A stretch of DNA of 64,000 bases, taken from the IMG/VR virus record IMGVR_UViG_3300028797_000108, positions 1 through 64,000 of that record; one strand, 5' to 3'. Below the pieces are notes generated by a model that saw only the letters and a list, made by a program, of their open reading frames with translations, was not told the origin of the DNA and ran no database searches. Positions 1 through 64,000 of this stretch are shown in pieces. The translations under genes were made by a program, and so were the position numbers. The stretch comes from a virus (Duplodnaviria > Caudoviricetes). Numbering within the stretch: position 1 is the stretch's first letter; each line of letters opens with the position of its first letter.

Positions 1-406
1 CATGTATTTCCCGTGGTGTGATACCTATTATGAGGTGTTGAATGTCAAGCCGTTTGCGGAAGGAACCACATTCCTTTCAACACCTATCACATATACATTC
101 AGTCTGCGTGCTTGGCGTAATTCTCATGAAAGCGTTGACTTGACAAAGGCCAATGATGACAATATGGACCATCTTAGAAGCTATGTTGAGCTATCTGAGA
201 CATTCAACATTGACCACAAGACAGATGAGAACAAGTTTGAACATATTGACCCTCCTTCCACTGGAACATCAGGCTTGCCAACCAGCAAGATTGCGGCAAG
301 CGGTGATGTATTAGCAGTAAACAACAAGCTAGACACTGAAACACGAATATGGGAAGACAAGAACAAGGGAGAAAAGAAAATTGACCCATGGGAAGGGTGG
401 GAATAA
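1..406 (+). CDS. Neck/head-completion protein, T4 gp14-like (5' partial)
   Basis: MYFPWCDTYYEVLNVKPF..F....TY.FSL..W..SHE resembles the T4 gp14 'IYFP....FEI..VEP...FYQLG' region; runs off the window start. Confidence 0.6.
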   Translation, partial: MYFPWCDTYYEVLNVKPFAEGTTFLSTPITYTFSLRAWRNSHESVDLTKANDDNMDHLRSYVELSETFNIDHKTDENKFEHIDPPSTGTSGLPTSKIAASGDVLAVNNKLDTETRIWEDKNKGEKKIDPWEGWE

Positions 407-424
407 ATATAAAAAGAGGTTATA

Positions 425-1783
425 ATGGCAACGAGAAGTGCGTTTAATGATGATGCCTACGAGATGTATCGTATGGACAATGTGCTGGATTCGGTCAATC
501 TTCAAGTTATTGGCTGGAACCGCGCTACCGTCGCTGATGGTCAGTGGCTACAGGATAATGCTATTGGACCGCTCAGTGCTCGTGACGTTTATCTAGCCGA
601 CCAGATTGATGATGTGGTCGGTAATGTCAACAACATCAAGCAGATCTTGAACGATATGGGTGTTGGCTCTGGTGAGTCTGGCTCCAATATGATCGGCTAC
701 AGCGTTAAGCCGCTGAATAATAGTTTGGAAAACAAGAGCCAATGGGGCGAAGGTACCGTTAGCTGGTCTCAAAAGCCGTTGTCAATCGTTCCAAGTGGTA
801 TGGGTGACCCATTGGTATCGCCTGCATCGCTTACATACATGACGTTCGGTAATGACGCTACCAAGCACGACGGCATTACACTGCAGAACGGTGAAATTGG
901 TGGCTTGTTGCAGGCTAACCTCGTTGCTGGAGAATCATACCAATTGGCATTCACACGAGAAGGTCTTTATTATCGCCGTGTAAATGGTACTGTTGGCACC
1001 ACAGCAGTTGATGCTGGTGATGTTTCAGTTGTCAATGACCCTGGAGATTTCTTAGCATTGCCATTCGGCGCTATTACACAAACACAGGCCGATGGAAGGT
1101 ACTTACAGAAGACATCAACTGACTATGTTAAACCTACTACATATAATACATTCACTGGAAAGGCAATTACCACAGACAACATAACAACTACTTCTCATAA
1201 CAGCCAAAACTATGTGACTGCTATTTCAGGTATGAGGGTCTTATCACCGACAGAAGGACTAACTGAAGTAAACCATGATACAACATTGTCAGGTAAAGGT
1301 ACATCAACTACCGCATTAGGTGTTGCTTATGCTCCGTCTGCATTATTTGCTGATGCTCTATCAGGTGCTGATGGCACTTCATCATTTTCAGCAATTACCG
1401 GTGCTATCTTTGACAAATCAGTTGTGACTGTGTCTGAAAACGCACCGTGGGTATCTACCATAACAGTAGACAGTACTGCTCATAGTGTATTCAATCCTTA
1501 TGAGCACGCATCTTATCTTTTTGAAGTGACTGGCACTAGTGAGAAAAAACTTTCACTTAAGTATAACAATGCAGTATTTTCTGCTGATTCTACTCTCGGT
1601 CTTGACTTCCGAGTTGGATCGGATTTTACATTGCCGTTTGGCGGACCGTTGTCACTTGCACCAGTTGAAGTTGCTGCGGGAGCACATGGCACTGTAAGCT
1701 GGGCTGCAGCACATACTAAATCAATAGCAGATTGGATACGATATATCATTGATGCATTGAATGTTGCTGAACCGTCAACATAA
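425..1783 (+). CDS. Putative virion fibre/structural protein
   Basis: 452 aa, S/T/G-rich, DTTLSGKGTSTTALGV fibre-type motif; preceded by AATAAATA and GAGG. Confidence 0.4.
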   Translation: MATRSAFNDDAYEMYRMDNVLDSVNLQVIGWNRATVADGQWLQDNAIGPLSARDVYLADQIDDVVGNVNNIKQILNDMGVGSGESGSNMIGYSVKPLNNSLENKSQWGEGTVSWSQKPLSIVPSGMGDPLVSPASLTYMTFGNDATKHDGITLQNGEIGGLLQANLVAGESYQLAFTREGLYYRRVNGTVGTTAVDAGDVSVVNDPGDFLALPFGAITQTQADGRYLQKTSTDYVKPTTYNTFTGKAITTDNITTTSHNSQNYVTAISGMRVLSPTEGLTEVNHDTTLSGKGTSTTALGVAYAPSALFADALSGADGTSSFSAITGAIFDKSVVTVSENAPWVSTITVDSTAHSVFNPYEHASYLFEVTGTSEKKLSLKYNNAVFSADSTLGLDFRVGSDFTLPFGGPLSLAPVEVAAGAHGTVSWAAAHTKSIADWIRYIIDALNVAEPST

Positions 1784-1793
1784 CCCTTTTAAT

Positions 1794-1820
1794 TAGCGGC
1801 TGAATAAGCCGCTATTTTTA
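1794..1820 (+). terminator. Rho-independent terminator
   Basis: TAGCGGCT-gaata-AGCCGCTA followed by a T run. Confidence 0.75.
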
Positions 1821-1858
1821 TGCAGTAATCTCGGTAATGATTTTTACATGTCCTGACA

Positions 1859-1866
1859 TATAAATA
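1859..1866 (+). promoter_or_regulatory. T4-type late promoter TATAAATA
   Basis: Exact gp55-type consensus upstream of the tail sheath gene. The same octamer occurs at 10236, 12329, 12902, 25372, 35969, 37815, 38638, 38662, 41593, 44007, 46069, 48929, 49856 and 59218. Confidence 0.85.
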
Positions 1867-1933
1867 AATACAAATAATAGATAATGTGAGTGAGTGAATT
1901 TATTAGAAGTTTATTAAATCATTACGAGGTTTT

Positions 1934-4900
1934 ATGGCTAAGTATAGCGTTCCGCAAATTAAATTTACGGAAATAGATAATTCCGTTCGCACAAGCACCC
2001 TTCCGGGTCTTGGTATCGGTGCTATCGTATTTAAGTCAAATAAGGGTCCCGTAAACCAGCGCATCTTGACATCGTCATATGATGAATTCAAGACCATTTA
2101 TGGTGAACCGGAAGATTTGACTGACTTTGGTCACTTCGCTGCAGAAAGATACCTTGCTGTTTCTAACCAGCTTTGGACCGTTCGTGCAACAATGGGCGAC
2201 GAAGCCTATGCACAAATTCAGTACCCATACAGCGATGCTGAAGCAAAGTACCGTTATCAGTCAGATGACGTAGCATCATTCAAATATGTTGACAACGAAG
2301 ACGCATCACAGCTTGATCTTTGCGATCCGCTGAAGGATGTGACAGACACCGCAGTTTTGAAGGCTAACAACAAGTGGTTTGACTCCGTTGAGACAGAACC
2401 TTCGTTCGCCCTTAAGCACAAGGCAAAGTTCATCACCATCAATGACGTAATCACTGATGCTGCTCCGCAGGTTGCCATCTATAAGGCTGATGAAGATTAC
2501 GATGCTCTTACAACCGACGCACAGAGCATCACAGTTGGCTCTGGTAAGTACATCGAGTTTGCTCAGAACGTCGCTAAGGACGGTACTGTCACTCAGATGT
2601 TTGATGACCTTATTGTCAAGCAGGAAGTTTGGGATGACGTAGCAGCAACTGCTAAGATCCCATCAGCAAACTTCACAATTCCGTCAACTGCATACATTTG
2701 GACTGAAGACGGAACCACAACATCGGGTTATAAGGTAAAGTATACCGTGCCTGCATCTGCTACATTGAATAATGCAAACGTTGCTTGCACAATGTGGTTG
2801 AATGGCGACTGCGTTAACTCAATTAAGCAAGAAAACGGTATCTTGATTAAGGACTTGTTCAATGACAGCAACTTCTATAAGGGTCACTATGCAGGAACAA
2901 GCGCAACATACGTCACAGACACCGACGCAGTTAAGCTCCAGTTGACTGACTGGGACGACTGCAATAACAAGACATTCTATGTAACTACTGCTTCTATCAA
3001 TGGCACTATCGGCCAGGCAGTTGGCGTTGCATATCGTGAATACGGCATGAGCGACAATGCTGAAGTTATTGCTATGACCGACGACGATACAGGTTACTAC
3101 GGTATTACCTGTAAGAGCGTTAAGGAATTGGCAAACGTTCATGATGAAACTGAAAAGAAGCAGAACGAAAAGCTAATTCAGCAGATCGCTGATGAATATG
3201 GCTTGGAACCTTCTCAGATCATCACAGATGATTTCGGTATTCTTTCATATGTTGAAGCAGGTCTCGGCCGTATCGGCGGAACACCTACAGAAATGCAGGA
3301 AGATGCTGCTGAAAAGAGAACATACAAGCTAATCTACTTCAAGGAATATGAAAAGCCAAACGAAGATTTGTTCTGGCTATACTCTAAGAAGGATTCCCGT
3401 GAAACTACTGTCAAGTCAGTTTACACAGCATCAGCTCCTGAAGCAGTTGTTATTCCTTGGCAGGAAGGCATGAAACAGCAGGATTCAGTCTTGGGCACTG
3501 GTGAAGAAGCAAAGAGCGTCAATAAGATGATTGCTTACCCAACCTCTGAAGTGCTCAACGGTGTGGCTGGTATCTACAAGGACGGCTACACAATGACTAA
3601 GGAATCTGACGAAGAACCGGGTAACGGTGATATTGAACAGTATGTTCCGAACATGCAGAACCAGCTTGTTATCGCTGCTATCGGTCCTGGTAAGTTCGGT
3701 AATGACATCGGCGTGTCAATCATCACTACCGAATGTGCTGATATTCCGGCTTTGAACCACCAGAACGCATTCTGCTGGAAATACAAATACGATGATGAAG
3801 ATTTGGTGAACAAGAACGAACCGAACGTTGACTTTACATGGAAGAAGGTTTACCGTATCAACGTTTACGCCAAGACAAAGACACAGACTGCGGAAGCAGC
3901 TTGGGGTACAGGCCTTGACGCTCTCTTGAAGGATCCGATTGAATCTTGGTTCGTTTCTAACGACCCACGAGCAAAGGATGGCGAAGGCAATTCCTTGTTC
4001 GCACCGAACGTCATTAATGGTAAGTCAGAATACATCTATGTTTCTCGTAGCTCTGTAAACGATGCTATGACAGGAACTGGTGATTATGCTCAACCTGTTC
4101 AGACATTCGCTATCTACGGATTGACTGGTGGTGCTAACTCTAAGAAGAATAACATGACTGAAAAGACCCAGGCATTGAAGCTCTATGCTGACCGTCAGAA
4201 GGCTGATTTTGATATCTTGTTCAACGTTGAAGCTATTGATACATTCAATGGTAAGCAGCGCTATGCCGCTCACCAGCGCCGTATCGCTGAAATCGCTGCT
4301 GCAAGAACAATGGATATCGGTGTCGTTCAGTTGACATCTAAGGAATCCAAGACCATCAAGAGAATGTTGAGCGAAGCTAAGGCATTCGCCTTTGACAACG
4401 GTTCTTATGTGGCTCCATACGCAGGCTACGATAAGTACTACAACTCAACACTTGCTTCATGGATCTACTTGCCGAAGTCTATTGCTGGTGCCGTATCTAT
4501 GGCATACTGCGACATGAACGCTTACCCATGGATGGCACCTGCTGGTACTGCTCGCGGTACTATCACTTATACATCCGGTCAGTTGGTTCAGTTGAGCGAT
4601 GATGAAATCGGTCAGTTGTATGACAACAACGTCAACACATCTCGTCCTTGTGGCGGATATGGTGAAATCTTGTGGGGTCAGAAAACTGCATTGAAGAAGG
4701 ATTCTGCTCTAAGAGGCATTAACGTTCGCCGTTGCATGAACTATTTGGAAAAGAACATTGAAAACATGTTCATCCCATATATGTTCGCACAGAACACTCC
4801 TAACACCCGCGCTGCTGCTAAGAACCAGCTTGACTCGTTCTTGAGCCGCGTCAAGGCTGCTGAGGGTATTCTCGAATATGCAACATCGGTAACTGACGAT

Positions 4901-5032
4901 GGCGATGATGAACATATCATGGTGGTAAACATCGTGGTTCGTCCAGCAGAAGCTATTGAATTCATCGATGTTAAGATTACGGTTACCCGTAGCTCAGTGG
5001 ATATTTCTGCTGAAACTACTAGAACTCGTTAA
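1934..5032 (+). CDS. Tail sheath protein (gp18-like) with large internal insertion
   Basis: N-term P.I.FTEID.S...KGPVN....SYDEF..IYGEP; C-term PWMAPAG..RG, WGQKT, INVRR, P..AIEFI. Confidence 0.93.
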   Translation: MAKYSVPQIKFTEIDNSVRTSTLPGLGIGAIVFKSNKGPVNQRILTSSYDEFKTIYGEPEDLTDFGHFAAERYLAVSNQLWTVRATMGDEAYAQIQYPYSDAEAKYRYQSDDVASFKYVDNEDASQLDLCDPLKDVTDTAVLKANNKWFDSVETEPSFALKHKAKFITINDVITDAAPQVAIYKADEDYDALTTDAQSITVGSGKYIEFAQNVAKDGTVTQMFDDLIVKQEVWDDVAATAKIPSANFTIPSTAYIWTEDGTTTSGYKVKYTVPASATLNNANVACTMWLNGDCVNSIKQENGILIKDLFNDSNFYKGHYAGTSATYVTDTDAVKLQLTDWDDCNNKTFYVTTASINGTIGQAVGVAYREYGMSDNAEVIAMTDDDTGYYGITCKSVKELANVHDETEKKQNEKLIQQIADEYGLEPSQIITDDFGILSYVEAGLGRIGGTPTEMQEDAAEKRTYKLIYFKEYEKPNEDLFWLYSKKDSRETTVKSVYTASAPEAVVIPWQEGMKQQDSVLGTGEEAKSVNKMIAYPTSEVLNGVAGIYKDGYTMTKESDEEPGNGDIEQYVPNMQNQLVIAAIGPGKFGNDIGVSIITTECADIPALNHQNAFCWKYKYDDEDLVNKNEPNVDFTWKKVYRINVYAKTKTQTAEAAWGTGLDALLKDPIESWFVSNDPRAKDGEGNSLFAPNVINGKSEYIYVSRSSVNDAMTGTGDYAQPVQTFAIYGLTGGANSKKNNMTEKTQALKLYADRQKADFDILFNVEAIDTFNGKQRYAAHQRRIAEIAAARTMDIGVVQLTSKESKTIKRMLSEAKAFAFDNGSYVAPYAGYDKYYNSTLASWIYLPKSIAGAVSMAYCDMNAYPWMAPAGTARGTITYTSGQLVQLSDDEIGQLYDNNVNTSRPCGGYGEILWGQKTALKKDSALRGINVRRCMNYLEKNIENMFIPYMFAQNTPNTRAAAKNQLDSFLSRVKAAEGILEYATSVTDDGDDEHIMVVNIVVRPAEAIEFIDVKITVTRSSVDISAETTRTR

Positions 5033-5060
5033 TCGCTGAACACGAGAAAATAATTTTAAG

Positions 5061-5087
5061 ACGGAGCCTACCAAGGCTCCGTTTTTT
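5061..5087 (+). terminator. Rho-independent terminator
   Basis: ACGGAGCC-tacca-aGGCTCCGT plus TTTTT. Confidence 0.8.
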
Positions 5088-5152
5088 GTTATATTTTGTT
5101 AATAATAGGCAAAGTATGTCTATAATCATTTTACATCTAACACGAGGAACCA

Positions 5153-5491
5153 ATGAAGGTTAAATTTCCGAACGGCGTTGAAATAGAATGCACGCCTGAC
5201 GAATATGAAGATCTGTATACCCGTGGCCTATTTGGCGGCATGGGCACAGGTACTGAAGAAGATCTATGGGCTGAGAATCTGAAGAAGATCCGCGATGCTC
5301 CAGACCGTCCTGTGCCTGGTACTGAGCCATACCAAATCAAGCCACAGAAGTGGCCTCGTCCATGGGACACTGTCACAGTGATGTATGGCGTGACTACCGA
5401 CGGTCCTTGGGCACAAGGCGATATTAAGTACGAATCCTTTGACCAATACACAACTACAGCGGAGAACAAAGATGACGAAAAGCACGACTAA
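5153..5491 (+). CDS. Hypothetical protein
   Basis: 112-aa ORF with GAGG RBS. Confidence 0.6.
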   Translation: MKVKFPNGVEIECTPDEYEDLYTRGLFGGMGTGTEEDLWAENLKKIRDAPDRPVPGTEPYQIKPQKWPRPWDTVTVMYGVTTDGPWAQGDIKYESFDQYTTTAENKDDEKHD

Positions 5492-5795
5492 ATTAACTCT
5501 TCCGAAACCTATTCGGCACCACCTATATCAGATTGGTCGTATGATTGACCATCACGGCGATGGTGAAATAGAAGACTTGGTGTGGAAGAACTATGCCGAA
5601 TTTATGAAAGGCAAGTTTATCTGCCCTAAGTGTAATGGTGACTCGACCCTCTTGAAGGAAAAAGAACTTCTTGACCCTATGTCCGGCTGGCCTTATAAAA
5701 CTGAGATGATTGAGGTGCCGTGCGACCTTTGTGATGGCAAGGGTTGGACCGAAAAAGAACTCAAACCCGTCATGGGCGTCGTCGGTTATAAATAG
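5472..5795 (+). CDS. Small DnaJ-type Zn-finger protein
   Basis: CPKCNGDS ... CDLCDGKG; probable start is the ATG at 5472 after GGAG. Confidence 0.6.
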   Translation: MTKSTTKLTLPKPIRHHLYQIGRMIDHHGDGEIEDLVWKNYAEFMKGKFICPKCNGDSTLLKEKELLDPMSGWPYKTEMIEVPCDLCDGKGWTEKELKPVMGVVGYK

Positions 5796-5822
5796 GATAC
5801 AGATTAAACATAAGGGAAATAT

Positions 5823-7109
5823 ATGAGTGATAAGAAAATAAGATGGATTTCGTTCCAACCACTAATAGGCGGGATGTGCTGCGGTGCAGAAAAAGCATTT
5901 GGCTGTCCGCCGTTATTTAACATTGACTTTGAAGGACCAGACAAAGGCAATTCATCAGCATACCTATATTATCAGAATGAAGTAAAGAAGAACAATGTTC
6001 GTGAACTTGTCTTGAATGGTAATATCCTTTCAATGGCAACTGACTTCAAGGAAGAAGATGATGAAAAGTTCTTCCAAGAAAATTGCCACGACATTGATGT
6101 GGTATCTGCAGTGCCTATTTGTTCAGGCTTGTCAGCAGCAAATGCTGTTAATGATAGCTCTAAGGCTACTAAGCGCGGTGCTGATGCCCAGCAGAACAAC
6201 AATATGTATGGAATCGCCAAGATGACCTTTGAACGCATCAAGCCAAAGGTATTCATCTTTGAAAATGCTCCTGCTTTGTTCACCAACTGCGGTAAGCCCG
6301 TCCGTGACAAGATTATGGAAATGGGTAAGGAAGCTGGCTACTCGGTGACTTGGGTAAAGACCAACACCAACCGCCACGGCAATCCGCAGTATCGTTCAAG
6401 AACATTCGGTATCTTCTGGAAGGGTAATCAGGTACCGCAGCTCAAGTATGTGAATAACCCACATGGCAAGATTGTGGACTACCTCGCAGAAATTGACCCG
6501 AAGGCTGAATATAATACAGAAGAATACATCATCAACAACAAGTTGTCCACAACAGGTTGGTATAAGTATGCCAAGGCTAAGTTCGGCGATAACTGGAGAG
6601 ACGCTATTGCTGGCAAGCTAGGCTTCTGGGCACCGTTCTTGAAGGAATTCAACACAACAGGCAAATATGACTTCTCTGAACTCAAGCCTTACTTGAACGA
6701 AAAGGAACTCAAGATGGTTGAGCACATTGAATATAAGCTCTCCATCAAGAAGGGTTTCATGGACTGCTCAACTCCTGTCTATAAGGGAGACAGCGATATT
6801 CCGACCGTCTTCCATCGCCATATTCAGACGCTTGTCCACCCGACTCGTGACTCTGGCTACACGCTGCGTGAGTTTATGAAGTTCATGGGTATGCCTGATG
6901 ACTTCACATGGCCTAACGCAAAGAAGAATCACATCTGGGTTTCGCAGAATGTGCCTGTAATCACATCTTACGACTGGCATGCTCAGATTAGAGAATTCTT
7001 GGAAGGCAAGTTGCCGATGCTTGATGAACAAGAGGTCTATTTCAACAATGAAAAGGGACCCGATGTCCAAGAAAAGTCGGTACTAGAAGAACTGTTGTCA
7101 AACGGTTAA
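5823..7109 (+). CDS. DNA cytosine-C5 methyltransferase-like protein
   Basis: Motif order: FQPLIGG (I, atypical), VPICSGLS (IV, catalytic Cys), FENAP (VI), PQYRSRTF (VIII), REFMKFMGMPDDF (IX), SQNVP (X). Confidence 0.8.
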   Translation: MSDKKIRWISFQPLIGGMCCGAEKAFGCPPLFNIDFEGPDKGNSSAYLYYQNEVKKNNVRELVLNGNILSMATDFKEEDDEKFFQENCHDIDVVSAVPICSGLSAANAVNDSSKATKRGADAQQNNNMYGIAKMTFERIKPKVFIFENAPALFTNCGKPVRDKIMEMGKEAGYSVTWVKTNTNRHGNPQYRSRTFGIFWKGNQVPQLKYVNNPHGKIVDYLAEIDPKAEYNTEEYIINNKLSTTGWYKYAKAKFGDNWRDAIAGKLGFWAPFLKEFNTTGKYDFSELKPYLNEKELKMVEHIEYKLSIKKGFMDCSTPVYKGDSDIPTVFHRHIQTLVHPTRDSGYTLREFMKFMGMPDDFTWPNAKKNHIWVSQNVPVITSYDWHAQIREFLEGKLPMLDEQEVYFNNEKGPDVQEKSVLEELLSNG

Positions 7110-7132
7110 TAACTTGTTTGTAGACTGTTTAT

Positions 7133-7159
7133 AGAGGGGTCGGAATCGGCCCTCTTTTT
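7133..7159 (+). terminator. Rho-independent terminator
   Basis: AGAGGGGTCG-gaat-CGGCCCTCT plus T run. Confidence 0.7.
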
Positions 7160-7217
7160 ATGCAGAAAATTTTTGTGTTCTGCTTCAAATCTCCCTCAAC
7201 ATTTTTATTTTTGTTAT

Positions 7218-7541
7218 ATGAATATAGAAGACCGAAGCAAGTGGCTAGAAGATATGTCTCAGGCGGAAATCAACCTGAGATTTGGCTATGTAAACATGCA
7301 GTTTAACAATAGGCTGAAATCCTTTGACGAATATAAGGAAGAAAGGCGTTCACATCGCTTTGCTGGTGAAGTATGCTCTTGCGAAGGATGTACCAATCCA
7401 GCCGAATACGAATCTGGTGATGAGGACGCACCTGTCGGCCTTTGTGAAAAGCATGCAGGCATTAAAAAGACCTACTGCTATAACATGGTTTACCGCCCAC
7501 AGCTTTTAATCAAATCTGAAAATACAGAAGGAAACTGGTAA
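7218..7541 (+). CDS. Hypothetical Cys/His (Zn-binding) protein
   Basis: CSCEGC...LCEKH; translationally coupled (TAATG) to the helicase. Confidence 0.55.
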   Translation: MNIEDRSKWLEDMSQAEINLRFGYVNMQFNNRLKSFDEYKEERRSHRFAGEVCSCEGCTNPAEYESGDEDAPVGLCEKHAGIKKTYCYNMVYRPQLLIKSENTEGNW

Positions 7542-9304
7542 TGGACCAAATTGAAGAAATCAAGCAACAATGTCAGGAATGGGCTAAGACCTATCTTGAC
7601 CCTAACTTTGAGTTCAGAAAATATCAGCTAGAAGCGATTGTGAACATTATCATGAATGTGTTGAACAAGACAAAAACACAGGTCATGAATGCTCCGACAG
7701 GTTCAGGAAAATCACTGACCGCAATTATCGCTGCTGGTGTGCTTTGGGAATGCTATGAAAAGAAATCATACATTCTTGTTTCTGACCTTAGCTTGTTTGA
7801 ACAATATGAAAATGACTTGAAGCGTTATAAGCTACCTTGGGGTCACCTCAAGGGCAAGGACAACTATGTTTGTCAGCGTAATGGCAATATCGTCTCCTGT
7901 GGTGAATGCGCATTGAATATGGTGGGCGCATCTGCACTAGCCGACAAGGATAAGGCCAAGATGATGGGTTATCATTGTGCCGGTGAATGCGAATACATTC
8001 AGATGCGAAACCTCGCTATATCTGCTCCAGTGACAATTATGACTTATCAGCTTTACTTAATACAAAGGAATTATGTGGCTGAAATGTTAACTGGCATCAC
8101 CGATGATATTCCCTTTGACAAGCGTGATTTGGTTATCTGTGATGAAGCACACAAACTGCCTGACATCATTCAGAACCACTTTGCTCCAAGGGTACCCGCT
8201 GAAGAACCTGAGTTCATGAAAACACTGAACGAATGGGCTAAGAAGAACAATAAGAAGGTACCAAACTCGAAGATCGTCACTACTATCTCGGCTAACATTA
8301 TGTCAACCGATGATCACGATGATCTTGTCGGTTATATGGGTAAGTACTCGGCACTGCTAACCGAATACGCCGCACTAAACGATGACATTCGTGCCAAAGC
8401 CAAAGAAACAAAGAAGTTCAAGGAAATGGCTAAGTACTTGCATGCAGGCAACCTTGCCCGTGAATGCAACTGTAAGTTTGGCGACTTCTTCAAACTGTGC
8501 GAACAGCTCGGTAATCAGATTGCAGTCAAGACAGATAGCGAAGAAGGCACTGTGATTAACTGCACATATGAAGGCGCCATGATTGAAAGGTACTTCCACA
8601 ATGTCAGCGATTGTGAACTGCTGATGAGTGCTACCTTGGGTGACCTTCAAATGTATCGTGCCATTATTGGGCTAGCGGCTTGCCCTAACGACCAGTATAA
8701 AGGGATGGATATACCATCTACATTTGACTTTAGCAAGTCGCCGATATATTATTCAGAAAAGAACCCCATGTCCTTCAAAGAAAAAGCTAAGAGCATTGGC
8801 CCTATCTGCTCACAGGTAGCCGAAATCTGCCGTATGTTCAAGGATAGCAAGGGTATCATCCAGACAGGCAACTACGAGAACAGTAAGAAACTGCTTGAAC
8901 GCATACCTGCTGATGTCAAGAAGCGCATTATCTTGTATGGTTCATCAAAGGATAAGATGTTCGCCTTGTCTAAATTTGAGAAGTCCAAGAATGGCATTCT
9001 TGTTGGACCTACACTGCTTGAAGGTCTGAACTTTGATGGCGATAAATGCAGATTTGCTATCTGTATGAAACTGCCGTATGCCTCCTTGGCAAACAATTTG
9101 GTCGCAGCCAAGATGAAACTCATTGACGGCTGGTATAACTACGACTTGATGGCTAAGCTAGAACAAGGCTTTGGCAGAGGAATTAGGTATAACGGTGATT
9201 GGTGCATCAATTATATTCTCGACGGCTGTTTCGCTAATATCCTTAAGTATAACGGAAACATGGTGCATAGGGGAATTAAGGCACGCCTTAAGAAATTGGG
9301 TTAA
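7541..9304 (+). CDS. DinG/Rad3-family SF2 helicase
   Basis: Q motif FRKYQ, APTGSGKS, KGKDNYVC Cys cluster, DEAH, MSAT, EGLNFDG, QGFGRGIR. Confidence 0.9.
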   Translation: MDQIEEIKQQCQEWAKTYLDPNFEFRKYQLEAIVNIIMNVLNKTKTQVMNAPTGSGKSLTAIIAAGVLWECYEKKSYILVSDLSLFEQYENDLKRYKLPWGHLKGKDNYVCQRNGNIVSCGECALNMVGASALADKDKAKMMGYHCAGECEYIQMRNLAISAPVTIMTYQLYLIQRNYVAEMLTGITDDIPFDKRDLVICDEAHKLPDIIQNHFAPRVPAEEPEFMKTLNEWAKKNNKKVPNSKIVTTISANIMSTDDHDDLVGYMGKYSALLTEYAALNDDIRAKAKETKKFKEMAKYLHAGNLARECNCKFGDFFKLCEQLGNQIAVKTDSEEGTVINCTYEGAMIERYFHNVSDCELLMSATLGDLQMYRAIIGLAACPNDQYKGMDIPSTFDFSKSPIYYSEKNPMSFKEKAKSIGPICSQVAEICRMFKDSKGIIQTGNYENSKKLLERIPADVKKRIILYGSSKDKMFALSKFEKSKNGILVGPTLLEGLNFDGDKCRFAICMKLPYASLANNLVAAKMKLIDGWYNYDLMAKLEQGFGRGIRYNGDWCINYILDGCFANILKYNGNMVHRGIKARLKKLG

Positions 9305-9347
9305 GGACATCTACTATAGCCTCAATAAATATATTAGAGGTTATAGT

Positions 9348-10235
9348 ATGAGAGAATTTAAAGATCCTAAACCACCCTTTAAGCCAACTCTTGAACATCC
9401 ATTCCCTCCGCACGATGACGGCAAGCCAATTCCGCCGCCACACCCTGGTAATTATTGTGCGGCAGCGGATGGTTTCATGAAAGCTCATCAAATTCAGAAT
9501 GTTGAGCAGTTGAAGGCATACATTAAAGGCCAGTTGGGTTCTCCAGTTATTTGTGTTGAGCTGAGCGATGAACAGTTAGAGGATATCATCCGTGACACTG
9601 TCCAGTATATTCAGCGCTACTATTTCAATGAAGGTCACTATTCAGATTGGCTCATAATGGAGCTTCAACCTGGCATTACACGATACAAGATTTGTCAGGA
9701 ATTGGAATCAGTAGTTGACTTCAGAACGTCAAACTGGATTGGCGGCATTAACGACTTGTTCACGGTACCGCATGCATTGCTTTATGACCAAGTAATGGGC
9801 ATGAACTGCTGGCAGGGCAACTGTATGGGCAACTCAGCCGCTTACGGTGATATTCTTGGAAGCTGGAAGGCAACCCTAACATGGATGGCTGAAGCAGATG
9901 ATATGTTTGGTGAACATTTCCAAGTTCGCTATAATGAAAAGGAGAAGGAACTTGAAGTAATGCCGTCACCTAAGCACCCTACAAAGGGTATGATGAAGGT
10001 GTGGAAAAGACAGCGTGCTGAACGAATCTTCAACGACTTCATGTTTAAGAAGATGGTCGTTGCTAAGGCAGGAATGGTCTGGACAAATGCTCTAAGAAAA
10101 TATAACCTCCAAATTGCCGGCGGTGGTACTCTTAACGCCGACTCGCTATATGCTAGTTATAAAGAAGATTATGACTGGTGTATTGAACATATTGAGTTCG
10201 AGTCGCCTTGTGGAGCCACATTCGCAGTAGGCTAA
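9348..10235 (+). CDS. Neck protein gp13-like
   Basis: LKAYIKGQLGSPVICVELSDEQLEDII; C-term LRKY.LQIAGGGTLNAD. Real start is the ATG at 9348 after a late promoter variant and GAGG. Confidence 0.85.
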   Translation: MREFKDPKPPFKPTLEHPFPPHDDGKPIPPPHPGNYCAAADGFMKAHQIQNVEQLKAYIKGQLGSPVICVELSDEQLEDIIRDTVQYIQRYYFNEGHYSDWLIMELQPGITRYKICQELESVVDFRTSNWIGGINDLFTVPHALLYDQVMGMNCWQGNCMGNSAAYGDILGSWKATLTWMAEADDMFGEHFQVRYNEKEKELEVMPSPKHPTKGMMKVWKRQRAERIFNDFMFKKMVVAKAGMVWTNALRKYNLQIAGGGTLNADSLYASYKEDYDWCIEHIEFESPCGATFAVG

Positions 10236-10259
10236 TATAAATACAATAGAGGTAAGCAA

Positions 10260-10946
10260 ATGTCAGAACCATTAAAGCTTTTGAATGAAGATTATATTGC
10301 CGAACAGAAGACCATTGAGGAAGCTGTAAACGGCGAACATTTTATGTACATCACTGGTCCTTTCCTAGGTGCTGAAAAGAGAAACCGTAACGGCCGTATC
10401 TATAAGCGTTCCTTGATTGAAAGAGAAGTGAATAAGTTCCAGACAATGATTAGGAACTGCGAAGCGGTTGGTGAATTGTCACATCCTGACTCAGGAGAAA
10501 TCAACCCAGACCGCGCTGCTATTCTTATCACCGAATTGAAGATGGATGGCGACCTTGCTATCGGTAAGGCTCGTATTTTGCCGACACAGTGTGGTGAGAC
10601 TTTGAAGGGTCTTATCCGCGGTGGTGTTCACATGGGCGTATCTTCACGCGGTACTGGTTCTTTGGGCGCAGACAACGTTGTTTGTGAAGACTACAACCTT
10701 ATTACCATTGACGCCGTTTACATGCCATCTTGTCAGGATGCTTATGTGAACGCTGTTAACGAATCTACTCAATGGGTTCTTGATGAAAGCACTAACCTAT
10801 ACATTGAAAAGCGTGTTAAGGTTTACAATGCTCGTCAAGATTTTAATGCTGCCATTGACAAGGGTGGTTCTAAGGCTATTGCTGGCGCCTTCAAGCAGTA
10901 CATGAATGCAATTAAGGGCGTTGACCTCAAGGGAGTAAAGTTCTAA
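10260..10946 (+). CDS. Prohead core protease gp21
   Basis: GPFLGAEKRNRNGRIY, GELSHP, GVSSRGTGS, D.VYMPS. Confidence 0.95.
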   Translation: MSEPLKLLNEDYIAEQKTIEEAVNGEHFMYITGPFLGAEKRNRNGRIYKRSLIEREVNKFQTMIRNCEAVGELSHPDSGEINPDRAAILITELKMDGDLAIGKARILPTQCGETLKGLIRGGVHMGVSSRGTGSLGADNVVCEDYNLITIDAVYMPSCQDAYVNAVNESTQWVLDESTNLYIEKRVKVYNARQDFNAAIDKGGSKAIAGAFKQYMNAIKGVDLKGVKF

Positions 10947-11620
10947 TGGAATTGAATGAAGCATTGAAAACCCTTAAATCGGAAGGTTTCGTGGCTGAAG
11001 GATTTTTCGGTAATGCCTATACAAGATATAAGGCAAAGGTTCTGGCTGCCCTCAAGGATATCGGCGTTATCGTTCATGACCAGCAGAAACTAGAAGCATG
11101 GATTCGTGACTTCTTCGTTGACCGCTGTGATGTTGAAGACTGCATTCAGTCATGCCGCGAAAATATCAAGTCATTTGGCAAGAGGGCTCCTGTTGCCGAA
11201 GCCTTTATGCAGGATGACCGTGGCTCTGTGACAGAAGAAGAAATTGCCAATGCGATTGTCGCTAAGGTAGGTGCTGATGGAAACAAGTACTACCTTGACG
11301 CTGCTCGCTACATCGCAGCATTTTATGTCAGACAGTCAATGCCGAAGAATGGTATGGTAATGTGGGGTTCAAGAGACCTCAAATCATTCGTGGCAAGACA
11401 AGAAAAGGATGTTAAATCTGCTATCGCTTCAACTCGTTCAGTGATGCTTGGTAACCCCGAAACAAAAGCAGAATGGATTGAAAAGAACAAGCAAGAAATT
11501 CGTAGAGAACGTGCAGAAGCTGAAGAAAAGCGTCGCCAAGACTATTTGGCATCTGACGAATACAAGCGTTCACAAGACCCAGGTTGGCGTGGCCCTAACG
11601 GCACATGGTCAAACGACTAA
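10946..11620 (+). CDS. MELNEA-leader family protein (putative internal head protein)
   Basis: N-term MELNEALKTLKSEGFVAE; coupled to gp21. Confidence 0.6.
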   Translation: MELNEALKTLKSEGFVAEGFFGNAYTRYKAKVLAALKDIGVIVHDQQKLEAWIRDFFVDRCDVEDCIQSCRENIKSFGKRAPVAEAFMQDDRGSVTEEEIANAIVAKVGADGNKYYLDAARYIAAFYVRQSMPKNGMVMWGSRDLKSFVARQEKDVKSAIASTRSVMLGNPETKAEWIEKNKQEIRRERAEAEEKRRQDYLASDEYKRSQDPGWRGPNGTWSND

Positions 11621-11631
11621 GGAGTAATGAA

Positions 11632-11934
11632 ATGGAATTGAACGAAGCCAAGCAAAAGTTGAAGGAAAGCGGTGCTTTGGTAGAAGCTGTAAATGGTTCT
11701 ACAGACAATTCATGGTTTGAGATTTCAAAGAAGCATAGTGAAGAAGAGATTGATGAATTCGTTGATGAAATTTATCAGCATGTTGAACCTGATGTTGAAT
11801 CATCTTGGAGCAACATAACTGACCAAGTTTATCTTGAATTTAGCGACCATCTCTCTGGTGATGATGTTCTTAACATCTTTAAGATTGCCAAAGAACAAGG
11901 CATAACCATTACAGATTTTAGAATTCATTATTAA
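11632..11934 (+). CDS. MELNEA-leader family protein
   Basis: GGAG RBS then MELNEAKQKLKESGALVE. Confidence 0.6.
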   Translation: MELNEAKQKLKESGALVEAVNGSTDNSWFEISKKHSEEEIDEFVDEIYQHVEPDVESSWSNITDQVYLEFSDHLSGDDVLNIFKIAKEQGITITDFRIHY

Positions 11935-11944
11935 GGAACGACCT

Positions 11945-12322
11945 ATGGAGCTAAATGAAGCCCAGCAAATTTTGAATAAGGCCGGACTGGTGTGCGAAGC
12001 CATTCAAGACGGCCCAGATCCTTAACTTACTAAATCGCTAAAGAAAGAATTTCAAACAGGCATGCCTGACGGTTGCTTAGTAAAGCAAGTATTTGCTGCA
12101 AACGGTGAAGCGGTCATTCGCTTTGCAGGTTATCCTAGAAGTTCAAGGCTAGAAGTTATATGGGAATACGCTGATTATCGTCACGGCGAGGATGGTACCT
12201 ACGCAATTATCATTAACAGCAAGGAAGTTCATGAAGGCGTTGCTGCTGATGTTACTGACCTAGTAAAACAGGTTCGTGATTTCTTCGCGCCTTCCTATTG
12301 GTTCACAAAAAGAACCCGCTAA
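11945..12322 (+). pseudogene. MELNEA-leader family gene interrupted by an in-frame TAA (12023-12025)
   Basis: MELNEAQQILNKAGLVCEAIQDGPDP* continues in the same frame as LTKSLKKEFQTG into ORF 12062..12322. Confidence 0.7.
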
Positions 12323-12374
12323 TAAGTTTATAAATACTATACTTAAAATCATTGTTAAATACAAGAGGTGAAAA

Positions 12375-12839
12375 ATGAATCGTGAAGATGAATTGTTTAT
12401 CGCAAAGAAGACTGCTGAACGTGCTGGATATAAGGTGACTATGCCGGCTCCAGGTGCAGAAGCTCCGGCTGACGCACCAGCAACAAAACCGGGCATCCGT
12501 CACATGTCTCGTGCTGAATACGAAGCACGCAAGAATGGACAGCCTGTTCCGTCATTCGCTGACCGTCTAGACCGTTTGGCACAGGCTGCAAGAACAGCAG
12601 AAGAAGCTGGTTATCGCATTCGCAAGATGACACCGGCTGACCGCGCTGCTCAAGCCGCTCCGGCTGCACCGGCACCCGCTGCTGCGTCAGCACCTGCCGC
12701 AACACCAGCCGCTCCGCCTGCAGAAGCTGCTCCGGCAACACCGCCTGCAGAAGCTGCACCAGCACCAGCACCGGAAGAAAAGAAGTATCCGTCTTTCATG
12801 CAGAACGCAACTCGCTTTATGCCTCCGAAAGAAGACTAA
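12375..12839 (+). CDS. Ala/Pro-rich late protein with two A..AE.AGY.[VI] motifs
   Basis: Late promoter at 12329; IAKKTAERAGYKV and AARTAEEAGYRI; PPAEAAPA repeats. Confidence 0.6.
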   Translation: MNREDELFIAKKTAERAGYKVTMPAPGAEAPADAPATKPGIRHMSRAEYEARKNGQPVPSFADRLDRLAQAARTAEEAGYRIRKMTPADRAAQAAPAAPAPAAASAPAATPAAPPAEAAPATPPAEAAPAPAPEEKKYPSFMQNATRFMPPKED

Positions 12840-12859
12840 TTAAGCGTGTTAATTTTCAC

Positions 12860-12888
12860 AGGACTGCCTAATCACAGGCGGTCCTTTT
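12860..12888 (+). terminator. Rho-independent terminator
   Basis: AGGACTGCCT...AGGCGGTCCT plus TTT. Confidence 0.7.
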
Positions 12889-12977
12889 CTGTCTGCAACC
12901 TTATAAATAAATCACCGAATACGATAAAGATAAGTATTTGACGTGAATTTATTAGAAAGGTAAAAAGAGGTTAATTT

Positions 12978-15458
12978 ATGGTCACAAACATCACTAAGCG
13001 TGACGGGCGTAGAAGAAAGTTCAGTATTACCAAAATATCCAGTGCTATAGAAGCAGCGTTTAAAGAAACCGAAGAAAAATATACTGACGAAGACCTTGAC
13101 CGCCTTGTTCAAACTGTTGTTGATGAAATTTCAAAAGATGGAGCCAAAACCGTTAAGGTAGAAGATATTCAAAATGTTATTGAAAAGACATTGATGAATT
13201 TTGGGTTCCACGACACTGCAAAGCAGTTTATCCTATACCGTGAAGAACGAAATCGTGTTAGAGATACCAAATCTGACATCGTTAAGACAATTAAAGAAAT
13301 CACTGAAAGCAACCTCAAGAGCTCAAACATCCTACGAGACAATGCTAACGAATCTGGAGCAACTCCAGCGGGAGCATACGGCAAAATTGCATCTGAAACC
13401 AACAAGATGTATAACTTGCTGAACAACATTGATAGGAAATATGCGATTGAACATAAGGACGGAGCAATTCATATTCATGACTTGAACCAGTATAACCTTA
13501 CATTCAACTGCTTGTTTGCTCCAGTAGGCAAATTGCTTAGACATGGCTTTGACTCAGGTACCGGCTTCCTTCGTGCACCGCAGTCAATTCAAACAGCAGC
13601 AGCCTTGACAGCAGTGATTTTGCAGTTGCAGTCAAATCAGCAGTTCGGCGGTATTGCCGACGACAACATTGACTTTGACCTTGCACCGTTTGTAGATTTA
13701 TCATTCAAGAAAAACCTTAAAACTGAGTTAATCCGCTACGAAGAATATAGCGGCTCGCCTGCATGCGCCGGTGATATGGATAAGCTCTTGAAGACTGTTT
13801 CCATGAACCAGCCAGTTGAACGCCTAAACATGCTCTTCCCTCATAAGTGTGTTGAAAAGGCTATCAAGAAAACAGACGATGATACCCATCAGGCTATGGA
13901 AGGCCTAATCGGCAACTTGAACTCACTACAGTCACGTTCAGGCAACCAGGTTCCGTTCTCATCACTGAACTTTGGTCTTGATACATCAAATTGCGGACGA
14001 ATGGTTTCGGCTAACCTTATCCGTTCACAGATGGAAGGCTTGGGTGATGGCTTGACAGCAATCTTCCCGATTTTGATTTTCAAGTTGATGAAGGGATATA
14101 CCAAGAACCCTGAAGATCCTAACTATGACTTGTATCAGAGGTCGCTTGAATGTTTGGCAAGACGCTTCTATCCGAACTTTGTTCGTGTTGACTCGTCATT
14201 CAACGCTCCGTATGTCAAGTATCGTGAAAAGATCATTGATGTCAAGGGCGTGCTTTCACTTGAATTAAAGGTGAGAGGTAGGGACGAAGTTGAACAAGTA
14301 TTCGTAAATGAAGATGTTGTCTTTGACCAGCCTAAATATGAATTTGAAGTTGGTACTGGTGAGTACTGGGAAATTGCCGCTATTGAGAACGGCATGTTGA
14401 AATTGAGAAAGCTCATTGAGAACACCACTGTTTCAACGATGGGTTGCCGCACTCGTGTTTTGGGCAACATCAATGGCGCTGAACAAACAACCGGCCGTGG
14501 AAACCTTGCATTCCACACCATCAACCTTCCGCGCTTGGCTATTGAAGCGCACATGGCTGCTGATACGGTTGAAGAAAGAAAAGCAATCTTCTTTGAAAAG
14601 CTTCAGAACATTCTTCAAGATGTTAAAGGAAGCCTCCTTGATAGGTTCGCTCTCATTTCAAAGAAAACATACGAATCTTACCCATTCACAATGCAGCAAG
14701 GTCTGTATCTCACATCTGATGATGAACCGCACGATGTCACTGACACGGTCGGGGAAGTATTCCGCCAGGGATCTTTGTCAATTGGTTATGTGGGCATTGC
14801 GGAAGTGGTGACACTCATCACTGGTAAGACATGGGGCGTTGACCACGACATTGACGATTTCGCTTTGAGCATCGTTAAGACGATTCGTAAGTTCTGTGAT
14901 GAACAGCAGAAGGAAACTCACTTGAACTGGTCTTGTTTCGCAACACCTGCAGAAGCAGTCGCAGGCAGATTCGCAAACATTGACAAGAACAAGTTTGAAA
15001 ATGAGAAAAAGCTAAAGGATGTGGATTTGTATCGTATCTTTGGCAAGGGCTATTACACGAACTCGCATATGATTGATTATTCAGTCAATACATCACTCGT
15101 GAACAAGCTCAAGACAGAGGCTCCATTCCACAAGTTAACGAATGCTGGACACATTTTCTACTACAAACTGAATGGTGACCTCAGCAAGAACATTGACGCC
15201 GTTAAACACGTGATTGATGCGATGTATGACGCCGACCTTGGCTACTTCACTGTCACTATGGACTCAGATGACTGTCTAGAATGTGGTTTCCACGGCATCA
15301 TCAACGATGCTTGCCCTAAGTGCGGTTGCAAGAATGAAGATAAGTTCGTTCGTGTTCGCCGTATCACAGGCTACTTGACCGGTTCTCCAAGAAAGTCAAT
15401 TACCAAATCATGGAATGATGGTAAGCTTGCTGAATTGAGAGATAGGCACAACATTTAA
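12978..15458 (+). CDS. nrdD: Anaerobic (class III) ribonucleoside-triphosphate reductase
   Basis: ATP-cone (ITKRDGR), IHIHDL, TFNC, MGCRT, GRGNL, ATPAE, YYTNS, CLECG..CPKCG, glycyl-radical motif RRITGYL. Confidence 0.96.
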   Translation: MVTNITKRDGRRRKFSITKISSAIEAAFKETEEKYTDEDLDRLVQTVVDEISKDGAKTVKVEDIQNVIEKTLMNFGFHDTAKQFILYREERNRVRDTKSDIVKTIKEITESNLKSSNILRDNANESGATPAGAYGKIASETNKMYNLLNNIDRKYAIEHKDGAIHIHDLNQYNLTFNCLFAPVGKLLRHGFDSGTGFLRAPQSIQTAAALTAVILQLQSNQQFGGIADDNIDFDLAPFVDLSFKKNLKTELIRYEEYSGSPACAGDMDKLLKTVSMNQPVERLNMLFPHKCVEKAIKKTDDDTHQAMEGLIGNLNSLQSRSGNQVPFSSLNFGLDTSNCGRMVSANLIRSQMEGLGDGLTAIFPILIFKLMKGYTKNPEDPNYDLYQRSLECLARRFYPNFVRVDSSFNAPYVKYREKIIDVKGVLSLELKVRGRDEVEQVFVNEDVVFDQPKYEFEVGTGEYWEIAAIENGMLKLRKLIENTTVSTMGCRTRVLGNINGAEQTTGRGNLAFHTINLPRLAIEAHMAADTVEERKAIFFEKLQNILQDVKGSLLDRFALISKKTYESYPFTMQQGLYLTSDDEPHDVTDTVGEVFRQGSLSIGYVGIAEVVTLITGKTWGVDHDIDDFALSIVKTIRKFCDEQQKETHLNWSCFATPAEAVAGRFANIDKNKFENEKKLKDVDLYRIFGKGYYTNSHMIDYSVNTSLVNKLKTEAPFHKLTNAGHIFYYKLNGDLSKNIDAVKHVIDAMYDADLGYFTVTMDSDDCLECGFHGIINDACPKCGCKNEDKFVRVRRITGYLTGSPRKSITKSWNDGKLAELRDRHNI

Positions 15459-15464
15459 TACCAC

Positions 15465-15492
15465 GGAGGGCTAGGAAACTGGCCCTCCCTTT
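15465..15492 (+). terminator. Rho-independent terminator
   Basis: GGAGGGCTAG-gaaa-CTGGCCCTCC plus CTTT. Confidence 0.7.
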
Positions 15493-15583
15493 ATGTATAG
15501 ATAAAATATGGGGTCAGTCTATTGACTTGGCCTTAGATTTTGTTTATTTTAATTTCAACCAATTCATAAAAAGGAGATAACAC

Positions 15584-17395
15584 ATGAAGTTGTTAAAATG
15601 GCTCGCCGTGCTTATCTTGCTTTGTATGTCCGCAGGCATTTGTGCCCCGTTGGCAGAAGGAGCAACTAAGTTCGTCGGAAACATCACCACTAATGGTCAA
15701 GTCCGTTCTGACTTCGGTCAGTACTGGAACCAAATCACTGCTGAAAATGAATGCAAGTGGGCTTCCATTGAAGGCACACAAGGTCGTTATAATTGGAGTG
15801 GATGCGATGCCGCATATAATTGGGCAAAGCAGAACAATGCTCACTTCAAATTTCACGCCCTTGTTTGGGGTTCTCAATATCCCAATTGGCTGAATGGAAA
15901 ATCCGCTGCTGACACAAAGACAGCTATTACGAACTGGATGGATGCGGTAAAGAATCATTACCCAGATCTTGAAATGATAGATGTGGTCAATGAAGCAATT
16001 AAAACAAACGACGGCAAATATCACTCAGCCTACGGACCGCAGGGCAACAATAATATAATAGCAGCGCTTGGCGGAGATAACGGCAATTATGAATTTGTGA
16101 CTACTGCATTTAAGATGGCTCGTGAACGCTGGCCTGATGCGATTTTGATTTATAATGACTATAATACCGTTCAGTGGCAGAAGAATGAAGGTATTGACCT
16201 CATCAATAAGATTAAGGCTGCGGGAGCTCCGGTAGACGCATACGGCCTACAGGCACACGACATGCAGAAGGCCGGTGGCGGTAATGGCGGTACTGGCGGT
16301 GGCGGATCTTGTTTAGACATTAACACACTGAAGTCTGCTATTGAAGAAATCTGGAATAAGACCCAGATGCCGATGTTCATCTCCGAATATGATATTGCTA
16401 CCGAAGATGACAATGACCAGAAGAACTGCTATGAACAGCAGATTTCTTACTTTATGGAAAATGAGCACATCGCAGGTATCACCCTCTGGGGCTACATCTA
16501 TGGCTCAACTTGGACTACCAACGGTAACTCCGGCATTATTAAGAATGGAAATGATCGTCCTGCTATGACATGGCTAAAATCTTATTTGCCATCTCACCCA
16601 GGTCAGAACTCAACCGGCTTGCCTACAGGTGAGGGCGGTACTATCGTTGAACCCGAACCGCAGAAACCATTTAAGGGCGAAGCATTTAACCTTGCATTCC
16701 CGATTGAAGCAGAAGACTTTGACATCCCAGGAAAGGGCGCCGGTAATAATTCATATTCAGTCAGCGGTGACTGTAATGATACATGGAACACAACATACCG
16801 TGCTGGCACATCTGTAAAGATTGGCGATAAGAATGGCGGTATGGTGATTGGATGTAATGCAACAGGCAACTACTACCAGTATACCATCAAGGTTCCTGAA
16901 GCAGGCAATTATATTGTGTATGCAACAGTGGCTGCGGAAGGCGATGGCGCTATTCTGTTTAAGGTTGGCAACAAGGCAGTGTCTGATACAATGAAGTTCA
17001 CTGGAGACTCATGGTCTAAGTTTGAAAAGATTAAGGGACAGGCAACATTCAGCGCTGCTGGTGAACAGATCTTGACCCTTGAAATTGCTCAAGGCTACAT
17101 TGATGTTGACAACTTCGAGTTCGCAGTAACTGACTGTGCTCCGGGTGATGCTCTTTGCGGAGGCCCATCATACAACTGTGATGCTTATCCTGATGATCCT
17201 ATGTGTAAGACTGTGTGGATTGACTTCAACAAGGCAGACGCTGAATTGCTGAACTTTGAAGTATATGATCCTTCTGGCAAATACCACGGTGCTTTACAGG
17301 GTATGACTGCAACTGACGCAGTAAGATACTCGAAGTTGAGCCCAGGTATCTACCTAATGAAAGTTAACGGCTCTTGGAAGACCGTAATTAAGTAA
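15584..17395 (+). CDS. Secreted GH10 endo-1,4-beta-xylanase with CBM6-like module and Fibrobacter-type C-terminal domain
   Basis: Signal peptide; ITAENECKW, HALVWGSQ, DVVNE (acid/base Glu), YNDYN, GLQAH, ISEYD (nucleophile Glu), ITLWG; CBM6-like IEAEDFD; C-term VYD..GK...GIYL.K. Confidence 0.92.
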   Translation: MKLLKWLAVLILLCMSAGICAPLAEGATKFVGNITTNGQVRSDFGQYWNQITAENECKWASIEGTQGRYNWSGCDAAYNWAKQNNAHFKFHALVWGSQYPNWLNGKSAADTKTAITNWMDAVKNHYPDLEMIDVVNEAIKTNDGKYHSAYGPQGNNNIIAALGGDNGNYEFVTTAFKMARERWPDAILIYNDYNTVQWQKNEGIDLINKIKAAGAPVDAYGLQAHDMQKAGGGNGGTGGGGSCLDINTLKSAIEEIWNKTQMPMFISEYDIATEDDNDQKNCYEQQISYFMENEHIAGITLWGYIYGSTWTTNGNSGIIKNGNDRPAMTWLKSYLPSHPGQNSTGLPTGEGGTIVEPEPQKPFKGEAFNLAFPIEAEDFDIPGKGAGNNSYSVSGDCNDTWNTTYRAGTSVKIGDKNGGMVIGCNATGNYYQYTIKVPEAGNYIVYATVAAEGDGAILFKVGNKAVSDTMKFTGDSWSKFEKIKGQATFSAAGEQILTLEIAQGYIDVDNFEFAVTDCAPGDALCGGPSYNCDAYPDDPMCKTVWIDFNKADAELLNFEVYDPSGKYHGALQGMTATDAVRYSKLSPGIYLMKVNGSWKTVIK

Positions 17396-17401
17396 TATAC
17401 C

Positions 17402-17426
17402 AGAGCCCATTTCGGTGGGCTCTTTT
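17402..17426 (+). terminator. Rho-independent terminator
   Basis: AGAGCCCA-tttcgg-TGGGCTCT plus TTT. Confidence 0.8.
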
Positions 17427-17526
17427 ATAGTCTTGTCTTTTAGAAACTTTATTTGAAAAAACCATTTACATTATCGTCAAATGTTATTATTTTATTACGC
17501 AAACTTGAAAGCCCAGCGAGGTATGA

Positions 17527-17775
17527 ATGAATGAAACTATGTTAATCTTAAATGCAGCAGCCAATGCGGGAAACGGAGCTGCATTCGTCACATCAATGGA
17601 AACGCTTGCGTGTGTTGCCGGCATCGCTGTGGTTGCGGTTGTTTTGGGTATAGCAGCGCTTTTCTTTATATGGGATTTTCTGGCTGAATTGTTTGGCAAG
17701 CAAGAGGACGAGTATGACATGTATTATCCGCATGAACCGCCAAACATTAAAAAAGGTCCAGATGCGAAAAAGTAA
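17527..17775 (+). CDS. Small single-pass membrane protein
   Basis: Hydrophobic stretch LACVAGIAVVAVVLGIAALFFIW; GAGG RBS. Confidence 0.6.
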   Translation: MNETMLILNAAANAGNGAAFVTSMETLACVAGIAVVAVVLGIAALFFIWDFLAELFGKQEDEYDMYYPHEPPNIKKGPDAKK

Positions 17776-17804
17776 CGAATAAATATCAAAGAAGGTAATG
17801 ATAA

Positions 17805-20800
17805 ATGAAGAAAATCTTATTCTACATAATGGCGGTTTTGATAGCAGGCGCAGGTGCGGCTGACTACAGACCATTCACATTTGAAAATGTAGCCACTGAC
17901 ACTGTCTCTCAACAGGCGGAATTTGACTACATGCTTCAATACAAGCTATATGGCACGGACTATATCAAGATGGGTCGCCGTGTCATCATTCCTGATAAGT
18001 CGGGATGGAACGGTTCAAGCGGACCGATTACATCTGCTGAACAAATCAGCCTTGGTGGTCCCGTGCTTACGGATAGCACCATCACATTGGGTGATGGATG
18101 TAAGTTCACAACTGGACCTATTCGTGCTAAGTCACTGACAACAGGAAACGATAACGGCGAAGCTCTGTTCGCTGGCAAGATCTGTTTGGCTAATGCTCCG
18201 ACTGGACAGATAACCACAGGTATTAACAGAGGTGAAGGAACCTTGTCTTGCGACTCCGTTCCTCCTGCTCCGGTCACATTGAAGATGCCTACTATCGTCT
18301 GGCCTGCAGACGGTTATCAAGAAGACATTATCTTGACTGAAAATAACCAAGCCGATACCATTCATGTTCCAGAAGGTGAAGGACAATATGACCTTTACTT
18401 TAAGAACATTCATACATGCGTTGGTGGTAAGAACGGATGTAAGATTTACATTCAGATGGAGAAGAACCGTCTAACAAGAATTTTCGTTGACTCATTGTTC
18501 ATCGGTAACCATACCACAATAAGCGTTATTCTTGGAGACTCCGTTTTGCCGCAGAGCAAATACCGCGGTAATGTGCTTATCTATTCAAACAAGGACATCA
18601 TCTTTGATAACACTGACAATGTGCCTATCCAAGGCTCATATATCACAACCTCAAAGATTTACCTAAAATGTAACCTTGACTTCTCAGGTCAGTTGCTTGC
18701 TAACCAGCTTGAAATCGGTGATGACTTCAAGGGTGAGAATTTCCACTTCGTGAAGTATGACCCCGATACTCTTGACTTCCCAGAATTGAATAAGCAGGGT
18801 GGTTTGAGAGAAAATGATAGCACCGTAATTATTCCTATTCAGTTAAGCGATACATCAACGATTGATGTATTCTTTACATACTGCTTTGACCTGAAGGACG
18901 GCGTCACTATTGAAGACTTTAACCAGCCGCCATTCATACCGATTTGTGGTGATACTGCTATCACAACGAAAATTCCTATCGGCGGAAAGGCACCTATTGA
19001 CACAATTAAGGTCAATGTAAAGAAGGATACGATTGTTGAACCAAATGACTATCTGATTATGCACATTGATAGCATTACAGGTGCGGTCTTGCCAAACGGC
19101 GAAACATCAGGTGAGTTGAAAATCAAGATCATTGATGCTGAGGCTGCAAAGAACACATCGGTGGTCCTTGACAAGACAGATACAATTAAGACATATCAAG
19201 AAGAATTGCGTATTCCTCCTGGAACCGGCATTGTAGGCAATATCAAATATACAGATGATGGCCTCGCACCGCTTATCTGGAGCATTGAAGATCCTAGCGG
19301 ATTGTTCACTGTTGTGGACGGCGTGATTAAGACAAATCATGTGTTTGACTACGAAACCGAAGATACCATATATGTTGTAAAGATTAAGGTTGAAGATGGT
19401 GAATTTGCGGACAGCGCTAATTATACCATCAAGATCACAAACATTGATGAACCGATTACGGTCACAGGTAAGGTTGACCCAGTTTATGAAAACTCAGAAC
19501 TTGGAACACCTATTGGCGTCATTACGGGTGTAGATGCCGACAGCACCGCGGTAACTTACACCATTAACACAACAGATTTCAAGATTGACCCGGTCACTGG
19601 CGTAATCACAACTAACACATTGCTTGATTATGAAACCAAAACATCATATCCTGTTAAGGTGACAGCAACATCAACAGATGGTTCTAAAAAGGATACTAGC
19701 TTCGTCATCAAGGTATTGAATGTTAATGAGCCTGTTCATGTAAGGGACACAACCTTCAGCGTTGATGAAGGAAAGGTCGGCGATTTAGGTAAAGTAATAG
19801 CGGAGGACGAAGATGGAGACCCTATTAAATTTACTGTCAGCAATACTGATGATTATCGCATCGATAGCACTGGGAAACTTACCCTGGTGACACCTTTTGA
19901 TTACGAAACGAAGAAGGCAGATACTGTCACGGTTTATGTGACAGATGGAACCTTCAAAGATTCGGCAAAGGTTATCATCAAGGTGAACAATGTCAATGAA
20001 GACCCGAAACTACAACCAAATGACTCGCTCACTGTTCCTGAAAATTGTAAGAGCTGCATTGTAGGCATCATTACAGCGATTGACCCAGACAAGGACCCAA
20101 TCAAGTATGATGTAATTCAGCCTGGCTTTGCGATTGACAGTAACGGCGTGTTGAAATTGACTGAACCGCTTGATTTTGAAACAACACCAGAAGTTAAGAT
20201 TACGGTTATTGCCAAGGATCCTAATGGAGGTGCAGATACAGCGATTTATGTCGTGAAGGTCACTGACATTAATGAACCTGTGCATACAAAAGATACCACA
20301 TGTTCTGTAAAGGAGAATTACACCGGCAAGGTCTGTAAGGTGACTGGAACTGACGAGGATAAGACACCTCCGAAATTCATTATCACCGACACCACAAATT
20401 ATTCTATAGACTCAACAGGCGTTATCACAATTAAGAACCCAATTGACTATGAGAAGAAAACAAAGGACACTGTAAAGGTTATCGTCACAGACGGTGAATT
20501 TGCAGATACCGCAACTATCATAATCAGGGTACTTGATGAACCTGAAACAGTCGAGATTACAAAGTGGGACGACGAAAAGCCAAAGGATACCGTAAAGACC
20601 AATGATCCTGACCACCGTTTTGAATGGCAGGTATGCGAAGGTGACACATGTAATGGTCACATCGAGACACCTCATATCAAGAAGGACACAGTCATTAAGG
20701 TATGTAATGATAAGAAGACCGTTTGTGACTCAATTGTCGTTCTGTTCAATGATGCTCCTCCGGTAGTGACATTGACCAATGCAAAGAGCACTGACGCTTT

Positions 20801-22283
20801 GATTGACTACATTACCATTGAGGAAACAAAGGACGATAAGATATATGTGAACAAGAAGGATAATCAGTTGGTCGTGACTGTGAAGGACACAGTTCACAAA
20901 ACAACAAAAACCTTCCCAATTGATGTCAAGCTAGATACAGTTCATGTAAGTACTAAAAACATCAAGGACTATTCATACTTGATTGACGAAAGCTTGGCAA
21001 CAACCACATCTATCGGCAACGGTAAATTTGAAAAGAAGGAAGTTATAACAGACAACGGCGTTGTCATCACCTTGACCCAAGTTGTTGATAAGAAGGGTAA
21101 TCCTATTGACACAACCCAGACTGTCACATACACGGTTAAGCAAGATGGTAAAGATATCGTTATTTCATACAAGGTTGACAACCTAACAGGTCAGCGTATT
21201 TCTGACTATAAGGTTTCATACTCAATTGACTCTTGCACAACGGTATCTTACTTCTTAGATGACAACAAGAAAATCGCAAAGAACAAGGAAGGCAACATTG
21301 CTTACACCGTCACTTACGACTACATAGATGATTTCGGCAATAAGGCATCTTCAAAGGTTGACATAATCTTTGACGATATTCCGCCTTCACTTGAAATCTT
21401 GTCACCTTACGGCGGCGAGGCATTCAACCGAAATGCTATTCCTGTGGAATGGACAGTCAACGGAGTTAAGCAAGATACCTTGACATTGCAGAGACTTGAA
21501 AAAGGCGTCAATTATGTTATCCGTAGATATGTTGACAAGGCTGGCAATGTTGCTGCTGATACAGTAATGGTAATCATGAAGGAAGCAAAGGATATTGAGA
21601 TAAACATCGTCAACCCAGTGACGAAGGTAAATCAAGATAAGGTTGACTCCTTCTATGCCGACAACAAGTATAACCCGAAGAAGCCTTATACGGTGACTAC
21701 TTTGAAGGGCGATGATAAACCTGACCCGGTCGGTATCGGATTTAAGGTTGACATTGCTTTGCCTTCAGTATCACCAACGGGTGGTTTGGCAACGCTTGAT
21801 GATATCGTCAAGAACGGAATGATACCGATTGATGATAAAGGCAACATTGTCGGAGCTTCAACAAAGGGTATACCTGTTGACCAATATGTTGACGAACACT
21901 GCACTGAAGAATTCAAGAAGGACTATCAGAAGCATGGATTGAACATTCCATTGTATGATGTGACCTATAACATGCACTTGTGGGTTTACACAACACAAGC
22001 GAACTATGTAAATGATTTCGTTGTTGAATACACACTGAACGACGAAGACGAGGCTACATCTGCGGGAACCGTGACAATGGTGGTTGACTACTTGACAGAT
22101 AGAGATGGCAATGTTAAGGCTAAGAATGGTCACTCGCTCGGAACCAGTTCTTATATCACCAAGCTCTTCTCCAAGTCAATAGCAAAACATCGCTGTGACT
22201 ATAAGGAGCAACGAAAAGGCGATAAGACGGTTAAGAAGGAAGAAGACATGACCATCTTCGGTTATAAACGACCAACTAAATAA
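17805..22283 (+). CDS. Large secreted cadherin-repeat surface protein (Fibrobacter-like)
   Basis: Signal peptide; Calx-beta-like DTIVEPND; five cadherin repeats (FDYET, LDYET, FDYET, LDFET, IDYEK with N[VI][ND]E linkers and D.D.D Ca motifs); Ig-like DKAGN; C-term FGYKRP. Confidence 0.85.
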   Translation: MKKILFYIMAVLIAGAGAADYRPFTFENVATDTVSQQAEFDYMLQYKLYGTDYIKMGRRVIIPDKSGWNGSSGPITSAEQISLGGPVLTDSTITLGDGCKFTTGPIRAKSLTTGNDNGEALFAGKICLANAPTGQITTGINRGEGTLSCDSVPPAPVTLKMPTIVWPADGYQEDIILTENNQADTIHVPEGEGQYDLYFKNIHTCVGGKNGCKIYIQMEKNRLTRIFVDSLFIGNHTTISVILGDSVLPQSKYRGNVLIYSNKDIIFDNTDNVPIQGSYITTSKIYLKCNLDFSGQLLANQLEIGDDFKGENFHFVKYDPDTLDFPELNKQGGLRENDSTVIIPIQLSDTSTIDVFFTYCFDLKDGVTIEDFNQPPFIPICGDTAITTKIPIGGKAPIDTIKVNVKKDTIVEPNDYLIMHIDSITGAVLPNGETSGELKIKIIDAEAAKNTSVVLDKTDTIKTYQEELRIPPGTGIVGNIKYTDDGLAPLIWSIEDPSGLFTVVDGVIKTNHVFDYETEDTIYVVKIKVEDGEFADSANYTIKITNIDEPITVTGKVDPVYENSELGTPIGVITGVDADSTAVTYTINTTDFKIDPVTGVITTNTLLDYETKTSYPVKVTATSTDGSKKDTSFVIKVLNVNEPVHVRDTTFSVDEGKVGDLGKVIAEDEDGDPIKFTVSNTDDYRIDSTGKLTLVTPFDYETKKADTVTVYVTDGTFKDSAKVIIKVNNVNEDPKLQPNDSLTVPENCKSCIVGIITAIDPDKDPIKYDVIQPGFAIDSNGVLKLTEPLDFETTPEVKITVIAKDPNGGADTAIYVVKVTDINEPVHTKDTTCSVKENYTGKVCKVTGTDEDKTPPKFIITDTTNYSIDSTGVITIKNPIDYEKKTKDTVKVIVTDGEFADTATIIIRVLDEPETVEITKWDDEKPKDTVKTNDPDHRFEWQVCEGDTCNGHIETPHIKKDTVIKVCNDKKTVCDSIVVLFNDAPPVVTLTNAKSTDALIDYITIEETKDDKIYVNKKDNQLVVTVKDTVHKTTKTFPIDVKLDTVHVSTKNIKDYSYLIDESLATTTSIGNGKFEKKEVITDNGVVITLTQVVDKKGNPIDTTQTVTYTVKQDGKDIVISYKVDNLTGQRISDYKVSYSIDSCTTVSYFLDDNKKIAKNKEGNIAYTVTYDYIDDFGNKASSKVDIIFDDIPPSLEILSPYGGEAFNRNAIPVEWTVNGVKQDTLTLQRLEKGVNYVIRRYVDKAGNVAADTVMVIMKEAKDIEINIVNPVTKVNQDKVDSFYADNKYNPKKPYTVTTLKGDDKPDPVGIGFKVDIALPSVSPTGGLATLDDIVKNGMIPIDDKGNIVGASTKGIPVDQYVDEHCTEEFKKDYQKHGLNIPLYDVTYNMHLWVYTTQANYVNDFVVEYTLNDEDEATSAGTVTMVVDYLTDRDGNVKAKNGHSLGTSSYITKLFSKSIAKHRCDYKEQRKGDKTVKKEEDMTIFGYKRPTK

Positions 22284-22300
22284 AGAATAAATTATTTCAA

Positions 22301-22330
22301 AAGGGGTTGCCAAACGGCGCCCCATTTTTT
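22301..22330 (+). terminator. Rho-independent terminator (imperfect stem)
   Basis: GGGGTTGCC-aaac-GGCGCCCC plus T run. Confidence 0.6.
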
Positions 22331-22353
22331 AATTTTATAACAGAGGATTTGAA

Positions 22354-23268
22354 ATGATTGATTTAACTGCTTTAGAAATTGCTAACTGGTGTGACGAAAA
22401 CCAAATTCCATACTTTGCTTGTTATCAAGAGCGCCCAAGATGGTGCAGCGGTGAAGATACGAAGAGAATGTTCGTTTTCTTCCCAGATGGCAGAGATGAC
22501 GGCATTGTGTTTGAATTTCATACCAACGCTAATTCCTTCAAACCTGACCGTGTTGCATTTTCCGATGTTTATGTCTGGAAGTGGAAAAACGCTTATGAGA
22601 AAGGTCTTGAGATTGCTGCTGATAAAGCGAACCTTGGAGCTAAGCACATGCATTCTCCGATTGCTTGGCTTGACTATGGCGGATTGCCAAATGAATTTTG
22701 GCAGTATCAGCGAGTTGATGTTCGTCCTATCGCCAACAAGATTTACGGCGACAGAGACCATGAACATTCAATGGAAGAACTGAAAGAATTGACACTTAAT
22801 GAAGTCAAGCGTCTTCGTAAGAGAGAAAAGTCTGTTAAGAAGCAGCTCATCAAACTTGAAAGTAAGTTAGGTTTGCCGATTGAAAAGATACAGGAAATCC
22901 TTACTGAAACAGGTGAAGAATTTAACATTAAGATGGAACGCATTGCTGACCGTATTGTTCGCTGGCATACATTCTATCATGTGTTCGTTGCCTATAACGA
23001 TAAAAACGGAATGAAGCGTTGGGCAAAGGCATTTACTATCGCTGAAGGCGGAGTTAAGGATAACATCCTGCACCGCATTGAAGTCAGTTACGAAACTGAA
23101 CAGGAACTCGGTTTAGGCGGACAATATGTTTATGCCAATTCAACCGAAGAAATCTGTGAATTTGCGAAACTGATGCTTACACGAGCTGCTGCACAACAGA
23201 ATGCAAGGGAATATGCTCAGAAGCACTGCGTCTTCCGATACAATGATTTGAAGCCAAGAAGTGAATAA
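22354..23268 (+). CDS. Hypothetical protein
   Basis: 304-aa ORF with GAGG RBS. Confidence 0.65.
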   Translation: MIDLTALEIANWCDENQIPYFACYQERPRWCSGEDTKRMFVFFPDGRDDGIVFEFHTNANSFKPDRVAFSDVYVWKWKNAYEKGLEIAADKANLGAKHMHSPIAWLDYGGLPNEFWQYQRVDVRPIANKIYGDRDHEHSMEELKELTLNEVKRLRKREKSVKKQLIKLESKLGLPIEKIQEILTETGEEFNIKMERIADRIVRWHTFYHVFVAYNDKNGMKRWAKAFTIAEGGVKDNILHRIEVSYETEQELGLGGQYVYANSTEEICEFAKLMLTRAAAQQNAREYAQKHCVFRYNDLKPRSE

Positions 23269-23271
23269 AAT

Positions 23272-23298
23272 AAAAGGCGGGAGAAATCCCGCCTTTTT
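23272..23298. terminator. Bidirectional terminator
   Basis: AAAAGGCGGGA-gaaa-TCCCGCCTTTT. Confidence 0.85.
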
Positions 23299-23462
23299 CT
23301 GTAATTTTTGCATAATCTGTATAATTACTAATTTTTAGGTAATTTATCACAAATAAACAAGAACTCTGCTCAAAACTGTAATAAAACTGCCCAAATTTCA
23401 TAAATTTAAGATAGAAAATTTGTCAGTTTGCGGCGAAAAAGCCGGTTTTGAAAACAAAAATT

Positions 23463-23489
23463 GGAGCCCATGAAAATGGGCTCCTTTTT
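23463..23489. terminator. Terminator hairpin
   Basis: GGAGCCCAT-gaaa-ATGGGCTCC plus TTTTT. Confidence 0.75.
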
Positions 23490-23523
23490 AGTATGAAACG
23501 TGTCCGATTATTTCGGCTGGGAG

Positions 23524-24105
23524 TTAAATGTCTTCTGCATCTGCCCAGTTGTCATCCATGTTGAACAGATGGAACTTACCGCGCTTGATGGTTCCCGGTG
23601 ACAAGAAGATTGTTGCCTTTTTATCGGTAATCTTGAACTTCTGTTTCAATGCCTTTTCAAATCCGGGCTTTGCTGGTCCGTCATTGTATCTTGCATATTT
23701 GTCCATCAAGTCTTGACACTGACGATAATTCAACATACAGTCATTACCGTATGTTTTAGCGACTGTGCCATCCGGCTTAAGATAGCCAAGCGTATAGTCA
23801 TCAACGTATTCGTCTTTTTCTTCGTCATACGCATCAGTTGAAACAACTAGCTTGATAGCCCAGATACCTGCATTTATCTTTTTCCGCCAGACGCTGTCGT
23901 GGTCCGGTATCTTGCTCAGCTTTCTATCAATAGCATCAACTTCTTTATCTTCCTTGTCTGTCAATGCTCTGTCTCTGGCGCCCTTGAAAATGTTATGTCT
24001 TCTCAGATTAAGAGGAAACTCTTCATCATCGTGGGTGTCGGTGTCTTCTTTAATAAATTGAGCACCTGCTGCTCTTAATTTATCCAATGCTTCGTCTAAT
24101 TTCAT
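23524..24105 (-). CDS. MELNEA-leader family protein
   Basis: Probable start MKLDEALDKLRAAGAQFIKE at 24105. Confidence 0.6.
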   Translation of the reverse strand: MKLDEALDKLRAAGAQFIKEDTDTHDDEEFPLNLRRHNIFKGARDRALTDKEDKEVDAIDRKLSKIPDHDSVWRKKINAGIWAIKLVVSTDAYDEEKDEYVDDYTLGYLKPDGTVAKTYGNDCMLNYRQCQDLMDKYARYNDGPAKPGFEKALKQKFKITDKKATIFLSPGTIKRGKFHLFNMDDNWADAEDI

Positions 24106-24106
24106 T

Positions 24107-25351
24107 TTATCTGCCCTCATAAGCTAATGCTGCCATTTCTTCGTAATCCGGCTTGCCGGCACCACGATAGAATTTCTTGTGGTCCTTAATGTAGAATTGG
24201 TAATGTCTTTCAACTTCTTTAACAAATTCTTTAGGTGAAGAAGCGTCTCCGCCGCCATCTCTTGTAGCGTCAAAGTAGCTGACTGACAATTTCTTTTGTC
24301 CTGGCTTATTGTATTGCGGCGGCACAGCGAAGCCAATCACATAGTCTTCAATGTGTCCTTTCTTGCCAGCCTTATATCCAGTCTTGAACTTGCCTGGTTT
24401 CTTGAACACGAAGAAGCGTTCATTAGGTGACGAAAATGCAGGGTCACCATAACCCTTAGGCAATTCCTGTCCCATCCATGTTCCGACGTATTTCCAGCCC
24501 AATTCAACTAGGCCATCAAAAATTGCTTTAACCTTTTCGTCATTTTCAGGTGACTGGTTAAATGCCTTTGCGTATTCAGCCTTAGAACCAACTACTCGGC
24601 CTTCCTGGCCGTCTTCAGCCTTCCAGTATTCAATTGGTTCACCAGCACCGAATTCCTTTTGATATTCATCTTCTGCTTTGTGAACTTGGTCCCAATTTCT
24701 TGCTCGTCTTTCAAAGTCTTTATCGGTAGCGGCGTTGTGGCGCTTTGCCCATTTCTGACGCTGAGCGTGTGTCAAGCCGGCAGGCATATCAGCAACATCC
24801 CAATCATCGGTATCTTCTTTCAAAACCTTGGCGCCCACGCTTTCAAGCAATTTCAATGCATGTTCAATTTCCATAGATTCTCCAACTGTTTGGCTCTTTT
24901 GTTTGATTAACTCAATGACCTCATACAAAGATTCACAATCAGTCATTTCTTTGCGTGTGGCACTGTAAATTGTTTTTACTTTATAAACAAAGCCGTAAGG
25001 ATAAATCATAAACCTTACGGTAGGTGTATTGACTGAAATGCAGTCAGCAGAACAGCCGACATGAAATTCGTCAAATGCCTTCTGAATACGGTCAGCAATA
25101 CGGGCGTTCATTGTTTCTTCGCCTTCTCGTGCTGCCTTCAAATCTGTTTCGGAAAAAGCTGGGCGATAATTCGGTTCAGTGACGCGGCGCATAGCAAGTT
25201 CAGATGGAGAAGAGCTTGTTTGCGGTTTCTTAGGTCTAGGACCCATAATCGTCACTTTTTTTGCCCATGACGGGGCAATACCTTTTTCAATCTTTCTACG
25301 GTCCCAGCGGTTGAAATCGCCTTCCATGTAGCCTTCGTCAATGTCTTTCAT
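24107..25351 (-). CDS. Hypothetical late protein with an internal MELNEA-type module
   Basis: Internal MEIEHALKLLESVGAKVLKEDT (ATG 24874 preceded by GGAG); minus-strand late promoter at 25368-25375. Confidence 0.6.
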   Translation of the reverse strand: MKDIDEGYMEGDFNRWDRRKIEKGIAPSWAKKVTIMGPRPKKPQTSSSPSELAMRRVTEPNYRPAFSETDLKAAREGEETMNARIADRIQKAFDEFHVGCSADCISVNTPTVRFMIYPYGFVYKVKTIYSATRKEMTDCESLYEVIELIKQKSQTVGESMEIEHALKLLESVGAKVLKEDTDDWDVADMPAGLTHAQRQKWAKRHNAATDKDFERRARNWDQVHKAEDEYQKEFGAGEPIEYWKAEDGQEGRVVGSKAEYAKAFNQSPENDEKVKAIFDGLVELGWKYVGTWMGQELPKGYGDPAFSSPNERFFVFKKPGKFKTGYKAGKKGHIEDYVIGFAVPPQYNKPGQKKLSVSYFDATRDGGGDASSPKEFVKEVERHYQFYIKDHKKFYRGAGKPDYEEMAALAYEGR

Positions 25352-25367
25352 TAAAATACCTCTACAG

Positions 25368-25379
25368 TATTTATAAATA
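25368..25379. promoter_or_regulatory. Palindromic bidirectional late promoter TATTTATAAATA
   Basis: Perfect palindrome giving TATAAATA on both strands between divergent genes 25351(-) and 25395(+). Confidence 0.75.
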
Positions 25380-25394
25380 ACTAGAGGTTGAATA

Positions 25395-26297
25395 ATGTTT
25401 AAGAAGAACGAATTATTGCGAGCCGCCGGCGAAAAGGTTCAGATGACGCCCGAGCAGATGCAAGAGTATTTGAAGTGTAAACGTAATATCTTCCACTTCG
25501 CTAAATACTTTGAAATCACTGCTGCGGACGGTATTCATCCTATTAAGCTCCGTGGCTACCAGCAGCGTTTGGTGAAGGCTATCACGACCAAAGTACCTGG
25601 CCGAAACAACCGTATCATTATGATGGGTCGCCAGTCTGGTAAGACAACCATCGCTACGCTTTACATTACATGGTATGCTTTGTTCCATCCAGCGAAGATT
25701 ATCGCTATCTTGGCTAACAAGGCTTCTCAGGCCGATGAAATTATGTTCCGTATTCAGCAGGCCTATACTTCACTGCCAATGTGGCTGCAGAAGGGTATCA
25801 TCAAATGGAACCAATCAGAATTTATTCTTGAAAACAAGACAAGAGTATTTTCAGCAGCGTCATCTTCTTCGTCAATCCGTGGTAAGACGGTTGACCTTGA
25901 ACTGGTGGACGAATTTGCTCACCTTGATGACAAAGCTGCTGATGCCTTTATGAACTCTGTGTTCCCTACTCAAGCATCTCGTCCTGACGCTATGCTTTTG
26001 CTTATTAGCACACCGAAAGGATTTAACCACTTCTATAATATCTGGAACGACGCAAAGTTAGGGCGTAATACCTTTATTCCTTGTAAGGTTCAGTGGTGGG
26101 AGATTGACGGTCGTGATGAGAAATTCAAAGAAAAGATTATCCGCGACCACGGTATCAAGCACTTCAACCAGGAATATGCTTGTCTGACAGGTGACCAGAA
26201 GATTACCGTGAAAGACGATTGGGGCAAGATCATTACTGCGCCAATTGGACACATCTATGAATTCCAAAATGAATTGAAACAGATAAAGAATAAATAA
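25395..26297 (+). CDS. terL: Terminase large subunit (gp17) N-terminal ATPase half fused to a split-intein N fragment
   Basis: LRGYQ, Walker A GRQSGKTT, ILANK, SIRG, Walker B VDEFAH, ISTPKG.NHFY, FNQEYA, then CLTGDQKITV... and stop; no nuclease domain. Confidence 0.92.
   Translation: MFKKNELLRAAGEKVQMTPEQMQEYLKCKRNIFHFAKYFEITAADGIHPIKLRGYQQRLVKAITTKVPGRNNRIIMMGRQSGKTTIATLYITWYALFHPAKIIAILANKASQADEIMFRIQQAYTSLPMWLQKGIIKWNQSEFILENKTRVFSAASSSSSIRGKTVDLELVDEFAHLDDKAADAFMNSVFPTQASRPDAMLLLISTPKGFNHFYNIWNDAKLGRNTFIPCKVQWWEIDGRDEKFKEKIIRDHGIKHFNQEYACLTGDQKITVKDDWGKIITAPIGHIYEFQNELKQIKNK
26181..26294 (+). mobile_element. Split intein N-fragment (38 aa)
   Basis: CLTGDQKITVKDDWGKIITAPIGHIYE matches intein block A (C-L-x-G-D-x-x-I-x-V) placed at the conserved gp17 QE[YF]x|CEF site. 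Confidence 0.85.
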
Positions 26298-26300
26298 AAT

Positions 26301-26621
26301 ATGGAAAACCTGACATACAGAACCAATTTCCTGCAGACCAACACCGTTGACCAAATCGTTGAAAAGGATTTGGGTTCAATGGATTTTGGTGATTTTGACT
26401 TTGGTCCTGTAAAATGGTATAAGTGTTCAGAATACGATGTTGGTAGACCTGACCGTATTTCAAAGCTCATTTATGGAACCACTAACTACTGGTGGTTCCT
26501 AATGTGGTTCAACGGCATTTCAGATGTATGGAACGACATTCGCCCACAGATGATTTTGAAATATCCAGACATCAACATCGCTCGTGAAGCGATGAAGATT
26601 TACAGGAAGAAGGATAAGTGA
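26301..26621 (+). CDS. Baseplate wedge protein gp53-like
   Basis: RPDRISKLIYGTTNYWWFLMWFNGISD. Confidence 0.8.
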   Translation: MENLTYRTNFLQTNTVDQIVEKDLGSMDFGDFDFGPVKWYKCSEYDVGRPDRISKLIYGTTNYWWFLMWFNGISDVWNDIRPQMILKYPDINIAREAMKIYRKKDK

Positions 26622-27238
26622 TGGAATTAAACGAAGCATTAGATGCATTGCAGAAAGCAGGATTGATTGCTGAAGCAATAGACGCCAACCGTGAAAGAGC
26701 TTATGCTAAGTATGGCGCTACAACACCAGAACAGAAGAAACAGGTTGACTTTCGTCTTAACTTAAAGGCATACGGTGGAAATAACAAGTATGTCAGAGAC
26801 AAGTATGACCAAGAAGCAATTCGTCTTCGTAAAAGTGCCGTGCCTGTAGTTGAAGAAATGATAAAGCATATCGAGAAGAAGTATAAGGTTGACATCTGGA
26901 GCTACGATGATGGATATTATAATCCTGTTTCTGGTGCTCATAATGCTCCTGCTCAAAACTATCATAGGATTAAGTTTGCCTGCGGACCTGATATTGGCCG
27001 TGGCGGTTGGAGAATTGACTGGTATGTGACACCTGAACAGCAAGAAACACCTTATGCTGAAACAGATAAAGCAATAGCATTTATGCCTAGAGATACCTTT
27101 AGTAGATATACCGGAAAATTTGTGGTTGACGGCTGGGCTGAATTTGGTGGACGCAAGAAGAGCTTCAAGAAGGTACTTGACGAAGAAGACATCATTGCTT
27201 TCGTTGATGAAATTATTGCAGAAGTAAGGGGTAAATAA
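26621..27238 (+). CDS. MELNEA-leader family protein
   Basis: MELNEALDALQKAGLIAE. Confidence 0.65.
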   Translation: MELNEALDALQKAGLIAEAIDANRERAYAKYGATTPEQKKQVDFRLNLKAYGGNNKYVRDKYDQEAIRLRKSAVPVVEEMIKHIEKKYKVDIWSYDDGYYNPVSGAHNAPAQNYHRIKFACGPDIGRGGWRIDWYVTPEQQETPYAETDKAIAFMPRDTFSRYTGKFVVDGWAEFGGRKKSFKKVLDEEDIIAFVDEIIAEVRGK

Positions 27239-27942
27239 TGGAATTGGATGAAGCATTAAAAACACTTGAAGGTGCAGGTCTTGTTGCTGAACATTGGATG
27301 GGTACTCCTGATAACTGGAAAAAGTTCACTGCTCAAGATATCGTAGACGCATTATATAAGAAATTTGACCCTGACTTTGGTGGTCGTGATGGCTGGTCAT
27401 GTAATGTTGCTGCGGGCAACATCGTATATGTTTATCATGGCAAGAATACTGTCAAGGTAAAGATTAAGCCTGCTTTACAGCGAGTTGAAGCTGATGGATA
27501 TTATGAAGGTATTAAGGGCAGCACTGGCGGAACCATATTCATTTACAATGATAAGAATTACGTTAACCTAAAAGAACTTCTAAATGACATCGTCAAAGAT
27601 GTTCGCTATCTGGGTTCATTTAAGCGTCCGACACCACGCTTTTCAGAAAGCGTCAAGCTAGATGAAAACAAGTTGTCTGAATACTTGCTTGATAAGGTAT
27701 ATTCAGTGGCACAGGAAATATATGCTCGTGAAATCAGCGACAATGTGCCAGATTTAACGGTCAATAACCGCCCTTCTCAAGAATATCTTGAAAGATTTGA
27801 TTATCTATCTGACAGCCTAAAGGCCGCCGTCAAACGCGCTGCAACCGCATTACAAAGCGAGTTGAAAACTGAAGGATTTGATGTCAACATTGAATATGTG
27901 CAGAATGAGATTTATGATGCACTTAAAATGTATGCAAAATAA
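27238..27942 (+). CDS. MELNEA-leader family protein
   Basis: MELDEALKTLEGAGLVAE; coupled via TAATG. Confidence 0.65.
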   Translation: MELDEALKTLEGAGLVAEHWMGTPDNWKKFTAQDIVDALYKKFDPDFGGRDGWSCNVAAGNIVYVYHGKNTVKVKIKPALQRVEADGYYEGIKGSTGGTIFIYNDKNYVNLKELLNDIVKDVRYLGSFKRPTPRFSESVKLDENKLSEYLLDKVYSVAQEIYAREISDNVPDLTVNNRPSQEYLERFDYLSDSLKAAVKRAATALQSELKTEGFDVNIEYVQNEIYDALKMYAK

Positions 27943-27978
27943 ATAAAATAAACCAATAGATTTTTATAGGAGATCACA

Positions 27979-28410
27979 ATGAACGATAAATTATTCCTTG
28001 AACAGTGCAAGCGTGCTTGCCGTTTCATGAATGAAGCTGTGGAAGATGATGAACTTCCGCTACCGGCTGAAGACGCAGGTGCTGAAGATCTTCCTACAGA
28101 TGAACCAGCTGAAGATGGCGCAGAAGAAGGTGAAGAACCTGAAATGGTTCCTTGTCCGGACTGCGGCGGAACCGGCGTTATCACAGACGAAGATGGAAAC
28201 GAAACCGAATGCCCAACTTGCGGCGGAACAGGTGAAGTTGCCATTGACGAAGCAGAATTTGACTTTGACCCAGAAGAAGGTGTCTGCCCAGTTTGCGGCG
28301 CTCATTTGAACGTCATTGAACCGGAAGAAGATGACCTCGCTGGTGAAGACGATCTTGAAGGTGGAGAAGAAGACGATTTGTCTGATCTCGACCTAGAAGA
28401 CGATCTCTAA
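27979..28410 (+). CDS. Highly acidic protein with DnaJ-type Zn finger
   Basis: CPDCGGTG...CPTCGGTG...CPVCG inside D/E-rich sequence. Confidence 0.65.
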   Translation: MNDKLFLEQCKRACRFMNEAVEDDELPLPAEDAGAEDLPTDEPAEDGAEEGEEPEMVPCPDCGGTGVITDEDGNETECPTCGGTGEVAIDEAEFDFDPEEGVCPVCGAHLNVIEPEEDDLAGEDDLEGGEEDDLSDLDLEDDL

Positions 28411-28439
28411 TAGTTAGACTGCGGACATAAATTTTCAGG

Positions 28440-28471
28440 GACTGCGGAATTAAAACCGCAGTCTTTGTTTT
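28440..28471 (+). terminator. Rho-independent terminator
   Basis: GACTGCGG-aattaaaa-CCGCAGTC plus T-rich tail. Confidence 0.75.
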
Positions 28472-28509
28472 CTTAAAAATCTTTTTTATATTTTTACCCG
28501 AACAAAATT

Positions 28510-28805
28510 TTAAGCCGTTTCCTCGGAACGAACAGCAACTCAATGCGAGTATCGGTAGAGGGACGCCGTTCGGGTAGAATTGCTTACCCATTTCAACGAA
28601 CGACTAATGCAATAGCGAAGTAGTACCTAGCAAGTAGTACATGCAGCCGCCAATAGCATTATAGGATGTAGCCGGAATACAGGTTGACCGCTCCGTAAGC
28701 CTATAAGTAAGTCTACTTACAACGTCATACGGTTTACCCAGTCAAAACAAAGATTGGATACATTGACGGTAAGCTCGCCACCGGGCTTACAGTCTCCGGT
28801 TCCCC
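28510..28805 (+). ncRNA. Candidate structured non-coding RNA (family unassigned)
   Basis: ~300 nt with no credible ORF, GC-richer than other intergenic DNA, at least 6 hairpins, TTATATTTT element upstream; strand inferred. Confidence 0.5.
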
Positions 28806-28849
28806 ATATCAAACAAAGAATAAATACAATAAATAAAAAGGAAAATGAT

Positions 28850-29458
28850 ATGGGAATAAAGTCAATTTGGGATAACCCTTTTTACAAGAATTACAAACCA
28901 TTGCCCAAATGGTGTTTCTCGGTCAACTTTGAAAACTTTATTCTTAACAAGAAGCAAACCTATTATGCTAACCAGCTTACCCGCGCTATCGTTAATTGTC
29001 AGTGGGGAAAGCGTGAAACGTCAATCGTTAAGACATATTACGCAGGCATGGAAGCAAACTTCCCAGGCCGTGTTCAAAATACTGGTGAATTGAACATTAC
29101 ATTTAACGAGGATGCAAATTTAAGCATTTCTCATATTCTTGAAGAATTGTTCAACGGTGAGTGCTCGAATGACCATTTCTTTACAGGTCAGGGCAACTAC
29201 ATTTATAATCAGCAGTTCAATAAGACTGACCGCACCTTGCATTTGCAGATTTTGAAGCCGGGTTATACGGTAGGCGCTAATGATAGTGAAACGAAGGTTG
29301 TCGCTGACATCGAGTTTCACAACTGTATTCTTGTAAGTATCAATGAAGAAGAGTTCAATTACACAACCGATGATGATGTGATTACGAAGACTGCTAGAAT
29401 AGCATACGACTATATGCTATGGCGTCGTCACAACAGAGCGGAAGACGCAGGTAAATAA
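28850..29458 (+). CDS. Tail tube-like (gp19/gp54 fold) protein
   Basis: YYAGMEANFPGRVQNTGELNITFNED ... EFHNC..VSI.E.EFNY ... AYDY. Confidence 0.65.
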   Translation: MGIKSIWDNPFYKNYKPLPKWCFSVNFENFILNKKQTYYANQLTRAIVNCQWGKRETSIVKTYYAGMEANFPGRVQNTGELNITFNEDANLSISHILEELFNGECSNDHFFTGQGNYIYNQQFNKTDRTLHLQILKPGYTVGANDSETKVVADIEFHNCILVSINEEEFNYTTDDDVITKTARIAYDYMLWRRHNRAEDAGK

Positions 29459-30114
29459 TGTGGAAGGACGCTAAAGGATTTAACGCAGAAGATCTGCATA
29501 ACGCATCTGACGAAAAGCTCGGTCAGTACTTGAAGAGCAAGCAGACACAGTTTGCTCCGCAATACAAGATGCAGCCTTCATGGGACCAGCCGCAAACGAG
29601 CTGGATGTTTGAAGTTGACTTTTTCTTTACACCTGAAGCAAAAGCAAGATACAATCTTGATGATGTATCTACTGACCCAACATTCATGTGTGTCAAGGCT
29701 GACCTTCCGAAGTTTGAAACGAAGACTAAGGAATTCTTCTTCCTTGGTTCAAAAATGACAAAGGCAATTTGCCGTGACTATTCAGGCGAAAGTGAATTGC
29801 AGTTCTGGCTTAGAGGCAATACGAATAAGCTAGGCCAAGATGAACCTGGAACAAGAAAGAAGGCATTGCTTGATATTCTTGCACACAAGAGAATTGACAC
29901 ACTTCAATACGATTATACACATCCAGAATTTGAACCGATGTTCTCATACATCTGGATAACTTTGAGAACCATTGACGGCAGGATATACAAAAGATTTGTT
30001 CTTGAGAACCCCGTTATCACAAATGTTGATACTGGCGGTTCGGTTAGTTATGATAGTGAAGACGGTCTAAAATTGTCAATGACAATTCATTATGACCACT
30101 GGAGTGTGCAGTAA
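29458..30114 (+). CDS. Tail tube-like protein
   Basis: WMFEVDF, ADLPKFET, FLGSK, LENPVITNVD.G..SYDSED, IHYDHW. Confidence 0.6.
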   Translation: MWKDAKGFNAEDLHNASDEKLGQYLKSKQTQFAPQYKMQPSWDQPQTSWMFEVDFFFTPEAKARYNLDDVSTDPTFMCVKADLPKFETKTKEFFFLGSKMTKAICRDYSGESELQFWLRGNTNKLGQDEPGTRKKALLDILAHKRIDTLQYDYTHPEFEPMFSYIWITLRTIDGRIYKRFVLENPVITNVDTGGSVSYDSEDGLKLSMTIHYDHWSVQ

Positions 30115-31508
30115 TGAGTCCAGGTAGCATCTTTTGTGAATACATTTATGGAACCTTCTTGCTAGTGGAGGCGGCTCTACAGGTCGGTATTGCTCTAGCA
30201 CAGACAACGCTTCAAATGCTTAATACGGCGTTTGATGCTATCTTGTCTTTGCTTAAGTTTACCGTTGACCTTGCCGTAGAAGCTATCTTAAATGGGATAC
30301 GAGTCTTACAGAAAAAGTTGGTTGACTTGCTGTGGGACGGATATAAGACAGACCCAAAAACAGGTAAGAAGAAATCGGCATTCTGTAATAACTTGTATAA
30401 ATGTAATATCTTCATTGAAGAATTGACTGACTCAAACTCCTTGATTTGTAAGACACTTATTAAGCTAGGTGTCATTACGAAGGAACAGCAACAGTTCGTC
30501 AATGAAATCATCAATGACTATAACGGATTTATGGACACTATCTGTAATTTCGGCTTTACCTTCAATTTCGGCTTGTCAGCAATTAAGAAGCTCTTGAACT
30601 TCTATAAGGAACAGATTGAAGGCTTCTTGAATATGCTTGAACGCAAGAAGGACAATATCCGCCGTATGATTCAGTCTTACATCAATAAGCTGATTGACAG
30701 CGGTATCTTTGATATGATGGCAAAGCTCAAGAAATTCTTCAACTGTATTCTTGACCAGACCGATTCTTGCACCTCAATTAGCTCTACAAGAAACTTCTAT
30801 ACTGATTCACTTGCTAAGATGCATATTGAAGAATGCGGCAATGGCAACTACAAGCTAGAAGCGTCTACCGCAAACAAGATGATGAATACATTTGACTCAC
30901 GCATCAACCAGCTGAACAATTCAAAGAATGTTCTGCAAGAAGCAGTTGATGCACTGATTAGTCCAAGTGATACACGAGCAGCGTCAAAGGCATTCAACTT
31001 GTCAAAGAATGTTTTCCCAGGCGGCATGAGCTGGACCGATATCAAGAACGGCAACTGGAAGAAGAACCGTATGGTCCATTACTTCTCAGTTAAGGGCGAC
31101 CAGTTTGCAGAAGCATTCCTCGGCAAGCACAAAGAGCTCCCACCTGAAACAAGCACTGAATATGTTATCGGCGGCATGAGAATTGACGATAAGAACGGTA
31201 TCATCAAGATGAGCTTGAACGGTGTTGAAGAAACTATTGACATCAATGACCCAGCAACAATGAAGGGCTATTCAAACGATATGCTCGGCTGGACAACATT
31301 GCCAGAACCAGAAGAATACTCGACCGATGGTGATGAGTCAATGGACATGCCCGATGCCTTCTACTATAACGGCAGGATCATTTCAGCACTTCGTGCCGCA
31401 ATTCGTATTTCAGTTGAAGGAGACGAAGATCTTAAGCAACACTGCCAAGAAAAGTGGACCCAGGTCAACGATATGATTAGAGAAAGCGAACTTGTCACAG
31501 AGGTTTAA
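30114..31508 (+). CDS. Hypothetical helical protein (probably structural)
   Basis: 464-aa ORF coupled within a tail/baseplate operon. Confidence 0.55.
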   Translation: MSPGSIFCEYIYGTFLLVEAALQVGIALAQTTLQMLNTAFDAILSLLKFTVDLAVEAILNGIRVLQKKLVDLLWDGYKTDPKTGKKKSAFCNNLYKCNIFIEELTDSNSLICKTLIKLGVITKEQQQFVNEIINDYNGFMDTICNFGFTFNFGLSAIKKLLNFYKEQIEGFLNMLERKKDNIRRMIQSYINKLIDSGIFDMMAKLKKFFNCILDQTDSCTSISSTRNFYTDSLAKMHIEECGNGNYKLEASTANKMMNTFDSRINQLNNSKNVLQEAVDALISPSDTRAASKAFNLSKNVFPGGMSWTDIKNGNWKKNRMVHYFSVKGDQFAEAFLGKHKELPPETSTEYVIGGMRIDDKNGIIKMSLNGVEETIDINDPATMKGYSNDMLGWTTLPEPEEYSTDGDESMDMPDAFYYNGRIISALRAAIRISVEGDEDLKQHCQEKWTQVNDMIRESELVTEV

Positions 31509-31509
31509 T

Positions 31510-31872
31510 ATGAAAGAACAAATTCAGCGAGATATTCTGTATGAACTTTGTAAAAGCATAGCGATGAACAAGCGAACACCTGATTGGATAAGAGCACAAA
31601 TCTATCAGGAAGTGAAAAAGGCACAAGAAGTGAAGGATGATTTCCCATCACTTCAAAACACGCCTGTTGAAGATAGGCCAATACAAGTCGGAGACAAGGC
31701 TTATTCCGAAACACTTGACAATGTGCCTTATACATTCCAAGTAGTCGCAGAAAAGGAAACCATTCAAGGCGTGAGGTTATTTGATGTCAGGGTTATTGCT
31801 GGCAAAGGACCTCACAAGATTGGTTCTGTTGTTTTTAACATGCCTGAAACATGGCTTCAGTTGAGAGGATAA
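31510..31872 (+). CDS. Hypothetical protein
   Basis: GAGG RBS, ATG at 31510. Confidence 0.55.
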   Translation: MKEQIQRDILYELCKSIAMNKRTPDWIRAQIYQEVKKAQEVKDDFPSLQNTPVEDRPIQVGDKAYSETLDNVPYTFQVVAEKETIQGVRLFDVRVIAGKGPHKIGSVVFNMPETWLQLRG

Positions 31873-31873
31873 T

Positions 31874-32278
31874 ATGCTACCATTATCAGCAAATAATGAC
31901 TTTAAAGATTACGGTGCATACGGTGAAAACCCTTACCGCGACATTAACGGCGATGATCTTAGTGTCAAGGCTGAGGTGTATGGAACTGATGCTCTTGACC
32001 AGGCCATTGAAGCAGTTATCGTAACCGAGCCTTATGAACGCTTATTCAACATTGACTTCTGGTCACCATTCTACCGTCTTTTGTTCCAGAACGAAGGTGA
32101 CGCCGAAGAAATTGTTGAAGAAGTTTTCCAGATGATTGAAAAGTGGGTGGGTGTTCGCATTGACCGTCCAAATACAAATGTGAATGTTGACTCAGCCAAT
32201 CATGCTGTTGAGCTCGAGATACCATACTTTTATGGAGATAATCAGTATCACAAATTCTCACGAGTCATTTCTGCTTAA
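31874..32278 (+). CDS. Baseplate wedge protein gp25-like
   Basis: DALDQAIEAVIVTEPYERLFNIDF.S....LLF. Confidence 0.8.
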   Translation: MLPLSANNDFKDYGAYGENPYRDINGDDLSVKAEVYGTDALDQAIEAVIVTEPYERLFNIDFWSPFYRLLFQNEGDAEEIVEEVFQMIEKWVGVRIDRPNTNVNVDSANHAVELEIPYFYGDNQYHKFSRVISA

Positions 32279-32299
32279 TAAATACAACAAAGGTTAAGT

Positions 32300-32740
32300 A
32301 TGAATAATAAACTCACATTTACACAGTATGTTCAGATGCACATGAACAAGACATATAACCGCGAGGACATTAAAGAACAGCCCGTGGTTAATGACCAGCA
32401 TGGACCTGCTGATGTTTTGAAACAAGTTAATCCGAAGACTTGGAATGCTAAGATTATTGGCGACGAAAAAATCTTGTTCTTCAATAATCATCATTTGAAC
32501 ATTACGAAGCTGCGTGAAGAAATTCAGAAAATATACAGTGAGAATGGATATGAACATTACGGCTTTAGCAAGCTAAGTGAAACCGAGTTAGTTCGCTATA
32601 AAACATTGCGAGATATCTTGCTCGGTGAATTCCTAGGTTATGGCGATGAAGAGCTTGACCCAGTTGCTACTGCTAGAATAATTTTTGATAATGAGGTGAA
32701 GGAATTTGACTGGCAGCCTGAACCTCTGACATTGGGTTAA
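32300..32740 (+). CDS. Hypothetical late protein
   Basis: AATAAATA upstream; 146 aa. Confidence 0.55.
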   Translation: MNNKLTFTQYVQMHMNKTYNREDIKEQPVVNDQHGPADVLKQVNPKTWNAKIIGDEKILFFNNHHLNITKLREEIQKIYSENGYEHYGFSKLSETELVRYKTLRDILLGEFLGYGDEELDPVATARIIFDNEVKEFDWQPEPLTLG

Positions 32741-32742
32741 AG

Positions 32743-33147
32743 ATGAAAAGTACGAATAAGTTGCTAGAAGTAAGATTGAAGGTTGATGCGTGGATCGTTG
32801 AAGAAACGCTGAGCCGAATGGGCATACCTGATAATAAGAATAAGGTGCTATACCAATCATGCCATCTGCTTAAGCAGTTTGACACTTATTATCTTGCGCA
32901 TTTCAAGCAGTTGTTTGTTTTGAGCCGCGGTAAGGATGGGTATCCTGGATTTGGCAATGTATCGCTTGAAGATCTTGAAAGACGAAATTCTATTGCATAT
33001 TGCCTTGTTAAGTGGAACATGATTGAGGTTGTAGAACCGCAAGAAATTGAAGAACACCAAACACGCATATTTGTTTTGCCACATGCTGAAAAACATAACT
33101 GGCAACTTATCAAGAAATTTAATGTGAAAAACCTTAGCAATGAATAG
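32743..33147 (+). CDS. regA: Translational repressor RegA
   Basis: ETLSRMGI....K.LYQSCHLL.....YYLAHFKQLF...RRNSIA..L..W; W.LI.K. Confidence 0.93.
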   Translation: MKSTNKLLEVRLKVDAWIVEETLSRMGIPDNKNKVLYQSCHLLKQFDTYYLAHFKQLFVLSRGKDGYPGFGNVSLEDLERRNSIAYCLVKWNMIEVVEPQEIEEHQTRIFVLPHAEKHNWQLIKKFNVKNLSNE

Positions 33148-33154
33148 GTAATGT

Positions 33155-34207
33155 ATGGCTGAAAAGACAGAAGAAACAAAGAAGGATCCTGTTAAGACAG
33201 GAATACAAAAAGCCATCGCAGGTAAGGACACAAAGGCGCTGTCCAAATATAGAGACCACATTGAAAAGGACGACGAAGGCAAGTATTACTACGAAGACGA
33301 TAATGGCGAAAAGACCTATCTTGCTACCAACGATGTTCCAGATAAGAAAATCAAGCAGATGCTTATCCAGATTAAGGATAGCAGCGAACATTTCAATTAT
33401 GAAGATGTATTCTATAAGCTAGGCAAGGTTGCCGTTCTTCGTGGCGCATCAAGCCTAATCGGATTGGAACAGAAGCCAGAAGCATTGCTCTCAAAAATTT
33501 CTGATACGAATTATGATGATGTTTACGATATAGCTTTTGAAGATAACAAGAACATCAAAGCCGGCATGTTCAAGGGCAAGTCACTGAACGATGTTTTGAA
33601 AGCATGCGCCCGTCGTAAAGCCGTTGAAGATTTGAAATCAGCTGAAAAGATTGATGGCACTACTTATGAAAAGCTAGTTAAAGCTGGCGAAGATGAATAT
33701 AAAGAATACTCTGAAGATATCGCCACCGACGCTGCAACAAAGAACAAGTATAATGCAGTTAAGAACGAGCTTGAAAGTGCATTTGAAAAAGGCGTTAAAG
33801 AAACCCGTAAAGAACTAGATGAAGGCCAAAATATCAAGGAACCTTTCACTAATAGAACATTGAACCTAGAAGATGGCAAGGTTAAAAAGGCTCTTAAGGG
33901 TGCTGCTAAAAACGCTGCTAAGAAGTTAGGCGAAATTTTAGGCATAAGCGAGAACTCACCTGACATTTTCTCTAAGTTGATTTTCGCAGCGATTGGTGGT
34001 GGTAATAAGCTTTGGAAGAATATACAGAAGAAGAGAGCATTAGCACGCTTTAATGATTATAAGAAGGTGACAGTCAAGTCACTTAAGAAAGAAATTGATG
34101 ATGCCATTAAGGAAGCAAAACCGTTGCTCAGTAATGGTCCAACAAATAGTGGAGAATCAGATGGCGGAACAGAATCAAAACCTGGAGAAGCTGAAGGAAA
34201 TCACTAA
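33155..34207 (+). CDS. Hypothetical charged protein
   Basis: 350-aa K/E-rich ORF. Confidence 0.6.
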   Translation: MAEKTEETKKDPVKTGIQKAIAGKDTKALSKYRDHIEKDDEGKYYYEDDNGEKTYLATNDVPDKKIKQMLIQIKDSSEHFNYEDVFYKLGKVAVLRGASSLIGLEQKPEALLSKISDTNYDDVYDIAFEDNKNIKAGMFKGKSLNDVLKACARRKAVEDLKSAEKIDGTTYEKLVKAGEDEYKEYSEDIATDAATKNKYNAVKNELESAFEKGVKETRKELDEGQNIKEPFTNRTLNLEDGKVKKALKGAAKNAAKKLGEILGISENSPDIFSKLIFAAIGGGNKLWKNIQKKRALARFNDYKKVTVKSLKKEIDDAIKEAKPLLSNGPTNSGESDGGTESKPGEAEGNH

Positions 34208-35561
34208 TAGGGTTTCTGAAACATGCTGGAAGTGCATGGATAAGTATCTATGCGCCGGCTTTGCCATGTTGAACCAAAATTTGGCAACAGTCAAAGGTGA
34301 AGAACTGACATTTACAACAAATGAAGGTGGCTCACTTGTTTTGGGCGCTGACTATGCGAAATTGTTTGATGAAGCCGTCAAGCAGTATGGCAGGTACTAT
34401 AAAGAAATCATTTCACAAAGCGGTGACTTAAAGAAGCTGCCGTTCCTCGCCACACCTGCACAAAACGAGACAGTTAAGATTGACTCATTTGAGTGGCTAA
34501 CCAAGCAGAAATACGAATCTTCAGAAATGGAAAAGACTGCCCATAATTATTGGGCTATGGCTAAGAAGATTGCTGACATCGGTGCTAAGCTACAAGAACT
34601 TACGAAGATGCCGCACGAAAAATTCTTCAATGAAATTAAGCAAGTCGCTGAAACACTTTCAAGCGGTGCTGATTTGTTCAAGAATGCTACCAAGCTGAAA
34701 TTGGCAGCAGAACCTCAGGGAGATCCTGACGGCGTTGAAATTGAAAAGGCAGAAGAACAGCCTGAAGAAGAAAAGCAGGAAGAACAGCCACAGGTTGACC
34801 AGAATGTTGTGGCTGGTGTTGAAACTGCAGCAAAAGAGGTTGCTGCCGTTATCGACCACCCAGACAATGTAGGTCCTAACTTTGAAAAGATGAAACAGGA
34901 TTTGGAACGCCTAAAGGCAGCCTATGAAAAATCTGGCTTGTCAAAGAAGATGCGTAAAAAGATTAACGCATTCCGCGAACAGAATAAAGGCATTTTGCCT
35001 GCCGTTTGGGCTTATGCAGCTGGTACTGGTCAGTTGGACAATGTTAAGCGCATCATAGAAGCAGCACAGCAGCAACAGGAACTACTTAAGCTTTTGTTTG
35101 AAAATGAGGAAGGTGAAAATGATAGACCGGGAGATACTGGGGACGGGGCAGCCGATACGCCGCAAGAAGGCGCCGGTGAAAAAGAAAACAACGACCAGAA
35201 GAAAACTGACGGAGAAGAAACCGCGCCAAATGACAAGCAAGGCGAGCAAGATAACCCAGCCGAAAAGGCTAAGACATTGGCAGATGCTGCGGGAAAGCTT
35301 CTTACAATTAAAAAGGCTAACGGTTTCATTACTGAATACGGTAAATGGGTTAAGGCTGTTAATGAGTTCTTTACCGGACTTGCAGAAAACGAAGATCTTA
35401 AACCTGAACTTGAAAAATTAAAGGACTTGGACCCTTATGAAAAAATCGTCAAGACTTATGCCTTGCTTTTGAACCATAAGGAAGAAAAACAGGAAGAGGC
35501 TTATGACCCATTCGTTGATGCGTTCATGAAGCGTTTGGACGAAAAATTACATAGGTGGTAG
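34161..35561 (+). CDS. Hypothetical charged protein
   Basis: Probable start MAEQ at 34161 after GGAG; overlaps the upstream gene. Confidence 0.6.
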   Translation: MAEQNQNLEKLKEITNRVSETCWKCMDKYLCAGFAMLNQNLATVKGEELTFTTNEGGSLVLGADYAKLFDEAVKQYGRYYKEIISQSGDLKKLPFLATPAQNETVKIDSFEWLTKQKYESSEMEKTAHNYWAMAKKIADIGAKLQELTKMPHEKFFNEIKQVAETLSSGADLFKNATKLKLAAEPQGDPDGVEIEKAEEQPEEEKQEEQPQVDQNVVAGVETAAKEVAAVIDHPDNVGPNFEKMKQDLERLKAAYEKSGLSKKMRKKINAFREQNKGILPAVWAYAAGTGQLDNVKRIIEAAQQQQELLKLLFENEEGENDRPGDTGDGAADTPQEGAGEKENNDQKKTDGEETAPNDKQGEQDNPAEKAKTLADAAGKLLTIKKANGFITEYGKWVKAVNEFFTGLAENEDLKPELEKLKDLDPYEKIVKTYALLLNHKEEKQEEAYDPFVDAFMKRLDEKLHRW

Positions 35562-35580
35562 GCCAATAAATAATTTAGGG

Positions 35581-35607
35581 AGGCGCGGAATTATTTCCGC
35601 GTCTTTT
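35581..35607 (+). terminator. Rho-independent terminator
   Basis: AGGCGCGGAA-ttat-TTCCGCGTCT plus TTT. Confidence 0.75.
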
Positions 35608-35651
35608 ATTCTGCCTAAAGAAAATTTTTATATTTACTATTGAGGTGTCTT

Positions 35652-35963
35652 ATGGATGAAACCGAGATTACAAATTGCCTAGGTGAAATCGAGCTAGTCA
35701 TGAAAGACCCTTCTTTGATTGGGAAAAACGGTTTTTCATTTGAAGAGTTTTTGTCAGTCAATGAATTCAAGATAATGGTGCTGTGCTTTTATCACTTTCA
35801 TCTTTATCCAGTGAACAAGCGTCTACTTGAATTGTCGCTTGATGCTGAAGATTGTGATAATTATGACTTCATCTACAACCTAATTGCGGATAAGTGGTTA
35901 AAGCACGCAGAGACCGAAATAGAGAAATACATTAAGGAACTCGAATCCACACCGATAGAATAA
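35652..35963 (+). CDS. Hypothetical protein
   Basis: GAGG RBS, ATG at 35652. Confidence 0.55.
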   Translation: MDETEITNCLGEIELVMKDPSLIGKNGFSFEEFLSVNEFKIMVLCFYHFHLYPVNKRLLELSLDAEDCDNYDFIYNLIADKWLKHAETEIEKYIKELESTPIE

Positions 35964-35993
35964 ACCTTTATAAATACAATATAGAGGTAAAGA

Positions 35994-37007
35994 ATGGATT
36001 ACATGCATTATCAACGTATGCCACATATTCACGGCGACCTTGAACCAGCATTCGTCGTTCCGCCGCACGAACCGTGCTGCCCTGACGAAAAAGAAGAATG
36101 CGTGTGCGTCACATCGGGTGATGTTGAAAAGTGGAATGAAACCGCTGATATGCTCAGCGCCCTATCAGGAATTACCCCGGAAGATCTTGACAATATCGGA
36201 AGCGCAGTTTCTGCGCTAACCAGTGCTGATTATTGGAACAGCACTTACAATACAGTATGCGCTAAATCTGCTAATTGGGACAGCGCTTATAACGCAGTCA
36301 CTGCAAGCGCTGATATTTGGAATAGCGCAAGTGACATTCCTGAACTGACATCAGCAATAAACGATTTGTCTAATCAGATATCTGCACTTGACAAGGCTAA
36401 GGCTAGTGCATTCTTCACTGACTCAGCATCTATCGTAGGCGACGGTACTTCAGGTTCGCCATATCGTGTTGCTGATTGGGCTCGCATATCTGCACTCAAT
36501 TTTAATTTTAACGAGCTGGAAAGACACTTATATCCAGCTGACTCAGCTGATGGTTTAACAGCTGATATGATTATCACTGATGGTGCTCGTGCTAAATTCT
36601 TGGCACTGCAACCTGAACATGAAAAACTCATGAGCTTCATGCAGACTATTGATACCCACATTTCCGGCATCAATAGCCGAATAAATGAAGCTGAACAGTT
36701 GTCATACCAAGCCATATCTGAAGCAAAGACTTATTATGGCGACGGTAGCACAACAGTGATTAATGAAAAGTTAGTCTCAGGCACCGACCCTAACCATCCA
36801 AAGACACGAGAATATGTCGTATCTGTTATAGGCTTGCCTAACGGTTATGATGATAGAATTTCATCAGGCGTTCGTGCTTGGGAATACATCTCGGCAAATC
36901 TTGTAAATAGACGCTTCCTTTCATGGGCAACAACTAACTACCCAACAAAAGCTAGCGATGTCACTGCTTGCCGTGATTATGACACCATTTATGTTGCTGT
37001 GGAGTAA
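35994..37007 (+). CDS. Putative fibrous virion protein
   Basis: Late promoter at 35969; W-N/D-S repeats (SADYWNST, SANWDSA, SADIWNSA); SIVGDGTSGSPYRV fibre motif. Confidence 0.5.
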   Translation: MDYMHYQRMPHIHGDLEPAFVVPPHEPCCPDEKEECVCVTSGDVEKWNETADMLSALSGITPEDLDNIGSAVSALTSADYWNSTYNTVCAKSANWDSAYNAVTASADIWNSASDIPELTSAINDLSNQISALDKAKASAFFTDSASIVGDGTSGSPYRVADWARISALNFNFNELERHLYPADSADGLTADMIITDGARAKFLALQPEHEKLMSFMQTIDTHISGINSRINEAEQLSYQAISEAKTYYGDGSTTVINEKLVSGTDPNHPKTREYVVSVIGLPNGYDDRISSGVRAWEYISANLVNRRFLSWATTNYPTKASDVTACRDYDTIYVAVE

Positions 37008-37010
37008 AGA

Positions 37011-37412
37011 ATGGAAACGGCTCTTTCAATAGTTGCTACAAACAATCCTATAGCAATAGTTGCTCTTATTGCTGTATTGTTGTGCTATGCGATAATTGGC
37101 TATATCGCATGGCAGCGCTCCAATACTGCTAAGATTCGTAATGAGCAGAATGACACTCATACGAATGAAATTACGCAACTCCAGAAACAATATGACGAAC
37201 TCAAGGAAGAAGTCAAGGATATGAAGGAGCAGCAGAACAAGATGGAAACGGAAAAGCAGCTAATTCAAAAGGACGTAACCCACCTGATAGAAGAAACAAG
37301 TGGAATAAAGGAAGACATTCGAGAAATAAAGGTGACACTTGGCGGTATTCAATTATCGCTTGAAAAGATTGGCGCATACTATGATTTCTTGAAAGAAAAA
37401 AGGACTAGATAA
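37011..37412 (+). CDS. Membrane-anchored coiled-coil protein (holin-like)
   Basis: One N-terminal TM helix followed by a heptad coiled coil. Confidence 0.45.
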   Translation: METALSIVATNNPIAIVALIAVLLCYAIIGYIAWQRSNTAKIRNEQNDTHTNEITQLQKQYDELKEEVKDMKEQQNKMETEKQLIQKDVTHLIEETSGIKEDIREIKVTLGGIQLSLEKIGAYYDFLKEKRTR

Positions 37413-37414
37413 GA

Positions 37415-37819
37415 ATGAGTGAGTTTAATGATTTTGTGAAGAACTCTAGGGAGTTCTGTGATTTACAGGACCACCCGATGGTATACAGCCTCGTGCTTGC
37501 TAAGTTGGCAAAGGGCGACAAGGCTGCAGTGAAGGACGATACAGCGCTCTTTAATGTGCTTAATCGAGTTGAACAGGTGATACCAAAGATTGACTCAACC
37601 GCGTTGAAAACATCATATAGCCCAATCGCAATGACTGCTCTTTTCAACAAGGACGATACCAAAGGCGCACTACCTGATTATGTGACACAGTACTTCAATG
37701 AATTTGAAGATGTCGCAGCAAAGCAGGAAAAATCGTTTGATGCAGCATTTGAAGTGCATAAACAGTTCAGTGAATTAACCAAGAGCACCGAGTTTCAGAA
37801 TTTTCTGAAGACTTTATAA
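37415..37819 (+). CDS. Hypothetical protein
   Basis: 134-aa ORF. Confidence 0.55.
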   Translation: MSEFNDFVKNSREFCDLQDHPMVYSLVLAKLAKGDKAAVKDDTALFNVLNRVEQVIPKIDSTALKTSYSPIAMTALFNKDDTKGALPDYVTQYFNEFEDVAAKQEKSFDAAFEVHKQFSELTKSTEFQNFLKTL

Positions 37820-37852
37820 ATACAATATAAGAGGTTTTAGGAGATATACAAT

Positions 37853-38599
37853 ATGGCAAAAAAGATCAGCGATAAAAACCGTAAGAAGGCATCTCTGTCA
37901 GAAGGATTCTTGGACGGCGAAGAAGAAGTGACCGTTACTCCGGAAGACGCACAGCCTGAAGATACTACCGAAGACGATGTACCTCCAGAAGATGGCGGTG
38001 AAGAAGGCGACGGTGATATTTCTGATGAAGGCGACCCGGATGGCGATGGTGACGAAGGCGATGCAGAAGCAACCGACGACGAAGCCGGAGTTGAAAAGGA
38101 TCCCGAAGAACAACAGGAAGATCTGCAGGACACTATGCAGACCTTGATTACTGCTGTTCAGGCTCTAACCGACCAGATTGCTAAGCAGAACGGTGACGGT
38201 GAAGAAGGCGGTGAAGGCGAACCTGCTGAAGGTGGTGACGAAACTGCTGAAGGCGGCGATGATTTCACTGACGACGATTCAGAATTTGAAGGTGGGGACG
38301 AAGAAGGCGAAGGCGATGACGACGCTGAATTTGAAGGCGGCGACGAAGGCGGAGAAGAATCATCAGAAGAAGAAACAACTGATGAAACAAAATCAGAAGC
38401 CTGGAACCATTTCGCTAAGCAAGGCATGCCTCTCAACGAAAACAGCGGCTACATGATTGGTAAGATCTTGTCAGGTCGCTTTGACAAGTTGGAACCATTT
38501 GTCATGGCTATCGTTGAACAGAAGATTCACGACAGAGTTGAAGGCGCAAAGAAGGAGTTCCGCACCCAGGCCTACAATAAACAGTATGGCGAAGAATAA
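37853..38599 (+). CDS. Highly acidic late protein (putative prohead core component)
   Basis: Late promoter at 37815; D/E/G-rich; SLSE and PLNE candidate gp21 sites. Confidence 0.55.
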   Translation: MAKKISDKNRKKASLSEGFLDGEEEVTVTPEDAQPEDTTEDDVPPEDGGEEGDGDISDEGDPDGDGDEGDAEATDDEAGVEKDPEEQQEDLQDTMQTLITAVQALTDQIAKQNGDGEEGGEGEPAEGGDETAEGGDDFTDDDSEFEGGDEEGEGDDDAEFEGGDEGGEESSEEETTDETKSEAWNHFAKQGMPLNENSGYMIGKILSGRFDKLEPFVMAIVEQKIHDRVEGAKKEFRTQAYNKQYGEE

Positions 38600-38630
38600 T
38601 CACATTTAACATTCTAAAACCCTTTCAAAA

Positions 38631-38660
38631 CGGCAGTTATAAATAACTGCTGTTTTTCTT
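38631..38660 (+). terminator. Hairpin/terminator containing a TATAAATA late promoter
   Basis: CGGCAGTTAT-aa-ATAACTGCTG plus TTTTT. Confidence 0.6.
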
Positions 38661-38673
38661 GTATAAATACTAT

Positions 38674-39261
38674 ATGAAACAGTTTGATAGTCTATGTGAT
38701 GCGTTCAACATTAACGGCGTTGATGACAACAAAGTTAAGGAAGAACTTTTGAATACTGAGCCCGTTGCTCCGGTAGTTCCTGAACCTGAAGAACCTCAGG
38801 AAGAAGAGGCTACTATTGAGTTCAAAGGCCAGAAGTATACATTAAAGAGCCTCGAGTATATGAGGGTAATGCTACAAGAGAAAATTTCTCAAGACACACA
38901 TGTTCTTGAAACTCTTGGGCAGATGTGCAAGTTAAATGCACAAGCTAGATATTTTGAAGTCTATGCCACGCTGTCTAACACTGTGGCCTCGCATTTGAAA
39001 CAGCTTCAAGATCTAGAGAAAACAATAACAGACTATCAAGTTATTCAGACGAAAGAAGAGATGCAAAAAGCGTCTATGGAACAAAAGGAACGCTTGGCAC
39101 TTTCTAAGGCATCTAACTCTCCTGCTGCTCAAACACTTATTCAAAACAACACAACAAACTTGTATTTGACATCCACAGAACTGGATGAAATGATTGACGA
39201 GGCAGAGCACGATACCCATATAAATACTGACGAAATATCCACTGATTTTGATTTAAGCTAG
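38674..39261 (+). CDS. terS: Terminase small subunit gp16-like
   Basis: ARYFEVYATL..TV...LKQL..L resembles gp16 PR..EVFATL; C-term QNN..NLYLTSTEL.EMI. Confidence 0.7.
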   Translation: MKQFDSLCDAFNINGVDDNKVKEELLNTEPVAPVVPEPEEPQEEEATIEFKGQKYTLKSLEYMRVMLQEKISQDTHVLETLGQMCKLNAQARYFEVYATLSNTVASHLKQLQDLEKTITDYQVIQTKEEMQKASMEQKERLALSKASNSPAAQTLIQNNTTNLYLTSTELDEMIDEAEHDTHINTDEISTDFDLS

Positions 39262-39262
39262 T

Positions 39263-40327
39263 ATGAAGTATTCCGTATTCCATAAGATAGACACCCGCTA
39301 CAAATTCTTTGACCGTTTTTGTAAGCGATATATTAAGGCAACCGATCCCGAGATCCGTGCACGACTTATCGAGTCTTGTGAGGAACTGATGGAGCTTATT
39401 GTCAAGATGATACTTGACGGCAACATGGAGGATCTGGCTGACATTCTTTCAAAGAGCAATTCAAAACACGCAAGGGTTTTCTTTGATTACTTTGTCGGTG
39501 CTAAAACCAAACACATGAAGAAGACCGACATTGTTTCAACAGTGCACAATTATTTTACAAAGGAGAACGACATGAAGGACATACATGCATTCATGATGGA
39601 AGCTGTAAAGCCTATCAAGCTTTCAAAGCAATACGTTCCGTTCAAGTTAAATGAAGCTGAAGGTGACGAAGACACTGCACCTGATGCCGGTGGTGATGAT
39701 ATGGGCGGTGATGATCCATTTGCTGATGGTGGCGATGATATGGGCGGCGACGATATGGGCGGCGATGATTTCGGTGGAGATGACGCCGGCGGAGATCCGT
39801 TTGGCGGAGCACCTGATGCAGGTGGTGGCTCTGGCGGAGACGATGACGAAGATGGCGAAGGTGATGATGCCAATGGGGAAGAAGAAGACACTGACCCATA
39901 CGACATGGAAGGTCATGAAGATGACCCTGACTTCACTGAAGGCGCTGATAATGCAGAAGTGGTTCAGCCGACACCAGCCGGTGCTTGCATCTACGATGTC
40001 AAGGGTATTATGCAGTCAATGAACGCAGTAATTGAAGCATTGCCTGATGGACAGCTGGCAGAAATTGAAGCAGTCAAGAAGGCAGTGACACTTATCTTTA
40101 ACGGTAAGTTGCTCAAGGCTGAAGATGTGACATTCCAGAACCCAAAGAACGCATCATTCTTGCTAAGAAAGATTGGCGCCAATGTCAATGAAAAGACTCG
40201 TAACTATTTGATGTTGAAAATCAAGCAGCCGCTAATCAAACTCCGCGACAAGAACAAGGAAGAACTCGCTGCAATGAAGAATGATAACAACAACATTCGT
40301 GATACACTCGGCACACTTGACAAATAA
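39263..40327 (+). CDS. Acidic GGDD-repeat protein
   Basis: GGDDM repeats; possible internal start at 39572 with AAGGAG. Confidence 0.6.
   Translation: MKYSVFHKIDTRYKFFDRFCKRYIKATDPEIRARLIESCEELMELIVKMILDGNMEDLADILSKSNSKHARVFFDYFVGAKTKHMKKTDIVSTVHNYFTKENDMKDIHAFMMEAVKPIKLSKQYVPFKLNEAEGDEDTAPDAGGDDMGGDDPFADGGDDMGGDDMGGDDFGGDDAGGDPFGGAPDAGGGSGGDDDEDGEGDDANGEEEDTDPYDMEGHEDDPDFTEGADNAEVVQPTPAGACIYDVKGIMQSMNAVIEALPDGQLAEIEAVKKAVTLIFNGKLLKAEDVTFQNPKNASFLLRKIGANVNEKTRNYLMLKIKQPLIKLRDKNKEELAAMKNDNNNIRDTLGTLDK
39689..39810 (+). repeat. Coding tandem repeats (GGDD[MPF])
   Basis: Repeated ggcggcgacgatatg-like 15-mers. Confidence 0.7.
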
Positions 40328-40355
40328 ATAGTTTACAGTTTCGTGAGGTGATTTA

Positions 40356-41540
40356 ATGTTAAACGCAAATTCTAATGACGGGAAATCTCTTGTTCTAATT
40401 TTCCCGCTCGACAACTCAGGATGTAGCCACTACAGATTGAGATGGAATGCAATGTATTATGCTGGGCACGAGCACTTGGGTTTCAAGCCGGTGCTTATGC
40501 CATTCCCAATCTTTGATGGCTCCTATCTTGCAGCTGCTAAGTGCTTGATATTCCAGCGCCCTATTACGCCTGGGCACATTGAACTTATCAAGCGCTATAA
40601 GGCTCTACAGCCTAAGTTTGGCTACAAGATGGTATTTGAAGTTGATGACCAAGTTTTCAAGATTGACGGTGAATGCATTCCTGCATACAACACCGCGTCT
40701 TTGCATTTCACAGGCGATGAAACCACTGAAATTTGTAGACAGGTTTTGCCGCTATTTGATGAAGTGGTCGTTTCAACCGAGTACTTGAAAGCTAAGATGG
40801 AAGAAATCTTTGATGTTCATAATGTGACTGTGATACGAAATGTTGTGCCACGCTTCTTGTGGTCATATCCTCGTAAACCGCACAAGACTGAAGATCTTAA
40901 GAAGCCTACCGTTCTTTATTCAGGTTCGCCGTGCCATTATCGTAACCCCGTCCCACCACGTAAACCTAGCCCACAGGAACCGCAAGGATTCCCTGGCATT
41001 ACTCCTCTAAAGGGCGATATGGACAACGCTTGGTGCGATTGGGTTATTAAGAATGTGAAGGAAGGCAAAATTAACTTCATCGTTATGGGTGCCTTGCCTT
41101 GGTTCTGGGAGTGCATTAAGGACCAGATTACGTTCATACCTTGGGTTGACTGCAACTCCTTCCCTCGTCAGGTAATGGAGACTAACGCAGATTTCTCCTT
41201 TGCTCCCTTGGTAAACAACGCATTCAACAAGTGCAAGTCAAGCCTTCGCTTTACTGAATCTTGTGCAGTTGGTCAAGTGTTCCTCGGCACCGTATTCACA
41301 GCCGATAAAGATTCGCCATACGAAGAAATTCATCCTGAATGCAAGGTGCCAGACAATGTCACAGTTGAAGACATTGACGAAAAATTCTGGGCATTGTGCA
41401 AGAAGGACAAGTATAACGAAATTCTTGATTGGCAATACAAGTTTATCAATGATGGCGGCTACTGGCTTGAATCTGATAAGCACACCAATGCCTGGCTTGA
41501 AATGATTGACAACCAATGCGTTGGCAAGAAGTTCATTTAA
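40356..41540 (+). CDS. Glycosyltransferase-like (GT-B) protein
   Basis: SGCSHYRL, IFQR, FEVDD, VVSTEYL, VIRN, APLVNNAFNKCKS.LRF.E. Confidence 0.75.
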   Translation: MLNANSNDGKSLVLIFPLDNSGCSHYRLRWNAMYYAGHEHLGFKPVLMPFPIFDGSYLAAAKCLIFQRPITPGHIELIKRYKALQPKFGYKMVFEVDDQVFKIDGECIPAYNTASLHFTGDETTEICRQVLPLFDEVVVSTEYLKAKMEEIFDVHNVTVIRNVVPRFLWSYPRKPHKTEDLKKPTVLYSGSPCHYRNPVPPRKPSPQEPQGFPGITPLKGDMDNAWCDWVIKNVKEGKINFIVMGALPWFWECIKDQITFIPWVDCNSFPRQVMETNADFSFAPLVNNAFNKCKSSLRFTESCAVGQVFLGTVFTADKDSPYEEIHPECKVPDNVTVEDIDEKFWALCKKDKYNEILDWQYKFINDGGYWLESDKHTNAWLEMIDNQCVGKKFI

Positions 41541-41559
41541 GATTTCCGGCGTAACAGAA

Positions 41560-41588
41560 GAGGGGTAGGTTTATCCTACCCCTTTTTT
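41560..41588 (+). terminator. Rho-independent terminator
   Basis: AGGGGTAGG-ttta-tCCTACCCCT plus TTTTT. Confidence 0.8.
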
Positions 41589-41618
41589 CCTGTATAAATA
41601 CAATAAAGAAGAGGCTAC

Positions 41619-42377
41619 ATGATTTTTGCAGATTATTGTGAACAGGAATTGTCCGAAGCATTGAAGGTCAAGTATGTAGTCCGCAACGGTAAGCGCAAGA
41701 AAAAGTGGGTCACCACGAAGAAAGGCAAATATCGTGTTGAGTATGAAAACGGTCAACCGAAGGAAGTGCGTATTACCGCTGGTGAACGCAGACGCAGAAA
41801 ACTTGGTCAGCGTAAAGGTAAGTTGAAGAGAAAAGCCAAAGTTGGTATCATCGAGCTCCGTAGAAGAAAATCATTTGTTGCTCGTCGTAATGCTGGTATG
41901 CAGTATAACAAGAAGATACCTGACATTGTGACTGCTCGTGGTCCAGATGGCAAATTGCCAGACATCGGTAAGGAAAGAACATTACGCCCCGTTCGTGAAA
42001 GCATGCTTTACGAGTCACCTCACTCATACCTATTTTCGGATGACGAAGGCGTTGACTACTTCTGGGATTTCTATTCAGAAATTGCGGGCGGTAGCGAATG
42101 GCTGCAGCAGGTTATTGACATATACACAAAGCATGAAATTGTGTCAATAGAAAAGGATGCGAACAATTCAGAGTTTGGCGATGTAATTGAGATACCGCCT
42201 GAATACATATCGGAAATTACAGAGAACCTTGTTTCAAATCTTGAGTTCTTGTGTGTTGCTGCTAAAGACTTTTTAGACGCTCCAAAGGAGTTGCAGCAAG
42301 CATTCATGGACAAGGTTCCAGCGAAGTTGTTTATGGCTATGCAACCTTACATTCGTAAGATGGAACTAGCTAAATAA
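41619..42377 (+). CDS. Prohead core protein with very basic N-domain (gp68-like)
   Basis: VVRNGKRKKK...ERRRRKLGQRKGKLKRKAK...RRRKSF..RR; late promoter at 41593; adjacent to portal. Confidence 0.5.
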   Translation: MIFADYCEQELSEALKVKYVVRNGKRKKKWVTTKKGKYRVEYENGQPKEVRITAGERRRRKLGQRKGKLKRKAKVGIIELRRRKSFVARRNAGMQYNKKIPDIVTARGPDGKLPDIGKERTLRPVRESMLYESPHSYLFSDDEGVDYFWDFYSEIAGGSEWLQQVIDIYTKHEIVSIEKDANNSEFGDVIEIPPEYISEITENLVSNLEFLCVAAKDFLDAPKELQQAFMDKVPAKLFMAMQPYIRKMELAK

Positions 42378-42401
42378 ATACAACATAAGTGAGGTTAAAA
42401 C

Positions 42402-43997
42402 ATGCAGTGGTCCTTATTAAATCCATTTAGCGATAGGTTCCTACAAACTACGCCAGACAAGGCGCAGACAAGAGAAACCCTTGCTAAATTGAATTCTTAT
42501 GGTGTTGGCGAAGACACGCTTGACTTGAGCAAGCTGGTTCGCGGATATGGCGCCGGTTCTCCGGTATATCCGTATGAACAGAACAACGTCATTTTTGAAA
42601 CGGTCTTTGCGACAAAGAGACAAAGAATTAACTACTATCGCACAATGGCTAAGTATGCCTTTGTGAAGAAGATGCTTACAATCATCTCCGATGAATGTTG
42701 CTCAAAGCGTGCCGATGGCTCAGTGGCTACATTTGACATTGACCCAGCATACAGACACAAATTCACCGAGACTGAATTTAACTCATTGAAGGAACAGTTT
42801 GATTACATTGTCAATGCCGTCTTCAAGAAGAAGATGATGTGGAAGTATTTCAACCGCTGGTTGGTTGACGGAGAAATCTTCCTTGAAATTTGTTTGAATG
42901 ATAATAAAGATAGCGTGGTAGGCTTGAAACAGTTGCCACCGTATTGCACGCTTTGTGTATATGACGAAGGCATTCTAACTGGCTTTATTCAAGACCCATC
43001 ATTGATTAGCGGTGACTATGACCGCAATAATATCAAGACCTTTACACGCAACCAGATTGCATACGCAAACTATGGCCTATACGGCAACAACCTGAATGAC
43101 GTTCGCGGTCACTTGGAAGCAGCAGTTAAGCCTATTAACCAGCTTCGCTGTATGGAAGACGCCCAAGCCGTTTACTTCATGGTTCGTGCTCCGGAAAAGA
43201 GAATTTGGAAGATCTATGGCGGTGGCCTACCATTGCCGAAGCAGCAAGAATACTTGCAGCAGTGTATTGCTCAGTATCGCCGTGACTTGAATGTTGACCC
43301 ACATACAGGTCTTGTAAATGGTGCTGCTGCAACACAGGCATTGTCGCAGGATATTTGGGTACTTCAAGATCGTAACGGTAATGCTACTACCGTTGAAACA
43401 TTCCAGGGTGGACAGCAGTTCAATGGTATGCATGAAGCCATTGAAGGCTATAAGGAAATGGTCGCTGATGCTTTGGAAGTTCCAGCAACCCGTTGGAAAC
43501 TTGATGCTGGCTCTGCACAATATGTTCAGGGCGTTGAAGGATTGAGCATTGACGAATCTTCGTTCCAGCAGCGCTGTGCTCGTTGGGCTGAAGACTTTGC
43601 TGAAGTGATTAAGCAGGTGTTCATGGTGCAGTTGCAGGTCATGGGCTTTGAAGATAAGTACCTTGACTCTGACGCATACGACATTAAGCTCATTCCTTCT
43701 ACAGACACTCGCCGTTATCGTGAAATGGCTATTGCAGAAAAGGGCGCCGGTATTCTTGGTGGCTTGGTCACTATGATGCCTACACGCAGCAATACGAAGG
43801 ACGATTCTGATGAAGCTCCTCCGATGTTGTCAAAGCAATTCGTTATGGAAAAATTCCTTGGTATGTCAACTGAAGACCAGTTGCTCAACCAGGCAATGCT
43901 TGACAGAGAAGTCGCAGAAATTAAGGCTGCTCGAGACGCCATCAAGGAAGAAGGCGGTGACGAGGAGTCGGAAGATGAAGGCGATATGGAATTCTAA
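42402..43997 (+). CDS. Portal protein gp20
   Basis: YRTMA, F.RWLVDGEIF, L..A.KP.NQLR.MEDA...Y...RAPEKR, ALEVP..R. Confidence 0.95.
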   Translation: MQWSLLNPFSDRFLQTTPDKAQTRETLAKLNSYGVGEDTLDLSKLVRGYGAGSPVYPYEQNNVIFETVFATKRQRINYYRTMAKYAFVKKMLTIISDECCSKRADGSVATFDIDPAYRHKFTETEFNSLKEQFDYIVNAVFKKKMMWKYFNRWLVDGEIFLEICLNDNKDSVVGLKQLPPYCTLCVYDEGILTGFIQDPSLISGDYDRNNIKTFTRNQIAYANYGLYGNNLNDVRGHLEAAVKPINQLRCMEDAQAVYFMVRAPEKRIWKIYGGGLPLPKQQEYLQQCIAQYRRDLNVDPHTGLVNGAAATQALSQDIWVLQDRNGNATTVETFQGGQQFNGMHEAIEGYKEMVADALEVPATRWKLDAGSAQYVQGVEGLSIDESSFQQRCARWAEDFAEVIKQVFMVQLQVMGFEDKYLDSDAYDIKLIPSTDTRRYREMAIAEKGAGILGGLVTMMPTRSNTKDDSDEAPPMLSKQFVMEKFLGMSTEDQLLNQAMLDREVAEIKAARDAIKEEGGDEESEDEGDMEF

Positions 43998-44042
43998 GGA
44001 GACCTTTATAAATACAATATAGAACGAAATAGGAGATTTTAT

Positions 44043-44627
44043 ATGGCTGAAAATAATATGAGCGTTTTCACAACTAAGATTAAAAACCTTCCAGACTTGG
44101 TGAAGCAGTATCTCTTCCAAGTGACCTTCCAGTTTGACAACAAGGAACTGGCTGATATGCTTGGCGCTGAAGATTTGATGCTTCGTGCTAAGACTGCTTC
44201 TATTCCGCAGAAAACATTCGGCGAACTTTCAACCGAATACATGGGCTCTAAGCTTGTTTACCCTGGTAAGGCAACAGTGGATGGTGACTTGACCATTCAG
44301 TTTGACGAGTTCCAGGATATGACAATTTCAAAGCTGCTCCACAGATGGTCAAACTTGATGTTTAACCACGCCATTGACGACGACATTGACGCTACTGGCG
44401 TAACTGGTGGTGCATACTCTAACTACCTCAAGGACTATACAGCAACTATCACTGTTGACTTGTATGACTCAACCTTGACAAACAAGCTCCCTATTTCTTA
44501 TAAGTTCCGTTTCGCATGGCCGAAGGAAATTGCTTCTGCAGAATTGAATATGGAAGGTGATGCAAAGGTTACCCGTTCAGTTACCTTTAAGTACTCAACA
44601 TACGAAGTTATTTCAAACGTTGGCTAA
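44043..44627 (+). CDS. Tail tube protein gp19
   Basis: YLFQVTF, TASIP, YMGSKLVYPG, AWPKEI...ELN, VTF.Y. Confidence 0.88.
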   Translation: MAENNMSVFTTKIKNLPDLVKQYLFQVTFQFDNKELADMLGAEDLMLRAKTASIPQKTFGELSTEYMGSKLVYPGKATVDGDLTIQFDEFQDMTISKLLHRWSNLMFNHAIDDDIDATGVTGGAYSNYLKDYTATITVDLYDSTLTNKLPISYKFRFAWPKEIASAELNMEGDAKVTRSVTFKYSTYEVISNVG

Positions 44628-44639
44628 TTGAGGTTATAA

Positions 44640-45005
44640 ATGAATTTTGAACAGTACTCAAAGAGTGAAATCTGCAAGCGTGCTGACCAGTTAAACGAGT
44701 CAACACAGCAGATTGGAGAAACCGACAAGTTCAAAGGTAATAACTTTGTCGGACCCCATCATCACGAATATATCTTGTGGGATCCTAAGATTGGTTGGGG
44801 CAAGACAGGTGATGCCCTTGACGATCCTAAGAAGGGTGCAGCAAATGTGCCAACTCACGAACATATGATCGTTGATGGTAAGGTGCTTGAATGTGCTGGT
44901 CACACACATGAATTGCTTGCTCCGTCAAAGACATTCTTGTCAACTGACCCGCCAAAGCGTGCCGTGGCTACTGTTGATACACAGCCACAAGAAGGAGGCA
45001 AGTAA
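44640..45005 (+). CDS. His-rich putative metal-binding protein
   Basis: PHHHEY...THEHMIVDG.V..CAGHTHEL. Confidence 0.6.
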   Translation: MNFEQYSKSEICKRADQLNESTQQIGETDKFKGNNFVGPHHHEYILWDPKIGWGKTGDALDDPKKGAANVPTHEHMIVDGKVLECAGHTHELLAPSKTFLSTDPPKRAVATVDTQPQEGGK

Positions 45006-45466
45006 TGGAAGAAGTGCAGACAGGAGTACCTGAAAAGAGCAAGATTGAAGCTGACTTCTTGTCATTCTTGGCGAGCACTGTTGATGCTGAAACCATCAAG
45101 TTGTTCACCTTTGCTCTTGATGCTTTGACATTCGCAAACAAGATTCAGGTTTATCACTGGACTTGTAAGAGCGGGTTCCAGCATACGCATTGGGAAGAGG
45201 TTTACAAGATTATCCGTGACTTCGCTGATGATCTTGTTGAAACCGTTTTGTCAATGGGTTATGAATTCAAGATTGACAGCAAGAACTATCAGATTACTGC
45301 CGAACCTTACGACCTATCTATCGCAATGTTGAAGTTGACCGCGTTCCGTGAAGAATGCGAAAAGCTCAAGAAGCAGTATTCGTCAAAGGTCTCACTGGAC
45401 AATTTGTTCAGCGAAGTGATTGGCAAGATTGATAAGGAAATCGGTCTGTTGAAGAATTTCGGCTAA
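45005..45466 (+). CDS. Dps/ferritin-like protein
   Basis: YHW.......H...EEVY......DDLVE ferroxidase-type pattern. Confidence 0.7.
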   Translation: MEEVQTGVPEKSKIEADFLSFLASTVDAETIKLFTFALDALTFANKIQVYHWTCKSGFQHTHWEEVYKIIRDFADDLVETVLSMGYEFKIDSKNYQITAEPYDLSIAMLKLTAFREECEKLKKQYSSKVSLDNLFSEVIGKIDKEIGLLKNFG

Positions 45467-45476
45467 GGAGCGTCAA

Positions 45477-46007
45477 ATGGAATTAAATGAAGCTCTATCT
45501 ACATTAAATAATGCCGGTTTGATTGCGGAAAGATTCAGCGTGAATAGCATTGTTCGCGAATGGAATAAAGAAAACATCATAGCAGCAGCAAATTCAATTA
45601 AGCGCAGAACTAAGCTAAATAATATCGGAAAGGCTAATATCGTTACACTTGGTAAGATGATTAACCAGCACCTAGAATGGTTTTATCATAATAAGTTAGA
45701 TAAAGAAGCTGAACTGATCTTGAAAAAAGCAAGAGAACTTTCTCCAAAATCATTCCAGACTGATGATGATACTCCTGATGATGTTCAAGATGATGAAAAC
45801 GATTTGCCATCTAATGAAGATCGTGCCGATGCCGATGGTGCATATATGGGCTCTGCCTATACACACTATCACCTAGATGATCCTTGCACCGATGAAGATT
45901 GGCGTCAAGCCGGCCTTGAATGGACCGAGGACGCATTCAGCAATGGCGATCTGACAAAGGTCGAATACCGCGAGGCAATTCTGCATTACAGTCACTACGA
46001 GTATTAA
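45477..46007 (+). CDS. MELNEA-leader family protein
   Basis: MELNEALSTLNNAGLIAE. Confidence 0.65.
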   Translation: MELNEALSTLNNAGLIAERFSVNSIVREWNKENIIAAANSIKRRTKLNNIGKANIVTLGKMINQHLEWFYHNKLDKEAELILKKARELSPKSFQTDDDTPDDVQDDENDLPSNEDRADADGAYMGSAYTHYHLDDPCTDEDWRQAGLEWTEDAFSNGDLTKVEYREAILHYSHYEY

Positions 46008-46027
46008 CAGCGAACAAATTTATTAGA

Positions 46028-46060
46028 ATCCGATGGGTAAAACCATCGGATTTTTGTTTT
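46028..46060 (+). terminator. Rho-independent terminator
   Basis: ATCCGATGG-gtaaaa-CCATCGGAT plus T run. Confidence 0.8.
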
Positions 46061-46133
46061 TCTAATCATATAAATAAAATAAGAGAAGGTTGATAAACAC
46101 CATCTCGGTGTATAAAACAAATTGGAGGATTGA

Positions 46134-47099
46134 ATGGATAAAATCTATGAAAAGCTTGCAGCTGTTCTCACTCCTGAAGACTTGAATGAAATTAAGCAGT
46201 CGTTCCAGTCAGCAGTTGATGAAGCGGTTCAAGCAAAGCTTGATATTGAAACTAAAAATCTTGCCAAGAAAGCAGCTGAGTTCTACGAAGCAAAATTGGA
46301 TGAAGCCATCAAGGCCAAAACCGCTGAGCTTGAAGAACTAGCCAATAAGTATTGCGAACAGCGTTGTGCTAAGATTACTGAAAACGCACAGAAGAAGCTG
46401 GACGCTCAACAGAAGAAGTTGGAAGAAGCTGCTGAACAATACATCTACCGATTCTTTGAAGAAAAGTTCAAGGAACGCTACGGAGAAGAATTGGAACAGA
46501 TGGAAGCATCCATGGTTGAATCTATGGACCGCTGGCTTGAATTTACTATTTCCGAAAAGATCAGTCCTAACCTCATCAAGCAGACAGCAGTCAACGAAAC
46601 ATATGAACCGATCATCAATGTTATCAAACAGGCATTTGAAGATAAGTTCGTTCCGCTTGACACAACTGGCTCTGCAAAGATTCGTGAAGCAAAGGCTCAA
46701 AACGCTGAACTTCGCACATCTCTTGATAAGCAGGTTAAAGAAAGCATGCGCTTGGCTGAACAATTGGAAACCGCAAACAAGAGGGCTATTATTGCTGAAA
46801 AGACAAACGGCTTGACCACAGCACAGTGTGCTCGCGTTAAGAACTTCTTTGAAAGCAAGAGCTATTCCGAAACCAAAATGGATATTGATGATTACGTAAA
46901 CATGATTTGCGAATCAGCGCCACGCATGATTAAGCCTCATGCTCAGCGTATTACGGAAAGCGTGAAGCCTACGACACAATCTCTTAAAATTGAAGATGAA
47001 ACTCAGGATATCATCACTGAAAAGTACCGCCCAAAGAAGAGCGTATCTGATTCGGATGCATTCTTGTTGAAGGCTGCTTCATTTTCAAGAGAAATGTAA
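46134..47099 (+). CDS. Prohead core scaffold gp22-like
   Basis: Coiled coil, F..AV, IIAEKT.GLT..Q..RV, several I.E sites; directly upstream of the major capsid gene. Confidence 0.8.
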   Translation: MDKIYEKLAAVLTPEDLNEIKQSFQSAVDEAVQAKLDIETKNLAKKAAEFYEAKLDEAIKAKTAELEELANKYCEQRCAKITENAQKKLDAQQKKLEEAAEQYIYRFFEEKFKERYGEELEQMEASMVESMDRWLEFTISEKISPNLIKQTAVNETYEPIINVIKQAFEDKFVPLDTTGSAKIREAKAQNAELRTSLDKQVKESMRLAEQLETANKRAIIAEKTNGLTTAQCARVKNFFESKSYSETKMDIDDYVNMICESAPRMIKPHAQRITESVKPTTQSLKIEDETQDIITEKYRPKKSVSDSDAFLLKAASFSREM

Positions 47100-47176
47100 A
47101 AAAAGAAAAAATAAATAAAATAAAACGATAAACAATTTCGTGATTTCGTAAATCATAATCTCTTTTTGGAGGAATA

Positions 47177-48463
47177 ATGCACAATCAAATCAGACGTGAA
47201 ATCGTCGAACGTTGGACAAAGGAAGTTCCAGAAGGAATCTCCGTTGCCGACATCTCGAACAAATATATTCGCGAAAACGTTGCACAATTGCTTCAGAACC
47301 AGCAGAATGATCTTTATTCAAATACTTTGAACGAAGACTTTGGTATCGGTGTTGGCGCTCCTACAGGTGCTGACCAGGGTATCCCGCATGGTGGTGACGC
47401 AAAGGCAGTTTTTGCTCCAGTTTCATTGGCACTTGTTCGCCGTGTGTTCCCGCAGTTGTTCGCAAACGTTCTCGTTGGCGTTCAGGCTATGCAGGGTCCG
47501 GTGGGCTTGGCATACGCAATGCGTCATGTGTATAAGGATGAATTGGACAAGGGTCGCGTGGTTGAAGCAGCTTGGAAGGATGTTCCAGAATACTCTGGCT
47601 TCACAGGTTCTCAGGCTAACACACATGGTCCTGCTGACAGCGGTCTAGGTGTTGAAACACAGGCTGCAGAAGCATGGTCTATCAACGACCACGACAAGCA
47701 GGGTAAGATTCCTGAATTGGCAATCATGTTCAGCCGTCAGGCTATCGTTGCCAAGACTCGTAAGATCGCATCTAGCTTCTCTCTAGAATCTATTGACGAT
47801 ATCAAGAAGATGCAGGGTGTTGACATGGTGAACGACATGGTTAACGTTCTTCAGTACGAATTGACTGCAGAAATTGACCGTGAAACAATCGCTCGCTGTA
47901 AGTCTCTATGTAAGCTCAAGACATTGAAGCCTGCTGATACTCCGGCTGACGATGGCTGGTCTGGACGCTGGTCTCAGGAACGTTTGAGCAACATCATCAC
48001 ACACATCATTGCTCAGTCTAACGACATCGCAATCGCAACACGTAAGAATCCGGGTAACATCGCTGTTGTATCTCCAGCAGTGGCAACTGCACTCCAGTCC
48101 GCAACCCAGTTCTTCAACAAGATCACAACAGACGTAACCGGCTCTACAGCAACACCTGAAGTTGGTACATTGAACGGCGGTTCTATCAAGGTTTACCGCG
48201 ATGCATACGCTGTTAACCACGGTGTTGATAATGAAGAAGTTCTCATCGCTTACAAGGGCGCATCTAACGATGACGCAGGCGTAATCTTCTGCCCATACGT
48301 GACAGGCGTTGTGAACCAGGCTATTGACCCGAATACCTTCAGCCCACGCATCGGTATCATGACTCGCTACGCATTTGCTAACAACATGCTTGGCGCAGAC
48401 AACTACTACCGCTTGCTCAAGTTCCAGGGTATTGCTCAGAAGGTCAACGGCGATACATACTAA
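47177..48463 (+). CDS. Major capsid protein gp23
   Basis: LVRRVFPQLFA..LVGVQAMQGPVGLAYAMR, AKTRK, EIDRE, F.PY, DP.TFSPRIG.MTRY. Confidence 0.96.
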   Translation: MHNQIRREIVERWTKEVPEGISVADISNKYIRENVAQLLQNQQNDLYSNTLNEDFGIGVGAPTGADQGIPHGGDAKAVFAPVSLALVRRVFPQLFANVLVGVQAMQGPVGLAYAMRHVYKDELDKGRVVEAAWKDVPEYSGFTGSQANTHGPADSGLGVETQAAEAWSINDHDKQGKIPELAIMFSRQAIVAKTRKIASSFSLESIDDIKKMQGVDMVNDMVNVLQYELTAEIDRETIARCKSLCKLKTLKPADTPADDGWSGRWSQERLSNIITHIIAQSNDIAIATRKNPGNIAVVSPAVATALQSATQFFNKITTDVTGSTATPEVGTLNGGSIKVYRDAYAVNHGVDNEEVLIAYKGASNDDAGVIFCPYVTGVVNQAIDPNTFSPRIGIMTRYAFANNMLGADNYYRLLKFQGIAQKVNGDTY

Positions 48464-48509
48464 TCGGTAGACGGAAGTTAAACAATAAGGTAAAAGGAGA
48501 AACAATCTA

Positions 48510-48872
48510 ATGAAACCTACAGTTCAAAATCCGGACTTCTATGCCGTTGGTAACGATTACGCTCAGGCTCCGATCTCAGCATTCTACGATGTTGGCACTT
48601 CTGGTGAAAACTACCAGGACGGCATCTACACCAAGCTTGCTGACGAATTGGTGAATGGTGAGTTCAGTGCTGATCCTTGGAAGGATCCTAACGGATTCAA
48701 CAAGCGCACAATTCTTATTAACCCATCTGCTTCTTATGCTGATGATGACTACGGTCAGGCCGATGTTATCTTCAACGTTGGAGCAACGGATGATGAAGAA
48801 GCCCATGCTGCTTCGGCTAAGTATGGCAAGAACGATCAGTTCATTGACCCAGACGAACCAAAGAAGGCTTAA
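48510..48872 (+). CDS. Hypothetical (possible capsid accessory) protein
   Basis: Co-transcribed after gp23, strong AAGGAG RBS. Confidence 0.55.
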   Translation: MKPTVQNPDFYAVGNDYAQAPISAFYDVGTSGENYQDGIYTKLADELVNGEFSADPWKDPNGFNKRTILINPSASYADDDYGQADVIFNVGATDDEEAHAASAKYGKNDQFIDPDEPKKA

Positions 48873-48895
48873 TCCTAACGGATAAAAGTTAAACA

Positions 48896-48924
48896 AAAGG
48901 CTACCCTCTCGGGTAGCCTTTTTT
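48896..48924 (+). terminator. Rho-independent terminator
   Basis: AAAGGCTACCC-tctc-GGGTAGCCTTT plus T run. Confidence 0.85.
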
Positions 48925-48970
48925 GTGTTATAAATAAAACAAAAATTAAACCTATCGTGAGGTGATTTAT

Positions 48971-49804
48971 ATGGAAAGTAAAAAGGTTATTAGAAACGCT
49001 GCAATAGGCGGCGATCTTGGTGATGCAGCACAAGGCGTCCTATCCCAGGAAGGCATTCAGGCACAAAAATCAAATATCCCTGAAGATGCAGTGATGATTA
49101 ACGCTGACTTGCTTCCGTCAAAAGGCAAGTACTACAAAGCTCCTTTGTATGTGACTGAATTGTCACCGATTGACTTGAAGAACCTAAACCAGATGACTGA
49201 AGATAACGCTAACCAAGTCATCAACACGGTTCTTTCAAACTGCATTCATAACATCAATTATAAGGATATTCTTCAGGGCGACAAGGTTTGGCTGCTGTTC
49301 TATATCCGTTCCATCACATACGATGACTTCCCGATTTTCGTGAAGTATTCATGCCCTGAATGTAAGAAGGTTGACACCTTTAAGGTTCGCTTGAAGGAAC
49401 TCAAGGTCAACTACGCATCAGATAAGTTTGAGCCGCAGTTGGAATTGCCGCGCTGTGGTAAGACAGTAACCCTCCGTTATCCAACACTTCGCTTGGAAGA
49501 ACGAGCACAGGCATTGGCAAAGAACGATCAGATCATTGAAGCAGTTGACCCTGAACTAGCCGAAATTGCTCTATACATTGAAGCAGTTGACGGACAGCAG
49601 GTCACTCCGATGGAAGCATACAAATTTGTCAAGTCCATGAAGGCTCTTGATTTTGTCACCTTCTCTAACTACATGATTGAACACAATATCGGATTGATTC
49701 CTATCGTTGAAATTCCATGTACTTGTGGCAATACTGTTAAGAAGAAAATCGGTTTCACACCTGACTTCTTCTTCCCAGATTTCAAGAAGTATCAGAACGC
49801 TTAA
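48971..49804 (+). CDS. Baseplate hub assembly protein gp26-like
   Basis: LPSKG..Y, GD..WLLFYIRSITY, CPEC, LP..GK.V..RYP, C.CG, DFFFP. Confidence 0.75.
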   Translation: MESKKVIRNAAIGGDLGDAAQGVLSQEGIQAQKSNIPEDAVMINADLLPSKGKYYKAPLYVTELSPIDLKNLNQMTEDNANQVINTVLSNCIHNINYKDILQGDKVWLLFYIRSITYDDFPIFVKYSCPECKKVDTFKVRLKELKVNYASDKFEPQLELPRCGKTVTLRYPTLRLEERAQALAKNDQIIEAVDPELAEIALYIEAVDGQQVTPMEAYKFVKSMKALDFVTFSNYMIEHNIGLIPIVEIPCTCGNTVKKKIGFTPDFFFPDFKKYQNA

Positions 49805-49877
49805 TACTAGCTTTATATGTAGCAAGGGTGGTCCGTCAGGGTCACCCTTTTACCGTATAAATATATAAAGAGGCATT

Positions 49878-52607
49878 ATGGCAAACAATACAGAATACAC
49901 ACGCTTTACGTATCAGCAACTTATTGACGATTTCCAGACTCGTCTTCGTGCTGATGAAAGATTTAGAAATTTGTCAGCAGCTTCCATCTACCAGATGTTC
50001 ATGGAAATGCTTACAGGTACCATGGATGAAACCAACTACTTCATGCAGCGCGTTGCAGAAGAAGGTTTTCTTGATACCGCACGTCTTGATTCGTCAATTA
50101 TCAAGCATGCAAAGAATTTGGGTTATTCACCAATTCGTCCAGTACCGGCTGAATGCGAAGTTGCTATTAAGATTAAGGGACCACTGCCTAAATCACTTCA
50201 GGCAGGTGCTACCGTATTCTTCACGCAAGAAGACGCTGACCTGACATTCAATAACTACCGTTATATGTTGTCAAGCGACTATTCATATACATTTGATGAA
50301 CAGGATATTCGTGACGGTCAGTCATCAACATGGTCTAAGACATTGATTTTCGCCAAGAACTCATCTAGCATGAAGTACTGGACACTTGGCGGCGTTAAGA
50401 TGTATAACTCTGCCGATGCTTATCCGATTAAGGCTTTCCAAGGTGAAATTGGAACACACGAAATTCGCGGTGCTTCAAACTTGAGAAAGCTTGGCAAGAA
50501 TTATCAGTACTATGACATCAACGATCTTGAATGGTCAAACTGGTATGGCCGTCGTGATCCTACTGCTTACAGCCGTGGCAAGTTCTACAAGATCTATGGT
50601 TTTACCAAGGTTGGTATTGGTAAGAACCAAGAAGAAGCATGGCGTGAAACGAGCCTCTACGATATTGAAGACTGTTCAATTTACCTCAATGAAGGTATTC
50701 AAGAATTTGAAGATTCGGATGAAAATGATCCGCTAAAGGTTTGCTGCATTACAACGAACCAGGACAAGACTGTTCGTTTGCAGTTCGGTGATGGCATCAT
50801 CTGTAATAACGGTTTGCTCCGTGCTGATGATAACATCTATATCCGCTACTTGAAGACTAAGGGTGCTGCTGCAAATACATTGGGCACAACAGGTTCAATG
50901 TTCAGCACAACAACACACTTCTATGCCTCACAGCCTTCTGGAATTATTGACATCACTCAGAACATTCAGTTCCTATTGAACTCTGACATCACCGGTGGCT
51001 CTGATTTTGAAACACAACAGAGCATCAAGAACAATGCACCGAAGTATTTCGCTGCAGCTGGACGCCTTGTCACTGAACAGGATTTCGTCAGCTGGTTTAA
51101 GGCTATGACTTCACCTGTCCGTGTTAAAAACGCCGGAGCATGGGGACAAGAAGAAATTGAAGAAATCTTTGAAGGTGGCACGACTACCTATAAGTACCTG
51201 CAGAACTGTATATGCTATGCTATTGCAGCAAGTACCTATAACATCAACGGTAAGATAAACAGCGTCAGAAATGTGCTTGATGAAGATGACAACTCATTCG
51301 GTGCATTCACCGTTTACGGTTCAGGCTCTGCATATCTTGACCACTTGACTGACTACTTGAAGATGCTCATGAGTTTCAACTCCTTCTATCAGAAGCAGTA
51401 TGAACGAAACCCATCAAAGCAGTGGTTGAAGAACATCAAGAAGATTCGTCAGAACATCGCACCGAAGATGATTATGAACAGCAAGGTATTCGCAATGCCT
51501 CCGTTTGTTCAGTACTACGATGTCGTTGGCACCGTTGAAATTGACCCGCTTGCTAAGATGAGCAATTACAAGCGTGAAGTTGAAAATGAGATTTATGAAT
51601 GGCTAGATGAACATACTTCATTTGGTTCGCCAATCTATAAGGCAGATATCCTGAAGTTCTTCGCTAACCGTAATGAGACAAAGGCTATTAACTTGGATAT
51701 AAAGGTCTCTGAACTGATTAAGGGACAGGAAAACGTTCTGTCTTACAACATCAGCAACAAGACCTATACCCAGATCTACTCTTTGAACAAGAACCTTCCT
51801 GGCTCACCGATTTACAATAACACAGGCAACAATGCTAACTACAATGTTATCACATTGCCGAAGACTGACTCAAATGGCAACCAGATTAACGCTGAAGCAT
51901 TGAGGAACAAGAACCTCAAGATTCGCTTGTATGCCTACAACAGCGCTGACCAGAAAACGGACTACAGAAACGAAGTCCAGTTCACGCCGTATGAAGTTGT
52001 TGAGTCAGGCGATAACGTCATCATCTCGATGTATGGTTATCAGCAGCGTTCAAAGTTTGATGTGATTAACCGTCAGACAATGATTTATTTGTATGTCACT
52101 TCAAAGGATGACTTTGCATCAACCACAAACTTCTCAACATCAAACGCTTCGTCTTATGGCTTGACACCTTCGCAGGTTGCCTCAATTCAGAACGACCTGA
52201 AGGAATGGATTCAGAATGCCACTGTCGTGTATGAAGCAGACCGTGCCATTGCTTTGCCATACTTCGTTGAGTCAATGGATGAAATCACTCGTCAAGAAAC
52301 GATTAAGCGTGTGGGTGCTATCCAGAACCAAATGGAAACTGAATTGACTGAAAAATCTTATTGGCAGTATATGGTGCCGAAGATCATCTCCAAGTACTAT
52401 TACTCTTCATACACTGATATGAACGAGGAAGATGTGGATGGTCAGCTCTGGACCCAAATCACAAATCTTGTGGTGGATATATATAAACTGATTAAGGTGA
52501 CCCTATGTGACTCCGTTCTTGACGATAACAACAACATCGTGAACTTCTCGATGACAAATGAATTGCCTGTTGTCCGTCTGAACATCACATATAAGTATAG
52601 GAGCTAA
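49878..52607 (+). CDS. Baseplate wedge protein gp6-like
   Basis: EGFLDTARL.SSII.HAK.LGY.P, QFGDG, Y..T.G...N, GGSD.E...SIK.NAP..F....RLVT..D. Confidence 0.88.
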   Translation: MANNTEYTRFTYQQLIDDFQTRLRADERFRNLSAASIYQMFMEMLTGTMDETNYFMQRVAEEGFLDTARLDSSIIKHAKNLGYSPIRPVPAECEVAIKIKGPLPKSLQAGATVFFTQEDADLTFNNYRYMLSSDYSYTFDEQDIRDGQSSTWSKTLIFAKNSSSMKYWTLGGVKMYNSADAYPIKAFQGEIGTHEIRGASNLRKLGKNYQYYDINDLEWSNWYGRRDPTAYSRGKFYKIYGFTKVGIGKNQEEAWRETSLYDIEDCSIYLNEGIQEFEDSDENDPLKVCCITTNQDKTVRLQFGDGIICNNGLLRADDNIYIRYLKTKGAAANTLGTTGSMFSTTTHFYASQPSGIIDITQNIQFLLNSDITGGSDFETQQSIKNNAPKYFAAAGRLVTEQDFVSWFKAMTSPVRVKNAGAWGQEEIEEIFEGGTTTYKYLQNCICYAIAASTYNINGKINSVRNVLDEDDNSFGAFTVYGSGSAYLDHLTDYLKMLMSFNSFYQKQYERNPSKQWLKNIKKIRQNIAPKMIMNSKVFAMPPFVQYYDVVGTVEIDPLAKMSNYKREVENEIYEWLDEHTSFGSPIYKADILKFFANRNETKAINLDIKVSELIKGQENVLSYNISNKTYTQIYSLNKNLPGSPIYNNTGNNANYNVITLPKTDSNGNQINAEALRNKNLKIRLYAYNSADQKTDYRNEVQFTPYEVVESGDNVIISMYGYQQRSKFDVINRQTMIYLYVTSKDDFASTTNFSTSNASSYGLTPSQVASIQNDLKEWIQNATVVYEADRAIALPYFVESMDEITRQETIKRVGAIQNQMETELTEKSYWQYMVPKIISKYYYSSYTDMNEEDVDGQLWTQITNLVVDIYKLIKVTLCDSVLDDNNNIVNFSMTNELPVVRLNITYKYRS

Positions 52608-52610
52608 TTT

Positions 52611-53984
52611 ATGGCAATGTATGTTAAATCGGAGTATGATGGCTTCATCTGCACGGTGACAGTCACATCAGACACGATTGACGAAATAGACTTGACTGCG
52701 CCTGACTTCAGAATTGATGTTGTTGACCAATTCCATTCTGCTGACGCAGCTCAGCAAATTGCTGACTTGCTGGAAGTTAAGCACAGCTATGAAAGAACAA
52801 GAGATGCTCGCACCGACATCGTAGTTGAAGGTGCTGAGGCTCATGCTCTTTACCCTGATACATATACATTTGCCGAAGTATCAGGTTTCTATGATGAACA
52901 GATAGGGCGTTTGCATTATGCTACTGGCGAAGCGATAGATGAAATCAACACGATTGTGAAACAGCTATCGGACACAATGGACGAGGCTAACGTAAAGGTT
53001 GATGAATGTGAATACGGTGTCTCATCAGCAACACCGCCTCGCCCAGGTATTCAAACATACATATCTGAAATCAGCAAGCCTATGTTGTCAATCACATGTG
53101 ACGGCAGCCCTACATATGAAACCTCGGCTGTATCTGGCGCTGTTCACGGCGTCGTTAAGAGTGACGTTTTTGCGAATACCGATGATGAAACGCTTATCTT
53201 GAACGGTATGCAGTATTGGGTATCAAAGGATAAGAAGAGTTTGACATTCCGTTTCATTCCACAGCCAAACGCTGAATACAAGTTCCAGTCAGTGGTTGTG
53301 GTTTGTGCGCTGGACTATCAGAATATCGCTCGCTTTGAAGTTTGCTTGATGCCTCGCTTGCTTACAGGCGACATGGAGAAATACACAGGCACAGATCCTC
53401 TAGAGTTGAACCCGCCAACAGTTGACCCTGTTGTGCCTATTCATACTCGTGCCATTACAGGTAAGACTATTGAAGGCGAAACTTCATCATACGATGTTGA
53501 AGATGATTATCGCCCTGACTATGTGTTCAACGATCCTACGGTTGACGGTGACCACTTCTATGGCAACAACACACCACTGACAATGGCCAATGACCCAGCC
53601 AATCCACAGAAGGATCTTGACAAGACATTGATTACACCGCTTTACACAATCAAGTCAAGCGCATTCATTACTGAGGATATTGAAACATCTGGCTATCATT
53701 ATAACTGGGGTAAGTTCAAGTCAGAGATTTACGACATCGCTGCCTTGTCATCAATGCCTATTCCGTTTATGATTGGCACAACAAGTGCTCAGACAACAAC
53801 TGAAGATATCAAACCAACAGCAACAGCGGTTAAGCTAGTACCATCATACACAGGTCACCACTCAGCAGCCGAGCCGAATAACACAATCAATGTTAAGATG
53901 TATGAAATTACGCAGTTCATTGAAACAACTGCAAATGTGCCGACATTCTCTCAGAACCAAGTTAGAGTGACTGTCGCCATTTAA
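52611..53984 (+). CDS. Hypothetical virion protein
   Basis: 457-aa ORF in the baseplate operon. Confidence 0.55.
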   Translation: MAMYVKSEYDGFICTVTVTSDTIDEIDLTAPDFRIDVVDQFHSADAAQQIADLLEVKHSYERTRDARTDIVVEGAEAHALYPDTYTFAEVSGFYDEQIGRLHYATGEAIDEINTIVKQLSDTMDEANVKVDECEYGVSSATPPRPGIQTYISEISKPMLSITCDGSPTYETSAVSGAVHGVVKSDVFANTDDETLILNGMQYWVSKDKKSLTFRFIPQPNAEYKFQSVVVVCALDYQNIARFEVCLMPRLLTGDMEKYTGTDPLELNPPTVDPVVPIHTRAITGKTIEGETSSYDVEDDYRPDYVFNDPTVDGDHFYGNNTPLTMANDPANPQKDLDKTLITPLYTIKSSAFITEDIETSGYHYNWGKFKSEIYDIAALSSMPIPFMIGTTSAQTTTEDIKPTATAVKLVPSYTGHHSAAEPNNTINVKMYEITQFIETTANVPTFSQNQVRVTVAI

Positions 53985-53992
53985 GGAGTATC

Positions 53993-54586
53993 ATGCCAGG
54001 ATTAACAACACAAATAAATGAATTCCATAAAAACAAGTTTGAGGTGCGTTTTTCCAATGTGCCTAATATGACTGGCTATAAGGGAATTGACATTCATGTG
54101 CTGAACAACTACCTAAAGGGAATTAACATTCCTGACTTGTCTATTCCTATGCTTTATTCAACCACTGGACAATATAGACAGTTGCATCCGAGCCCGATTG
54201 GTTCTCGTGACTTGCAGACTGTGACTATTGAGTTCAAGATTGATGAACATGCTTTTAACTATTGGCTGCTTGCATCTTGGCTGTATCACATGAGATACGG
54301 TCAGCCATGTGGCAAGAAGAGCTTGAAAGGTGAAGAACTACTTCGCTTTGACTGCATTGACGCTATTGAGGTTTGCTTCCTTGATAACGATGGGCGTGTG
54401 CTGTCAAAGATTCGCTTCAAGCACTGCATCATCAACAACCTAAGCACTATTGACCTCAAGTATAGTGCTGCTGAATTGGGAACGATGATTGCTACCTTTG
54501 AAGTGGAAGAATTGGAATTCGTTGTAGAACAAGGTGATGAAGGGGTCGAGAGACCGACTGATATGAAGGGCTCCGACATAAAGTAA
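53993..54586 (+). CDS. Tail tube terminator/gp3-like (tube-fold) protein
   Basis: NKFEVRF...P, INIPDLSI, F.IDE...NY..L..W, F.HC.I.NLS. Confidence 0.6.
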   Translation: MPGLTTQINEFHKNKFEVRFSNVPNMTGYKGIDIHVLNNYLKGINIPDLSIPMLYSTTGQYRQLHPSPIGSRDLQTVTIEFKIDEHAFNYWLLASWLYHMRYGQPCGKKSLKGEELLRFDCIDAIEVCFLDNDGRVLSKIRFKHCIINNLSTIDLKYSAAELGTMIATFEVEELEFVVEQGDEGVERPTDMKGSDIK

Positions 54587-54587
54587 A

Positions 54588-55301
54588 ATGTCTGTGATTT
54601 TATCAAACGAGAACCACTGCAAAATTTGCGGTGGTGTATTTAATGGGCTAAAGACGCTAGGCACGCATATCGTGTCAAAGCACGGCGTTGACATTCAAAC
54701 ATATTATGACAAGTGCTTAAAGAAGCCGGATGAAGGTCGCTGCGAACAGTGTGGCAACCCGACTTCATTCATTAACCTAACAGAAGGTTATAGCAGGTTC
54801 TGCTGTATTTCTTGTGCTAAGAAATGGCAAGAGTCGCATGCCGAAGAAACCACACTTGAATGTAAAGAGTGCGGTGCTAAGATATCTGGCCGTAGCTATA
54901 ATGCAGCCTCGTTAGCGTTCTCTCGCCATATCAAGCAAGAACATGACATGAACGCCCAGCAGTATTATGACAAGTTCATGAAGAAGGAAGGCGAAGGCGT
55001 TTGTCAAGTTTGCGGCAAGCCGACCAAATTCTTGAAGTTGTCAACCGGCTATCAGAACTGCTGCTCTCGTGAATGCCATTTGAAGATTGCTCGTGAATCG
55101 TCTGCAAAAGCACATGAAGAAATGCAGGCATATCGCGAAGAGCAAGTGCAGATTGTCAAGACAGAAGAAATGATACAAGAGGAATGGAAAAAGGAGATTG
55201 CTCGCCGCCTTGCTGAATTTGAAGGCGATAGGGAAACATCCTACCATGCCGAATCTGAAATCACAGGATCCTTTGGCGTTGAGACAACCTGGCTTTACTA
55301 A
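54588..55301 (+). CDS. Tandem Zn-finger repeat protein
   Basis: Two copies of C..CG...H....H.....YYDK..KK..EG.C..CG.PT.F..L..GY...C...C. Confidence 0.7.
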   Translation: MSVILSNENHCKICGGVFNGLKTLGTHIVSKHGVDIQTYYDKCLKKPDEGRCEQCGNPTSFINLTEGYSRFCCISCAKKWQESHAEETTLECKECGAKISGRSYNAASLAFSRHIKQEHDMNAQQYYDKFMKKEGEGVCQVCGKPTKFLKLSTGYQNCCSRECHLKIARESSAKAHEEMQAYREEQVQIVKTEEMIQEEWKKEIARRLAEFEGDRETSYHAESEITGSFGVETTWLY

Positions 55302-55322
55302 TAAATAATTTAGAGGTAAAGC

Positions 55323-57344
55323 GTGGATTTACAGAATTATTTTAATGCTCAGAAAGCTCAGCAGTCACTCGACCTGCAAGCGGACAGCAATGAAATTGCT
55401 CTCCTGGGTAATGACTTACTTGAACAAATCAAGGAAGCGTTCCTTGATAACTACAAGGTGTCTGTTGAAACAGCAGAGACACAAGAAGAATCCGCAAAGA
55501 GTTTGACATCCTTGACCGATGGCGTCAAGGAGCTTGTTAGCAACGAACAAGAAAACGCATCAAACCTAGAGGCTAGCCTTGCTAACCTTACTGATGCGAC
55601 AACAAAGAGCATGGCTTCAAACAAGTCAGAAGGCCTAGTGTCTCACTTGAAGAACACAGGCTCAATTTTGAAGCAGATGGCTAAACTTGCTGCAAAGGAA
55701 TATGTTCAAAATACCAAGTATGGTAAGCTATGGACAAACATCAGCAAGGAAATGAAAAAGCAAGGCGCTGCTAAGACAAAGGTTATTGAAGGCAAGAAGG
55801 GTGAAGAAGGCGGTGGAGGCGGAGGCGGTGATGTTCCGCCACTTGACAGCAAGTTAATTGCTGCTTCAATGGCTATGGCTGCATTCAAGGCATTGAACCC
55901 AGTCACAATGGTTATGACATTCTTAACGAAGGTCGTGCCAATGCTTATCGTGTTCGGCTTGTTGCTTTATGGATTTATTAAGGGCTACTTCAATACATCT
56001 GTTGAAGCGGCTATTGCCGGTGTAGTCGCATTCATAATTGCGGCTGCAGGTGCATACTTTGCATGGAAGATTGCGAAGGAAGCAGTCTATTTGGCATTCA
56101 AGTTCGCGATGATGATTGTTCAGACCGTCGCATCAGTTGCTGCTGACTGGGCAGAATTTGCGTTAGTCGCTGCTGCCGTCGCTGTTGTGGCTGCTGCATT
56201 CATACTTGTGTCAGTTGTGCTTATCGCAGCTGTATTGCTTATCGGCGTAATGATTGCCGTTGCATTGGCTGCTATCGTCGTTGCTTTGGCAAAGGCACTG
56301 CTTGAAGTGGTCAAGGTGATAGTGGACGGTATCGTCTATGCTATAAAGGCATTTGCTGAAATTGCTCCAATGCTAGGCAAGATCATCACTGACATGATGC
56401 ACACAGCAATAGAAGTTCTTACCGAAGCGATAACATTCATTCCTAAGGCAATTCTTTCATTGGTAGTTGGCGGTATTGACGCTATCATGGGTGCTATCAC
56501 TAGCATCGTGGATTCCATCGGAAATGTTGTGGCTACAGTGCTTAAGGCTATTGGTTCTGCGGCAGGTGGATTTATTAAGGGTCTGTTCGGATTCGGAAAG
56601 AAAGAAGAACCGAAGAAGGAAATTACTGAAGATGAATTGAAGGAACTTTCCATCAAGGCTCTAACTGCCAATTTTGAGGTTGGCGGTGTCTTTGCTACAC
56701 TTGTGGCTGAAGGATTTATTAAGGCTTTTGAAAATATCATTGAACCTGTTAAGACTGCAATGGAAACAGTGGCGACAAACTTTGACGCTGCTTACCAAGG
56801 TACCATGAGCAAGATTAGCAGCCTATTTACCGATGTTTCAAAGACGATTTCAAGTCAGACAAAATTGCTAATTGCTGGAATGTTAAATGACCTGAACGTC
56901 ATTACAGGGGCATATCTCTCAATCTTGTTCGGTATGCCGCTTGTGGGCTGGTTGATGGGACTCGTCGGAAGTAATTCATTCACGAAGGCTTTGGAACCAT
57001 TGGTTGAGAACAGCAGACAGATTGCGGCTCTTATCGCGGACGTTCTGCAGGCAGTTTCAATGAAACAGAATGGAATTGCGAAATCCACTGCAATTACGAA
57101 TACAGTTACCAATGCGGAAACATCCGTCATTGAAAGTGGAATTAACACAATCGTTCCTACAGACACTGAAGGTGTTAATGAAGAGACAACAACTCTTAAG
57201 GGAGTACCTTCTAACTTTGTCACTGCTCAAGCATTCAGCTTGCAGATGGCTGCAGTTCGTGCATCAATGAAGGATGTGGTTGACGCAATTTACAAGACGG
57301 CTCCTAAGGATTCAAAGGACAAAGGTTTATTCAGTTGGTGGTAA
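55323..57344 (+). CDS. Tape-measure-like protein with a long hydrophobic segment
   Basis: Helical A/I/V-rich repeats and predicted TM helices; GTG start after a late promoter variant. Confidence 0.55.
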   Translation: MDLQNYFNAQKAQQSLDLQADSNEIALLGNDLLEQIKEAFLDNYKVSVETAETQEESAKSLTSLTDGVKELVSNEQENASNLEASLANLTDATTKSMASNKSEGLVSHLKNTGSILKQMAKLAAKEYVQNTKYGKLWTNISKEMKKQGAAKTKVIEGKKGEEGGGGGGGDVPPLDSKLIAASMAMAAFKALNPVTMVMTFLTKVVPMLIVFGLLLYGFIKGYFNTSVEAAIAGVVAFIIAAAGAYFAWKIAKEAVYLAFKFAMMIVQTVASVAADWAEFALVAAAVAVVAAAFILVSVVLIAAVLLIGVMIAVALAAIVVALAKALLEVVKVIVDGIVYAIKAFAEIAPMLGKIITDMMHTAIEVLTEAITFIPKAILSLVVGGIDAIMGAITSIVDSIGNVVATVLKAIGSAAGGFIKGLFGFGKKEEPKKEITEDELKELSIKALTANFEVGGVFATLVAEGFIKAFENIIEPVKTAMETVATNFDAAYQGTMSKISSLFTDVSKTISSQTKLLIAGMLNDLNVITGAYLSILFGMPLVGWLMGLVGSNSFTKALEPLVENSRQIAALIADVLQAVSMKQNGIAKSTAITNTVTNAETSVIESGINTIVPTDTEGVNEETTTLKGVPSNFVTAQAFSLQMAAVRASMKDVVDAIYKTAPKDSKDKGLFSWW

Positions 57345-57347
57345 TAG

Positions 57348-58241
57348 ATGTTAACGGTTAAGGCACCTCAAAGAAAAAACGATAAGTATGCTGCCCCAGT
57401 GCAGAACTCAACAGTTAGGCTAACCGTGTTTAACCCTAACTATGACAAGGACGGTGGGTTCTTGCCAATGTATACCTTTTCTTTCATTCCGCTTGAACCA
57501 ATTACATTCCAGATTTCAACAAGCTGGAAGGACGGTGCGGCTGCATCTGTTGCGGGTAAGATAAATGAACTGATGAGCAACAAGTTCGTCAGAATGGTAT
57601 CTGGACCTGAACTGTTCACTCCAGTCGCTACTGATGCATGGTCACAACAAGTGGTTGAAAAAGGCGAGCCAATTTCAATTAAGTTAAAATTCAGATCTTA
57701 CTACAATGAAACGGCTGATCCTACAGGCTTCCGTGCCTGTGATGCTTCTTATCACGATGTTATCAAGTTCTTTGCCTATGTCACTTCACCTTACAAGCAG
57801 TATACATTGAGCACCGCAACATTGGGTGTTGTGGCTAATGCTGCTAGAAGCGTGGCTAATACTGGCGAAGCAATAGGCACTGCTGTAAAGGGCAGACCTG
57901 ACGATACCAGCTTTGTTGGCGCTGCTGCAAAATATACGCTTGCAGCAGTTGGCGATGTCGCTGGACTTACATTGGAATCTGACGGCAACAAGACACAGCG
58001 CGGTGGCTTTACGGTTTTGGTGACTACTCGAAATTACGGTTGCTCAAACCTTGACTGGATTGTGAAAAGCGTAAGCATCTCACCAAGCCAGCAATTCGTC
58101 GCAGCGAAGGGTGAGTCAAACGAAAACATTGAAGAAGTTCCAATGCCTTTGTGGGTTGACTTTGATGTTGAACTTGAAACGAACATGTGTCCGTCAAACG
58201 CTCTTGTGAGCCGCTTCTTCTCAAAGAAAACGATTAAGTAA
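57348..58241 (+). CDS. Putative baseplate/tube-initiator protein (paralog of 58234..59196)
   Basis: Shared S.W....AA, LKFR.Y, VKS.S..PS and DF....E motifs. Confidence 0.5.
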   Translation: MLTVKAPQRKNDKYAAPVQNSTVRLTVFNPNYDKDGGFLPMYTFSFIPLEPITFQISTSWKDGAAASVAGKINELMSNKFVRMVSGPELFTPVATDAWSQQVVEKGEPISIKLKFRSYYNETADPTGFRACDASYHDVIKFFAYVTSPYKQYTLSTATLGVVANAARSVANTGEAIGTAVKGRPDDTSFVGAAAKYTLAAVGDVAGLTLESDGNKTQRGGFTVLVTTRNYGCSNLDWIVKSVSISPSQQFVAAKGESNENIEEVPMPLWVDFDVELETNMCPSNALVSRFFSKKTIK

Positions 58242-59196
58242 ACAATTTCTGCCAAGTCGGACAGGAAGGAACCTGGTCCATTTCAACTTGGATATTGAAA
58301 TCATAATAGTAATGGTCTTTTGTGTCAATGTTCCATTCACGGGACGGCATGACTGACCATGACTTTACGACAACTGTAAATGATGTTCTGAAAATGAACG
58401 GATAAATTCTCAACCTGAAAATGTTAGCACCATAAAGCTTAGGCTTGTCAAGCTTGGCATCGGATGTGAGGCCAGGGTCAGCGTTTGTGCTCTGCATCGC
58501 GGAGTCCATGTTCTGCGCTGCAATGCGTGCCTGTTCTTTATCACGCTTTCCGCTGCCTTCATCTGACATACCTTCAACCACATTATTGACGTAGTCAGCG
58601 CCTTTATTTTCAGTCTGGATTTTCTTGACCTGTTCTGACATCGGCGTAAGATCTTTGTTATCGTCACCTTTTTCCTTGTCAGCAGGGTCACCTTCACGAA
58701 GTGCTTTGAACAAAGCAACAGCGCCATCAGCAGCTGCTGGGATATTGTTTAGAAGGTTTTCAACATTGACGCCGCAGTTGCTGTTCACAGGCGTTGTAAG
58801 TGACAAGAACTGCATCCATTCTCTAGCGGATCTTGTCTTGTATGGACCAACCTTTTGTCCGGTATAGCAACGGAACTTCAAATCAAACGATAGCTTTGAG
58901 CCAGACTTATATGTTCTTGAAGTCATCTGGTCGGCATTCACCATGTGCGTGCCGTTTTGGGCATTACCCTTTTGAGACAGAAATTCAAGGAATTCTGAAT
59001 TTGCCAACTTGCCAAGTTCATCACCTAAAGTCGCGGCCGGCGAGGCTTCCCATTCAGACGAGAAGCTCAATGACGGCAATTCTTGCATAACACCGTCCAT
59101 CTTAATGACGTCGCCGTTCACTACTGTTCTTAAAAGGAAGTAGTTATTTCCGTAGGCAAGCCACTTGCCGTTGTAATTTGAAATGTTATACTCCAT
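58234..59196 (-). CDS. Putative baseplate/tube-initiator protein (paralog of 57348..58241)
   Basis: Same shared motifs; minus-strand AATAAATA upstream. Confidence 0.5.
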   Translation of the reverse strand: MEYNISNYNGKWLAYGNNYFLLRTVVNGDVIKMDGVMQELPSLSFSSEWEASPAATLGDELGKLANSEFLEFLSQKGNAQNGTHMVNADQMTSRTYKSGSKLSFDLKFRCYTGQKVGPYKTRSAREWMQFLSLTTPVNSNCGVNVENLLNNIPAAADGAVALFKALREGDPADKEKGDDNKDLTPMSEQVKKIQTENKGADYVNNVVEGMSDEGSGKRDKEQARIAAQNMDSAMQSTNADPGLTSDAKLDKPKLYGANIFRLRIYPFIFRTSFTVVVKSWSVMPSREWNIDTKDHYYYDFNIQVEMDQVPSCPTWQKLFT

Positions 59197-59240
59197 ACTT
59201 TATATTTATTCCAACCGTATAAATACAAAAAGAGATAGCT

Positions 59241-60038
59241 ATGTTAAATTATTCAGAAGTATTCAACATTCAAAAGACAACCCTGCCGGTTCAGCAAAAA
59301 GACCTTCAGGGCATTCTGTCTCAGAAATCGTTTATGGGCTATGTTCAGTGCCCATATTCTCGTTTAGTAGATACCCTAAAGGAAATCTGTGAGGCTGAAC
59401 AATACGAAATTACGGTTAACCCTGAAGAACTTTATTCACAGGGCAATAACCCGTTCCACCACGCTGACTGCCTAATTCAAGTTGAAGGACTTCGCTCCTT
59501 TGATGAATTTACAGCGAAGGTCGTGTCAAATGAAGACACGAAAGAATGGACTGACTTCGTCACTTATTCCGAAACATTCAAGGACGAAATCAAGCAGCTG
59601 AAAATGACGGTCATTCAAAAGTACTTGTGGAACGCTCAAAACATTTCAAATTGGTTCAATGACAATGCCTTTGCTCTACCTGCTGGAAAGAAGCAGGAGT
59701 TGACGACAGATTGGGAATCATTCAAAAAGAATGTGCTTCTGACTAGCGACCTTTATTCATTCATTGATTCTTGCGATGAAGGCGAACTGCAGAAGGCTGC
59801 ATCTGTGCTTCGTGCCAACTTGGTGAAGAAGCTCCAGAAGTATCGTCCAGAACTCGACCGACATGTTGCGAACAACACGAAGCGTGAGACGAAGATCATC
59901 GTCAAGAACCCTGTCATCAACCGTATATTCATTGTTTCAAATTATGCTAAGCAATGTGAAAAGGACTGGCCGAAGATTAACTTCACATCGCTTGACCGTC
60001 GCAGCTTTGAAACGCTTAGCTTGTGGAACGAGGCGTAA
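59241..60038 (+). CDS. Hypothetical late protein
   Basis: Late promoter at 59218; 265 aa. Confidence 0.55.
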   Translation: MLNYSEVFNIQKTTLPVQQKDLQGILSQKSFMGYVQCPYSRLVDTLKEICEAEQYEITVNPEELYSQGNNPFHHADCLIQVEGLRSFDEFTAKVVSNEDTKEWTDFVTYSETFKDEIKQLKMTVIQKYLWNAQNISNWFNDNAFALPAGKKQELTTDWESFKKNVLLTSDLYSFIDSCDEGELQKAASVLRANLVKKLQKYRPELDRHVANNTKRETKIIVKNPVINRIFIVSNYAKQCEKDWPKINFTSLDRRSFETLSLWNEA

Positions 60039-62813
60039 ATGATTAAGAATAGCAGTTTTGATTTTAGCTATGACTATCTAAGATTTGACACGACATGGCT
60101 GTTCGAGTGGAACTATGAACAGATTACAGATGACACTATCAAGTTCTATCCATTCACCGAAACAGGCAATAGCACTACTTGGAAGTTCAGAGCTACAGCT
60201 GATGAGTCAGGAAAGGAACCTGCGTCAGCTATCATTAAGCATGATGAATTCGTCTGGGACGCATTGGAGCCTTGGCTTGAATATCATGAAGACGAAGTAA
60301 AGAAGTGGGATGCGTCTCACCCGAAGAACCCTACTCGCTATCTCTCACCAGGTTCTTCATTCATCACCATCACCAACTCAATTGAGACGGTGGTTATTGA
60401 CAACGTTCCGCCTGCATTTGTTTCCGATAAAGGAACCGAATATGTTTGGATATGCGATAAGAAAACACGCCGCGATGTAAAGCGCCACTGTGAATTTATT
60501 TTCAGAGACCAAGCAGGCCTTGACTTCAAGAACTTTGAAGTGACTATCCCAGCATCGGAAACTGACCCTGAAATTGTCATCTATAAGTATGACCGTAAAA
60601 AGGAACCAACTGCATCTGAGGAAAACCCGAACCCAATCATCGGCGTTGACCCATTAACTAACATGCCTTACATTGACGAATACTCATTGAAGATTTCGTC
60701 AGATGGTTTCCATACATACAAGGTTCAGTTTGATTTGCTTTACGGCGCATCTGACCCTGAAGTGAAACGCCTTAATGACGATGGCTTAGCAATATCTGTA
60801 TGGGATAAAGCCGGCAACGTTTCAACATATACATTCGGAGGAAACGGCAGCGAAAAGCGTAAGTGGGTTCTTATTGACTCAATGGACGATATCTCCGAAC
60901 TGCAGCCTTTGGTAATTAAGTTCTATGACCATGACCCAGCAAACAGAGTAGTTGATGAAAACTCTTTAGGCTCTGTTTGGGTGTCAGTCTATAACCCGAA
61001 TACAGACTTCTGGCCGATTGACATTATGGCTGGTCTAGCAGGACCAGGTAAAGATGAACAACCTAATGACCTAATTCACGATATGTTCAGCGGTGCTGAC
61101 ATTGACATCAGCACATACGACGATTCACAATACGCAACAACAGGCGTGATTCGTTTCAAGGTCATAAACATTGCGAAGGGTGGCAACATTGACATTGAAG
61201 CTTGGCTACATACAGGCGTCAAGATCTTTGATGATATGATACAGACCTCGACCTACGCTATTGAAAGCGATGGTCCGTGGATTGTTATGGACTCCGAAGG
61301 TCGTAAGTATAACATCCAGCGTTATGTTCCGAAGTACTTAAGAAACACTGATTACTTCGAGTTCATCAAGTTCTTTGAACTTTACTTGAATACCGTTTAC
61401 ACGAATATGACAAAGGGCACCAATATCTCAATCCTTGAAAAGATTGCGAAGATCGGTGACTTCAATGATATTGACCGAATTGAACATGGCATGATTTGGC
61501 ATTATGCTAAGCAGTTCGGTATGGAATATAACATTGACCTACAGACAATGATTGACCTAAACCTTGGCTTCAGCAACCCTGCAGTGGTAAAGGACGCCAA
61601 CGGTCAAATCATCTATGAAAAGGACGGCAAGACACCTAAGAGAGCCGCTTACATCAACGGCCGAACTGAAGACGATGTCATTGACATTTTGAAGTATGCC
61701 TTGAAGAACCTTCCGATGTATAACCAGCTTAAGGGTTCTGTCAAGGGTATGGTGTTCGCAATGAAGATGTTCTCACTGAGCTGCAAGGTGATTAACTTGT
61801 GGTGTAAGCTAGGACCGGAAGTTGAAGAACATCCTGACTTCGTTGAAGAAGACCGCATGTTTGACTTCACCTCACACTTCTTGACCTCAAGATTCAACCT
61901 TGAGTTCAACTCGCTAAACGTTGACTTCCCTACCTTCAACGATAACCTTGAAGTATTCGTTCGTTTCATCAAGAGTATCAAGCCTATCGTTCGTATCTTG
62001 AACTTGATTAAGTACACAATCATCTTTGAATACGATTTGCATTGGCTCGTGAACCCGTATGTTCATGATGACTTTGAAGGACAAGGCGATGACAGCTACC
62101 TATACACGCTCACTTGGAAGAATGAAGAACTGGCTGAAATGATTGAACGAACAAGAGTAGACTGGAGGGTCATGCATGCCACACGCTTGTGGGTTAACTT
62201 TGTGCCGCACAGCATTGCCACTGAAAAGACAAAACAGGAAGTAGGTGAAGTAAGCCCTGCTGATATGGAGAATGCTTACACATTGCTCTCAACAATGATT
62301 AACGAATCACGACACAAATTCATCTTCAAGATGAACGCTGATTATGACATCAATTATGAAGTTGACATTCGTGATAAGTATGATCCGACTGGTGAATGGA
62401 CACACGAAACAACATACGACCTCGATGTGACAGGTGACACTGAACACTTCGAGTTCATCAAGGAAATGAAGTTGACAGACATTGACATTACAATGTGTGA
62501 CAGCGGTTTCTACATCTATCCTAAGGATGGTGAAATGGCTACTCACTTGGCTGAATTTGTAAAGCCAGTCTACTACCTTGAAAATTACGCTGCTGACAAG
62601 GCTGATGAAGCTCGTGAACAGCTCATCGCAGCAATCATGGCAGACGACGAATTGACTGAAGAACAAAAGGCTGCCGCTGTTAACCGTGTCAAGACTCGTT
62701 TGGAAATCCGTATCAGAATTACCAATCTTGATGACTGTGCTGACTTAACAATGACAACCCAAATCAGACATGTGCCTGGAACTGAAATTTGTTATTGCGA
62801 ACCTTTGGAATAA
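60039..62813 (+). CDS. Baseplate wedge protein (gp7-like)
   Basis: YVPKYL....YFEFIKFFELYL, DIDRI......YAKQFG, Y.QLKGS..G. Confidence 0.55.
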   Translation: MIKNSSFDFSYDYLRFDTTWLFEWNYEQITDDTIKFYPFTETGNSTTWKFRATADESGKEPASAIIKHDEFVWDALEPWLEYHEDEVKKWDASHPKNPTRYLSPGSSFITITNSIETVVIDNVPPAFVSDKGTEYVWICDKKTRRDVKRHCEFIFRDQAGLDFKNFEVTIPASETDPEIVIYKYDRKKEPTASEENPNPIIGVDPLTNMPYIDEYSLKISSDGFHTYKVQFDLLYGASDPEVKRLNDDGLAISVWDKAGNVSTYTFGGNGSEKRKWVLIDSMDDISELQPLVIKFYDHDPANRVVDENSLGSVWVSVYNPNTDFWPIDIMAGLAGPGKDEQPNDLIHDMFSGADIDISTYDDSQYATTGVIRFKVINIAKGGNIDIEAWLHTGVKIFDDMIQTSTYAIESDGPWIVMDSEGRKYNIQRYVPKYLRNTDYFEFIKFFELYLNTVYTNMTKGTNISILEKIAKIGDFNDIDRIEHGMIWHYAKQFGMEYNIDLQTMIDLNLGFSNPAVVKDANGQIIYEKDGKTPKRAAYINGRTEDDVIDILKYALKNLPMYNQLKGSVKGMVFAMKMFSLSCKVINLWCKLGPEVEEHPDFVEEDRMFDFTSHFLTSRFNLEFNSLNVDFPTFNDNLEVFVRFIKSIKPIVRILNLIKYTIIFEYDLHWLVNPYVHDDFEGQGDDSYLYTLTWKNEELAEMIERTRVDWRVMHATRLWVNFVPHSIATEKTKQEVGEVSPADMENAYTLLSTMINESRHKFIFKMNADYDINYEVDIRDKYDPTGEWTHETTYDLDVTGDTEHFEFIKEMKLTDIDITMCDSGFYIYPKDGEMATHLAEFVKPVYYLENYAADKADEAREQLIAAIMADDELTEEQKAAAVNRVKTRLEIRIRITNLDDCADLTMTTQIRHVPGTEICYCEPLE

Positions 62814-62836
62814 ATATAAAAAGGATTTAAGAAGCT

Positions 62837-64000
62837 ATGTCAAGTTATAGAGCAGAACAAAAAGAATGCGTTATTACTCGCCAGGGACAGGCGAACATTT
62901 ATAAGCAGGGCAACGGTTTTAAGTTTGCTCTGCAGGGCTATGCTTTGTTTAAGGATGTCAACGGATGGCTCCAACAAAAGTGCTTGAAAATTGACAATGA
63001 CGGCACAGACGAAGAGGGTCAGGACGCCGGCAGTAAGGACGATGAATTTGACTTCAACTGCCTTCGTGATTTTACGCTTGATGATGTTAAGAAAAACCTG
63101 AACGTCATCTTCAAGGGCGTCACTTATTCGTATGACAACAACCTTCACCGCCCAAATGCTATTCAGTATGCAAATGCCTGGGACGATGTTGAAAATCATC
63201 TGTTCCCTCTGCAGCACGCATACAACTATGACGAATCATATTACACCGACGCTGATGGCGACGGCAAAGAAGACGAGCAAATGAACAATTATGACAACAC
63301 CTATGTTTCATATGATGTTGTCATTAACCGTGAACTTGTTGACGTAACTGATGTGACAGGTGACCAAACCTTTGACGGTATCATCTATATTGCTCGTCCG
63401 TTCAAGAATGAACCACAGGATGATAACCTAGACATTCTTGACCCACAGAAGCCGGTACTGTTCGCAATTTCATACTTCGCTGTTGATAAGTTGATGATCT
63501 TGAAGGAACAGAAAGATCGCCTTGTCATGAATGTTGAAATGCATGTAGGATATGCCTACGATGAAAACGGCGAAGACGCTATCGTTGACATTCAAAACCA
63601 AATGCCTGAAGGCTATAATGAAAAGGGTTTGGTCCAAGGCATTCACCTTGCTAATGATGCTTCAACGAATACATTGAATGACTGTGAAAGCTATGAAACT
63701 GTAAATAAGTTATTCATCACATCAGTACCTGATGAAGAAATTAAACCGTATGATGTATTCTCTAAGTTGAACATCATGTCTCAGGGTACTGAACGAATTG
63801 CGGAATCTACACCGCAGTTGATGTTCTCGTTGGTTAACAACAAAGGAAACAAATCATGGAACGGTCAACGCCTAGCATTTAACTATGCTTCAGGTGGTCG
63901 TGCTCCTTTGTTCAGAATTTTTGAATTGGCAGGCGCCGGTAAGCAACGCATCAACGTTGAATTGCTTGGCGTGAACAACCTTTATCAGAACATAAAGGGT
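62837..64000 (+). CDS. Probable baseplate/tail-fibre protein (3' partial, missing from the ORF track)
   Basis: ATG at 62837 after AATAAATA: MSSYRAEQKECVITRQGQANIYKQGNGFKFALQGY...; appears open to the window end. Confidence 0.6.
   Translation, partial: MSSYRAEQKECVITRQGQANIYKQGNGFKFALQGYALFKDVNGWLQQKCLKIDNDGTDEEGQDAGSKDDEFDFNCLRDFTLDDVKKNLNVIFKGVTYSYDNNLHRPNAIQYANAWDDVENHLFPLQHAYNYDESYYTDADGDGKEDEQMNNYDNTYVSYDVVINRELVDVTDVTGDQTFDGIIYIARPFKNEPQDDNLDILDPQKPVLFAISYFAVDKLMILKEQKDRLVMNVEMHVGYAYDENGEDAIVDIQNQMPEGYNEKGLVQGIHLANDASTNTLNDCESYETVNKLFITSVPDEEIKPYDVFSKLNIMSQGTERIAESTPQLMFSLVNNKGNKSWNGQRLAFNYASGGRAPLFRIFELAGAGKQRINVELLGVNNLYQNIKG

Follow-up and report, generated by a model that had tools for sequence, protein, structure and literature searches.

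The gene at the centre of this analysis is probably an auxiliary gene, of host origin, carried by a T4-like rumen phage of ~400 kb whose host is Fibrobacter; its product would be an intact Xyn10-type endo-beta-1,4-xylanase that is exported and exposes cellulose. The gene lies in a stretch of 64,000 nucleotides (hereafter the window), the opening 64 kb of an IMG/VR virus record 139 kb long (Table 1). By genomic criteria it is a phage auxiliary gene: it is host-derived, has viral genes on both sides and is free of assembly artefact. Fibrobacter ranks among the leading rumen bacteria in cellulose breakdown; to our knowledge almost nothing is known of its phages.

Table 1. Features of the window that bear on the xylanase gene (aa, residues of the xylanase unless stated otherwise)
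Feature	Position	Strand	Basis and remarks
Tail sheath	1934-5032		upstream of xylanase
Head maturation protease	10260-10946		upstream of xylanase
nrdD (anaerobic ribonucleotide reductase)	12978..15458	+	upstream neighbour; Pfam NRDD (E 1e-150), ATP-cone, Gly_radical
Terminator-like hairpin closing nrdD	15465..15488	+	10-pair stem with 7 G-C pairs, then a T-rich run
Sigma-70-like promoter, TTGACT-17 nt-TATTTT	15521..15555	+	promoter scan; consensus may not be Fibrobacter's
Ribosome-binding site, AAGGAGA	15571..15577	+	read from the sequence; 6 nt 5' of the ATG
Xylanase gene	15584..17395	+	603 aa: signal peptide, GH10, CBM6, Cys-rich linker, basic C-terminal domain
Predicted Sec signal peptide, ~aa 1-20	15584..15643	+	MKLLK, then a hydrophobic run; read from the sequence alone
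GH10 catalytic domain, aa 34-331	15683..16576	+	Pfam Glyco_hydro_10, E 3.1e-56
Acid/base E137	15992-15994	+	DVVNE motif, aa 133-137
Nucleophile E268	16385-16387	+	ISEYD motif, aa 266-270
CBM6, aa 405-513	16796..17122	+	Pfam CBM_6 (PF03422), 40.8 bits (cut-off 28.9)
Cys-rich linker, CAPGDALCGGPSYNCDAYPDDPMC	17132..17218	+	phage copies only
Basic C-terminal domain, aa 554-603	17243..17392	+	pI 9.1; homologous to Fibrobacter BTD/FPm-1; candidate T9SS sorting signal
Terminator-like hairpin closing the xylanase gene	17402..17423	+	9-pair stem
Second sigma-70-like promoter match, TTTACA-17-TATTTT	17465..17493	+	promoter scan; right-hand terminator-promoter module
Small ORF, 82 aa	17527..17775	+	between cassette and cadherin gene; one hydrophobic segment; no Pfam match
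Secreted cadherin-repeat protein, 1492 aa	17805..22283	+	downstream neighbour; Pfam Cadherin, E 6e-30
Large terminase	25395-26297		downstream of xylanase
Portal	42402-43997		downstream of xylanase
Major head protein	47177-48463		downstream of xylanase
Baseplate	49878-52607		downstream of xylanase

A reading of the window made earlier from its sequence only had described a secreted-type GH10 protein with a CBM6 and the motifs DVVNE and ISEYD, and the open reading frame is present as noted, with Pfam and structural homologues in agreement. The GH10 match (PF00331) scores 191 bits against a cut-off of 22.1 and spans profile positions 22-308 of 311. A PDB search returned 144 GH10 chains at E <=1e-3, the nearest solved structures being the Xanthomonas xylanases 4pmx, 4pmy and 4pn2, with which the full catalytic domain aligns (aa 21-340, E 7e-51). 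The alignment with 4pmx, a mature protein, begins at aa 21. Both catalytic motifs agree with those of the three Xanthomonas enzymes, E137 and E268 lining up with VVNE and ITEFD of 4pmx; unlike the phage xylanase, these proteobacterial enzymes are single-domain proteins with neither CBM6 nor tail. Eight residues (N136, E137, E268, K58, H91, H225, W302 and W310) are invariant in an alignment of 51 homologous sequences. In the AlphaFold model strands and helices alternate over aa 30-340 (pLDDT mostly 85-97), which together with the end-to-end alignment to solved barrels assigns the GH10 part a predicted (beta/alpha)8 barrel; the CBM6 is modelled as an all-beta sandwich over ~aa 360-516 (pLDDT about 85-94). 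An AAGGAGA or GGAG ahead of the start codon is kept in eight phage copies of the gene. We conclude that the gene is predicted to encode an intact, active Fibrobacter-type Xyn10 enzyme, an endo-beta-1,4-xylanase. Two homologues from F. succinogenes, FSU_2293 and FSU_2294, figure among characterised xylanases (PMC3079729).

Sequence kinship places the origin of the gene in fibre-digesting Fibrobacter. Nearly all of the 53 best cellular loci come from this genus and encode Xyn10 enzymes of GH10-CBM6-BTD architecture, the layout described for FSU_2292-2294 of F. succinogenes (PMC3079729); the Fibrobacter-type architecture and the Fibrobacter-like rumen host put forward earlier both fit these matches, and the nearest homologues fall within the fibre degraders, not outside them. 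The closest cellular relatives are Xyn10-cluster orthologues in rumen Fibrobacter MAGs, where they stand in tandem arrays. The order of signal peptide, GH10, CBM6 and basic domain and the catalytic residues are those of the Xyn10 cluster of F. succinogenes S85 (FSU_2292, FSU_2293 and FSU_2294; PMC3079729, PMC6851124), from which the phage-encoded copy differs in its AT-shifted codon usage, in a phage-only Cys-rich linker that replaces the host linker, and in a tail just 20-35% identical to host tails. Every full-length phage copy that fits the pattern has the linker motif CAPGDALCGGPSYNCDAYPDDPMC; the bacterial loci compared, Fibrobacter included, all lack it. Homologues are also numerous in metagenomes. 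Deposited phage genomes held no close GH10, giving two partial matches only (29% identity), and BFVD held no GH10 fold neighbour nearer than GH5 barrels. A search for CRISPR spacers, comparing positions 20001-40000 of the window with 101 Fibrobacter genomes, gave chance-level short matches only (23-31 nt, E >=0.002 per genome).

The downstream neighbour is a second Fibrobacter-like envelope protein, as judged by homology. Of 101 Fibrobacter genomes, 61 contain genes that resemble the cadherin gene in DNA and protein sequence, with 30-35% amino acid identity over the C-terminal 500-800 aa and an FGYKRP tail in common; 101 genomes from the genus to which a Prevotella MAG belongs yielded no such matches. 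An ESM Atlas search with the C-terminal part returned only Ig-like leads, below 0.9.

The claim that the xylanase ends in a host-type export tail stands in part. The motifs on which it was built are there (VYDPSGK at aa 560-566, GIYLMK at aa 588-593), and an HMM made from 51 phage and Fibrobacter tails matches the xylanase tail at E 5.6e-18, with the common columns F/Y-D..G...G...Y...A...G.Y. Being C-terminal, basic and homologous, the tail can be assigned to the Fibrobacter basic terminal domain (BTD or FPm-1), which has been put forward as a T9SS signal (PMC6851124). The general T9SS models, however, score below threshold, though near it: Por_Secre_tail (PF18962, aa 539-601) reaches 23.4-24.5 bits against a cut-off of 27, and TIGR04183 reaches 21.7 bits against 23. 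Por_Secre_tail was matched at E <0.01 by one of the 51 related tails, that of the xylanase studied here. The confident part of the tail model is a beta-beta-alpha-beta-beta unit; solved T9SS C-terminal domains are Ig-like beta-sandwiches. Foldseek found no match to the model at E <=1e-3, and no T9SS domain turned up when a profile of the tails was run against PDB sequences. In VIA-align, T9SS C-terminal domains (RgpB, NucA, RemZ, FspA, HBP35, mirolase, PorU and RemA) make up eight of the top 50 structural matches, all of them weak, with Z only 3.1-3.9. An HMM search of the 139-kb record and five related phage records found the tail on the xylanase alone. The presumed Fibrobacter host has the T9SS translocon component SprA: TIGR04189 matched in all three Fibrobacter MAGs searched (1105-1128 bits, ORF ~2290 aa).

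The 139-kb record is a fragment of a ~400-kb T4-like rumen phage. As had been noticed, virion genes lie on both sides of the xylanase gene, those for sheath and protease upstream and those for terminase, portal, head and baseplate downstream. There are 18 occurrences of the T4-type late motif TATAAATA, where 2.05 would be expected. Two complete relatives with terminal repeats, G001 (424 kb) and G004 (416 kb), both carry the xylanase gene, and their major head proteins are 62-64% identical to that of the window.

Within this phage group the gene is accessory, an optional movable cassette that is not fixed. It occurs in at least five phage genomic contexts, is wholly absent from the near-complete relatives G214 and G215, and is missing at the same site from the closest syntenic relatives, L102 and L103; the description of the gene as a stand-alone unit agrees with these two relatives, which lack exactly this cassette. 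The site is marked by nrdD, the adjacent gene, whose identity is borne out by its three domain matches; the syntenic phage loci L088, L089, L102 and L103 carry nrdD copies with 75-82% identity, and the gene marks an insertion site common to relatives. The two terminators said to bound the gene were recovered as hairpins of 10 and 9 pairs. Each belongs to a composite terminator-promoter module; such modules flank the cassette, which is lodged at different sites from one related phage to another. The left module, of which the hairpin closing nrdD is the first half, resembles the nrdD-cadherin intergenic region of xylanase-free L102, to whose promoter the one ahead of the xylanase gene is homologous (local alignment score 44 versus 17.2 +/- 2.6 for shuffles, reached by none of 500). 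On the right, the 3' side of the hairpin resembles the L102 terminator (27 versus 17.5 +/- 2.8, reached by two of 500). A three-way alignment shows the same hairpin, a TAGA(A/T)A and the same -35/-10 layout; compared pairwise, the modules on either side of the gene show no significant likeness. ATTGAC-N17-19-TATTTT, which represents the promoter half, has a single occurrence in the 64-kb window, where we saw no dispersed family of hairpin-promoter repeats, and an ungapped direct-repeat search over the cassette borders gave nothing relevant. The 82-aa ORF to the right has no counterpart in L088 or L089 and is peculiar to the window. Promoter type varies among copies: the late-type motif TATAAATA is not present at the sigma-70-like promoter of the window, is found ahead of the gene in L089, and either it or AATAAATA is carried by L089 and L083.

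Phylogeny points to repeated traffic of xylanase domains between phages and host. In the careful tree a 25-member clade (100/100 support) mixes sequences from phages and from Fibrobacter; a quick full-length tree gave a phage clade that includes one Fibrobacter gene, and a phage-only clade survived an AU test (p 0.97). The tree built from GH10 and CBM6 columns alone requires three to four changes of phage label, and no bootstrap tree had only one. On this tree a single clean acquisition by phages is rejected, and the gene is therefore a mosaic. A chromosomal gene of Fibrobacter sp. ruminal_MAG_69 (L010 7962-9731) provides the strongest example. Its GH10 domain has a GC3 of 0.35 and is 87% (nt) and 93% (aa) identical to that of phage G004, whereas its CBM6 (GC3 0.56) and tail (GC3 0.78) are, respectively, 96% and 86% identical in nucleotides to the orthologue in another Fibrobacter, whose own GH10 has a GC3 of 0.64. 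The phage-like GC3 of this GH10 and its identity to G004 suggest a phage-to-host domain replacement in the chromosomal xylanase. By these comparisons the phage gene appears to be in one pool with Fibrobacter chromosomal xylanases, with exchange between them at the level of domains. A wider reading, which might as readily prove wrong as right, is that giant phages and their Fibrobacter hosts draw on a single, evolving stock of xylanase domains: the infected cell would display the T9SS-tailed enzyme, catalytic domains evolved in phages would recombine back into the host cluster, and the phages would act as reservoir and shuttle for variants of rumen fibre-degrading enzymes.

How the enzyme might serve the phage can be set out as follows. 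Host RNA polymerase would transcribe the gene from its own sigma-70-like promoter, and the protein would pass the inner membrane via Sec. The basic C-terminal domain would then be recognised, and removed, by the host type IX secretion system, and the enzyme would end up on vesicles or at the cell surface. In that position it may strip xylan from plant fibre and so uncover cellulose, which would give the infected, fibre-attached cell a continued energy supply during replication of a very large phage genome. Cellulose is the sole polysaccharide that supports growth of Fibrobacter. The sequence-only reading had also suggested that pentoses may be freed during infection; this benefit is unlikely, because F. 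succinogenes hydrolyses xylan and neither transports nor metabolises xylose (PMC3079729), and exposure of cellulose is the better reading.

A possible objection is that Fibrobacter DNA was fused to phage DNA through mis-assembly or mis-binning, as the 67-77% identity of the xylanase to Fibrobacter proteins might invite one to think. We regard this as exceedingly improbable. The order nrdD-xylanase-cadherin is kept in L088 and L089, two independently assembled relatives, and is therefore not a chimera; the same junctions, whose possible chimeric nature had been raised as a ground for doubt, recur in assemblies of other samples (L088, L089 and L130). None of the 12 viral loci examined is flanked by Fibrobacter genes, the linker is specific to phage copies, and the upstream module is common to the window and L102. 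The GC3 of the gene is 0.45, within the range of phage copies (0.27-0.45) and not that of Fibrobacter (0.56-0.69), so the gene is not recent contamination. A further objection accepts the gene as viral and takes it for a passenger, shuffled among phages by recombination at the terminator-promoter modules and of no benefit to them. Close relatives do differ in its presence, its genomic contexts are at least five, and the flanking composite modules are like those that move genes in T4-type phages (PMC4122927). A neutral gene would be expected to decay, however, and among phage xylanase copies dN/dS is 0.06-0.17 at saturated synonymous divergence (dS >=1): the gene is under purifying selection in phages. 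All catalytic residues are kept and composition has moved to that of the phage. We consider a mere passenger quite unlikely.

Other roles can be imagined for a selected, putatively extracellular xylanase. It could serve the phage directly, and not the energy supply of the host: displayed on the infected cell or freed at lysis, it could loosen the xylan-rich matrix round fibre-attached microcolonies and let progeny virions reach neighbouring cells. Signal peptide and candidate sorting tail would make the protein extracellular by design, the CBM6 would direct it to hemicellulose, Fibrobacter grows tightly attached to fibre (PMC3079729), and late-type TATAAATA or AATAAATA motifs precede the gene in L089 and L083. 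But Fibrobacter already makes several such enzymes, the window copy has a sigma-70-like rather than a late promoter, and nothing links the protein to virions, so that we hold an aid to dispersal to be unlikely, if the least so of the alternatives. That the enzyme sits in the particle and acts as a depolymerase at adsorption is very improbable. Glycanase domains are common in phage tail proteins, and the viral structural neighbours of the xylanase include tail-fibre and depolymerase entries; these, however, are distant GH5 barrels (<=14% identity), the gene is fused to no tail-fibre domain, and a Sec signal with a secretion tail would take the protein out of the cytoplasm, where virions are assembled. 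Supply of cellulose to the infected cell stays our preferred reading.

The xylanase gene offers a sequence-based host assignment for a family of ~400-kb phages, which carry, and preserve by selection, part of the surface fibre-degrading machinery of Fibrobacter. The tail suggests that a phage product can ride the type IX secretion pathway of its host, and the mosaics of phage and chromosomal xylanase domains indicate that fibrolytic enzymes may diversify by way of phages, which bears on feed efficiency and on enzyme discovery.

In its borders the cassette is like the PeSL (promoter-early stem-loop) cassettes of T4-type phages (PMC2839356, PMC4122927): each end of the gene has a hairpin terminator with a sigma-70-like promoter downstream of it, and the gene is an indel between close relatives, xylanase-free L102/L103 having a single module. 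Modules like PeSL move genes in T4-type phages (PMC4122927). The module here differs in forming no repeated family in this 64-kb window, and the likeness is one of compared sequences.

That viruses carry plant-polysaccharide hydrolases is already established, so the value of the present case lies in its particulars and not in a new principle. For viruses of mangrove soil, Jin et al. (2019, PMC6460857) list a GH10 xylanase among the auxiliary CAZymes; that virus-encoded GH10 was reported by annotation, from soil and with predicted Firmicutes hosts, and no architecture, secretion tail or evolutionary analysis was described. Closer in habitat are the rumen viral GH5 and GH9 cellulases of Yan et al. 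(2023, PMC10465536), likewise plant-fibre hydrolases on rumen viral contigs with viral flanks and closest to rumen bacterial enzymes. Those enzymes were shown to be active in E. coli, whereas the GH10 enzyme described here, with xylan as substrate, has a predicted activity; here, in turn, the gene is followed across a ~400-kb phage family, with an analysis of selection, a candidate sorting tail and evidence of exchange back into the host.

The xylanase ORF is real, and each of the motifs named in the sequence-only reading lies at its place within the 603 residues (table). The catalytic glutamates are present: the closest solved structures, the three Xanthomonas GH10 xylanases 4pmx, 4pn2 and 4pmy (E 7e-51), carry VVNE and ITEFD motifs that align with those of the window protein, and N136, E137 and E268 are unchanging in all 51 aligned phage and Fibrobacter homologues, as are the usual GH10 active-site residues K58, H91, H225, W302 and W310. 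An AlphaFold model based on that alignment (mean pLDDT 82.9) is confident for the barrel, for the CBM6 sandwich and for the final 50 residues. The CBM6-like module scores above its Pfam cut-off, terminator-like hairpins stand at both borders, and the anaerobic ribonucleotide reductase gene nrdD (12978-15458, + strand) is the upstream neighbor. The observation is confirmed, and its interpretation is largely supported.

Features of the window xylanase and its surroundings, and of the chimeric Fibrobacter gene at locus L010
Feature	Position	Description
Xylanase ORF	15584-17395 (+)	603 residues
Glyco_hydro_10	residues 34-331	Pfam, E 3.1e-56
CBM_6	residues 405-513	Pfam, 40.8 bits vs cut-off 28.9
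Por_Secre_tail (T9SS sorting domain)	residues 539-601	Pfam, sub-threshold, 23.4 bits vs 27
Xylanase motifs	DVVNE 133-137, ISEYD 266-270, VYDPSGK 560-566, GIYLMK 588-593	sequence
Terminator-like hairpins	15465-15488 and 17402-17423	flanking xylanase
Secreted cadherin-repeat protein	17805-22283 (+)	1492 residues; adjoins xylanase
TATAAATA sites (examples)	1859, 10236, 12902, 35969, 44007, 49856	
L010 gene, GH10 domain		GC3 0.35; closest phage L083, 87% nucleotide identity
L010 gene, CBM6		GC3 0.56, host-like composition; closest orthologue L008 1897-3693 (other Fibrobacter), 96% nucleotide identity
L010 gene, tail		GC3 0.78, host-like composition; closest L008 1897-3693, 86% nucleotide identity

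The window makes up the opening 64 kb of an IMG/VR virus record of 139,105 bases (CheckV completeness 37%). Virion genes do lie to either side of the xylanase, as had been claimed: PHROGs annotation gives tail sheath, helicase, head-tail adaptor and head maturation protease upstream, and large terminase, portal, major head protein and baseplate wedge downstream. The window contains 18 copies, versus 2.05 expected, of TATAAATA, a T4-type late-promoter word that is often lengthened to TATAAATACAAT; 17 of the 18 sites are on the + strand, immediately 5' of structural genes.

A possible objection is that the xylanase reached this setting by chimeric assembly, or that it is host contamination. We found the same gene order (helicase, adaptor, protease, nrdD, xylanase, cadherin-repeat gene, terminase) in two viral contigs from other samples that were assembled independently of the window, L088 (22.8 kb) and L089 (64.7 kb); protein identity to the window is 83% for the xylanase and 43-80% for neighboring genes, and the major head protein of the L089 record is 86% identical. 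In a third contig, L130, the xylanase likewise lies 3' of nrdD. These independent arrangements argue strongly against a chimera. None of the 12 viral loci with the xylanase shares any flanking gene with the Fibrobacter xylanase loci, which together with the conserved order bears out that the gene is phage-borne. In L089 an nrdG gene (9364-9885; Fer4_12, E 1e-46) separates nrdD from the xylanase; nrdG is absent between nrdD and the next gene in the window (15459-15583) and in the related phage locus L102. In the window, an 82-aa ORF with one hydrophobic segment (17527-17775) separates the xylanase cassette from the cadherin gene; it has no counterpart in L088, L089 or L102.

A scan of one genome for each prokaryotic species returned 77 cellular loci, the best 53 of which are nearly all from Fibrobacter MAGs or isolates (40-77% identity); the next matches, from Prevotella and Bacteroidaceae (45-50% identity), cover the catalytic domain only. 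The Fibrobacter copies are paralogues arrayed in tandem, their domains ordered as in the phage xylanase, in agreement with the F. succinogenes S85 cluster FSU_2292-2294, which is GH10-CBM6-BTD (PMC3079729), and the architecture is indeed of the Fibrobacter type. In IMG/VR the xylanase was found on 12 further contigs (65-86% identity), and its distinct phage neighborhoods number at least five. Two of these contigs, G001 (424,163 bp) and G004 (415,750 bp), are complete with terminal repeats, and share 62-64% identity with the window in the major head protein. Deposited phage genomes gave no close GH10, just two partial matches at 29% identity, and the nearest neighbors in the BFVD structure library were GH5 barrels, with none closer.

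The xylanase is an optional, movable cassette, accessory in a family of roughly 400-kb phages. Among 39 viral loci retrieved via nrdD, the window's closest relatives, L102 and L103 (identity of sheath 89%, methyltransferase 95%, protease 90%, terminase 92%, nrdD 82%), have the cadherin-repeat gene directly 3' of nrdD, without a xylanase; G214 (411 kb, 98% complete) and G215 (348 kb, 91% complete), two relatives with near-complete genomes, gave no xylanase match. At both borders of the window xylanase stands a module made of a hairpin and, 3' of it, a sigma-70-like -35/-10 pair. L102 has a single module, between nrdD and the cadherin gene; it shows homology to the promoter half of the window's left module (score 44 versus 17.2 +/- 2.6 for shuffles, matched by 0 of 500), and its terminator aligns with the terminator half of the window's right module (score 27, equalled in 2 of 500 shuffles). 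These borders have the layout of the promoter-early stem-loop (PeSL) cassettes by which genes are shuffled among T4-type phages (PMC2839356, PMC4122927). The hairpin-promoter module does not show up as a repeated family within the 64-kb window, where it occurs once, and the pairwise likeness of the two border modules is not significant. The late motif is missing before the window xylanase; L089 carries TATAAATA just 5' of the ribosome-binding site.

The full-length tree grouped 13 phage copies with one Fibrobacter gene (SH-aLRT 100), and an AU test did not reject a phage-only clade. A careful tree of GH10 and CBM6 columns only gave a 25-member clade (100/100) of 13 phage and 12 Fibrobacter copies, in which the phage label changes 3-4 times; no bootstrap tree had one change only. 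The trees conflict because domain-wise identities differ. In G004 (locus L083) the GH10 domain shares 93% identity with its counterpart in Fibrobacter sp. ruminal_MAG_69 (L010 7962-9731, contig JBGUWV010000050.1) but only 74-76% with the window group; the G004 xylanase has a CBM6 that is 82-88% identical to other phage copies, and a phage-type linker and tail. The L010 gene, a chromosomal Fibrobacter xylanase, is chimeric at the DNA level (table): G+C at the locus falls to 0.38-0.44 at 7501-9000 against a background of 0.50-0.56, phage-DNA homology begins ~75 bases into the ORF, past the signal peptide, and in the L008 orthologue GC3 of the GH10 domain is 0.64. This composition suggests that a phage-evolved GH10 domain has replaced the host's. 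Another mosaic gene was seen in Fibrobacter sp. RGIG8275 (L011 7923-9725), with GH10 and CBM6 most like phage copies (89% to phage locus L090) and with a host-like linker and tail (74-75% identical to the adjoining host paralogue; GC3 0.65, host-like).

Judged from these sequences, the phage xylanase and the host's own xylanases share one recombining gene pool. The gene is also maintained by selection in the phages; dN/dS for pairs of phage copies lies at 0.06-0.17, where synonymous sites are saturated or past saturation, similar to the 0.11-0.12 of Fibrobacter orthologues. GC3 is 0.27-0.45 in phage copies versus 0.56-0.69 in Fibrobacter copies (window G+C overall 39-47%). All full-length phage copies join CBM6 to the tail by a Cys-rich linker (C..CGGPS.NC....P.C) that is in none of the bacterial loci compared.

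The evidence points towards Fibrobacter as host because of the xylanase phylogeny and architecture, the domain exchange and the cadherin-repeat neighbor. That neighbor, with the late-type motif AATAAATA 5' of its gene, has homologues of its C-terminal half in 61 of 101 Fibrobacter genomes (30-35% amino-acid identity, common FGYKRP end), and as a control none in 101 genomes of a Prevotella MAG's genus; the shared part, the C-terminal 350-800 aa, matched no annotated family. CRISPR spacers of the 101 Fibrobacter genomes gave no convincing match to 20 kb of the window. In the bin of one Fibrobacter MAG, a contig of 4.7 kb (L091, G050:C104) holds a copy of the phage cadherin-repeat gene, 60% identical, and little besides; it is probably a phage fragment in its host's bin.

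The xylanase has a Sec-type leader and a basic C-terminal domain (pI 9.1) homologous to the Fibrobacter BTD/FPm-1 tail, proposed by Raut et al. as the T9SS sorting signal and noted by them to be absent from mature surface enzymes (PMC6851124). The T9SS translocon SprA is encoded in all three Fibrobacter MAGs examined. Assignment of the tail to the T9SS family is not secure: TIGR04183 (NCBIfam) is likewise sub-threshold (21.7 vs 23), Por_Secre_tail reaches E <0.01 in one of 51 tails (the window's only), a profile of the tails found no T9SS domain among PDB sequences, and eight solved T9SS C-terminal domains are in the top 50 structural neighbors, with Z of only 3.1-3.9. For this reason export by Sec first and then T9SS is graded only as the most likely predicted route. 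In the related phage contig L085, the gene immediately upstream of the xylanase (7327-8220) encodes a 297-aa protein with a signal peptide and a sub-threshold Por_Secre_tail match (24.3 bits, aa 233-294), which may be a second phage-encoded T9SS cargo.

The sequence-only reading had the enzyme exposing cellulose or freeing pentoses. F. succinogenes hydrolyses xylan but is without xylose transport and xylose isomerase, which counts against the pentose part, and its hemicellulases are thought to open access to cellulose (PMC3079729). The main rival is that the xylanase would loosen the matrix, helping progeny spread. Lasting access to cellulose, which the infected cell would keep reaching, is a plausible benefit to the phage.

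Virus-encoded plant-fibre hydrolases are already known, and the window xylanase belongs among them. Cloned GH5 and GH9 cellulases from rumen viral contigs proved active, and GH16 and GH114 viral auxiliary genes are described (PMC10465536); a Japanese cattle virome lists thirteen GH families, without GH10 (10.1101/2023.03.20.532305), and the CAZymes listed for mangrove soil viruses include a GH10 xylanase (PMC6460857). Within the literature searched, no report was found of a Fibrobacter giant phage, of a GH10 enzyme that is phage-borne and has a T9SS-type tail, or of phage-to-Fibrobacter exchange of xylanase domains. Among known viral hydrolases, the noteworthy particulars here are an accessory cassette in roughly 400-kb phages, the keeping of a host secretion tail, and a recombining gene pool in common with the host's xylanases.
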